From positions 1 through 22,595 of the forward strand of contig CAZKUP010000012.1 of the NCBI GenBank assembly GCA_964555985.1: a DNA stretch of 22,595 nt. Reading direction: 5' to 3'. Positions 1 through 22,595 of the stretch are shown here, in pieces. This DNA comes from an uncultured Clostridium sp. (GTDB lineage: Bacteria > Bacillota_I > Bacilli_A > RF39 > UBA660). A program made the position numbers and the translations under genes. Numbering within the stretch: the stretch's first letter is position 1; each line of letters opens with the position of its first letter. Under the pieces are notes generated by a model. That model was not told the origin of the DNA and did no database searches. It saw only the letters and a program-made list of their open reading frames with translations.

Positions 1-17
1 CTAAGTTATATTCAATA

Positions 18-359
18 TGGTGGAACCGAGGAGATTCGAACTCCTGTCCGAAAATATAGCTATATAAATATCTACAAACTTAGTTTATTTATAATTTTTA
101 TTAGAAACATAAAAATAAACAAATAGATTTCTAACTAGATTAGTATTTATTCATCATTTTTACTAATCATCAAATGATATATCCTGCTTTATTAAGCCTA
201 AGATATTCGTCACAGGAAAACAAATATTTAGACTGCCTTCTATTCTTAAGCGAAAGCTAATTGATTTCTGTTTCCAGTTATTTTTATTTTTGGAATTAAC
301 GCATGCCAACGGTTTGCAATTTATACTCTAATATTCCCGTCGAAACCAAAAACGGTCCC
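18..359 (-). ncRNA. ssrA: tmRNA (transfer-messenger RNA, SsrA)
   Basis: Reverse complement begins GGGACCGUUUUUGGUUUCGACGGG (tRNA-like 5' acceptor with G3:U wobble). It ends ...GGACAGGAGUUCGAAUCUCCUCGGUUCCACCA (T-arm plus acceptor 3' strand plus CCA). It lies immediately downstream of smpB, as is usual in Firmicutes. Tentative tag frame after AUAACU: GGA AAC AGA AAU CAA UUA GCU UUC GCU UAA, giving (A)GNRNQLAFA. Confidence 0.8.
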
Positions 360-365
360 ATAATT

Positions 366-400
366 AAATTATAACAAAAAAAACTAATATTTCATAGTCT
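366..400 (-). promoter_or_regulatory. putative ssrA promoter (extended -10 TGTTATAAT ~7 nt upstream of tmRNA 5' end)
   Basis: Minus-strand TGTTATAAT at 369-377, directly upstream of the GGGACCG 5' end of the tmRNA. The -35 element would fall within the smpB 3' end. Confidence 0.35.
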
Positions 401-818
401 TTTTATTAAATTTATCTATATCTCTTTCTTTTAGAACTTGCTTTTTATCATAATTCTTTTTACCCTTTGCAACACCAATAAGTATTTTTGCAAGTCCATT
501 TTTTATATATAATTTAATGGGAATAAGAGTATATCCTTCAATATTTAGCTTATCTCTCATTTTATATATTTCATTTTTATGTACTAAAAGTTTTCTAGTG
601 CGATCTTCTTCATGACTAAATATACCACTATTCTCATATTTAGATATATGCATATTTAAAATATATAATTCATTATTTTTTATAATTCCATAACTATCTT
701 TCAAATTTGCTTTACCCATTCTTATTGATTTTATTTCACCACCAGTAAGAACTATTCCACACTCATAAGTATCTTCAATAAAATAATCAAACTTTGCTTT
801 TCTATTTAATATTTCCAT
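384..818 (-). CDS. smpB: SsrA-binding protein SmpB
   Basis: Protein MEILNRKAKFDYFIEDTYECGIVLTGGEIKSIR... is typical SmpB. Start moved to ATG 816-818 (RBS GGTGA); the tracked TTG at 828-830 is unlikely. Adjacent to the tmRNA gene. Confidence 0.85.
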   Translation of the reverse strand: MEILNRKAKFDYFIEDTYECGIVLTGGEIKSIRMGKANLKDSYGIIKNNELYILNMHISKYENSGIFSHEEDRTRKLLVHKNEIYKMRDKLNIEGYTLIPIKLYIKNGLAKILIGVAKGKKNYDKKQVLKERDIDKFNKKTMKY

Positions 819-819
819 G

Positions 820-1980
820 CTAGTCACCAATTGAATAGAAATTAATTTTTAAATCATTCGAAGATAATAATGTTTTATATTTTTTATAATATGATTTATA
901 ATTTACTAACTCATTTGTTAATTTTGTAAAAGGTATTACTTTATAATCTGTACTATTATTATTATATGCATATGTAAATAATACACTTATATTTTCAAAT
1001 GAAACCTTTTTCTCTGTATTAGATTTAGTTATTTTTAAATCAAAATCAACCATTGCACTTACTCTTGAATCAATTGCATAATGCCCTGATAATAAGTTTC
1101 CTAGTGAATAACATACTAAAGTATTATTAATCATTTCAATAGGTTGTATTGTGTATCCAGTATTACCAACTACAATATCTACTCCCAAACCTGATAAATA
1201 TGTTGCAATTCTTTTTTGTTCTTCTGAAACAGTTTGTTTATCATATGCATCTAATACATTTCCACCACTATAATCTATACTTACCATGATTATATCTACT
1301 AAATCTTTAATACTCTCAACATCACTTTTTACAAGTTCATCACTATAAATATCAACAGCAAAAGCATTTTGTACTATTTCATCAGTTGCAGTTGTATAAG
1401 ATAAAAGTGCAATTTTAATACCATTTTTTTCAATTATATTATTTTTTAGTCTATTTTCTTCTGAATCATTAACTCCTGCATAAATATATTTGTTATTAGA
1501 AATTGTTTCAATAGTACTTTTTATTCCTGCAAGGCCTTTATCATATGCATGATATGAGCCAAGTGACATTGCATTAAATCCTAATTTTGATAATGATTTA
1601 ATTGTATCTTCTGGTGTATTATAACTATAATTATAACTTGTACCTGCTTCAGCTCCAGCAACTATACTTTGTTCAAAATAGAAATTTACATCTGATTTTT
1701 TCATAATATCATTTAAATCTGAAAATACTTTATCAAAATCATATCCATCACTAGTTTTAGTATCATACCACATATTGCTATTAATTAATACATTTCCACC
1801 TAATGTAAATGTAGTTGAATATACTTTATCTTTTGGATTTTCTTTTTCAAGTATGTCCGCATTAGTATCTTCTTTTTCCTTTAGAAAATACCCTCTAAAT
1901 AAATATAATGACCCAAATATACCTACAATAAGTAGCAATAATATTATAAATGGTGCCTTTTTAATTTTCTTCTTTTTCAT
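820..1980 (-). CDS. CapA/PGA_cap-family (metallophosphatase-like) membrane-anchored protein
   Basis: N-terminal TM segment. The rest of the body resembles the CapA poly-gamma-glutamate synthesis family (…SLGSYHAYDKGLAGI…GVDIVVGNTGYTIQPIE…). Sits between rnr and smpB. Confidence 0.55.
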   Translation of the reverse strand: MKKKKIKKAPFIILLLLIVGIFGSLYLFRGYFLKEKEDTNADILEKENPKDKVYSTTFTLGGNVLINSNMWYDTKTSDGYDFDKVFSDLNDIMKKSDVNFYFEQSIVAGAEAGTSYNYSYNTPEDTIKSLSKLGFNAMSLGSYHAYDKGLAGIKSTIETISNNKYIYAGVNDSEENRLKNNIIEKNGIKIALLSYTTATDEIVQNAFAVDIYSDELVKSDVESIKDLVDIIMVSIDYSGGNVLDAYDKQTVSEEQKRIATYLSGLGVDIVVGNTGYTIQPIEMINNTLVCYSLGNLLSGHYAIDSRVSAMVDFDLKITKSNTEKKVSFENISVLFTYAYNNNSTDYKVIPFTKLTNELVNYKSYYKKYKTLLSSNDLKINFYSIGD

Positions 1981-4072
1981 CTTTTACCTCCATTTTATTA
2001 ATAACCTCAAAATCAATTATTCCTTCTACTTTAGATGCATTAATACATTTTACATATATTATATCACCCAATCTATATCTTTTACCACTTCTTTTTCCTA
2101 CTATACTTTGACTAAATTCATCAACTATATAATAATCACCCTTTAAAGCAGAAACATGGACTCTACCTTCAATTCTATTTTCAAGTCTTACAAACATACC
2201 AGAAGGCACGACACTTTGTACTTTAGCAACAAACTCTTCTCCTATATGCTCTTGCATATATTCTGCCATTTTCATATCATCAACATCTCGTTCACATTCA
2301 ATTGCATTTCTTTCTTTTAAAGAAGAATGTTCTGCCTCTTTTTCTAATTTCTTAGATAAATGTACTAAGTCAAATGTACTTAGATTATCACCATGTAAAA
2401 TACTTTTTAAGACCCTATGAACTGTATCATCTGGATATCTTCTAATTGGACTTGTAAAATGGCAATAACATTTACTAGCAAGGCCATAGTGCCCCATATT
2501 TTCTATACTATAAACCGCTTTTTGCATAGACCTAAGTCCAAGTTCTGATACCATTTCATAATCTTTTTCATCTTTTAAACTAAGAAGTAATTCCTGCATT
2601 TGTTTAGGCTTAAATTCATTAATTTTACCCTTTATTTTAATTTTATGACCAAGAGCACTTAAAACACTAAAATATTCTCTTAATTTCTTTTCCCTAGGTA
2701 TTTCATGAATACGATACATCATAGGATAATCTAAAGAAGTTATATATTCTGCAACACATTCATTAGCAGCAATCATAAAGTCCTCAATTAATTTTTCTCC
2801 TGTACCTCTTTCTCTTTCTTTTATTTCTATAGGTTTACATTCTTCATCAACAATTATTTTAATTTCAGGAACATCAAAATTAATTTGACCTCTATCATCT
2901 TTTCTTTTTCTTAATATTTCAGACAATTCTTTCATTAAGTCAAGTTCATGAGTAAAATCTTCATATCCTTCTGAAACTATTCCCTCTTCTAAATACATAT
3001 TTGCTTTTTTGTAAGTCATTCTTAGTTTAGAATTTATAACTGCTTCATATATATCGAATCTAACTAATTTACCATTTGGATCATATTCCATATCACATGA
3101 CATTGTAAGTCTATCTACATGTGGATTAAGTGAACATATACCATTAGATAATTGATGTGGAAGCATTGGAATTACTCTATCAACAAGATATACACTTGTT
3201 GCTCTTTCTTCTGCATCTCTATTAAGTGCAGTTCCTTCTTTAACATAATGAGTTACATCTGCAATATGCACTCCAAGTAGATAATTACCATTATCAAGAA
3301 CATCAATATATATAGCGTCATCAAAGTCTTTCGCATCATCACCATCCATAGTAATAATCTTTTTATCTCTTAAATCTCTTCTTCCAACAATTTCATCATC
3401 AGTAACTTCAAGAGGAAGATTCTTTATTTCCTCCATTGTTTCATCAGTAAAATTTGGTTCTATATCATGTTCATATACTTTAGATAATATATCAATACCA
3501 ACATCATCCTTATGGCCTAATATCTTAATAACCTCACCATAATATTTATTTTTAGATACCTCAGCATAAGGTTTAACAATTACCTTATGACCAGGCATTG
3601 CATTATTTCTATGATGCTCATCTATTAATATTGTTAATTTTATTCTCTCATCATCAAGAATAATTTTACCACAATCTTTATCTAAGACAAATTCACCAAT
3701 AATTGTATCAAAAGACCTATCAAGTATTTTAATAATCTTTCCTTCTTCACTAGAAATGTATTCACATGCTACTAAATCATTGTGTATAGCGCCATTTAAG
3801 TTTTCTTTTTTAATATGTATATCTGGCTCATTTGACAAGATAACAAATCCAAATCCCTTTTTATTCACAGATAACTTACCTACTTTTAAATGTGTATTTT
3901 CATATAATGTATATTTATTTTTTTTAGTAACATATACATCTCCACATTTTTCAAGTGTTCTAAGTTCACTACATAAGCTATCTAAGGAAGCATTATTTAA
4001 CTTACTTTGTATTTCAAGTTCAGTAAGTGGAATTTCACTTTTTTTAAGTACATCTAAAATTTCTTCTCTCAT
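1961..4072 (-). CDS. rnr: ribonuclease R (RNB-family 3'-5' exoribonuclease)
   Basis: 703 aa with N-terminal HTH/cold-shock region, RNB catalytic core (…DGDDAKDFDDAIY…) and C-terminal S1 domain. Strong RBS AGGAGG. The secG-rnr-smpB-ssrA synteny is conserved. Confidence 0.9.
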   Translation of the reverse strand: MREEILDVLKKSEIPLTELEIQSKLNNASLDSLCSELRTLEKCGDVYVTKKNKYTLYENTHLKVGKLSVNKKGFGFVILSNEPDIHIKKENLNGAIHNDLVACEYISSEEGKIIKILDRSFDTIIGEFVLDKDCGKIILDDERIKLTILIDEHHRNNAMPGHKVIVKPYAEVSKNKYYGEVIKILGHKDDVGIDILSKVYEHDIEPNFTDETMEEIKNLPLEVTDDEIVGRRDLRDKKIITMDGDDAKDFDDAIYIDVLDNGNYLLGVHIADVTHYVKEGTALNRDAEERATSVYLVDRVIPMLPHQLSNGICSLNPHVDRLTMSCDMEYDPNGKLVRFDIYEAVINSKLRMTYKKANMYLEEGIVSEGYEDFTHELDLMKELSEILRKRKDDRGQINFDVPEIKIIVDEECKPIEIKERERGTGEKLIEDFMIAANECVAEYITSLDYPMMYRIHEIPREKKLREYFSVLSALGHKIKIKGKINEFKPKQMQELLLSLKDEKDYEMVSELGLRSMQKAVYSIENMGHYGLASKCYCHFTSPIRRYPDDTVHRVLKSILHGDNLSTFDLVHLSKKLEKEAEHSSLKERNAIECERDVDDMKMAEYMQEHIGEEFVAKVQSVVPSGMFVRLENRIEGRVHVSALKGDYYIVDEFSQSIVGKRSGKRYRLGDIIYVKCINASKVEGIIDFEVINKMEVKDEKEEN

Positions 4073-4100
4073 AGCATTCCTCCTATTATTATTATAGAAT

Positions 4101-4131
4101 AAAAAAAGACTTATAAAAAGTCTTTTTTTAA
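4101..4131. terminator. bidirectional rho-independent terminator between secG and rnr
   Basis: AAAAAAAGACTTATAAAAAGTCTTTTTTT is a perfect hairpin flanked by A and T runs. Confidence 0.7.
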
Positions 4132-4141
4132 AAATATTTAA

Positions 4142-4354
4142 TTAAAGTGACATAATTAGGGCAATTACCATAAAAACAGCACCTAAAACAGCAGTTAATC
4201 TGGTAATAAATAATTCCCCGCCTCTTTCTTTTCTTTTATTAAATAAATCAGAACTACCTCCGCCTAAGCCTTGAGATGCTCCTTCTGCTTTAGCACTTTG
4301 TAATAAAACAATAGCAATAAGCAATATTGATACAATTATAATTAATGTTTCCAT
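4142..4354 (-). CDS. secG: preprotein translocase subunit SecG
   Basis: 70-aa protein with two TM helices and a glycine-rich loop (GASQGLGGGSSDLF). RBS AAGGTGA. Conserved position upstream of rnr. Confidence 0.85.
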   Translation of the reverse strand: METLIIIVSILLIAIVLLQSAKAEGASQGLGGGSSDLFNKRKERGGELFITRLTAVLGAVFMVIALIMSL

Positions 4355-4428
4355 TTCATCACCTTCGTTAATACTTTACCATATAATTATTGATTTTTCA
4401 ATGATATAATGAACATTTTTTATTTTTT

Positions 4429-4447
4429 ATATCAAACATATGTTTGT
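4429..4447. promoter_or_regulatory. 19-bp palindromic operator-like motif ATATCAAACATATGTTTGT (copy 1, secG upstream region)
   Basis: An identical 19-mer recurs at 15560-15578. The core CAAACATATGTTTG is a perfect palindrome, close to the Firmicutes LexA/Cheo box CGAACATATGTTCG (GAAC to AAAC). Confidence 0.4.
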
Positions 4448-5382
4448 CATTCTAAATCTAATATATCTCTCCAATTAACAGGAAAACCTATTTCATCTAG
4501 TATTGTTTCAAGAGTAATACTATCTATCTTACCATCAAGAGCATCCACCTCATATCCTAGTTCGTAAATAAGAAGTCTAAAATCATCCTTACTAAGCATA
4601 TATTTAAACATTATAACTAATGAATATAAATCATTCGTACCATATATATATTCCTCATTATAAATAGGAATATTTAACTTATGATGATATATATTATTTG
4701 GTATACCTCTTTGTGTTTTATGATTATAAAGTATATCTTCATGAGCACAAAGATTTCTATAATTTGACATTATAGGTAAAAATATACTTAAATCTTCCTC
4801 ATTAATTCCATAATACTTTGCAATTTCAATCTTATCCTCATGTTTTAAAATATTATATAACTCACTTAATATTCCAAAAGATAAAACTTTTACTAATATC
4901 CACATAGGTATATAACCATAATTTGTTAAATAATGAAGTGTTGCAGTATGTTGTTTAGCATTAACTCTTATTTGCCTTTTCATTTTATTTATTACATCTG
5001 CTACTTGTCTATGTTTAGATATATTTGTATCAAAATTTGACATTTTTAAATAATCTTTTTCCTTATAACCATATTTACTTGACAAATGATAACTAAAGAT
5101 AGATTTTAAATTGTTTTCCACAATTAATAAATATTTAAACATAATATTTCTTAAATTTCTATCAAATGAAAACAATGCATACAATTCATCAAATGTTGCT
5201 CCATCTATAAATCTTTTATTTTCTCCATCTTTCATAAATATATGTCTATATCCATTTATAAAAAAGTAATTTTCTCTTAACAAAATACTTTTAGTCTTAT
5301 CATAATCATTAATAATTAAGCCCTTATCTTTTAATATTTCTATTTGTTCTTCAATAGTTTTAAATTGTTTTACACGCCCCAT
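4447..5382 (-). CDS. abortive infection protein, Abi_2 (AbiD/AbiD1/AbiF) family
   Basis: N-terminal …FKTIEEQIEILKDKGLII…ENYFFINGYRHIF…FDELYALFSFDRNLRNIMFKYLLIVENNLKSIFSYHL… matches the conserved Abi_2 N-terminal region as recalled. Confidence 0.8.
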   Translation of the reverse strand: MGRVKQFKTIEEQIEILKDKGLIINDYDKTKSILLRENYFFINGYRHIFMKDGENKRFIDGATFDELYALFSFDRNLRNIMFKYLLIVENNLKSIFSYHLSSKYGYKEKDYLKMSNFDTNISKHRQVADVINKMKRQIRVNAKQHTATLHYLTNYGYIPMWILVKVLSFGILSELYNILKHEDKIEIAKYYGINEEDLSIFLPIMSNYRNLCAHEDILYNHKTQRGIPNNIYHHKLNIPIYNEEYIYGTNDLYSLVIMFKYMLSKDDFRLLIYELGYEVDALDGKIDSITLETILDEIGFPVNWRDILDLE

Positions 5383-5510
5383 AAATATACATCTCCTATT
5401 ATAAGTATATCATATGATATGCATTTTTTTCTAATAAAAAAAAATTTATGTAAAGTTTTTAGGGGAAAAGCAGTTAGTTTTAGAGTATTTAATATATAGG
5501 AGGTGAAATA

Positions 5511-5576
5511 ATGATCGAGTTTATTAGATTTATTATTTATGTTATTTGGGAATATTTTGATTATAAGAAAAGATAG
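5511..5576 (+). CDS. 21-aa hydrophobic/aromatic small peptide (MIEFIRFIIYVIWEYFDYKKR) with near-consensus SD
   Basis: TAGGAGGTGAaataATG RBS, unusual in an AT-rich intergenic region. Divergent from abi and followed immediately by a perfect hairpin terminator. Not in the ORF track because it is too short. Confidence 0.4.
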   Translation: MIEFIRFIIYVIWEYFDYKKR

Positions 5577-5592
5577 AAGACTTAGTCTTCTA
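5576..5592. terminator. bidirectional hairpin terminator (AGAAGAC-TTA-GTCTTCT)
   Basis: Perfect 7-bp stem with 3-nt loop, T-rich on both sides. It terminates both the small ORF (plus strand) and the nuclease gene (minus strand). Confidence 0.6.
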
Positions 5593-6280
5593 TTTTGCTA
5601 CTTCCATCCTTGTAATTAATACTTATTCCATCTTGCACATTATAAACATATACATTAAACTCAATACCTTCTCCATTATCTTCAATAGAATACCCTTCCA
5701 TAATAACGCCACTAGCAAGTAAATTATCTTCTTGATATATAGGTGTTACTCTATAAAGCACATGATTATGTGTTTTTTTTATGTAACTTGCAATCTTATT
5801 TTCATATTCAAGCATCACACTTGTATTCATTTGTCTAGTACATGTAATTAAATTCTTTTCAAAAGCGTTCTTTCCTGTCAATTGATATCCAATTAAATGA
5901 CATCTATTATATAAATATTTACCTTCAATATTATCATATTTTGCTTGATTCCAACCACTAGGTTTAATCATACCAATACTTTTTCTATCTTCTTTCGGCA
6001 TTAATTCTTCTCCTAAACAAGCACTTACCTTGCCTGCTCTTCCAAGAAAATCAAGTTCACTATAATATTCATACGAAGTATTAGGTAAATTATCATAATC
6101 AAATAAAGGTTTATTATTATTTAAAATTACAAAAGAAAACCCTCTATATTCCGGAATATTAGATATATCATATGTTTCATCTTGAGAATCATATATTGTT
6201 TTATCTTTATCAATATTATAATAATACATTGCTATAAAAAAAGTTATAACTGCTATAATTAAACTTACTATTTTTTTCAT
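5582..6280 (-). CDS. membrane-anchored extracellular DNA/RNA non-specific endonuclease (DNA-entry-nuclease-like)
   Basis: N-terminal TM anchor. Conserved …GWNQAKY…NRCHLIGYQLTG… block resembles the His-Me finger non-specific nuclease family (NucA/EndA-like). Confidence 0.55.
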   Translation of the reverse strand: MKKIVSLIIAVITFFIAMYYYNIDKDKTIYDSQDETYDISNIPEYRGFSFVILNNNKPLFDYDNLPNTSYEYYSELDFLGRAGKVSACLGEELMPKEDRKSIGMIKPSGWNQAKYDNIEGKYLYNRCHLIGYQLTGKNAFEKNLITCTRQMNTSVMLEYENKIASYIKKTHNHVLYRVTPIYQEDNLLASGVIMEGYSIEDNGEGIEFNVYVYNVQDGISINYKDGSSKIED

Positions 6281-6340
6281 TCTATCACTACCTAATTAAA
6301 TTTTATCTAAAAACAATATTTTAGTAAATACTCTTTTTAA

Positions 6341-6997
6341 TTATTTTACATAATATCTAATAAGTGCATCATTTATAACTTGTGCTATTTTATCTTGATA
6401 ACTTGAAGTAATAAGTTTGTTTCTTTCATTTGGATTAGATATAAAACCAACTTCTAATAATAACCCCATTTTATTTATATTTTTATACATATACAAATCA
6501 TTTATTTCCTTTATCTTTCTATTACTATTTAATTTTTTATTAAATTCCTCTTGAAAAATTTTAGCAATACTTTCATTATCCTTATTTATATCATCATAAA
6601 ACACTTGAGCACCTTTCCATGATGAATTTAAAGATGAATTTAAATGAATAGACAAATACACATCCGCGTCACTTTCATTTATTAACTTTGCCCTATTTGC
6701 TAAATCACTTCTTTTTCTTAAAGAAACATTTTTACTAGACAAATCATAATCACCATCTCTTGTAATATACACAATCCCACCATTACTTTCTAGCTTCTTC
6801 TTTAACTTTAAAGTAATACTTAAGTTTATATCTTCTTCATATATATCTTTATAATATGCGCCCGGATCTATACCACCATGTCCAGGATCTAAATAAATAA
6901 CCCTTCCTAAAAGAGGAACATCATTTATAAATGCATTTACTTTATCAATTATACACACTAATAAAATAAAAATAATAAACATCTTTAATTTATACAT
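6341..6997 (-). CDS. cwlD: N-acetylmuramoyl-L-alanine amidase (Amidase_3), CwlD-like germination-specific amidase
   Basis: Signal/TM N-terminus. VIYLDPGHGGIDPGA…ADVYLSIHLNS…LLEVGFISNPNE are Amidase_3 hallmarks. Size (218 aa) fits CwlD. Confidence 0.75.
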   Translation of the reverse strand: MYKLKMFIIFILLVCIIDKVNAFINDVPLLGRVIYLDPGHGGIDPGAYYKDIYEEDINLSITLKLKKKLESNGGIVYITRDGDYDLSSKNVSLRKRSDLANRAKLINESDADVYLSIHLNSSLNSSWKGAQVFYDDINKDNESIAKIFQEEFNKKLNSNRKIKEINDLYMYKNINKMGLLLEVGFISNPNERNKLITSSYQDKIAQVINDALIRYYVK

Positions 6998-7083
6998 ATT
7001 TCCACCTAATTAATTATATTTATTTACATAAGAAAAAGACTTATGATAAGTCCTTTTTCACAAATACAAATATTTTACTTAAT
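6893..7083. repeat. direct repeat copy 1 (cwlD 5' ~105 nt + RBS/promoter + upstream terminator + last 27 nt of GtrA-like ORF)
   Basis: Near-identical to 8239-8405 (~103 nt 100% identical at the 3' side). Copy 2 carries a 12-nt and a 7-nt deletion and one substitution in the cwlD-derived part. Confidence 0.85.
7032..7059. terminator. hairpin terminator GAAAAAGACTTATGATAAGTCCTTTTTC (inside repeat copy 1)
   Basis: Imperfect ~11-bp stem with T-run. The same sequence in copy 2 (8352-8379) overlaps the stop region of the GtrA-like ORF. Confidence 0.55.
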
Positions 7084-7137
7084 TTGCTACATTATACACT
7101 ATAATCCCAAATAGTGTACTTTTACCTGATTCCATTA

Positions 7138-7857
7138 TTACATTATATTTTTCATTAAAATTAATCGTATGACTTTAATAATATATAATATTTCAATAGT
7201 TTTCTTTAACTCATTAGAACAATAAATATTTATATATTCTAATCTTTCTTCTTCACTTAAACCTTTACTATTATTCTTAAACATATCTCCTAATTTTTTG
7301 TAATTTCCATTAATACTTTCATGACTGGCAATAATCATATCCATCTTAGATACATTTGTAAGGTCTAAATATATGCCATTTATTTTAGCAAGTGATTCTA
7401 TAAATACTCTTTGACTTCTACCATTACCTTCACGAAAAGGATGTAAAGCATTAATATCAGCAAATAATTCTACTAATTTATCTAGTGTTGTTTCATTATC
7501 ATAATCTACAAAGTATTTTTCTTTTTTTAACTTGCTAAATACATCATTGCCAAATGATTCTATATGCTCTGTTAAACAGAATAAATCTTGTTTAGCAATA
7601 TTACAGTTTCTTATATCTCCAGCCCATCTATAAACATCTTGAAATAAATATTTATGAATATCTTTTAAATATTTAAAGTCAAAATTACCTTTTAATGGTT
7701 TTTCGTTTAATTCTAAAGTTCTTAAAGATACAAGTTCTCTTTCAGCATTAAATAAATCTTCATCATTAGTAATATTTAATTTATTAATTAAAACATCAGT
7801 TCCTTTATAACAATAATCTGCAGTTCTTTCATAAGTATATTTATATTTATTATCCAT
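7138..7857 (-). CDS. fic: Fic-family protein (class I Fic toxin, adenylyltransferase-type FIC motif)
   Basis: Canonical FIC motif HPFREGNGRSQR. No internal (S/T)xxxE(G/N) inhibitory motif was seen. An 8-nt overlap with the upstream small ORF suggests translational coupling. Confidence 0.8.
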   Translation of the reverse strand: MDNKYKYTYERTADYCYKGTDVLINKLNITNDEDLFNAERELVSLRTLELNEKPLKGNFDFKYLKDIHKYLFQDVYRWAGDIRNCNIAKQDLFCLTEHIESFGNDVFSKLKKEKYFVDYDNETTLDKLVELFADINALHPFREGNGRSQRVFIESLAKINGIYLDLTNVSKMDMIIASHESINGNYKKLGDMFKNNSKGLSEEERLEYINIYCSNELKKTIEILYIIKVIRLILMKNIM

Positions 7858-8041
7858 AAATTCCTCTATACTTTTCTATAACTTTTCTACGTTCTATTTC
7901 AGTTGTTGACTTTCCAGTTATACAATTATAAAGTTTTTGTTTTATTTCTTTAGTTAGTGGCATTCCCTCTTGTGCCATAGCACCATCAACTTTTTTTATT
8001 TTTTCTTGTATTTCTTTTTCAGTTTGCTTTTTATTACTCAT
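7850..8041 (-). CDS. putative Fic antitoxin (VbhA/FicA-like small inhibitory protein)
   Basis: 63 aa and helical. Contains AMAQEG, which resembles the (S/T)xxxE(G/N) inhibitory motif. It precedes fic and overlaps it. An extended -10 TGGTATAAT lies upstream on the minus strand at 8078-8086. Confidence 0.55.
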   Translation of the reverse strand: MSNKKQTEKEIQEKIKKVDGAMAQEGMPLTKEIKQKLYNCITGKSTTEIERRKVIEKYRGIYG

Positions 8042-8069
8042 TTAAATCACTCACTTTCTAAAGTTTTTT

Positions 8070-8110
8070 GTACATCTATTATACCACAATTTGCTTAATA
8101 TATCATTAGT
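8070..8110 (-). promoter_or_regulatory. promoter of antitoxin-fic operon (extended -10 TGGTATAAT)
   Basis: Minus-strand AAATTGTGGTATAATAGATG lies ~35 nt upstream of the antitoxin ATG. An RBS-like GTGAGTGA is present. Confidence 0.45.
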
Positions 8111-8238
8111 TTTGACATAATAAAAATGCATTCGTTAAAAAGTATCTTATTGTAATTATTATTAAATTATATAAAATATAGTTTGCTACAACTAGGTCTA
8201 TTTATACCGGGGTTAATCTCACTTTGATTCTCAAGGCT

Positions 8239-8405
8239 ATAAATAACCCTTCCTAAAAGAGGTAAAATGCATTTACTTTATCAATTACGCACACTAATAA
8301 ACATCTTTAATTTATACATATTTCCACCTAATTAATTATATTTATTTACATAAGAAAAAGACTTATGATAAGTCCTTTTTCACAAATACAAATATTTTAC
8401 TTAAT
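8239..8405. repeat. direct repeat copy 2 (decayed cwlD 5' fragment + terminator + 3' end of GtrA-like gene)
   Basis: See copy 1. It flanks the 1155-bp segment 7084-8238 that carries the Fic module. Confidence 0.85.
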
Positions 8406-8875
8406 ACATAATTTAATACAAGTACAACTACTTGGAGTATTATTTTTGATACCATATCATTTATATGTAATAAATCTACAAATACCATCATAAGTACTAC
8501 TTCTAATAATAATGTTACAAGTCTACAACTTACAAACTTAGTTATTTCTTTAATAATATCTTTTTCTTTACTTTCAAACACAAATAATCTATTTGTAATA
8601 TATGCAAAAGTTACTGCACATATCCATGATAAAATAGATAGTATTATATAGTTTTTTATAGCAAATCTAATAATCCAATAACTTCCTATACTTACAAGTG
8701 TAGTAAGTGCGCCTACTATAATGTAATTAACTATTTCTTTATATTTTTTGTATAATTCTTTTATTTTTTCTTTATAAATTATATATATTACTATAAATAT
8801 TAATAAAAATATTAGAATTAATATGTTAAGTATTAATTTGTTGTCTAAATAAAATTTTAAAAGTATATCAATCAT
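8363..8875 (-). CDS. GtrA-family membrane protein (polysaccharide/teichoic-acid glycosylation, putative lipid-linked sugar flippase)
   Basis: Small 4-TM protein; …YIIVGALTTLVSIGSYWIIRF… is GtrA-like. ATGA start/stop overlap with the upstream yfhO. The true start may lie downstream of the tracked ATG. Confidence 0.6.
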   Translation of the reverse strand: MIDILLKFYLDNKLILNILILIFLLIFIVIYIIYKEKIKELYKKYKEIVNYIIVGALTTLVSIGSYWIIRFAIKNYIILSILSWICAVTFAYITNRLFVFESKEKDIIKEITKFVSCRLVTLLLEVVLMMVFVDLLHINDMVSKIILQVVVLVLNYVLSKIFVFVKKDLS

Positions 8876-11376
8876 TTTACCACTCTTTTCTTTTTAAAAA
8901 TATCGCTATAAATAATTGGAAGTGTAATCATACATCCACAAATAGAAACAATTAAACCTTCTAATAAATAAGGTGCGGTATAATTTATTTTTATCTCATG
9001 GTACCCTTCATTTATTTTAAATCCTATAAATGTATCATTTATTTTTTCATATTCTACTTCTTTATCATCTAAATAAATAGTAAAACCTTTTTCTTCATAT
9101 GGAATAGTTAATACAAAATATCCATTTTCTTTAACATTAATATTACCAAATATATTATCTCCTTTTGTTTTTTCTTTATCAATCATTAATTTATCAACAC
9201 TATCAACATAGTCTGTTAAATATTTATAGTCTAAAATTTCTACTTTTATATTTGATATTATGTATTTACCTTTCGCAAATTCTATATTTAATTCATCAAT
9301 TACATCATTAGATGATATTACATATTCAAATGTATAATTTTTATTATGATAGGTCCATCCTTTACAAGATAGTGTGTTTTTTACTCCGTTTATTGTTATA
9401 GATGTATCTCCTATTTTACATGTTTGTGAATATTCCATATCAAATGTTATAAATAATATTTTATTATTGTATTCTTTATTTAATTTTAAATTAATATTAC
9501 CATTGTTTTTACTTTCTATTACATATTTTTCTTCTTCTTTAGTTATATCTACATATTTATATGTGGCATTATAATCTAATTTTTCTTCTTTTATTACTGA
9601 TTTATATTCTTGTGACACGTTGTCATTTGTAATAATATTTGTTACTTTTGCAAAAGACTTTTCTGTTTTACTTAAGTTATTATAATCTTTAATATTTATT
9701 ACTTTAGTAGTAGAATATCCAATAGGAAGAACTTCTTCATTTACATATACATCACTATTTTCTATGTTAGAGTATCCAATTGGTACGCATTCTCCTATCA
9801 TGTATTTTGTACCTACAAATGTATTAAACAATATATTTTTTGTAGATGTTATTGCAGTAGAAATTCTATTTGGCATTTCGTTATTTATTCCATCTGTATA
9901 TAAATTATAATAATTTGAATTTTCTAAAGAAGAATAAATTGATGGTAAATAATAATTTGAATTAATTACTCTATTTATATTTTTCATACCTAATGTATCA
10001 TTTGCAACTCTATAAATATTATCATCACTATCTATTATTTTATTTAGAATATCATAATTATAAGTATTTAGTTGTTCTTTTAATTCATCCTTTGTTACTA
10101 ATTTATCACTATAATTACATGATAAACAAGTTATTAAAGAGGAAAATACTGCTATAAATATTAAATATGATTTAGTATTATATTTATTACATAAAATTAA
10201 CACTATAAATATTGCAAGTAATTCTAGTATAACTACATAATATTTATTAAATAATATAGATATTATAATAATAATTGAGGTTATTACAAATGTTTTTATA
10301 AATTTCTTATTTATTTTTAATTTATCTATAAATAAGACAATTAATAATATTGCAAGTGGTAATAAAGGTATTAATACTTTACCTCTTACATACATAAATC
10401 CACTTAGAATATATATTATTATTGGAAATAAAATTATAAGTATAAATATTATTGATAAGAATTTATAATTTTTTTCTTTAGTAAAAAACGAATATATTAT
10501 TGCAGGTATTAATATTGCAGTAACACCTATTGTATATGAATTATAAAGTATTTCTTTAAAACTTAAATTAGGAATAAGTAAATTAAGAATATCTACACTT
10601 TTTGTTATTTCTGGTCTTCCATTTAAAAGAGCATATAGTGTAGGTAAAATTAATACAGAAGATAAACTGATTCCTACTATAATTGGAAATAAAAACTTAA
10701 ACCCATCTTTTAAAAAGGAAGTAATTGTTATTTTTTTGTTTATTTCAATATATTTATAAATTCCATATAAAACGATACATATAATTGCTGCAACACTATA
10801 ATAATAACTACTCATTATAATTAAAAATACACTTAAAACAATTAATGTTTTTTTATTACTTTTAAAATAATTATCTACTCCAATTAATGCAAGTAATAGA
10901 AATGGCATGTAATTAATAAACATAATATGTCTATGAGTATGATAAATAAGTGGTGCACTTAACATAAATAATAGTGTACCAAAGAATACATATTTTCTAT
11001 CAAATTTATCATATAAAAAGTAATACATAAGTATAGCACTTGAAATAACAACTATAATCATAGATATTTGTATAAATAAAGACATATTTATAAAAGGAAA
11101 AAGATAAGATAATAAAACAATTGGACTTAGTAAGCCATAATATGATAAATTATATATATTTTCTCCAGCGCCTAAATTAAATGCAAAAGAAGGAAATATA
11201 TCTTTAGTGTCATAAAATAATGTTCTAAAATACTCAGGTATAATCCAATGCTGTGACTCCCAATCCACTTCTGAACCATTAACATAATCAATTCTAATTA
11301 TTGAAAATAATATTACTGAAAAAATTATTAAAATTATTCCAATATTTATACAGTCTTTTTTAGTAAATTTTTTCAT
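8872..11376 (-). CDS. yfhO: YfhO-family membrane glycosyltransferase (teichoic acid glycosylation)
   Basis: ~835 aa with many N-terminal TM helices and a large C-terminal extracytoplasmic domain, as in B. subtilis YfhO. Start moved to MKKFTKKD (ATG 11374-11376, RBS AAGAGGTG). Confidence 0.7.
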   Translation of the reverse strand: MKKFTKKDCINIGIILIIFSVILFSIIRIDYVNGSEVDWESQHWIIPEYFRTLFYDTKDIFPSFAFNLGAGENIYNLSYYGLLSPIVLLSYLFPFINMSLFIQISMIIVVISSAILMYYFLYDKFDRKYVFFGTLLFMLSAPLIYHTHRHIMFINYMPFLLLALIGVDNYFKSNKKTLIVLSVFLIIMSSYYYSVAAIICIVLYGIYKYIEINKKITITSFLKDGFKFLFPIIVGISLSSVLILPTLYALLNGRPEITKSVDILNLLIPNLSFKEILYNSYTIGVTAILIPAIIYSFFTKEKNYKFLSIIFILIILFPIIIYILSGFMYVRGKVLIPLLPLAILLIVLFIDKLKINKKFIKTFVITSIIIIISILFNKYYVVILELLAIFIVLILCNKYNTKSYLIFIAVFSSLITCLSCNYSDKLVTKDELKEQLNTYNYDILNKIIDSDDNIYRVANDTLGMKNINRVINSNYYLPSIYSSLENSNYYNLYTDGINNEMPNRISTAITSTKNILFNTFVGTKYMIGECVPIGYSNIENSDVYVNEEVLPIGYSTTKVINIKDYNNLSKTEKSFAKVTNIITNDNVSQEYKSVIKEEKLDYNATYKYVDITKEEEKYVIESKNNGNINLKLNKEYNNKILFITFDMEYSQTCKIGDTSITINGVKNTLSCKGWTYHNKNYTFEYVISSNDVIDELNIEFAKGKYIISNIKVEILDYKYLTDYVDSVDKLMIDKEKTKGDNIFGNINVKENGYFVLTIPYEEKGFTIYLDDKEVEYEKINDTFIGFKINEGYHEIKINYTAPYLLEGLIVSICGCMITLPIIYSDIFKKKRVVK

Positions 11377-11439
11377 TTTGCACCTCTTATGCACATTATA
11401 ACACATTGTAAGATAAATAAAAACATTTTAAAATAAATT

Positions 11440-11460
11440 AAGATATGGTATAATCTTAGT
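11440..11460 (+). promoter_or_regulatory. promoter for LtaS-like gene (extended -10 TGGTATAAT)
   Basis: AGATATGGTATAATCTTAG lies ~25 nt upstream of the GGAG RBS and the ATG at 11476. Confidence 0.45.
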
Positions 11461-11475
11461 TGGAGTTGATGCAGT

Positions 11476-13326
11476 ATGAAATTTAAAAACTTCATAAAAG
11501 AACATAAATATGTATTTTTAATGATTTTATCATTTTTAATTTTAGATTTTACATTAAGATTTTTTACAAAAAGTATTAATTTTTATAATATCTTTTCTGT
11601 AACACCAAATCTTTTTACATTTATATGGGTATTTTTTATGGTATCTATTATATTATTATTTGAGAGAAAAATATCTAATATTTTATATATAATAAGTTTT
11701 AGTATTTGTCTTATTATGTTTTTAGTGCATTCTATATATTATTCTTATTTTAGTAATTTCTTTGATTTTTCATCTTTACAATTTGCCAAAGAAGCAGGAG
11801 ATTACTTAGTAGATGCGATTAAAGCTAGTCCATTGTGGGTATTTATTACTACTTTTCTATCAATTACTTTAGTGTATTTTTCTATAAAATATACACCTAG
11901 TAAAAAGAAAAAATTTAATTATAAATATTTACTAATTATTATTTGCGCATTTATTTTAGGGCACCATGTCGCACCTATGTTTTTGGGTAAAGCTACTACA
12001 AATTGGGATGCTTGGAGAAAACCTAGAAATGTATATAATGTATTTAATGATAATAATAGAAGTATGCAAGTTGCTGGTTTTTATGAGTATAATTTTAGAA
12101 ATTTTTATGTGAATTTTCTTAAGAAAGAAGAAAAAGTTGAAGATGAAAATAATGCTTTATTAGAAGAAAAGTTTAATGAAACTATAGAATATAGTAATTC
12201 TTATACTGGTTTATTTGAAGGGAAAAATGTTATTTTTGTTCAACTAGAAAGCATTGATAAGTTCTTAGTTACAAAAGAAATTATGCCTACTTTATATAGT
12301 CTTCAAAATAATTCTATTAATTTTACTAATCATTTTTCTTTTGTAAGTGGAGGTGGGTCTACTTTTAATTCAGAATATATGGTTAATACAGGTTATACTA
12401 CTCCTATAACACTTAATAAAGGAGCATATACATTTAGTAAAAATAATTATTCTTATTCACTTCCTAATCTTTTAAAAAAGGAAGGATATACTGTTAATGC
12501 ATTTCATATGAATACACCTGAATATTATTCTAGAAATGTAAATTATAAGAGTTTTGGTTATGATTCTTTTAATAGCTTAGTTAATTTAGATAATGGTAAT
12601 TATTATAAAGATAATAGTTACTGGTTAGATACTGAATTAATTAATAATGAGATTTTCAATGAGAAAATTTTCAATACCGAACAAAAGTTCGCCAACTTTA
12701 TTATTACTTATTCTGCACATATGCCTTTCCAAGTTAATAAGGGAGTATGTAGTTTATTAACAGAAGATAAAGAAAAAGAATTGACAGAATATGAATGTCT
12801 AAAATTACAAGCAAGAGAAACTGATAATATGATTAAATTATTACTTGAAAATTTAGAAGAAAAAGAATTAATTGATGATACAGTACTTGTTCTTTATGCA
12901 GATCATTATCTATATACTTTAACTGATAAAACATTACTAGATCAGTTTAAAACAACTGAAAATAATTTAATAAATCATACAACATGGATGATTTGGAGTA
13001 ATGGAATGAAGAAAAAGAATATAAAAGATGTTACAAGTCAATTAAATATATTACCTACTGTTGCTAATCTTTTTGGTTTAGAATATCATCCAAATTATTA
13101 CTTAATGCCTGATGCTTTAGGAGATGATTATGAGGGGTTTGTATTCTTTAGTGATTATTCTTGGTATAATGGAGAAGTATATGTGGATAATGGTAAAATA
13201 ACTAATGATGGTAAAATATCAGAAAAGAAATTACTTGAAATGAATGAATTAGTTAATAAATTAGTTAAAATAAATGATGCTGTTCTAACTACTGATTATT
13301 TTAAAAAGATAAATAAAAGCAATTGA
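11476..13326 (+). CDS. LtaS-family sulfatase-domain membrane protein (lipoteichoic acid synthase / phosphoglycerol transferase-like)
   Basis: 5 N-terminal TM helices followed by an extracellular sulfatase/alkaline-phosphatase-like domain, 616 aa. Divergent from the gtrA-yfhO pair. Confidence 0.7.
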   Translation: MKFKNFIKEHKYVFLMILSFLILDFTLRFFTKSINFYNIFSVTPNLFTFIWVFFMVSIILLFERKISNILYIISFSICLIMFLVHSIYYSYFSNFFDFSSLQFAKEAGDYLVDAIKASPLWVFITTFLSITLVYFSIKYTPSKKKKFNYKYLLIIICAFILGHHVAPMFLGKATTNWDAWRKPRNVYNVFNDNNRSMQVAGFYEYNFRNFYVNFLKKEEKVEDENNALLEEKFNETIEYSNSYTGLFEGKNVIFVQLESIDKFLVTKEIMPTLYSLQNNSINFTNHFSFVSGGGSTFNSEYMVNTGYTTPITLNKGAYTFSKNNYSYSLPNLLKKEGYTVNAFHMNTPEYYSRNVNYKSFGYDSFNSLVNLDNGNYYKDNSYWLDTELINNEIFNEKIFNTEQKFANFIITYSAHMPFQVNKGVCSLLTEDKEKELTEYECLKLQARETDNMIKLLLENLEEKELIDDTVLVLYADHYLYTLTDKTLLDQFKTTENNLINHTTWMIWSNGMKKKNIKDVTSQLNILPTVANLFGLEYHPNYYLMPDALGDDYEGFVFFSDYSWYNGEVYVDNGKITNDGKISEKKLLEMNELVNKLVKINDAVLTTDYFKKINKSN

Positions 13327-13345
13327 TTGTCAATTGCTTTTTATT
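13316..13345. terminator. bidirectional terminator GCAATTGA-TTG-TCAATTGC
   Basis: Perfect 8-bp stem flanked by AAA and TTTTT, lying between the two convergent genes. Confidence 0.7.
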
Positions 13346-14003
13346 ATTCACTTAAATCTAGTCCAACAAATTCCTCTATAGGAAGAGATAAACATACACC
13401 TTTACCATCTGTTTTAATCCCTACATCTTTTGTAATTTCTTCCATAACTTTTTTTCTATCTTTACTTTGTACAATATTTAATACAATATCTTTTTCAGGT
13501 TCAATATTAAATCCTAGTACCTTAGATTTTTTTAACAATCCAAGCCCACGACCTTTGATAGATGTTCCACCTTGACATCCAACTTTTTTAGCAGATGTCA
13601 TTACATCTTCAAGAAGTCCTTCTGATACAATTGTCATAACTAAACTATATTTTAAATCATTTTCTCTCATATTTTCACACTCCTTCTTATTAAAATTATC
13701 ACTTAAATACTTATTTGAACTTTCTATAGGAATTGTAAAACAAATACCCGTACCTATATTAAATATATCAAAAACACTTGATACTTTATTTAATATTTCA
13801 CTACTTAAATAATCTGGAATAACTGCTAAAAAAATTTCTTTTTTTGTTTCATCTAATCCAAAATAACTAAGCACACTTAAAGATGCTGTGCCTGAAGCTT
13901 GCAAACATACTTTAAATTTAACATTATATTTATTTAATAAAGAGGTTACTTTCTTAGAATATCCCTTTTCTAATATTATAAATAGTAATTTAATATTAAC
14001 CAT
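13344..14003 (-). CDS. tandem P-II (GlnB-like) domain protein
   Basis: Two ~105-aa halves, each beginning like P-II (MVNIKLLFIILEKGY… / YSLVMTIVSEGLLEDVMTSAKKVGCQGGTSIKGRGLG). The start ATG 14001-14003 overlaps the stop of the upstream gene (ATGGTTAA), with GGGAG RBS. Confidence 0.55.
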   Translation of the reverse strand: MVNIKLLFIILEKGYSKKVTSLLNKYNVKFKVCLQASGTASLSVLSYFGLDETKKEIFLAVIPDYLSSEILNKVSSVFDIFNIGTGICFTIPIESSNKYLSDNFNKKECENMRENDLKYSLVMTIVSEGLLEDVMTSAKKVGCQGGTSIKGRGLGLLKKSKVLGFNIEPEKDIVLNIVQSKDRKKVMEEITKDVGIKTDGKGVCLSLPIEEFVGLDLSE

Positions 14004-15498
14004 TATCCCACTCCCATTCATAATCCACAATAGATTCATCTAATGACTCAATATATGATTCTTTTTTCAATTTAATATTATAAACAATACCTACTATTTC
14101 AATTGTAATAATTGGAATTAAAGAAACCATAGACGCTAACCCAAAAGCATATGTATATACATTTTTATTTAATTTACATGCCGCACCTATTGCCATTGGT
14201 AAAAGAAACGCTGTTGTAAGAGAACCTCCTGTCGCACCTCCTGAATCAAATGCTATTGCAGTAAAAACTTTAGGGATAAAAAACATTAATAAAAGTGCAA
14301 TTCCATAACCAACTAAAGCATAATAAATAAAAGAAGTGCCCGTATATATTCTTAAAATAGATAGTCCAGATGCTATACTTACACCAATTGCAAGTGCAAA
14401 TTTAAGTATACCTTTTGGAATATTTCCACGAGTAAACTCATCAATTTGATCAATAAGTATAATTACTGCAGGTTCTGCTATAGCAATAAAGAATGATATT
14501 ATCATAATAAGAGGTATTAATAAATAATTATTATCAAGTCCAGCAAAATACTCTCCCAAATAATATCCCATATTTAAAAATCCAACATTTGCTGCTACTA
14601 AAAATATTGTTAAACCAATTACAGTTATAAATATTCCAAGCATTATTTTACCAAATTCCTTCATTTTTACTCTTCTTGTAATAAAATTATAAATAACAAA
14701 AACTACTAAAATTGGAAGTATTGCTAAAAGTACATCTTTTAAAGATATTACTGCTTGTGATAAATAATTAGAAAATGAAATATTAGTATAAATTGAATTA
14801 TCAAATGCACTAGTATTACTAGTTTTAAAAAATAAACCAAGTAATAAAACCATAAGAATTGGGCCAGTTGATGCAAGTGAGATAAGTCCAAAACTTTCTT
14901 CTTTTGCTTTATTATCAATTCTATTTGAAACAAGTCCAATACCAAGTGTTACAATAAATGGAATACTTATCGTACCTGTTGTAACACCTCCTGAATCAAA
15001 CGCTAAAGGTATAAAATCTTCTCTAACAAAGAACATAATTACAAATATTATTGCAAAAAATATTATTAATATTTTATTTAAATCCAAACCAAATAAAGAT
15101 CTAAGCGAAGCAAGAAGAAGACACAAGCCCACTCCTAAACTAATTATTATAATTAATACCACACTAGATATTTCATTAAATTGTGATGCTAAAACCAATA
15201 AATCTGGTTCAGCAATTGTAACAACTGTACCAATAATAAAACTAACTATTAAAATTAACCATAATTTCTTACTTTCTACTAAATCTTTACCAATCTTATT
15301 TCCTATTATAACCATAGATAAATCAGCACCAAATGTAAACAAAGATGACCCTATTATAAGTAAAATTGAACTAAGTACAAAAGATTTAATTAAAAGACTA
15401 TCTATTGGAATAAAAAATTGTAATAATAAAACTATAATTAATACCGGACTAATTGTTTTAACTGAATCTATAAAATATTCTTTTATTCTCTCCATCAT
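13996..15498 (-). CDS. internally duplicated polytopic membrane protein, DUF1538-like (putative P-II-regulated transporter)
   Basis: Two homologous halves, each with an FDSGG(V/A)T(T/G)G motif and ≥12 TM segments in total. Start moved to MMERIKEY (ATG 15496-15498, RBS AGGGTGA). Translationally coupled to the P-II-like gene. Confidence 0.5.
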   Translation of the reverse strand: MMERIKEYFIDSVKTISPVLIIVLLLQFFIPIDSLLIKSFVLSSILLIIGSSLFTFGADLSMVIIGNKIGKDLVESKKLWLILIVSFIIGTVVTIAEPDLLVLASQFNEISSVVLIIIISLGVGLCLLLASLRSLFGLDLNKILIIFFAIIFVIMFFVREDFIPLAFDSGGVTTGTISIPFIVTLGIGLVSNRIDNKAKEESFGLISLASTGPILMVLLLGLFFKTSNTSAFDNSIYTNISFSNYLSQAVISLKDVLLAILPILVVFVIYNFITRRVKMKEFGKIMLGIFITVIGLTIFLVAANVGFLNMGYYLGEYFAGLDNNYLLIPLIMIISFFIAIAEPAVIILIDQIDEFTRGNIPKGILKFALAIGVSIASGLSILRIYTGTSFIYYALVGYGIALLLMFFIPKVFTAIAFDSGGATGGSLTTAFLLPMAIGAACKLNKNVYTYAFGLASMVSLIPIITIEIVGIVYNIKLKKESYIESLDESIVDYEWEWDNG

Positions 15499-15559
15499 AT
15501 TCACCCTATTATTATTATAAATGAAAAAATAATATTTGGGTACTATTTTTTTAACAATT

Positions 15560-15578
15560 TTAAAAAATGATATCAAAC
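15560..15578. promoter_or_regulatory. 19-bp palindromic operator-like motif ATATCAAACATATGTTTGT (copy 2, upstream of DUF1538-like gene)
   Basis: Exact repeat of 4429-4447. It lies ~62 nt upstream of the start codon and just upstream of a candidate TTGTTA-N17-TATTAT promoter on the minus strand. Confidence 0.4.
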
Positions 15579-15647
15579 ATATGTTTGTATTACACTCTAT
15601 GATTTATATAGATAAAATTTAATAAAAATATATTATAATAGAATCAG

Positions 15648-15758
15648 AAAGGATATTATGAATCAAGAAAAAATTGGAAAATTTGTTTTAGAACTTTGTA
15701 AAGAAAAAAATATGACACAGCAAGAATTAGCAATAAACTTTTTATTATGGTATAATTT
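15648..15758 (+). pseudogene. truncated XRE-family (Cro/C1-type) HTH regulator remnant
   Basis: MNQEKIGKFVLELCKEKNMTQQELAINF matches helices 1-3 of an XRE HTH and then derails (LLWYNLSG*). RBS AAAGGA. Confidence 0.5.
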
Positions 15759-15849
15759 AAGCGGATAGAAGATTCTTAGGATTTTATCTATAAAAAATTG
15801 CAAGAAACTTAAAACGCAATTATTATCTAAATAACTAGAGGAGGACAAA

Positions 15850-16335
15850 ATGAAAAGATGGATTAAAATAACTCTTGGGGTATTTGGTATTATAATATTA
15901 TTATTTATAATTGATATAGTATGTATTTTTACAATTAATAGACCTTTATTTGCTAAAAAAATAGATAATAGTATATATAGAGGAATATTTTATGATACAT
16001 ATAATTGTGAAGAATATAGTGTTCCACAAATAAAAGCAAAAAAAGCAAAATTTACTTGTTCTACTGTAAAAATTAATATTGGTAAAGTTATAAGTATTAC
16101 TGATACTTCAAAAAATATAAAAGATTTTGCTTGCGCTGAAGCATTAGAAAGTTTTTATGAAGATGAAAATTATACTTATTATTGGAGTTGTATTAAAAAT
16201 AAATATATTATTGTTAAATACGAAAATGGTTATAAAGAAAAAGTAAGTGATGCTTTAAAACATGGAACAATAACTACTCAAGATTTAGATACTTATAATA
16301 TTAATTATATTAAATATGAAAAAACTATTAATTAA
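15850..16335 (+). CDS. hypothetical membrane-anchored Cys-containing protein
   Basis: Strong RBS GAGGAGGA, N-terminal TM helix, 161 aa with 6 Cys. No family recognised. Confidence 0.5.
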   Translation: MKRWIKITLGVFGIIILLFIIDIVCIFTINRPLFAKKIDNSIYRGIFYDTYNCEEYSVPQIKAKKAKFTCSTVKINIGKVISITDTSKNIKDFACAEALESFYEDENYTYYWSCIKNKYIIVKYENGYKEKVSDALKHGTITTQDLDTYNINYIKYEKTIN

Positions 16336-16345
16336 GGAGGATGTC

Positions 16346-16966
16346 ATGAAGAAAAATGTTTCTATATTGCTTAGTATTTTTGCACTATGTCTTATAACAG
16401 GATGTTCTAAAACACCTGAATTAAGTTATAGTGGAGATGAACTATTATATACTTGCACTGATGAACAAGTAAGTTTATTTAAGGAAGATGTTAATGTTAA
16501 TATAACTGATAAACAAAGTTTTGCATATTTTGATAATAATTCAGAAATGAAAGAATTTACTGATGGTCTATTAGAATTTAATGAAGAAAATAGACCTGAA
16601 ATTTCAAGATGTTATTTTGTTAAAAGAGATGAAATAACTGGGAACGAATTTAGTAGTAAATCTAACATTGCATTTAAAGATTCAGCTGAAGGAAGTATGA
16701 AGTTAAAAATAACTGGTACTTATTCTTATAAAATAGTTGATAGCAAAACATTTATTGAAAATTATACAACTACTAACAAATTAACAAATGCAATATATAC
16801 TCAAATTAATGCAATATTTATTGCTAATATGGGTTCTAAAACTTATGCAGAATTATCAAATGAAAAAGAATTTGATGTTGAAAGATTAAATGCTTTAAAT
16901 TCAACAATTACAAGCAAATATGGTATAGAAGTAACTAAAGTAAATATCAACCTAGAGAAAAATTAA
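16346..16966 (+). CDS. putative lipoprotein
   Basis: Start moved to MKKNVSILLSIFALCLITGCSK (lipobox LITGC) with RBS AAGGAGGA at 16333-16340. A weak SPFH/band-7-like motif is present (YGIEVTKVNI). Confidence 0.55.
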   Translation: MKKNVSILLSIFALCLITGCSKTPELSYSGDELLYTCTDEQVSLFKEDVNVNITDKQSFAYFDNNSEMKEFTDGLLEFNEENRPEISRCYFVKRDEITGNEFSSKSNIAFKDSAEGSMKLKITGTYSYKIVDSKTFIENYTTTNKLTNAIYTQINAIFIANMGSKTYAELSNEKEFDVERLNALNSTITSKYGIEVTKVNINLEKN

Positions 16967-16974
16967 CTTTGTAG

Positions 16975-17004
16975 AAAGTCGTCAGCTTTCTTTTTTTCAA
17001 TATA
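16975..17004 (+). terminator. weak terminator-like hairpin after lipoprotein gene
   Basis: AGAAAG-tcgtcag-CTTTCT followed by TTTTTTC. Confidence 0.35.
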
Positions 17005-17289
17005 AATTAAATTATAGTATAATTATATATAAAGATGTTAAAAAATAACAAGCGAAAATAAATTATAAAAAAATTCAAAATGTTCAAAAGTAAATAATAA
17101 AATTAATAAGTTTTTGAAAAAAATTAATATTGATAAAATGAATTTGAAGAAAGAAAAAGATGTCAATAAGCTTTTTAAACTGTTAAAAGAAATATCATCT
17201 AGTTGTAATAATGAATGTCGCTGCTACTCCTTATTTAACCATTATAAAAGTGATATTAGAAGCAGTATTCCATTCAAAAAAATCAGAAA

Positions 17290-17316
17290 TTAAAAAAGGC
17301 AAAGTAAAAATGCCTT
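17290..17316 (-). terminator. minus-strand terminator AAGGCA-UUUUUACUU-UGCCUU + U6
   Basis: 6-bp GC-containing stem followed by UUUUUUAAUUUC on the minus strand only. It overlaps the 3' end of a plus-strand 51-codon ORF. Confidence 0.5.
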
Positions 17317-17349
17317 AACTAAATATGTATTTTAATTTAAATTTGGTAT

Positions 17350-17466
17350 AAAAAAACGACTTAAACTCTTTTAAAAAAGTTTAAATCGGTATTAACTTAT
17401 GGCACCGTGTGTGATCAAGTTTACAACAATACCTTTTTTATAAAATGGAACTAAGTTCCACTTGCT
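17350..17466 (-). ncRNA. candidate small RNA (~115 nt) in the 536-bp convergent intergenic region
   Basis: Minus-strand promoter TTGATT-N18-TG-TATAAT (−35 at 17497-17502, −10 at 17473-17478). 5' hairpin UGGAACUUAGUUCCA. GC-richer central segment closed by GGUAUU…AAUACC. Intrinsic terminator CGAUUUAAAC-N12-GUUUAAGUCG + UUUUUUU at 17350-17388. A second minus-strand terminator lies at 17290-17316. Confidence 0.4.
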
Positions 17467-17502
17467 GAGTAAATTATAACATATTTTAAAATATCTAATC
17501 AA

Positions 17503-17736
17503 CTATTTTTCCTTTTTAATAGATTCTTTATATGCATTTAAACCAATTTTACCAATTAATCCTAACGACAAAACAATTAATGGAGCAATTACTGAAGCAG
17601 CAACACCTAAATTTTTAGATAATACATTTGATAAAAATGCAACAACAAAGAACTTAGTAATTTCGACATGTGTTTTAAGTTCCTTAATGTCATCTTTATA
17701 TTTTTCATCTTCTAAGATAAATTTATCAAATTCCAT
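17503..17736 (-). CDS. 77-aa small membrane protein (acidic N-terminus, C-terminal hydrophobic helix/helices)
   Basis: …ITKFFVVAFLSNVLSKNLGVAASVIAPLIVLSLGLIGKIG… It is the last gene of the tightly spaced protease trio. Confidence 0.55.
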   Translation of the reverse strand: MEFDKFILEDEKYKDDIKELKTHVEITKFFVVAFLSNVLSKNLGVAASVIAPLIVLSLGLIGKIGLNAYKESIKKEK

Positions 17737-17747
17737 TTTATACTTCT

Positions 17748-17936
17748 TTAAATAATCTTTTTTTCACTACCACCAAATGTAGCAGTATGTTCAGTACCTG
17801 TTACATGTATCCATACATCTATCGCTTCTTCTTCTGAATATTCTTTAAGTAAATCTTTTATTAAGTTTTGTTGAAACAATTCTAATGTTTCAAGCAAATC
17901 TTCTATTTTATAATTTTCTAATTCTTGTATTTCCAT
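17748..17936 (-). CDS. 62-aa acidic helical protein (unknown; candidate inhibitor/adaptor)
   Basis: RBS AGGAGAA inside the protease 3' end. Its ATG lies 2 nt after the protease stop. 16 acidic residues (14 E, 2 D) of 62 (~26%). Confidence 0.5.
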   Translation of the reverse strand: MEIQELENYKIEDLLETLELFQQNLIKDLLKEYSEEEAIDVWIHVTGTEHTATFGGSEKKII

Positions 17937-17938
17937 TG

Positions 17939-18601
17939 TTATTCTCCTATCATATCTTTAATGTATTCAGCTGATACACATTGAGTGGTTTGATGTAATT
18001 CCCTTGGATTAATTCCTCCTAAAGAAATTCCAGATGTTGGAGAAAACGCCCCAATCAAAACCCCTATTATTTTATTTTTTTCCTTTGAATAAATAACTGA
18101 ACCTGATTGTCCGGGTCTTGTTTGAGTATTTATAACACAATATTTAGATTTTATACCGGAACTATTTAAAAGAATCTTTGCACCTATGTGTGCTTTTTGC
18201 ATTGTTAATACTTTTCTTCCTTCTACACAATGTGGAAAACCAAATATATAAATCTCATCTCCAACATTTATTTCATCTGTATTTCCAATTGGAATTGTAG
18301 GAAAATTATATTCTATTTTATCCACAAACTCTAAAATTGCTAAATCTCTAAACGGATCACTATATTTTATTTTCAATTTTGAATATGAGCATTGATTAAT
18401 TGTTGTATCCTGATATTCATTAAATGAATTTATAGTAGGAATAATCATGACTAACCCATCATCATTATCTCCAATAACATGCCTCGGTGTAACAATACAA
18501 TTCACATTTTTTATAGCAAAACCAGTTCCTAACATTTCGATTTCATTTTCGTTACGTATTCTTCCTATTACATATACAAGTTGCGTCATTATATCTACCA
18601 T
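17939..18601 (-). CDS. cytoplasmic trypsin-like (S1/chymotrypsin-fold) serine protease
   Basis: No signal peptide. Catalytic-triad context TPRHVIG (His), DLAILEF (Asp), TRPGQSGSVIY (GxSGG-like Ser). RBS GGATAGGATGTGA. 32 nt downstream of the methyltransferase stop. Confidence 0.7.
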   Translation of the reverse strand: MVDIMTQLVYVIGRIRNENEIEMLGTGFAIKNVNCIVTPRHVIGDNDDGLVMIIPTINSFNEYQDTTINQCSYSKLKIKYSDPFRDLAILEFVDKIEYNFPTIPIGNTDEINVGDEIYIFGFPHCVEGRKVLTMQKAHIGAKILLNSSGIKSKYCVINTQTRPGQSGSVIYSKEKNKIIGVLIGAFSPTSGISLGGINPRELHQTTQCVSAEYIKDMIGE

Positions 18602-18633
18602 AAAATCACATCCTATCCATTATAAAAAATATA

Positions 18634-19872
18634 TTAATTTTCATCAGCTATAATATTTTCTATTTCTTCTCCAATTTTTTCAATAACTCCAACTACTAGA
18701 GCATTTCCCATCATAAAGTTTCTTTTCTTTTCAGTCATACCTGTATTTGTCCAATTGTCTGGAAATCCATTGATTCTTTCACATTCAACAGGGGTTAATA
18801 ATCTAGGTTTCTTAGTTTTATAATCCTCTATAACATGTGTTGTTCTACTTACTCCACCTTCACTAGTAAGCATTGTTCTAGCTGGAGCATCTAAATTATC
18901 TGGAAATGGCATAGCACCTTCACAATAATTATAAGGGTCTCCATTAGGTTTAATTCTAGGAATCTTCTTACTACCTTTTAAGAATGCAAATTTTTCAATT
19001 TGTGCATCTGTTAAAAAGTATTTTTTATCAACTTCTTGTTCTTCTCTAATTTTTCTTAATGGATATATTAAATTATAATCTGCTTTAGTTTTAACTGTAT
19101 AAATTCCACCATCATGCATAACTCCAGCATTATAAAATTCGCATTTAAAGTTATTACTTACATCAATTAAATCTTTATATTCTGAAATACTTGATTTAGT
19201 AATTGCATGATATTGATTTTCGATTGGAAATTGTTTAACAAATATCCCTTCTTCAAATATTAAATCTCTATCATTTATGTTTTTCATTTTCTTATAATAA
19301 TTAGTTGATTTATGATAAGCGAATATATAAATTCTTCTTCTTTTTTGTGGAAGTCCATATTCTCCAGCATTAATAACTCTCCACTCAACATCATAACCAT
19401 TTTCATAGAAACTTCTTAAAATCATTCCAAAATCTCTACCTCTTTGTTTGGCAGGAGATAATAATAATCTATCAACATTTTCTAGTAATACAAATGGAGG
19501 TTGTTTTACTGCAAGTATTTCTTCAATAGCCCACCATAAAACACCTTTTTTACCTTCAATACCTTTACTATTAGATAACGTTTGAGCTACTGAATAATCT
19601 TGACATGGAAATCCACCCACTAATAATGTGTGGTTAGGAATTTCTTTTTTATCAACTTCAAATATATCTACATTGCTAACATCATCAAAACCGAATCTTG
19701 TACCATAACAATTATAAGCATCTTGTGTTTTTGTAGATGGTTCCCATTGATTAGCCCATACAAATTCCCAATTACCATTTTCTTCTACTTTATCATTATC
19801 TAATGAAACTTTATTTAAACCGCATCTAAAACCACCGACACCAGCGAATAATTCCACACAAGTCTTTTTCAT
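18634..19872 (-). CDS. DNA (cytosine-5)-methyltransferase, Sau3AI-methylase-like (predicted GATC-specific m5C MTase)
   Basis: Motif I ELFAGVGGF, motif IV GGFPCQDYS, motif VI ENV, WANQWEPS block. 412 aa. RBS GGAGG. Divergent from a MutH/Sau3AI-like endonuclease gene. Confidence 0.8.
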   Translation of the reverse strand: MKKTCVELFAGVGGFRCGLNKVSLDNDKVEENGNWEFVWANQWEPSTKTQDAYNCYGTRFGFDDVSNVDIFEVDKKEIPNHTLLVGGFPCQDYSVAQTLSNSKGIEGKKGVLWWAIEEILAVKQPPFVLLENVDRLLLSPAKQRGRDFGMILRSFYENGYDVEWRVINAGEYGLPQKRRRIYIFAYHKSTNYYKKMKNINDRDLIFEEGIFVKQFPIENQYHAITKSSISEYKDLIDVSNNFKCEFYNAGVMHDGGIYTVKTKADYNLIYPLRKIREEQEVDKKYFLTDAQIEKFAFLKGSKKIPRIKPNGDPYNYCEGAMPFPDNLDAPARTMLTSEGGVSRTTHVIEDYKTKKPRLLTPVECERINGFPDNWTNTGMTEKKRNFMMGNALVVGVIEKIGEEIENIIADEN

Positions 19873-19910
19873 TTTGTACCTCCTGTTTATTGTTAAATAA
19901 CACTAATTAT

Positions 19911-19982
19911 ATTATAATATAATTGATTGAAAAGATCAACCTTACCAGAGAATATTATACTAAATTTCTTGGTAAAGATCAA
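19911..19982 (-). promoter_or_regulatory. two tandem near-consensus promoters for the MTase, each TTGATC-N17-TATAAT, with GATC inside each -35
   Basis: Minus-strand −35 elements at 19977-19982 and 19934-19939 (both TTGATC), with −10 elements at 19954-19959 and 19911-19916 (both TATAAT). A third GATC at 20027-20030 lies in the endonuclease 5' UTR. Confidence 0.5.
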
Positions 19983-20044
19983 CTTTTCTATATAAATATT
20001 TTATATTATTTTTTTGATAAAAACAAGATCGAAAGGAGAAATTT

Positions 20045-21427
20045 ATGAAAAAAGGAAGACATTATTCAGAAACTGAAATTAGAATACTAGCTCAATCCGT
20101 AATCGGTAAAACTTTTAATGAAATCAAAGAGTATGAAATTGTTTCAATAGACGATTCAAAGATTCAAAAAGGTTCCTTAGGTGGAATAATAGAAGAAGCA
20201 TTATATGGTATTGAACCTAATGGTGAATCAGAACCAGATTTTATAGATGCAGGAATTGAATTAAAAGTAACACCATATAAGAAAAATAAAGACAATACTT
20301 TATCTGCAAAAGAAAGACTTGTATTAAATATGATTGACTTCATGACAGAATATAAAAATGAATTTAAATCAAGTCATTTCTGGTTTAAAAATAATAGACT
20401 TGAAATAATATGGTACATGCATGAAGATAATAAAGATAAATATGAATTTAAAATTACAAATGAATTACTATTAGATTTATCATTAAGCGAAGATATTAAA
20501 CAAATAGAAAAAGATTTCTATGTAATTACAAATAAAATTAAAGAAGGCAAAGCTCACGAATTATCAGAAGCAGATACAATGTATTTAGGTGCATGTACTA
20601 AAGGTGCTAATTCTAATGATGTAAGACAACAACCATTTAATGATTTACCAGCAAAACGAAGAGCTTTCTGTTTTAAATCTTCATATATGACACAATTAGT
20701 AAGAAAATATATTGGAGATTATTCTAATGTTGAAAAAGTATTAAAAGGTACTGATAAGACATTTAATGAATTTATAGAAAGTGTTGTTAACAAATATAAA
20801 GGAAAAACTCAAAAAGAATTAATGAATGAATATGGACTTGAATCAACTGCTAAAAATTTAAATAATATGTTAATTAGTAGAATGTTTAAAGTTAAAAGTA
20901 AGTTAGCAGAAACAGAAGAATTCCAAAAAGCTAAGATTATTCCTAAAACAATTAGAATAGAAGAAAATGGAAGAATTAAAGAATCAATTTCTTTCCCTTA
21001 TTTTAAATATACAGAATTAGTAAATCAAGATTGGGAAACTTCTGATTTAAAGGAAGAACTTGAAACAACTAAATATATGTTCTTTGTGTTCAAAATGGAA
21101 AATGGAGAGTATGTATTTAAAGGTATTAAATTATGGAATATGCCTGAGTTAGATATTGAAACATCTGTAATGGAAATGTGGAAGAAAACATATAATACTA
21201 TTAAAAGTGGAAATATTGTTAAATCAATAGAGAATGGATATAGAACTACTAATTTCGTAGGCATGAGTGAAAATTTAGTTTGTCATGTGAGACCTCATGG
21301 AAGAAATGCGCAAGATACTTGTAAATTACCTGTACCTGATAAATTAACAGGAGCTACAGAATACACAAAACATTGTTTTTGGATTAATAGTTCTTATATT
21401 AGAGAAATATTTAATGAATACATTTAA
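20045..21427 (+). CDS. type II restriction endonuclease, Sau3AI/MutH-like family (predicted GATC)
   Basis: N-terminal domain aligns to MutH blocks (KGSLGGIIEEALYG…EPDF…GIELKVTPY…ERLVL, versus MutH KGWIGVLLEIWLG…EQDF…GVELKTIP). 460 aa, like Sau3AI-family enzymes. RBS AAAGGAGA. Confidence 0.7.
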   Translation: MKKGRHYSETEIRILAQSVIGKTFNEIKEYEIVSIDDSKIQKGSLGGIIEEALYGIEPNGESEPDFIDAGIELKVTPYKKNKDNTLSAKERLVLNMIDFMTEYKNEFKSSHFWFKNNRLEIIWYMHEDNKDKYEFKITNELLLDLSLSEDIKQIEKDFYVITNKIKEGKAHELSEADTMYLGACTKGANSNDVRQQPFNDLPAKRRAFCFKSSYMTQLVRKYIGDYSNVEKVLKGTDKTFNEFIESVVNKYKGKTQKELMNEYGLESTAKNLNNMLISRMFKVKSKLAETEEFQKAKIIPKTIRIEENGRIKESISFPYFKYTELVNQDWETSDLKEELETTKYMFFVFKMENGEYVFKGIKLWNMPELDIETSVMEMWKKTYNTIKSGNIVKSIENGYRTTNFVGMSENLVCHVRPHGRNAQDTCKLPVPDKLTGATEYTKHCFWINSSYIREIFNEYI

Positions 21428-21454
21428 AAACAACTTTGATGAAAGTTGTTTTTT
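21426..21454. terminator. bidirectional terminator AAAACAACTTT-gatga-AAGTTGTTTT
   Basis: Perfect 10-11-bp stem between the convergent endonuclease and mobC genes, flanked by A and T runs. Confidence 0.75.
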
Positions 21455-21767
21455 ACATAAATCTATTTCTTATTTCTGTCACCAATCTAGATATCTCATT
21501 TCTGTACAATTTTAATTCATATGTATAATCATTTCCTGTTTCATCAGTCTTACTAATTATTTTATCAATAGTATGTGCTATTTCTAATAATCTTTGAAAT
21601 ATATTATAAAATTCTTGTGGTGGTTTTTCACGTATAGATTGTCCTTCTAAAGCCAAAAGAATAATTGTTGTGATTGGTAATTCAGACATATCTTTTCTTT
21701 TCATTAAATCAGCATATTCTTTTTCATCCATTCTAATATGAACATCATATTTTCTTTTTCTATTCAT
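21453..21767 (-). CDS. mobC: plasmid mobilisation relaxosome accessory protein MobC-like
   Basis: 104 aa. RKYDVHIRMDEKEYADLMKRKDMSELPITTIILLAL…FYNIFQRLLEIAHTIDKI resembles the MobC family (RHH-like N-terminus plus …NNLNQIA…-type helix). RBS GGAGAA. Confidence 0.55.
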   Translation of the reverse strand: MNRKRKYDVHIRMDEKEYADLMKRKDMSELPITTIILLALEGQSIREKPPQEFYNIFQRLLEIAHTIDKIISKTDETGNDYTYELKLYRNEISRLVTEIRNRFM

Positions 21768-21774
21768 TTATTTT

Positions 21775-21850
21775 CTCCTTTCTAAAATTTAGGGGATTGG
21801 GGATTTCCCCATAATGTGAATTTGGTGGTGGGTACACAAATTCAGTACTT
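21775..21850. promoter_or_regulatory. oriT-like element upstream of mobC (two inverted repeats, locally GC-rich)
   Basis: GGGGA-TT-TCCCC (within AGGGGATTGGGGATTTCCCC) and TGAATTTG-gtggtgggtaca-CAAATTCA. This is the only GC-rich patch in the region, placed where mobC-associated oriTs normally sit. Confidence 0.4.
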
Positions 21851-21862
21851 GCTAAGTAATAT

Positions 21863-22132
21863 TTATTTTAAATTTTCTATATCATTTATAGATTGATTAG
21901 TCACTTTTGATAATATTTCTTTTATCTTTTTATCAATTTTATCTTCCTCAAAATCATTATCATTCATATCATTTTCATCTCTAAATACACCTAATATATT
22001 TACTGGATGAATACCATAAAATCCATCATTATATTCAATCTTTTCTTCTGGAAATAATCTTACATAATCATAATCATATGGCATAGTATGTTTAACTTCA
22101 CCAGTATCAAAGTTCATAAATCCAGGAAACAT
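21863..22132 (-). CDS. hypothetical acidic protein (possibly a fragment of a degraded gene)
   Basis: 89 aa, no SD. An upstream start-less ORF in the +1 frame (22157-22330, …KIYFRNSFYDNFHKLFLDGYLDTTILQSTPNNNVKIRFSTYRPREEVLNILIS) suggests a frameshifted or decayed gene. Confidence 0.3.
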   Translation of the reverse strand: MFPGFMNFDTGEVKHTMPYDYDYVRLFPEEKIEYNDGFYGIHPVNILGVFRDENDMNDNDFEEDKIDKKIKEILSKVTNQSINDIENLK

Positions 22133-22595
22133 TTGAACATCATAATATGTCCTTAGCTTATCAATATGTTTAAAACTTCTTCTCTAGGTCTATAAGTTGA
22201 GAATCTAATTTTAACATTATTATTAGGTGTTGATTGTAATATTGTAGTATCTAAATATCCATCTAAAAATAATTTATGGAAGTTATCATAGAATGAATTC
22301 CTAAAATATATTTTATCAACTACAACTATTTTTCCAATTTGTTTTATGTAAATGGTAAAATAAGAAAATTAACCAATATTAAGTATGACCAAAAACTATC
22401 TTCTAATCACTCTATTGAATATAAAATAAACACCTCTCTACCTAAATTTACTTCCTATGAAGAAAATGATAATTTTAAACGACTAATATCTATTAAGAAT
22501 AATAGCTACATTATTTAATTAAATATGAAAATAAGAATAGATTGTGACTTTTTAGTGAAAATGTTACATTGTTGTAATACAATTTTATATAAAAA

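Follow-up and report, generated by a model that had tools for sequence, protein, structure and literature searches.

We provide evidence that the 1155-bp insert lying between two direct repeats in this contig of an uncultured Clostridium sp. (the whole 22,595-nt stretch analysed is referred to as the window) is probably the left-hand stump of an integrative mobilizable element (IME) that once resided in the cell-wall amidase gene cwlD, and that the repeat is a duplication of host DNA by which cwlD was rebuilt. What had looked like an odd "long target duplication" would thereby be resolved into known parts, namely a serine-recombinase mobilizable element, a Fic pair, and a duplication of host sequence.

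The direct repeats around a 1155-bp ficA/ficT cassette, which the earlier note had described, were borne out by alignment (Table 1). Their perfect core spans 111 nt (6973–7083 and 8295–8405, 100% identity) and is accompanied by a 37-nt block with two substitutions (6929–6965 and 8265–8301) and an identical 24-nt block (6893–6916 and 8239–8262); copy 2 is short of 10 nt and 14 nt relative to copy 1, with one further substitution beside the 10-nt gap. Copy 1 joins an intact cwlD, and copy 2 joins the 3′ end of gtrA and carries a decayed, frameshifted cwlD fragment, just as had been stated; the cwlD start in copy 2 reads MYKLKMFISVRN followed by a stop. The repeat had been described as the cwlD 5′ end with its upstream terminator, and both parts are present, but the 3′ end of gtrA, a further 43 nt comprising 14 codons and the stop, had been missed, and copy 1 accordingly contains it as a duplicate. 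Folding predicts a hairpin over the gtrA stop (−11.1 kcal/mol, z = −3.2), which was not called by a simple terminator scan. At two sites copy 2 keeps the bases of the relative L108 where the functional cwlD copy differs. The concern that the repeat might belong to a widespread intergenic family can be set aside, as it is duplicated local host DNA and not a dispersed family.

The proposed ancestral order, gtrA-terminator-cwlD, also holds: close relatives lacking fic (L108–L111 and L119–L120, with cwlD 95–96% identical) have YfhO, GtrA, 43 nt, and cwlD in succession, with one repeat copy at that junction. Synteny of the yfhO-gtrA region is common to L005, L006, and L108. Exact-protein look-ups of cwlD and GtrA returned no match, and close relatives were reached via homology search only. 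The window cwlD scores 205.9 bits against the TIGR02883 spore_cwlD model, slightly below its cutoff of 221.55. An Abi_2 gene lies downstream of cwlD in the window, as it does in locus L029.

Table 1. Features of the cwlD-gtrA region in window coordinates; a slash marks the crossover position.
Feature	Coordinates	Strand	Details
cwlD-like N-acetylmuramoyl-L-alanine amidase gene, intact	6341–6997	−	218 aa; PF01520, E = 1.4e-44; collinear with empty-site relatives
attB-like site, intact, within cwlD	6855–6900 (outer limits approximate)	−	TTAGATCCTGGACAT/GGTGGTATAGATCC, codons L-D-P-G-H/G-G
Repeat copy 1	6893–7083	−	191 nt; cwlD codons 1–35 (6893–6997), 43 intergenic nt with RBS (6998–7040), gtrA duplicate with hairpin (7041–7083)
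Insert tail, decayed N-terminal fragment of P-loop (GKST) ATPase gene	7084–7185	−	Homologous to L028 and L032 tails
ficT, class I Fic toxin gene	7138–7857	−	239 aa; PF02661, E = 1.3e-12
ficA, putative antitoxin gene	7850–8041	−	63 aa; 8-nt overlap with ficT, which it precedes in all related loci examined
Element left end	8042–8223	−	P′ half-site AGTGAGATTAACCCCGG... (8223 downward), AGTTGTAGCAAA box (~8182–8194), leader, ficAT promoter
Anomalous 15 nt	8224–8238	−	AGCCTTGAGAATCAA on the minus strand, where the attL crossover core and the last five target codons should be
Repeat copy 2	8239–8405	−	167 nt; true gtrA 3′ end (8363–8405), intergenic region, decayed frameshifted cwlD 5′ part
gtrA-like gene	8363–8875	−	170 aa; PF04138, E = 1.3e-25
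yfhO	8872–11406		Upstream of gtrA; YfhO, PF09586

The upstream end of the insert ties the cassette to a family of elements found in other genomes. It shares 86–90% identity with the left ends in L016–L023, L028, and L029, and positions 8139–8223 are matched by elements in L016–L023, L024, L028/L032/L100, L029, L034, and L097/L102. The matched left end always adjoins the ...(I/V)-D-x-G-H codons of differing amidase genes, and at least 12 different amidase target genes have an element end against the G-H codons. Intact relatives are ~8 kb long and comprise, from left to right, the attL end, ficA-ficT, accessory genes, a Mob_Pre (MobV-type) relaxase, HTH regulators, and a large serine recombinase (LSR). 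These comparisons show a family of elements that insert at the D-x-G-H/G-G codons of Amidase_3 genes, the predicted agent being the LSR. The LSR together with the relaxase was seen in the fetched DNA of a single complete relative, L029, and Mob_Pre also in L016–L023. In L029 the element is preceded by a 5′ fragment of cwlD and followed by the 3′ part of that gene from residue 37 and then by Abi_2, and its cargo consists of ficA, ficT (identical to P0001 and 93% identical to the window FicT), pP_pnuc_1, Mob_Pre, HTH proteins, and a 535-aa LSR with Resolvase, Recombinase, Zn_ribbon_recom, and DUF4368 domains. Its attL (GGGGCAC/CCGAGTGAGATTAAACCCAG) and attR (CTGGGTCAAACCGATACCAGCCAT/GGTGG) flank the DxGH/GG motif exactly, and the two junctions have just the 2-nt CA in common.

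By comparison with these relatives the crossover point in the window falls at ~6878/6877, in the DPGH/GG codons of cwlD, and the P′ arm of attL (8182–8223) is ~90% identical to that of L029. The insertion had been placed between gtrA and cwlD in the earlier note; instead, the target lies within cwlD, and the upstream, promoter-proximal end of the insert (8107–8223) is an attL half-site. As copy 2 adjoins the attL half-site of an amidase-targeting element, it directly follows that this side would be the original attL side, carrying the cwlD 5′ part cut off by the element. Copy 1, which begins 43 nt within gtrA and reaches the insertion site, is shown by comparison with empty-site genes to restore an uninterrupted cwlD reading frame and an intact attB. 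The 15 nt at 8224–8238 match neither cwlD nor any element end seen, leaving the attL core of the window unrecognisable; attR is absent from the window, the intact attB standing after the duplicate instead, and the only element-side attachment sequence is the degenerate attL. No Pfam domain of a recombinase, integrase, or transposase was detected in the 17 window ORFs scanned, and the window has no Mob (relaxase) gene. With no LSR detected among the scanned ORFs of the window, the insert is best described as a remnant of a serine-recombinase IME and not as a member of that group.

The downstream end of the insert is, going by its homology to other tails, a break inside an element ATPase gene that followed ficT, and not an element terminus. 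The predicted tail peptide, KKYNVIIGNNELGKSTIF..., aligns with EKYNVIM, three gap positions, and ESGKSTLF, the window copy having 77-nt and 9-nt deletions. The breakpoint between host and insert lies at 7083/7084, where the ATPase gene fragment meets the gtrA 3′ end. Neither the fetched loci nor viral contigs yielded a full-length ATPase gene after ficT, which would mark the exact parent element. The gene is broken within at most 30 nt of the same place in the window and in L028/L032, a coincidence that fully independent random junctions do not predict; the similarity of the window and L032 over the last 25–30 nt before the junction is not significant (p = 0.31). Two other readings of the tail were rejected. 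Local alignments with shuffling (p = 0.24–0.9) did not identify it as host DNA that is also present upstream of the upstream repeat copy. The sequence TATAGTGT in the tail resembles the pMV158 nick region, but an oriT was discarded given an inverted repeat at chance level that is unconserved and sits inside the coding remnant.

Between these two ends lies a putative toxin-antitoxin pair, as had been proposed: a Fic domain protein and an overlapping 63-aa ORF upstream of it. The FicT translation contains an intact catalytic motif, HPFREGNGRSQR, that fits HxFx(D/E)GNGRxxR. Its best match among solved structures is "Cell filamentation protein Fic" (chain 8wt0_A, E = 9.6e-30), with further matches to VbhT (3SHG) and Fic (5JFZ) and E-values of 1e-27 to 1e-30 overall. 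Identity to its listed best relatives is 81–93%, and 3665 homologues were recovered at E ≤ 1e-10; scores in the profile search stayed under the equivalog cutoffs. Relatives of FicT are 223 aa long, and in the window the ancestral stop at 7186–7188 has changed from TAA to TTA, positions 7138–7185 now being read as a 16-codon (16-aa) C-terminal extension. This loss of the stop codon places full activity in doubt, and FicT may perhaps no longer be fully active. Plasmid collections contained only distant Fic genes (~65%), on Campylobacter and Bacillus plasmids, and phage collections gave no match.

Alignment of FicA revealed an invariant stretch, GAM(A/T)QEGMPLTK, in which a Glu-Gly pair is present within a helix-like stretch. 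No Pfam, NCBIfam, or PDB sequence match was found for FicA, and permissive Pfam and PDB searches gave nothing meaningful. The inhibitory motif of class I antitoxins is (S/T)xxxE(G/N); FicA reads AxxxEG, with Ala at the Ser/Thr position, and it did not align with VbhA. The claim that the insert has its own extended -10 promoter was upheld, the best promoter match of the region being ATGATA-17-TGnTATAAT at 8106–8078 on the minus strand.

The arrangement in the window is found repeatedly in gut bacteria. A solo ficAT pair accompanied by a host duplication (135–190 nt or longer) and an intact amidase gene is present in at least five other lineages. The duplication measures 171 nt in L024 (97.7% identity, following a gene with a PRK kinase domain, PF00485), 185 nt in L028/L032 (99.5%, following a gene that on a reading of its sequence resembles uracil-DNA glycosylase), 135 nt in L034 (90%), at least 61 nt in L097/L102 (a cytoplasmic LysM amidase being the target), and at least 480 nt in L100, in which the junction falls within ficT. 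These scars differ in their junctions and in their host genes, and the amidase gene is intact in those examined save L028 and possibly L100, whose contig ends ahead of the amidase. The rebuilt attB is usable again: in L028 the restored site holds a second element. Other loci form an erosion series, with only a 27-nt repeat kept in L035, none in L040, and ficAT internally deleted in L105/L106. Descent from a single ancient scar through vertical inheritance and concerted evolution was rejected because hosts that share ~70% identity in their cwlD regions, and whose intergenic sequence is unalignable, have cassettes that agree at ~90%, non-coding parts included.

These comparisons bear on the proposal that the Fic cassette is itself the inserting unit, having gone in between gtrA and cwlD at widely staggered cuts, with repair synthesis leaving a 170–190-bp target duplication. 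Direct repeats of host DNA do flank the cassette, the empty site has one copy, and TTTGCTACA occurs close to both ends (7083 and 8182) and nowhere else in the window. The earlier note had drawn attention to this motif and to an 8-bp inverted repeat at the left end. Both exist, but the 8182 copy of the motif belongs to the conserved element end AGTTGTAGCAAA and the 7083 copy is not conserved, and the proposed end motifs are not element termini; the inverted repeat is at chance level (~0.8 expected per 1155 nt, with at least one in 46% of random sequences) and absent from the closest homologous cassettes. The repeat, moreover, ends at the serine-recombinase target in cwlD and not in intergenic DNA, the ends of the insert are an attL half-site and a broken ATPase gene, and neither a transposase nor a recombinase was detected in the window. 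The notion of a long target duplication likewise gives way, as homologous scars range from 135 nt through 171 and 185 nt to more than 480 nt (at least 480 nt in L100) with different junctions and varying element-side breakpoints, to which a staggered-cut target duplication does not fit. As regards known classes of insertion, a transposon or IS is not indicated (no transposase detected, insert ends unrelated to each other, duplication length not fixed), nor is an integron cassette (no integrase detected in the window, a tail inverted repeat at chance level and unconserved, flanks of host coding sequence). We therefore give the inserting-unit proposal next to no credence.

A different use of the same recombinase target would be made by a non-autonomous mini-element, in which a full-length element provides the serine recombinase in trans to move the solo cassette as a unit, the amidase 5′ duplicate acting as a second attachment arm. 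Scars are always at the recombinase target, the restored attB of L028 can serve again, the whole cassette including the truncated ATPase tail is common to the window and L028/L032 in unrelated hosts, and L021 suggests that some elements have an amidase-like N-terminus in their P arm, all of which would suit such a unit. The downstream repeat, however, is host-specific: in each genome it matches the upstream copy at 97–100% and takes in the 3′ end of the host's own upstream gene, which is not expected of an imported arm. Large serine recombinases act on attP and attB or, given a directionality factor, on attL and attR; they are not known to pair attL with attB, and the required attL x attB reaction would run against this behaviour. 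The element-side ends also differ in L024, L034, and L100. Taken together, this makes a mobile mini-element quite improbable.

The uneven similarity of the two copies raises the possibility of a Campbell-type acquisition, by which a circle of ficAT and one repeat entered a naive gtrA-cwlD locus through a single homologous crossover in the 111-nt stretch; the circle could have popped out of a scar in a conspecific strain and been taken up by transformation or mobilisation. Repeat-insert-repeat is the exact product of a single crossover, and 111 nt at 100% identity beside ~80 nt that differ by three substitutions and two deletions, along with a scrambled core, have the look of a mosaic of old and recent sequence. 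Copy 2 also keeps ancestral bases at two sites where the functional cwlD differs. Such an event accounts for the spread of the scar and not for its origin, however, since the junction of ATPase gene and gtrA must have formed once in the species already, and the gtrA fragment of copy 1 is identical in sequence to the genome's own gtrA. We consider this route unlikely, if still deserving of some weight.

The window is a metagenome-derived contig, and an assembly artefact could have joined a strain with an element-interrupted cwlD to one with an empty site through the 111-nt repeat; k-mer-based Logan contigs of related samples do break within the repeat. Against this, the junction of tail, gtrA 3′ fragment, and cwlD start is also found in the independent contigs L001 and L002 from other runs, a junction that mixing of the two simple alleles could not produce; L024, L028, L032, and L034 were moreover assembled with a like integrated architecture across imperfect repeats. 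An artefact is thus very improbable, and an empty site together with a 1.3-kb circle may be the sole alternative left to the integrated form.

Under the preferred reading, a stump of an IME left beside a rebuilt cwlD, the element would have inserted near codon 40 of cwlD. Of what followed ficT, only the first codons of the ATPase gene remain, and the relaxase and recombinase are gone with the rest. One illegitimate junction, that between the ATPase gene and the gtrA 3′ end at 7083/7084, may have produced a short duplication of repeat, attL, and ficAT, whether by tandem duplication or by unequal exchange between element-bearing and element-free sister chromosomes, with the complete element copy then excised precisely by its own recombinase; equivalently, the right part of the element could have been replaced by recombination with DNA of an element-free strain. 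FicT would be a class I Fic AMP-transferase toxin restrained by FicA via the conserved Glu-Gly motif, and loss of ficAT along with the element would poison cells through post-segregational killing. Among cells that had regained cwlD, only those that kept ficAT would then have left descendants. Small deletions would later have worn away useless DNA around the cassette, and the present cassette would be a chromosomal toxin-antitoxin pair that stands alone and is transcribed from its extended -10 promoter. This pair may make the host immune to addiction when other members of the element family arrive.

The parent family most closely resembles Tn4451/Tn4453-type and other serine-recombinase IMEs of Firmicutes (PMC5704250), with which L029 shares a TnpX-like LSR, a Mob_Pre relaxase, HTH regulators, and an intragenic site. 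It differs from the Firmicutes IMEs in its Amidase_3 DxGH/GG target: the literature searched gave no report of an amidase gene or cwlD as an integration target. Serine-recombinase IMEs integrate within genes and leave only ~2-bp repeats (PMC5704250). The window itself departs from IMEs in being a stump without recombinase, relaxase, or attR. A CIME (cis-mobilizable element), a decayed ICE or IME, by definition keeps both att sites, whereas the window has a degenerate attL alone, its right side being a broken ATPase gene and duplicated host DNA.

Elements that intervene in sporulation genes offer a second comparison, namely skin in sigK, SPbeta in spsM, and gin in gerE (PMC5595907, PMC4191935, PMC5499854). 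There too a spore-related gene is split by an element with a serine recombinase and made whole again when that element excises precisely, a likeness that rests on a cwlD assignment just under the curated TIGR02883 cutoff; in the window, by contrast, repair would be permanent, in the germ line, and by duplication of the 5′ part, with the left end of the element staying behind.

The Fic pair resembles VbhT/VbhA of Bartonella, in that FicT carries HPFx(D/E)GNGRxxR and has VbhT and E. coli Fic among its closest solved relatives, and in that a small upstream ORF overlapping the toxin gene encodes a small protein with an invariant Glu-Gly. Unlike that system, FicA has no detectable similarity to VbhA and an AxxxEG motif, and the ficT stop codon is gone.

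Stabilisation by toxin-antitoxin modules is described for IMEs such as SGI1 (PMC5704250). SgiAT of SGI1 (cited in PMC5704250), pairs in integron arrays, and "anti-addiction" chromosomal pairs are all similar to ficAT in that a pair borne at an edge outlives or protects an element, and like the anti-addiction pairs a chromosomal ficAT could neutralise addiction by incoming relatives. The window differs from island-stabilising pairs in its recurring combination of a solo pair, attL, and a target-repairing duplication of 135–190 nt, and the literature searched contains no description of this combination or of toxin-antitoxin-only scars with duplications.

It is tempting, though doubtful at this stage, to see in the recurrent scar an undescribed general rule, by which hosts escape a gene-splitting element with an addictive pair through a rare duplication in which the pair is retained, the gene is mended, and an attB remains for reuse, the pair then serving as a "vaccine" against addiction by later copies. 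A more radical version, equally speculative, would have the solo ficAT and attL unit itself pass from species to species as a non-autonomous cassette, each time creating long host duplications anew.

The elements identified here represent a widespread family in gut Bacilli that targets the catalytic-motif codons of cell-wall amidase genes, the spore-cortex gene cwlD included, and of which we found no description. The same holds for their repeated outcome, in which the addiction module alone survives beside a target gene that has been duplicated and repaired. The available toolbox of site-specific recombinases and their targets could be extended with the att sites defined here. If the addiction logic holds, the scars are natural evidence that toxin-antitoxin pairs constrain the ways in which hosts shed mobile elements, and they would explain the origin of orphan chromosomal toxin-antitoxin pairs.

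The direct repeat that the earlier note had described on either side of the Fic cassette is real, with positions 6973-7083 and 8295-8405 identical over 111 nt. Beyond this core in the direction of cwlD the two copies go on with three substitutions, copy 2 being short by 10 nt and by 14 nt, until the repeat ends at 6893 and 8239, respectively. The cwlD 5' end and the terminator are both part of the repeat, as the note had it, but its start 43 nt inside gtrA had been missed; copy 1, which is joined to the intact cwlD, includes a duplicate of the final 14 gtrA codons, the stop codon and the hairpin overlapping it (-11.1 kcal/mol, z = -3.2 by folding). The cwlD start in copy 2, on the gtrA side, is indeed decayed, being frameshifted and reading MYKLKMFISVRN up to a stop. 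cwlD proteins with 95-96% identity to that of the window turned up in a homology search, and the comparison loci that encode them, L108-L111 and L119-L120, contain an empty site, in which YfhO, GtrA, 43 nt and cwlD follow one another with one repeat copy and no fic. The ancestral order gtrA-terminator-cwlD is therefore confirmed by contigs of close relatives, which show the single repeat copy and gtrA-cwlD junction that had been expected where fic is lacking. The YfhO-GtrA-cwlD-Abi_2 synteny is kept in the more distant L005, and different small genes sit between gtrA and cwlD in L006 and L007. Divergence between the copies is uneven: the 111-nt part is perfect, the ~80-nt cwlD part differs at several places, and copy 2 retains the bases of the relatives at two sites. 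Either constraint on the 111 nt or a mosaic origin, through Campbell-type or transformation variants, would fit this pattern.

Searches with the Fic protein recovered 3665 homologues at E <= 1e-10, the best 120 of which are 81-93% identical and nearly all 223 aa long. Across loci L016-L023, an identical Fic gene is carried by one element in at least six unrelated chromosomal contexts, in the order 264-aa ORF, ficA, ficT (the Fic-domain gene), 280-aa ORF, Mob_Pre relaxase, HTH protein and further genes. At the aligned left boundaries the flanks always finish in codons that spell (I/V)-(I/V)-D-x-G-H, which in Amidase_3 is the N-terminal catalytic motif; after the G-H codons comes a conserved element end (CCGAGTTAAAATAAACCC...AGTTGTAGCAAA), to which window positions 8139-8223 are homologous. 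A wider scan found this junction type to be common to at least 12 different amidase genes. A complete element of ~8 kb lies in L029, inside a secreted cwlD-type gene with Abi_2 downstream of it, as in the window. From left to right, this locus comprises a cwlD 5' fragment, attL (GATGCGGGGCAC joined to CCGAGTGAGATTAAACCCAG), ficA, ficT, a pP_pnuc_1 protein, Mob_Pre, HTH proteins and a large serine recombinase (LSR; 535 aa, with Resolvase, Recombinase, Zn_ribbon_recom and DUF4368 domains), then attR (CTGGGTCAAACCGATACCAGCCAT joined to GGTGGTAAAGAT) and cwlD from residue 37. Its FicT is identical to the homologue P0001 and 93% identical to that of the window, and CTGGGT/ACCCAG are the outer inverted hexamers of the reconstructed attP (CTGGGTCAAACCGATACCAGCCAY CCGAGTGAGATTAAACCCAG). 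Such a gene content identifies a serine-recombinase integrative mobilizable element (IME), a class that integrates inside genes, leaves only ~2-bp repeats and is known to carry toxin-antitoxin addiction modules (PMC5704250). The element family integrates site-specifically at the amidase motif.

Two further features of these elements were observed. The gene beside ficT in L029 (5722-6573), the one locus scanned for it, encodes a pP_pnuc_1 domain (predicted pPIWI-associated nuclease) and may be defence-type cargo; the gene beside ficT in the L016 element spans 5731-6573. At 1963-3830 of L021, a split LSR gene precedes 170 nt, an RBS, 'MSLKVIIDSGH' and the element left end, an arrangement that looks like the attP junction of a circular or tandem form. 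The P arm there resembles the N-terminus of an amidase, and cytoplasmic amidase targets may therefore be preserved by part of the family.

The window itself combines an attL-type junction, loss of the remaining element and a host duplication that restores cwlD. Judged by its sequence, copy 2 together with 8107-8223 appears to be the attL side of an insertion into cwlD at the DPGH/GG codons, the crossover point in the intact gene being at ~6878/6877. The 15 nt at 8224-8238, which stand where the crossover core and the final five codons of the target would be, have no match among the sequences compared. The other end of the insert has no element terminus, and downstream of ficT lie the decayed N-terminal remains of a P-loop ATPase gene, which L028 and L032 have as well (...KKYNVIIGNNELGKSTIF... 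in the window versus ...EKYNVIM and ESGKSTLF..., separated by a three-position gap, in L028/L032). Relative to those loci the window copy has 77-nt and 9-nt deletions, the former just downstream of the lost ficT stop, which changed from TAA to TTA at 7186-7188. FicT therefore continues 16 codons into the ATPase remnant, growing from 223 to 239 aa, and this C-terminal extension may have altered the toxin. At 7083/7084 the remnant abuts the gtrA 3' fragment of copy 1, which leads without a break into a cwlD that is intact, target site included. With the attL side in copy 2, the broken ATPase fragment and a restored cwlD, the layout is therefore gtrA, repeat with the old cwlD 5' end, attL stump, ficA, ficT and truncated ATPase, followed across the break by the repeat with the new cwlD 5' end and the rest of cwlD.

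A Pfam scan of 17 window ORFs found no recombinase, relaxase or transposase domain. The remnant, having no recombinase, relaxase or attR, is not an IME, and it is not a CIME, transposon or integron cassette either; its parent is read as an IME, either Tn4451-like or of the site-specific serine-recombinase kind, that bears a putative class I Fic toxin-antitoxin pair. The ATPase break points of the window and L028/L032 lie at most 30 nt apart, and the final 25-30 nt before the break are not significantly alike (p = 0.31); a truncation already present in an ancestor, a hotspot or chance could lie behind this near-coincidence. The 8-bp inverted repeat put forward as an end signature does not hold up: it lies at 7095, inside the ATPase remnant, and is missing from L028/L032, and the window has 1.5 perfect 8-bp inverted repeats per kb (spacers of 3-12 nt), with ~0.8 expected per 1155 random nt. 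As for TTTGCTACA, noted near both ends, one copy does fall within the conserved element leader, but the breakpoint copy is not conserved. Both the junction from tail through gtrA fragment to cwlD start and that between the decayed fragment and attL are present in L001 and L002, independent short contigs from other runs, and the integrated design across imperfect repeats also occurs in several other assemblies. After this comparison, the sole artefact alternative left is an empty site plus a 1.3-kb circle.

Integrated scars of this kind, consisting of solo ficAT, a host duplication and an amidase gene, were surveyed by comparing the sequences either side of ficAT in ~100 fetched loci and inspecting the junctions. 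The architecture was found again in further hosts, and its breakpoints differ. The duplication in L024 (171 nt, 97.7%) begins 21 nt within a PRK kinase domain (PF00485) gene and ends with GGACAC at the junction; the amidase gene is intact. L028 and L032 share a duplication of 185 nt (99.5%); the amidase gene is intact in L032 and the restored site holds a further, different element in L028, and the site has therefore been reused. Two ORFs lie in this second, unrelated insert (L028 11033-13177), one of 78 aa and one of 334 aa; the longer, by reading of the sequence, resembles a radical-SAM enzyme. Duplications were also found in L034 (135 nt, 90%), in L097/L102 (at least 61 nt, the target being a cytoplasmic LysM-type amidase) and in L100 (at least 480 nt, with the junction inside ficT). 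The far larger duplication in L100 (1246-3450) extends from the 3' end of a gene read as folD to the amidase 5' end, with the junction at about ficT codon 115 and an internal deletion in the upstream copy of a neighbour gene (uracil-DNA glycosylase-like by reading). Eroded forms include L035, with only a 27-nt repeat left and the cwlD fragment and P' arm (the element half of attL) deleted, L040, with no repeat, and L105/L106, with an internal deletion of ficAT. In four scars the start of the duplicated host segment lies only 21-86 nt before the amidase start codon, a short reach that trimming together with selection for a promoter or RBS may explain. Between hosts, the cassettes with their non-coding leaders are ~90% identical, versus ~70% for the cwlD regions, and the intergenic DNA is unalignable; it follows that the cassettes came in by horizontal transfer and that each lineage made its host duplication locally.

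A single illegitimate junction between the truncated ATPase and gtrA would have created a short duplication of the repeat, attL and ficAT, after which the recombinase would have removed the complete element copy precisely, restoring attB. Equivalent routes would be unequal exchange between two sister chromosomes, one with and one without the element, or replacement of the right part of the element by DNA of an element-free strain. Tandem duplication of the cassette occurs elsewhere, with a collapsed ghost ficAT just upstream of an intact copy in L050 (9591-9711). L050 and ~30 similar loci (L046-L078) have a ficAT pair 78% identical, between genes read as topA and gpmI; the L050-type ghost consists of ficA start, ficA end and terminator, and leaves the live cassette flanked by a direct repeat of 66-106 nt. 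The survival of ficAT alone would be best explained by addiction to the putative toxin-antitoxin pair: cells shedding both pair and element would suffer inhibition, leaving only derivatives with ficAT to persist. The many small deletions in non-functional segments, two of them within the old cwlD fragment and two or more within the tail, fit later erosion. The HPFREGNGRSQR motif of FicT is intact, and VbhT and Fic are among the nearest solved relatives of this protein. The inhibitory helix of class I Fic antitoxins contains a Glu, and the invariant FicA stretch GAM(A/T)QEGMPLTK appears to resemble this helix; profile and pairwise searches gave no link between FicA and VbhA.

The minus strand holds every gene of the region around the scar. 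Abi_2 also lies downstream of cwlD in L005, L006, L007, L024 and L029, hosts whose cwlD is only 44-70% identical, and its behaviour is that of a syntenic, conserved core gene and not of an island gene. The Endonuclea_NS_2 gene is absent from that position in L005-L007 and present in the closer relatives L107 and L112. The tmRNA gene and smpB, followed by genes for RNase R (RNB family) and secG, are ordinary housekeeping context, and the methylase and MutH/Sau3AI-type genes are likely a type II restriction-modification pair.

Coordinates of genes in the window
Feature	Position (nt)	Strand	Remark
tmRNA gene	18-359		tag GNRNQLAFA; adjoins smpB
smpB	384-830
Abi_2 gene (abortive-infection-like)	4447-5382	minus	downstream of cwlD
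Secreted non-specific endonuclease gene (Endonuclea_NS_2)	5582-6280	minus	between cwlD and Abi_2
cwlD-like Amidase_3 gene	6341-6997	minus
Fic-domain gene (ficT)	7138-7857	minus
63-aa ORF (ficA)	7850-8041	minus
gtrA-like gene	8363-8875	minus	downstream of yfhO
yfhO	8872-11406	minus	first in transcription order
C-5 cytosine DNA methylase gene beside 460-aa gene	18634-21427		460-aa gene with MutH/Sau3AI-type endonuclease domain

A literature search, with most subscription journals outside its coverage, found no report of elements that target amidase or cwlD genes for integration, nor of scars that consist only of a toxin-antitoxin pair with repairing duplications. The recurrent scar offers a testable link between addiction modules and the ways in which hosts shed mobile elements.

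Follow-up and report, generated by a model that had tools for sequence, protein, structure and literature searches.

An uncultured Clostridium sp. carries, directly behind the methyltransferase gene of a Sau3AI-family restriction-modification (R-M) system, three tightly packed open reading frames (ORF) encoding a trypsin-like protease, a short acidic protein and a small membrane protein. The question raised by this locus is whether these ORFs constitute a novel three-gene module, as the initial annotation proposed, or a variant of a system that has already been catalogued. Analysis of the locus in its window, a stretch of 22,595 nucleotides from contig CAZKUP010000012.1, reveals that positions 17503-18601 of the minus strand hold two genes, A and B, rather than three, and constitute one copy of PDC-M35, a candidate catalogued in PADLOC. 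The explanation that we consider probable overall is that of a PDC-M35 cassette with a frameshifted B gene, for which the release of a membrane toxin by the protease is the proposed mechanism.

The three minus-strand ORFs span positions 17939-18601 (220 aa), 17748-17936 (62 aa) and 17503-17736 (77 aa), with gaps of 2 and 11 nt between them. The protease ORF begins 32 nt past the stop of the C5 cytosine methyltransferase (MTase) gene on the same strand (18634-19872), which a profile match assigns to the Sau3AI-family type II R-M system and which is considered here as context only. These coordinates confirm the tight packing originally described. A terminator-like hairpin with a 14-bp stem and a T-run (17357-17388, minus strand) lies about 115 nt downstream of B. 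The terminator scan returned three terminator-like sites in total, where 0.4 would be expected by chance, and the interval separating the MTase and protease genes contained none of them. On this sequence evidence, the hairpin likely marks the end of an MTase-A-B transcript, and the MTase is possibly co-transcribed with the cassette. Att-like repeats were sought as island boundaries and none were found. Position 17002 of the window is the break point of three assemblies.

The product of gene A (17939-18601) matches the PADLOC PDC-M35A profile with an E-value of 3.5e-88 (residues 5-218, profile positions 4-216 of 216) and Pfam Trypsin_2 with 3e-16. The presence of a full S1 catalytic triad, noted at the outset, is borne out by H41, D86 and S166 (codons at 18479-18481, 18344-18346 and 18104-18106), which are invariant in 50 homologues. 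The AF2 model (pLDDT 83) depicts a chymotrypsin-fold catalytic domain with this His-Asp-Ser triad, as in the S1C proteases HtrA and DegS, and its top PDB folds are Deg1, HtrA and DegS (TM ~0.65-0.68). NCBIfam HtrA/DegS models score the protein at 18-31 bits, far under their cut-offs of 335-800. The 220 residues comprise the protease domain only, with no PDZ domain, and neither a sensor domain nor a trigger could be identified. No hydrophobic h-region was detected at the N-terminus (maximum KD(15) of 1.32 over the first 25 windows, a crude test rather than SignalP), in agreement with the earlier observation that a signal peptide is absent. Judged by these features, A is a cytoplasmic serine protease of the S1C HtrA/DegS type. 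DegS/HtrA provide the closest solved fold and the precedent of an allosterically gated S1C protease that cuts a membrane protein, but they are periplasmic and PDZ-regulated, whereas A is cytoplasmic, lacks a PDZ domain and shares only 18-21% identity with them. The domain also matches defence-linked trypsin domains (RT-Protease_XI, 5e-18; LmuA, 5e-13), and 570 homologues of the protease were found.

Profile searches, proposed for all three proteins, assign the two smaller ORFs to a single gene: the 62-aa ORF matches profile positions 1-60 of PDC-M35B (E-value 9.4e-14), the N-terminal half, and the 77-aa ORF matches positions 72-144 (1e-19), the C-terminal half. Adding one A to an A7 tract at 17758-17764 (minus strand; T7 on the plus strand) restores a 144-aa B protein (17503-17936, minus strand) that matches positions 1-144 of the 148-position profile (1.1e-39) and can be aligned along its entire length with 13 intact homologues, which measure 141-150 aa. 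The 62-aa ORF comprises B residues 1-60, two out-of-frame residues and a stop, and the 77-aa ORF comprises residues 68-144. Among the 509 cluster representatives of the PDC-M35B family, nearly all are 137-170 aa long, and the sole entries of 62 and 77 aa are the fragments of this window. An AGGAG Shine-Dalgarno motif lies 7 nt upstream of the B start, which is that of the 62-aa ORF, and overlaps the end of the protease gene. No similar motif is present in the 25 nt upstream of the 77-aa ORF, and its start methionine is not conserved, with family column 68 occupied by D, E or K. Together, these two features mark the 77-aa ORF as a remnant rather than a designed gene, with a fortuitous start methionine. 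The composition reported for the two fragments holds in the main. The 62-aa ORF is acidic, with 15 acidic residues (24%) in place of the 16 (~26%) first counted, and the 77-aa ORF combines an acidic head (9 D/E in 27 residues) with a TM-grade segment, Kyte-Doolittle windows in B reaching 2.54.

The origin of the split can be read from natural alleles. B is broken here because a poly(A) tract is one nucleotide shorter, A7 in place of A8. The site aligns as a 1-nt gap relative to three intact homologues, and a contig from another sample (L019, SRR20681290) has A8 and an uninterrupted B gene; over 1,237 nt, its alignment to the window shows 0 mismatches and 1 gap. Both genes are therefore intact, as a functional PDC-M35 system demands, in the A8 allele but not in this copy, which is most probably OFF but which replication slippage could restore. 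Since homopolymers are error-prone on some platforms, the true sequence might be conjectured to be A8, with B intact, but A7 recurs at 100% identity in independent per-run assemblies of six runs and in the deposited contig, making such an error exceedingly improbable. Hardly any more credible is a genuine three-gene module with a separate acidic inhibitor or pro-peptide and a separate 77-aa membrane effector. The ORFs are indeed tightly packed and the split falls near a predicted domain boundary, just past the loop at residues 47-58, but the 62-aa and 77-aa ORFs lie in different frames, the 77-aa ORF lacks a Shine-Dalgarno motif and a conserved start, B is a single ORF in nearly all family representatives and in 66 of 68 loci (see below), and the same DNA exists with A8, which effectively refutes this reading.

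Two further possibilities would lend the A7 tract a function. Programmed -1 ribosomal frameshifting or transcriptional slippage would allow the A7 allele to still make full-length B, and the 62-aa ORF frame across the tract (GA-A_AAA_AAG) does contain a perfect dnaX-type heptamer, A_AAA_AAG, of the X_XXY_YYZ form in zero frame, at which a -1 shift yields the exact family-consensus sequence ...GGSEKKDYLKKYK... Against this, no stimulatory downstream structure is apparent (MFE -7.7 kcal/mol, z = -1.3, with 26 of 200 shuffles as good), the sequence holds no correctly spaced upstream Shine-Dalgarno-like element, the heptamer is missing from homologues, and the A8 allele and hundreds of single-ORF homologues indicate that the unshifted gene is the norm. 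The expected yield would be at most a low-level leak, and we set this reading aside as very unlikely. Less easily dismissed, but still doubtful, is phase variation, in which changes between A7 and A8 would reversibly turn a costly defence cassette ON and OFF and the split would be a regulated state rather than a dead gene. Phase variation is common in R-M and defence genes, tract length alone distinguishes the two natural alleles over the 1,237 nt compared, and slippage at A8 is mechanistically easy. However, the tract is not unusual, because A/T runs of at least 7 are ordinary in this 24%-GC DNA (32 in 22.6 kb, 19 of them coding) and the window contains two further coding runs of 8. Moreover, eight A's make a short tract by the standard of contingency loci, homologues do not share the tract, and the alleles were observed in just two independent populations, both of which look homogeneous at the level of assemblies.

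The module had been taken as unnamed, but its two genes match the PADLOC entry PDC-M35 (CAS_00131, FAM_02427>>FAM_02508), one of 145 untested candidates predicted through 'guilt-by-embedding' (Payne et al. 2024, bioRxiv 10.1101/2024.01.29.577857). The window shares with the published family full-length HMM matches for A and for B, gene order (A followed by B), strand, tight spacing (a 2-nt gap) and a context in or beside R-M and defence systems; it differs in that B is here frameshifted into two ORFs, and the family itself is a prediction based on embedding. No experimental test of PDC-M35 was found in the searchable literature, and the record of other PDC candidates is mixed, with protection in 4 of 8 and in 0 of 2. 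Co-conservation, which the initial annotation had proposed to check for the trio, applies instead to the compact A+B cassette. A full single-ORF B lies directly downstream of A in 66 of 68 protease-anchored metagenomic loci (97%; median distance of 8 nt), and A is upstream in all B-anchored loci. The A-then-B pairing is near-obligate. The cassette spans Firmicutes and Gammaproteobacteria from many habitats, on contigs of 24-65% GC. No relatives were detected in viral_contigs (2.9 M viral contigs) and no near match in PLSDB plasmids; carriage by phages or plasmids was accordingly rejected. Besides the present window, B is broken in L027 (by a nonsense mutation), L097 and L107, and the protease is broken in L078, L095 and L107. 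Each gene is disrupted in about 5% of lineages and, with A and B disrupted about equally often, there is no sign of B being especially costly; recurrent inactivation of B was hence dropped as an indication of toxicity.

Profile matches confirm the defence context described for the locus, the window containing a Sau3AI-family restriction endonuclease (20045-21427, plus strand; 1.9e-148), AbiD (8e-61) and Fic/PDC-S04 (9e-70). The tie to the R-M methyltransferase, on the other hand, dissolves upon comparison: among 64 lineages, only this strain has the cassette beside a Sau3AI R-M system, and a functional coupling to that system was discarded. A conserved third partner or sensor gene was likewise rejected, with no recurrent family present in more than 4 of the 149 nearest flanking ORFs. 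The broader association with defence islands is upheld across genomes. In C. perfringens, the pair is embedded in a type I R-M system adjoining SMODS+SLATT; elsewhere it resides in integrase islands with Gabija-like, RloB/AAA_21, Mrr and SLFN-helicase genes, and its neighbour families include AbiD (three times), SIR2 (twice), BrxL, methyltransferases and restriction endonucleases, integrases, resolvases and transposases. Across many phyla, A and B travel together between defence islands and mobile elements as an independent unit, and no neighbour is constant. We lean slightly towards an anti-phage function for PDC-M35.

The predicted structure of B offers a basis for considering how such a function might be exerted. 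The AF2 model (pLDDT 89, pTM 0.83) comprises nine helices and no strands, and suggests an architecture with an acidic N-terminal four-helix domain, an exposed loop (G47..T51..F54-G55-G56), two amphipathic helices and a C-terminal hydrophobic hairpin; the 62-aa ORF spans the acidic domain and the loop. The high pTM may reflect only a compact model of a membrane protein. Residues 50-54 are the only segment with pLDDT below 50, and F54 and G55 rank with the best-conserved positions across 131 B sequences. The codons for residues 47-56 (G-T-E-H-T-A-T-F-G-G; 17769-17798, minus strand) define this conserved loop, a candidate site of protease recognition or cleavage. The hydrophobic helical hairpin (residues ~92-134 of the fused protein; 17536-17664, minus strand) is strongly conserved, including G111 and P119, with a TM-grade segment at residues 110-133, a weaker, amphipathic one at 91-113 and modelled helices at 95-110 and 114-131. 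A search of 131 B-family members gave no match to a relevant Pfam family at E<=1, leader and bacteriocin families included, in a Pfam copy presumed to include Trypco and EACC1 models, and the B model has no structural match, known pore-formers included.

A protease-gated membrane effector is the leading mechanism that we infer for PDC-M35, by analogy with characterized systems. B would be a latent membrane toxin kept inactive by its own N-terminal domain; on infection, A would cleave B within the exposed F-G-G loop, releasing the C-terminal hairpin module, which would insert into and permeabilise the membrane and thereby abort the infection. The same logic operates in EACC1/caspase, Pepco/trypsin and gasdermin/protease systems, and the single disordered loop in B, its top-conserved F54 and G55, the TM-grade hairpin and the intact triad in A are all in favour. 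We regard this cleavage mechanism as tentative but plausible, short of an even chance. The suggestion that the acidic protein might serve as pro-peptide or inhibitor comes close to the mark, because the acidic sequence is the membrane protein's own N-terminal domain in intact homologues; it is not a separate protein. In EACC1-protease modules, the removal of an N-terminal autoinhibitory part leaves a C-terminal fragment that is toxic and permeabilises membranes (Evans et al. 2025, PMC12642450). [quoted passage not shown] The small partner of the trypsin-like protease in Pepco/Trypco modules becomes a pore-former upon a single cleavage (PMC12642450), yet its fold and topology differ from those of B, and no beta-strand fold of the EACC1 or Pepco (Trypco) kind appears in the strandless B model. 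Bacterial gasdermin-protease systems provide a likeness in the protease-gated membrane pore that causes abortive infection, and the gasdermin fold is also absent from B. Trypsin-MBL nuclease pairs, in which a defence-associated trypsin-like protease activates an adjacent pro-effector, are similarly mobile between defence contexts (Tuck et al. 2025, PMC12799240; bioRxiv 10.1101/2025.09.03.673762), but their effector is a nuclease zymogen encoded upstream and their protease is fused to HamA, Avs or LmuA, whereas the candidate effector of PDC-M35 is a membrane protein encoded downstream of a stand-alone protease.

Several points weigh against toxin release: the modelled all-alpha B contrasts with EACC1, Pepco and gasdermin, which are beta-rich, no known pore-former matches it, and no sensor domain or trigger is identifiable. 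An unlikely alternative gives the effector role to the protease, with B serving as its membrane anchor, inhibitor or sensor, much as in a toxin-antitoxin pair. On this view, the acidic N-domain or F-G-G loop of B would fill the active site until a phage cue frees A to degrade host or phage proteins. Allosteric gating is classical in HtrA/DegS-type proteases, whose fold A shares, sequence conservation is much stronger in A than in B (mean column identity of 56% vs 31%), and the conserved loop of B could serve as pseudo-substrate. Nevertheless, a bare 220-aa protease without a targeting domain would be an unusual effector, the strongly conserved hairpin (G111, P119) suggests selection on the membrane activity of B itself, and in characterized protease-effector pairs the small partner is the toxin (PMC12642450). 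A non-defence function, as maturation of a membrane-active peptide or bacteriocin-like precursor or as an addiction module of mobile elements, seems more improbable still. The helical, acidic, leader-like N-domain of B does end in a conserved F-G-G, and integrases, resolvases and transposases are frequent neighbours. This double-glycine ending is reminiscent of double-glycine leader peptides. The conserved unit, however, has no transporter, signal peptide or immunity gene, the Pfam search yielded no leader or bacteriocin match, the pair is absent from the viral contigs, and it is repeatedly embedded in or beside defence systems, including those reported by Payne et al. (2024, bioRxiv 10.1101/2024.01.29.577857). 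Returning to toxin release by the protease, its most specific form remains speculative and may well not hold in full: PDC-M35 would be a minimal, self-contained abortive-infection system in which a sensor-less cytoplasmic S1C protease, triggered by a phage cue either directly or via the N-domain of B, cleaves an all-alpha pro-toxin at the F-G-G loop to free a helical-hairpin permeabiliser unrelated to gasdermin, EACC1 or Pepco, with A7/A8 as its ON/OFF switch in this low-GC Firmicute.

In this window, what looked like a novel trio is a catalogued two-gene candidate in frameshifted form, and its place behind an R-M methyltransferase is incidental. The family merits attention in its own right, being widespread in both protease homologues and B cluster representatives and near-obligately paired, with a B protein that belongs to no Pfam family and lacks relatives in structure. 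With A7 and A8, nature supplies two alleles for an isogenic comparison of OFF and ON. If true, the proposed mechanism would extend the class of protease-activated death effectors, itself recently established, to an alpha-helical effector and to a protease that has no sensor.

Three minus-strand ORFs follow the C5 DNA methyltransferase (MTase) gene of the Sau3AI-family restriction-modification (R-M) system (18634-19872, minus strand; stop 32 nt before the first ORF): a 220-aa protease (17939-18601), a 62-aa acidic protein (17748-17936) and a 77-aa membrane protein (17503-17736), separated by gaps of 2 and 11 nt. The initial annotation had presented them as an unnamed three-gene module, and its description holds save for a small miscount. 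The protease carries the S1 triad (Pfam Trypsin_2, 3e-16; H41, D86 and S166 invariant among 50 aligned homologues) and, by a crude test, its N-terminus has no hydrophobic core of the signal-peptide kind; the 77-aa product combines one TM-grade segment with an acidic head; the 62-aa product contains 15 acidic residues (24%), not 16. The parsing into three genes is wrong, two genes being present, and the module does have a name, as the PADLOC HMM library assigns it to PDC-M35, a candidate two-gene cassette.

The protease gives a full-length PDC-M35A match (3.5e-88), and both small ORFs, which lie in different reading frames, fall within a single family of ~148 residues, PDC-M35B (B), the 62-aa ORF at profile positions 1-60 (9.4e-14) and the 77-aa ORF at positions 72-144 (1e-19). 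The coding-strand junction reads GGT AGT GAA AAA AAG ATT ATT TAA, with a run of seven adenines (A7) at 17758-17764; inserting one A yields an uninterrupted 144-aa protein (…FGGSEKKDYLKKYKMEFDK…). Its PDC-M35B hit runs end to end (1.1e-39), and 13 intact homologues of 141-150 aa align with it over 90-100% of its length. When the DNA is aligned with that of three intact homologues, a lone 1-nt gap falls at this run. The true B start is served by an AGGAG Shine-Dalgarno within the final protease codons; none was found upstream of the 77-aa ORF, whose start methionine occupies a column held by D, E or K in the rest of the family. The module is a broken member of a catalogued, uncharacterised candidate family.

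The identical protease occurs on seven contigs. Six per-run assemblies (SRR141607xx series) match the window at 100% identity, and every one reaching the site carries A7, a repetition that led us to reject an assembly artefact as the cause of the split. The contig L019, from a different project (SRR20681290), carries eight adenines (A8) and an open B frame, the extra A being its sole difference from the window over 1,237 aligned bases. The two alleles, one base apart, therefore show that the split is a real polymorphism in homopolymer length, of very recent origin. A designed three-gene arrangement was discarded given the open A8 allele and the features of the 77-aa start. An in-frame A_AAA_AAG heptamer lies at the split, where a -1 shift would restore B; programmed frameshifting was rejected because no stimulatory structure was found downstream (fold z = −1.3), the heptamer is not conserved in aligned B homologues and B is normally encoded without a shift. 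Reversible phase variation of PDC-M35 through the A7/A8 tract would account for a closed and an open allele, but we consider it rather unlikely, since A/T runs of at least 7 nt are commonplace in the window's 24%-GC DNA (32 in 22.6 kb). With A7, the window's PDC-M35 is most likely OFF.

Across the family, the protease gene (A) and B are each broken in roughly 5% of lineages and, as both are disrupted about equally often, gene decay says nothing specific about B toxicity. Independent decay events in other lineages comprise a B gene stopped by a nonsense codon immediately ahead of the hydrophobic hairpin in Aeromonas veronii (L027:8651-9070), a truncated B (L097), a protease gene truncated or carrying a nonsense codon beside an intact B (L078, L095) and frameshifts in both genes (L107); P0280 is another frameshifted B.

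Searched with a profile, 1.84 billion cluster representatives yielded 509 proteins of the B family, 224 of them at E≤1e-10; nearly all are 137-170 aa long, the sole 62-aa and 77-aa entries being the window's own fragments. With the protease as the only anchor, 80 metagenomic loci were collected, on contigs of 24% to 65% GC, and 68 of them had enough downstream sequence; a full-length single-frame B lies immediately 3' of the protease in 66 of these (97%; median distance 8 nt), and the other two are copies in visible decay. In all loci anchored on B, the protease lies upstream. What is co-conserved is the A-B pair and not the three-ORF form. A set of 2.9 million viral contigs yielded no relatives.

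The proposed association with an R-M MTase did not extend beyond this strain, to which Sau3AI-type adjacency is limited. The 149 nearest-neighbour ORFs scanned around 64 protease lineages include no family more than four times; integrases, resolvases and transposases appear alongside AbiD, SIR2, BrxL and assorted R-M genes. Given these two observations, the cassette is autonomous and lacks any fixed sensor or partner. Its surroundings are defence genes or mobile elements. In C. perfringens it is nested in a type I R-M system between hsdS and hsdR, adjoining a SMODS+SLATT pair; the order in L028-L030 (~4600-14250 in L028) is hsdM, hsdS, a small recombinase, A, B, SMODS and SLATT_4, and hsdR, so that one R-M system holds two nested cassettes. 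On human-gut contigs it lies in integrase-bounded islands with MazG-like, SLFN-type helicase, RloB/AAA_21, Mrr and Gabija-like genes. In the window, a terminator-like hairpin follows B (17388-17357, minus strand) and none was found between the MTase and protease genes, which makes co-transcription of the cassette with the MTase plausible.

The predicted protease structure (pLDDT 83) is an HtrA/DegS-like S1C domain (TM ~0.65, 18-21% identity to solved structures) with no PDZ or sensor domain in the model, related to the defence-linked trypsin domains of RT-Protease_XI and protease-type LmuA in PADLOC. Beyond the triad, H124, E127, G128, R129 and C208 are invariant and C125 nearly so, within the motifs GFPHCVEGR (residues 124-129 region) and PRELHQTTQC (203-208 region); these residues might bind a metal or serve as a redox site, in a regulatory capacity. 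The protease loop 186-198 (…SGISLGG…), conserved and the only low-confidence part of the model, ends in L-G-G, an echo of F-G-G in B. The confidently predicted B structure (pLDDT 89, pTM 0.83) has nine helices, forming an acidic N-domain (residues 3-46), amphipathic helices (59-89) and a hydrophobic hairpin (95-131); within the loop at 47-58, residues 50-54 are the sole segment with pLDDT <50, and F54 and G55 are among the most conserved columns across 131 sequences. None of these 131 members has a Pfam match, and the model has no structural match among solved or viral structures.

A conserved motif in an exposed loop that links an acidic domain to a membrane-active module, encoded beside a partner-less protease, leads us to propose a cleavage mechanism. 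Protease A would cut B inside the F-G-G loop, releasing a C-terminal fragment that would permeabilise the membrane; this is our best mechanistic guess, possible though somewhat short of probable. The arrangement fits the logic, demonstrated of late, of protease-activated death effectors such as EACC1, Pepco and gasdermin (PMC12642450), which trypsin-MBL pairs share (PMC12799240). In EACC1 an N-terminal autoinhibitory part is removed (PMC12642450), and the acidic N-domain of B is the proposed counterpart. The main rival, in which the protease is the effector and B its anchor or inhibitor, appears improbable. The protease-gated membrane effector with an acidic pro-part that the initial annotation envisaged is, recast as a single pro-protein, the leading hypothesis.

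Over the window as a whole, GATC is ~3.4-fold under-represented (14 observed, ~48 expected), a deficit consistent with an R-M system of Sau3AI type that has long been active. The 172-nt divergent MTase/REase intergenic region (19873-20044) holds three of the 14 sites, two of them within an imperfect 43-nt tandem repeat (19909-19994) that may be a methylation-sensitive control region. Position 17002 is the exact end of three independent assemblies and the contig L014 covers 17002-22385, which suggests that this ~5.4-kb unit (NikA-like ORF, Sau3AI R-M, PDC-M35) is an island that varies between strains, with putative boundaries at ~16975-17002 and 22385; a search for att-like repeats gave none. 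Just upstream, a family-less 161-aa membrane protein overlaps a 216-aa lipoprotein-like protein with a partial SPFH/Band-7 domain (15850-16966). At 13344-15576, a P-II-like 231-aa ORF overlaps that of a 526-aa membrane protein resembling fused UmpA/UmpB Na,Li,K/H+ antiporter subunits, at scores well under NCBIfam cut-offs. tmRNA loci are classic island integration sites; here the tmRNA (18-359, minus strand) forms a canonical cluster with SmpB, RNase R and SecG (18-4354), followed by a second defence-like patch of AbiD (4447-5382), an NS-type endonuclease (5582-6280), an amidase and Fic (7138-7857; PADLOC PDC-S04 match).

PDC-M35 corresponds to cassette CAS_00131 (FAM_02427>>FAM_02508), one of 145 predicted 'phage defence candidates' drawn by Payne et al. 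from genes lying inside BREX, DISARM and type I R-M systems (bioRxiv 10.1101/2024.01.29.577857). Our literature search turned up no paper testing it; other PDC candidates have a mixed record, with protection in 4/8 (PMC12881386) and 0/2 (PMC12409345) cases. The interest of this PDC-M35 copy is low, and that of the family moderate.

What the first reader, a model, noticed from the sequence alone, without database searches (positions are those of the whole stretch)
19873..20044. Sau3AI-like R-M system whose MTase has two tandem TTGATC-N17-TATAAT promoters, with three GATC sites in the 172-bp divergent control region
The endonuclease N-terminus aligns block by block with MutH/Sau3AI, and the divergent 412-aa MTase has C5-cytosine motifs, so GATC specificity is the natural prediction. 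The presumed target occurs three times in 172 bp (random expectation ~0.4). Two occurrences lie in the -35 hexamers of two duplicated, otherwise near-consensus promoters (17-bp spacers, perfect TATAAT). The third lies in the endonuclease 5' UTR. This suggests methylation-state-dependent control of MTase and endonuclease expression (establishment control) without a C protein.
Basis: partly seen in the sequence, partly recalled or inferred. Interest (0 to 1): 0.55.

Follow-up and report, generated by a model that had tools for sequence, protein, structure and literature searches.

The report
Self-methylation-sensing switch of a Sau3AI-type cassette
The 172-bp gap between a GATC-cutting restriction enzyme gene and its protective methylase gene is a strongly conserved control region. 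Every methylase promoter in it carries the system's own GATC target, so the system probably senses its own methylation to time enzyme production; this is a known but rarely documented strategy.

Summary
There are three GATC sites in 172 bp (0.37 expected), and two minus-strand TTGATC-N17-TATAAT promoters. The flanking genes are a full-length Sau3AI-family endonuclease and a C5-methyltransferase.

Comparison with 64 other distinct loci (endonuclease 44-78% identical) shows sharp footprints. Promoter and GATC blocks are 94-100% conserved, spacers only 44-60%.

The anatomy needs revision.
- A third methylase promoter (PM3) has GATC directly abutting its -35.
- The only conserved endonuclease promoter (PR) lies next to the methylase gene.
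- PR shares a palindromic -10 with PM1, forming a bidirectional pair.
- PM2 and PM3 fire against PR.

GATC is the most depleted of all 256 tetramers in the host flanks (O/E 0.27). Inside the control regions it is 23-fold denser. TTGATC is not a general host -35 (1 of 50). Decayed sites show C-to-T changes at the methylated cytosine. There is no C protein and no regulatory N-terminal domain on the methylase.

Best reading: a CfrBI-like promoter-methylation switch, here with m5C and one to three sensor promoters. The mechanism itself is inferred and was not tested. I class it as a new variant of a known kind, of moderate interest.

The parts
18634..19872 (-). C5-cytosine DNA methyltransferase gene (412 aa), predicted GAT(m5C). 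Motif I (FAGVGG) starts at residue 9, so there is no N-terminal regulatory domain.
   Evidence: Pfam PF00145 E 1.4e-63. TIGR00675 at 242 bits. 52% identical full-length to the M. hyorhinis dcm that sits next to a Sau3AI-family gene. No GATC inside the gene.
20045..21427 (+). Sau3AI-family type II restriction endonuclease gene (460 aa). It has a MutH-like N-terminal catalytic domain (D65, E72, K74) and a Sau3AI-like C-terminal domain.
   Evidence: NF040973 equivalog 495 bits against cutoff 300. PDB 4pxg E 3.7e-72 over residues 16-454, and C-terminal domain entries 2reu and 7xm0 at E 1e-28. D65, E72 and K74 are invariant in alignment A1. No GATC inside the gene.
19873..20044 (.). Whole divergent control region (172 bp).
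19878..19884 (-). Methylase ribosome-binding site AGGAGGT.
   Evidence: Read from the sequence. The block is conserved in the alignment.
19890..19918 (+). PR, the predicted endonuclease promoter: -35 TTGTTA (19890-19895), 17-bp spacer, -10 TATAAT (19913-19918). The predicted start is near 19925, giving a leader of about 120 nt.
   Evidence: TTGnnn-N17-TATAAT at this place in 60 of 65 distinct loci, always with a 17-bp spacer. TTG is 100% conserved and the -10 block 97%.
19905..19924 (.). Perfect 20-nt palindrome AATTATATTA|TAATATAATT. It holds the overlapping -10 hexamers of PR (+) and PM1 (-), making a bidirectional promoter core.
   Evidence: I5. The 14-nt core TATATTATAATATA is 97% conserved.
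19911..19939 (-). PM1, methylase promoter 1: -35 TTGATC (19939..19934, containing GATC 19934-19937), 17-bp spacer, -10 TATAAT (19916..19911).
   Evidence: The block AAAGATCAAC is 98% conserved.
19954..19982 (-). PM2, methylase promoter 2, a duplicate unit: -35 TTGATC (19982..19977, containing GATC 19977-19980), 17-bp spacer, -10 TATAAT (19959..19954).
   Evidence: The -10 is 99% conserved and AAAGATCAAC 95%. The unit is present or absent among close relatives.
19998..20030 (-). PM3, methylase promoter 3: GATC (20030..20027) directly abutting -35 TTGTTT (20026..20021), 17-bp spacer, -10 TAAAAT (20003..19998).
   Evidence: GATC-TTGnnn-N17-TAnnnT in 60 of 65 loci. It is the only methylase promoter type in distant loci L074-L079. 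Its blocks are 94-97% conserved.
20035..20038 (+). Endonuclease ribosome-binding site GGAG, inside the conserved block AAAACAAGATCGAAAGGAG.
19909..19994 (.). Tandem 43-nt direct repeat (19909-19951 and 19952-19994, 72% identical). These are the two TTGATC promoter units.
   Evidence: D1.

Best explanation
The region is the self-contained control region of a mobile two-gene Sau3AI-type R-M cassette. The cassette cuts GATC and protects it as GAT(m5C).

The region holds four sigma-A-type promoters. PR drives the endonuclease. It lies next to the methylase gene and produces a leader of about 120 nt. PM1, PM2 and PM3 drive the methylase. PR and PM1 share one palindromic -10 region, so RNA polymerase can sit there in only one orientation at a time. 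PM2 and PM3 lie inside the endonuclease leader and fire head-on against PR.

Every methylase promoter carries the system's own target. GATC forms positions 3-6 of the -35 in PM1 and PM2 (TTGATC). In PM3 it directly abuts the -35 (GATCTTGTTT).

Proposed mechanism, which is inferred:
- On unmethylated DNA, as when entering a new host, the PM promoters are fully active. Methylase is made, and PR is held down by competition and head-on interference.
- Once the methylase has modified the GATCs, the 5-methyl groups in the major groove at the -35 weaken sigma binding.
- Methylase transcription then falls to a maintenance level, and PR is released so that endonuclease is made.

What is shown: the anatomy, the conservation, the selection on GATC and the absence of another regulator. 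What is inferred: the transcription start sites, the effect of methylation and its direction.
For: Family and specificity:
- Sau3AI-family endonuclease and C5-methylase.
- M.Sau3AI makes GAT(m5C) (PMC3287169).
- Mollicute cassettes of a dcm plus a Sau3AI homologue, of the same sizes, give GAT(m5C) (PMC10305163; PMC4636357).
- GATC is the most depleted of all 256 tetramers in 456 kb flanking 65 such cassettes (O/E 0.27, next lowest 0.60).

Footprints:
- Across 47 two-unit control regions with endonucleases 54-78% identical, promoter and GATC blocks are 94-100% conserved and spacers 44-60%.
- PR, at least one TTGATC-N17-TATAAT, and PM3 are each present in 60 of 65 distinct loci, essentially always with 17-bp spacers.

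Selection on GATC beyond promoter function:
- Positions 4-6 of the PR -35 vary freely (69% conserved), while ATC of TTGATC is about 98% conserved.
- In PM3 the four bases outside the hexamer are conserved.
- GATC density is 14.9 per kb in control regions against 0.64 per kb elsewhere (155 observed against 19.9 expected, and 293 against 1110).
- TTGATC is only 1 of 50 TTGnnn-N17-TATAAT matches in the host flanks.

Other support:
- Decayed sites are GATT (10), AATC (3) or TATT (1). These are C-to-T changes at the methylated cytosine on one strand or the other.
- The cassette is autonomous. Flanking genes are not shared between loci, there is no plausible ORF and no Rfam hit in the region, and the methylase has no N-terminal extension.
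- Precedent exists. The CfrBI target lies in the -35 of its M promoter, and methylation shifts polymerase to the R promoters (review PMC12707154). RNA polymerase competition at symmetric bidirectional promoters is documented (PMC12825309).
- A C. tagluense plasmid with convergent R and M genes also has GTTGATCTT-N-TATAAT upstream of its dcm.
Against: - No transcription start, methylome or expression data exist for these uncultured organisms.
- The effect of m5C on sigma-A binding at a -35 is assumed. In CfrBI the mark is m4C.
- In PM3 the GATC lies outside the hexamer, where an effect on sigma binding is less obvious.
- Conservation extends beyond GATC plus TTG to a 10-bp block, AAAGATCAAC. 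That could instead mark a protein-binding site.
- The same extended promoter motif occurs in phage contigs that lack the cassette and do not avoid GATC. It can therefore work simply as a promoter.
- Some Sau3AI-family loci have no GATC upstream of the methylase gene: Priestia pBEH1 and M. hyorhinis.
- In a 24% GC genome, C-to-T and G-to-A changes are favoured anyway, so the decay spectrum is only supportive.
Confidence: 0.6

Rival explanations
1. Occupancy rather than methylation. The methylase protein, or the endonuclease through one of its two GATC-binding domains, binds the GATC sites in the control region. It represses the PM promoters sterically and so acts as a repressor without a dedicated DNA-binding domain.
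For: Conservation covers a 10-bp block, AAAGATCAAC, and all three sites share AAGATC. That is more than sigma contacts plus GATC would require. Regulatory methylases are a known class. Sau3AI has two GATC-binding domains (PDB entries for the N- and C-terminal parts).
Against: The methylase has no N-terminal helix-turn-helix extension like SsoII or Ecl18kI; motif I starts at residue 9. Catalytic binding to a fully methylated site is expected to be weak (general knowledge), so steady-state repression would be poor. The endonuclease would cut any unmethylated site it bound. Nothing in the data separates this from the methylation model.
Confidence: 0.15
2. Ordinary constitutive promoters. TTGATC is just a workable -35, and the GATCs are carried along with promoter function without any sensing role. 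Timing of endonuclease expression would then come only from promoter geometry: three promoters against one, and a long leader.
For: The same extended motif drives hypothetical genes in phage contigs without the cassette. Promoter-like hexamers are common in this AT-rich DNA: 30 found against 25.8 expected.
Against: TTGATC is 1 of 50 -35 variants in the host flanks but 89 of the promoter units in the control regions. ATC at positions 4-6 is invariant while the same positions in PR drift. GATC is conserved outside the hexamer in PM3 and in distant relatives. The genomes purge GATC everywhere else (O/E 0.27), yet keep one to three copies exactly here, where unmethylated sites would be substrates for the cassette's own enzyme.
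Confidence: 0.12
3. An unidentified trans-acting factor, from the host or a phage, recognises the 10-11 bp element GTTGATCTTT(T) and controls these promoters. The embedded GATC would be incidental or secondary.
For: The extended element is conserved at 95-98%. It recurs at three sites of one 164-kb phage contig with a further shared extension, AATAGTTGATCTTTT.
Against: The cassette sits in unrelated genomic contexts and in hosts labelled from Mollicutes to Clostridia, so a dedicated host factor is unlikely. PM3 and the distant relatives keep only GATCTTG and not the 10-bp block. No regulator gene travels with the cassette.
Confidence: 0.08
4. Self-targeting or addiction element. The clustered GATCs serve mainly as cleavage sites, so that loss of methylation destroys the cassette or plasmid or triggers post-segregational killing. 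They would not serve as transcription sensors.
For: Sau3AI-type enzymes need two sites and loop DNA (general knowledge; two-domain structure). Three close sites would make a very good substrate.
Against: This does not explain why each GATC sits in fixed register with a -35 hexamer and a 17-bp spacer in 60 of 65 loci. Any chromosomal GATC would serve for killing.
Confidence: 0.05

Closest known systems
CfrBI restriction-modification system (Citrobacter freundii pZE8). Control by methylation of its own site in the shared promoter region (Beletskaya 2000; Zakharova 2004; Gibhardt 2025 preprint).
   Same: The M and R genes are divergent, with no C protein. M and R promoters overlap and compete. 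The system's own recognition site lies in the -35 of the M promoter. The logic predicted here is the same: methylation lowers M and raises R.
   Different: CfrBI has one site and one M promoter, uses N4-methylcytosine, recognises CCWWGG, and is on a proteobacterial plasmid. The window has three sites on three tandem M promoters, in one of which the site abuts the hexamer rather than overlapping it. It uses C5-methylcytosine at GATC. Its R promoter lies on the far side, with a palindromic shared -10 and a long leader crossed by two convergent M promoters. Its hosts are low-GC Bacillota or Mollicutes. No experiment has been done here.
LlaDII and AhdI: methylase genes down-regulated by methylation of their own promoter.
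   Same: Target sites lie in the M promoter, giving negative autoregulation of the methylase (reviews). The C. tagluense relative with convergent genes would resemble this M-only version.
   Different: According to the review, only the methylase gene is affected in those systems. In the window the geometry couples the M promoters to the R promoter.
Ecl18kI/SsoII type: regulatory C5-methylase with facing PR and PM promoters.
   Same: The order is M gene, PR, PM, R gene, with promoters that interfere with each other. PM2 and PM3 against PR, and the distant relatives L074-L079, have this geometry.
   Different: Those methylases bind an operator through an N-terminal helix-turn-helix domain of about 70 aa. 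The window's methylase has none. The proposed signal here is the methyl mark on the target site.
Sau3AI (S. aureus) and the Mollicute cassettes of a dcm plus a Sau3AI homologue (M. hominis DCM2/R.DCM2, M. hyorhinis).
   Same: Same enzyme families, similar sizes (412-414 and 460-463 aa) and GAT(m5C) modification.
   Different: In M. hyorhinis the genes are co-oriented and no GATC lies upstream of the dcm. I found no description of regulation for any Sau3AI-family system in the searchable literature.
Symmetric bidirectional bacterial promoters (Warman, Grainger and colleagues).
   Same: A palindromic -10 region serves both strands, the start sites diverge, and RNA polymerase binding is mutually exclusive when one side is strong.
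   Different: Here one arm carries a methylatable target in its -35, which would make the choice of direction epigenetic.

Membership tests
Sau3AI family of type II restriction endonucleases | Full-length match to the curated family model above its cutoff. | tested here: met
   NF040973 equivalog, 495 bits against a cutoff of 300, residues 9-456.
Sau3AI family of type II restriction endonucleases | MutH-like N-terminal catalytic domain with the D...E-x-K motif, plus a Sau3AI-like C-terminal effector domain. | tested here: met
   Pfam MutH E 2e-29. D65, E72 and K74 are invariant. The C-terminal half matches PDB 2reu and 7xm0 at E 1e-28.
Sau3AI family of type II restriction endonucleases | Cleavage at unmethylated GATC, blocked by GAT(m5C). 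| not testable with these tools
   Indirect only: GATC is the most depleted tetramer in genomes carrying the cassette (O/E 0.27; window 0.30).
GATC-specific C5-cytosine methyltransferases (M.Sau3AI-like) | C5-methylase fold with motifs I, IV (PCQ), VI (ENV), VIII (QxRxR) and X (GNA). | tested here: met
   PF00145 E 1.4e-63 and TIGR00675 at 242 bits. The motifs are visible in the translation.
GATC-specific C5-cytosine methyltransferases (M.Sau3AI-like) | Target-recognition region homologous to a methylase with experimentally shown GAT(m5C) specificity. | tested here: inconclusive
   52% identity over the full length, variable region included, to the M. hyorhinis dcm that sits next to a Sau3AI-family gene. 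M. hyorhinis has a characterised GATC m5C methylase, Mhy3, but I could not confirm that this gene is Mhy3. No REBASE comparison was possible.
R-M systems controlled by methylation of their own promoter (CfrBI type) | The system's own recognition site lies within or at the -35 of the methylase promoter. | tested here: met
   TTGATC in PM1 and PM2, and GATC-TTGTTT in PM3. Conserved in 60 of 65 loci.
R-M systems controlled by methylation of their own promoter (CfrBI type) | M and R promoters overlap or compete, so that weakening PM favours PR. | tested here: inconclusive
   The predicted PR and PM1 share a palindromic -10, and PM2 and PM3 are convergent with PR. The promoters are inferred from conservation; no start sites are mapped.
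R-M systems controlled by methylation of their own promoter (CfrBI type) | No C protein and no DNA-binding regulatory domain. | tested here: met
   The cassette has two genes, its flanks are not shared among loci, the region holds no plausible ORF, and the methylase has no N-terminal extension.
R-M systems controlled by methylation of their own promoter (CfrBI type) | Methylation of the site lowers M transcription and raises R transcription. | not testable with these tools
   Needs reporter assays or in-vitro transcription.
SsoII/Ecl18kI-type regulatory methylases | N-terminal helix-turn-helix region of about 70 aa ahead of motif I. | tested here: not met
   Motif I (FAGVGG) begins at residue 9 of 412. 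The Pfam domain spans residues 4-405.
C-protein-controlled R-M systems | A small HTH controller gene with C-boxes upstream of the C and R genes. | tested here: not met
   No such ORF lies in or beside the cassette. The neighbouring 104-aa ORF has only a sub-threshold NikA-like hit and is absent from the other loci.

The most novel reading that the evidence does not exclude
The Sau3AI-type cassettes of gut and rumen Bacillota and Mollicutes form a large natural family of R-M systems that read their own m5C mark. This would be far larger than the handful of known cases.

They would read the mark through a modular array of one to three 'sensor' promoters. Endonuclease expression would be released only when all sensors are methylated, which amounts to a multi-site AND gate or timer. 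Recurrent gain and loss of the 43-44-bp unit would tune the establishment delay.

The recurrence of the same promoter element in a phage lineage could mean that phages use the same element to read the host's GATC methylation state.
Probability: 0.35. Interest if true: 0.65.

Novelty: new variant of a known kind. Interest (0 to 1): 0.55.

Why it matters
A 2025 review describes control of R-M systems by methylation of their own promoter as logical but 'apparently rarely used'. CfrBI is the one worked-out case that couples M and R.

If the prediction holds, a widespread cassette uses this strategy. There were 333 tblastn-confirmed hits in species-representative genomes and thousands of homologous proteins in metagenomes.

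It would extend the strategy to 5-methylcytosine and to Gram-positive and Mollicute hosts. It would also offer a naturally modular design, with one to three sensor promoters and a palindromic bidirectional core, for studying how m5C affects sigma-A recognition of the -35.

Such a design would also be a compact, protein-free epigenetic switch for synthetic biology.

For annotation, it gives a simple DNA signature of the control region of this cassette family.

Tried and rejected
- RNA structure in the leader. The stretch between GATC1 and GATC2 folds somewhat better than shuffles (mean z -1.3 over 38 sequences, against -0.5 and +0.1 for control stretches). RNAalifold found no consensus structure and no covarying pairs. 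I do not claim it.
- Known RNA families: none in 19700-20200.
- Small ORFs in the region: only mechanical TTG/GTG ORFs of 20-41 aa, crossing indel-rich spacers. Rejected.
- C protein or regulatory methylase: rejected.
- An endonuclease-proximal plus-strand promoter. The conserved block ATATTTTA could be read as a weak plus-strand TATTTT. However, it has no -35, and in distant relatives the block reads as a -10 only on the minus strand (TATATT, TATACT, TATAGT). Rejected in favour of PM3.
- Deamination footprint genome-wide. GATT and AATC are not over-represented in the flanks (O/E 1.01), so this gives no extra support.
- Papers I could not obtain: Beletskaya 2000, Christensen 2004 and Chernov 2015 are not held. 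I relied on reviews and on a 2025 preprint.
- Phage and plasmid collections. No close DNA relative of the cassette turned up. More distant plasmid systems have convergent genes; one of two has the TTGATC promoter upstream of its dcm.
- My earlier wording 'face-to-face' for PR and PM1 was wrong. Their start sites diverge, making them a bidirectional promoter. Only PM2 and PM3 are convergent with PR.
Full report
**1. The observation**

The window between 19873 and 20044 is the 172-bp gap between two divergent genes. One is a 412-aa ORF on the minus strand (18634-19872). The other is a 460-aa ORF on the plus strand (20045-21427).

GATC occurs at 19934, 19977 and 20027.

The whole window has only 14 GATC against 45.9 +/- 6.0 in dinucleotide shuffles. 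GATC is its most depleted 4-bp palindrome, with O/E 0.30. Against the window's real background rate, three sites in 172 bp has a Poisson probability of about 1e-4. Against composition alone it is about 0.006. Both figures are my arithmetic.

The promoter scan finds minus-strand TTGATC-N17-TATAAT at 19939..19911 and at 19982..19954. They lie in a 43-nt tandem repeat that is 72% identical.

**2. The genes**

The endonuclease:
- It scores 495 bits against the NCBIfam equivalog 'Sau3AI family type II restriction endonuclease', whose cutoff is 300.
- It aligns over residues 16-454 with the Sau3AI crystal-structure sequence 4pxg (E 3.7e-72).
- Its C-terminal half matches the Sau3AI C-terminal domain entries.
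- The MutH-type catalytic residues D65, E72 and K74 are invariant among homologues.

The methylase:
- It is a C5-cytosine enzyme (PF00145, E 1.4e-63).
- Motif I begins at residue 9, so it has no N-terminal regulatory domain.
- It is 52% identical over its full length to the M. hyorhinis dcm that sits beside a Sau3AI-family gene.

M. hyorhinis has a characterised GATC-specific m5C methylase (PMC4636357). M. hominis strains with a 414-aa dcm plus a 463-aa Sau3AI homologue carry GAT(m5C) (PMC10305163). M.Sau3AI itself makes GAT(m5C) (PMC3287169).

An independent line of support for GATC specificity comes from 456 kb of DNA flanking 65 such cassettes. There GATC is the most under-represented of all 256 tetramers under a second-order Markov model (O/E 0.27; the next lowest is GGCC at 0.60).

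**3. Related loci**

A scan of species-representative genomes found 333 relatives of the endonuclease. The best 80 were fetched. They are mostly gut and rumen MAGs labelled Bacilli, Mollicutes, Tenericutes or Clostridia.

In nearly all of them a methylase 57-89% identical lies divergently upstream of an endonuclease 44-78% identical. The gap is about 170 bp or about 127 bp.

The genes flanking the pair in the window are essentially absent from the other loci. The pair is therefore an autonomous mobile cassette, and its control must be self-contained.

**4. Phylogenetic footprint**

I aligned 47 distinct two-unit control regions and measured identity to the window column by column. The result is sharp islands of conservation in a sea of drift:

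| Block | Conservation |
|---|---|
| TTG at 19890-19892 | 100% |
| Palindromic TATATTATAATATA | 97% |
| AAAGATCAAC, first copy | 98% |
| AAAGATCAAC, second copy | 95% |
| ATTATA of unit 2 | 99% |
| ATATTTTA | 97% |
| AAAACAAGATCGAAAGGAG | 94% |
| Intervening spacers | 44-60% |

Read as promoters, these islands give four elements.
- **PR (plus strand):** TTGnnn-N17-TATAAT beside the methylase gene, in 60 of 65 distinct loci.
- **PM1 and PM2 (minus strand):** TTGATC-N17-TATAAT. At least one is present in 60 of 65 loci, and two in 29.
- **PM3 (minus strand):** GATC-TTGnnn-N17-TAnnnT beside the endonuclease gene, in 60 of 65 loci.

Spacers are 17 bp throughout.

The most distant relatives (L074-L079, 44-49% identity) have lost the TTGATC units. 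They keep GATC fused to the -35 of a minus-strand promoter, for example GATC-TTGAAT-N17-TATATT. They also keep an extended -10 promoter (TGnTATAAT) on the plus strand beside the methylase gene. In these loci the -10 block reads as a promoter only on the minus strand. That settles the strand of PM3.

**5. Geometry in the window**

| Element | -35 | -10 | Predicted start |
|---|---|---|---|
| PR (+) | 19890-19895 | 19913-19918 | about 19925 |
| PM1 (-) | 19939..19934 | 19916..19911 | about 19904 |
| PM2 (-) | 19982..19977 | 19959..19954 | about 19947 |
| PM3 (-) | 20026..20021 | 20003..19998 | about 19991 |

PR and PM1 place their -10 hexamers in one perfect 20-nt palindrome, 19905-19924. This is the symmetric bidirectional promoter type, in which one polymerase binding event prevents the other (PMC12825309).

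PM2 and PM3 lie inside the predicted endonuclease leader of about 120 nt and fire against PR. That M-PR-PM-R order is the geometry described for Ecl18kI.

**6. Is GATC itself selected?**

Several results say yes.
- (a) Positions 4-6 of the PR -35 drift (TTGTTA, TTGTCT, TTGTAT, TTGTGA and others; 69% conserved). In PM1 and PM2 the non-consensus ATC is essentially invariant.
- (b) In PM3 the conserved GATC lies outside the hexamer, where an ordinary promoter is unconstrained.
- (c) GATC density is 14.9 per kb in the control regions (155 observed, 19.9 expected). In the rest of the same loci it is 0.64 per kb (293 observed, 1110 expected). This is a 23-fold contrast.
- (d) In the flanks, TTGATC is 1 of 50 TTGnnn-N17-TATAAT matches, so it is not a host-typical -35.
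- (e) Where a unit has decayed, the site has become GATT (10 cases), AATC (3 cases) or TATT (1 case). These are C-to-T changes at the cytosine that M.Sau3AI-type enzymes methylate, on one strand or the other. This fits deamination of m5C. An AT-biased genome favours such changes anyway, so I count it only as supportive.

**7. Copy number of the sensor unit**

One-unit control regions are nested among two-unit relatives. L027 has an endonuclease 98.7% identical to those of L023 and L024. L032 is 97% identical to L030. L036 is 85% identical to L007, and L060 is 84% identical to L061. The 43-44-bp unit has therefore been gained or lost repeatedly, probably by recombination between the AAAGATCAAC repeats.

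**8. Mechanism**

Shown:
- a Sau3AI-type cassette without a C protein or a regulatory methylase domain;
- four conserved promoter-like elements in fixed register;
- the cassette's own target at every methylase promoter;
- selection on that target.

Inferred: on unmethylated DNA the PM promoters dominate. Methylase is made, and PR is held down by competition at the shared -10 and by head-on transcription from PM2 and PM3. Once GATC is methylated, the 5-methyl groups at the -35 weaken sigma-A binding. One of them sits on the template-strand cytosine paired with the G of TTG. Methylase expression then drops and PR is released.

The direction of the effect is argued in two ways. First, from CfrBI, where methylation of the site in the -35 of the M promoter shifts polymerase to the R promoters. 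Second, from logic, since the opposite sign would lock the endonuclease off.

I give this model 0.6. The main alternatives are:
- repression by protein occupancy of GATC, 0.15;
- plain constitutive promoters, 0.12;
- an unknown factor binding the 10-bp block, 0.08;
- a role as self-cleavage sites, 0.05.

**9. Comparison with known systems**

The closest known system is CfrBI. It shares divergent genes, no C protein, the target in the -35 of PM, and competing promoters. The differences here are:
- m5C rather than m4C;
- three sensor promoters rather than one, one of them with the site abutting the hexamer;
- a far-side PR with a palindromic shared -10;
- convergent PM2 and PM3;
- low-GC Gram-positive or Mollicute hosts.

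LlaDII and AhdI share only the autoregulation of the methylase by promoter methylation. SsoII/Ecl18kI shares the facing-promoter geometry, but its defining N-terminal HTH is absent here.

I found no description of regulation for any Sau3AI-family system in the searchable literature. The 2025 EcoSal review calls promoter-methylation control 'apparently rarely used'.

The feature does not hold across the whole Sau3AI family. A C. tagluense plasmid with convergent genes has GTTGATCTT-N-TATAAT upstream of its dcm. Priestia pBEH1 and M. hyorhinis have no GATC there.

**10. Verdict**

Its anatomy needed correction: three methylase promoters, and an endonuclease promoter on the far side.

I class it as a new variant of a known kind of R-M control, with interest 0.55.

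Noticed in passing
L084-L090 (IMG/VR contigs UViG_3300029705_000040, 3300018494_002777, 3300018493_000117), e.g. L084 1652-1684, L085 2483-2515, L090 4743-4775: The exact motif TATATTATAAT-N12-AAAGATCAAC also occurs at three separate sites of one 164-kb phage contig and in related contigs. Each copy lies about 30 nt upstream of the RBS and ATG of a hypothetical phage gene. The copies share the extended consensus AATAGTTGATCTTTT...TATAATATAATATA. These contigs lack the R-M cassette and do not avoid GATC. Possible readings are a strong host-type promoter, exchange of promoters between phage and cassette, or a phage reading host GATC methylation.
   Followed up: partly
L083 (Clostridium tagluense plasmid pCM008-D), upstream of dcm at about 4015-4130: This is a more distant Sau3AI-type pair with convergent genes. 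It still has GTTGATCTT-N-TATAAT with a 17-bp spacer upstream of its methylase gene. That suggests the GATC-bearing methylase promoter is older than the divergent arrangement. Priestia pBEH1 (L082) and M. hyorhinis (L081) lack it.
   Followed up: partly
window 19938-19976 and the homologous stretch in L001-L080: Many loci have an inverted repeat flanking or including the PM2 -10, with different sequences in different loci. In the window it is TTACCA...TGGTAA. The mean folding z-score is -1.3 against -0.5 and +0.1 for neighbouring stretches, but RNAalifold finds no consensus structure. It may be a weak hairpin in the endonuclease leader or just AT-rich noise.
   Followed up: partly
L027, L032, L036 and L060 compared with L023/L024, L030, L007 and L061: The 43-44-bp TTGATC promoter unit has been gained or lost repeatedly between very close relatives, with endonucleases up to 98.7% identical. 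The likely route is recombination between the 10-bp AAAGATCAAC repeats.
   Followed up: yes
window 18-8000: The window is chromosomal. It starts with tmRNA (18-359, minus strand), smpB and RNase R. These are followed by an Abi_2 protein (4447-5382), a non-specific endonuclease (5582-6280), an amidase and a Fic protein (7138-7857). This looks like a small defence or accessory island beside the tmRNA locus.
   Followed up: partly
window 17503-18601: A trypsin-like peptidase (Trypsin_2, 220 aa) and two small ORFs (62 and 77 aa) lie directly downstream of the methylase gene on the same strand. They are not found next to the cassette in any other locus. Function unknown.
   Followed up: partly
whole window: Besides GATC (O/E 0.30), the palindromes ACGT (0.40), AGCT (0.41) and GGCC (0.48) are also under-represented in the window. 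This may reflect other restriction systems in this host. In the pooled flanks of all loci only GATC stands out strongly.
   Followed up: no
L081 1552-2981 (Mesomycoplasma hyorhinis NCTC10121): The Sau3AI-family endonuclease next to the M. hyorhinis dcm is annotated as two overlapping ORFs, so the gene is probably disrupted. The methylase there may therefore act as an orphan.
   Followed up: no
L013, L029, L041, L049, L051: site 3 of the control region: In these loci the base after the third GATC is A instead of G (AAGATCAAAAG). This creates a further TTGATC on the minus strand, overlapping PM3. It is a minor variant of unknown significance.
   Followed up: no
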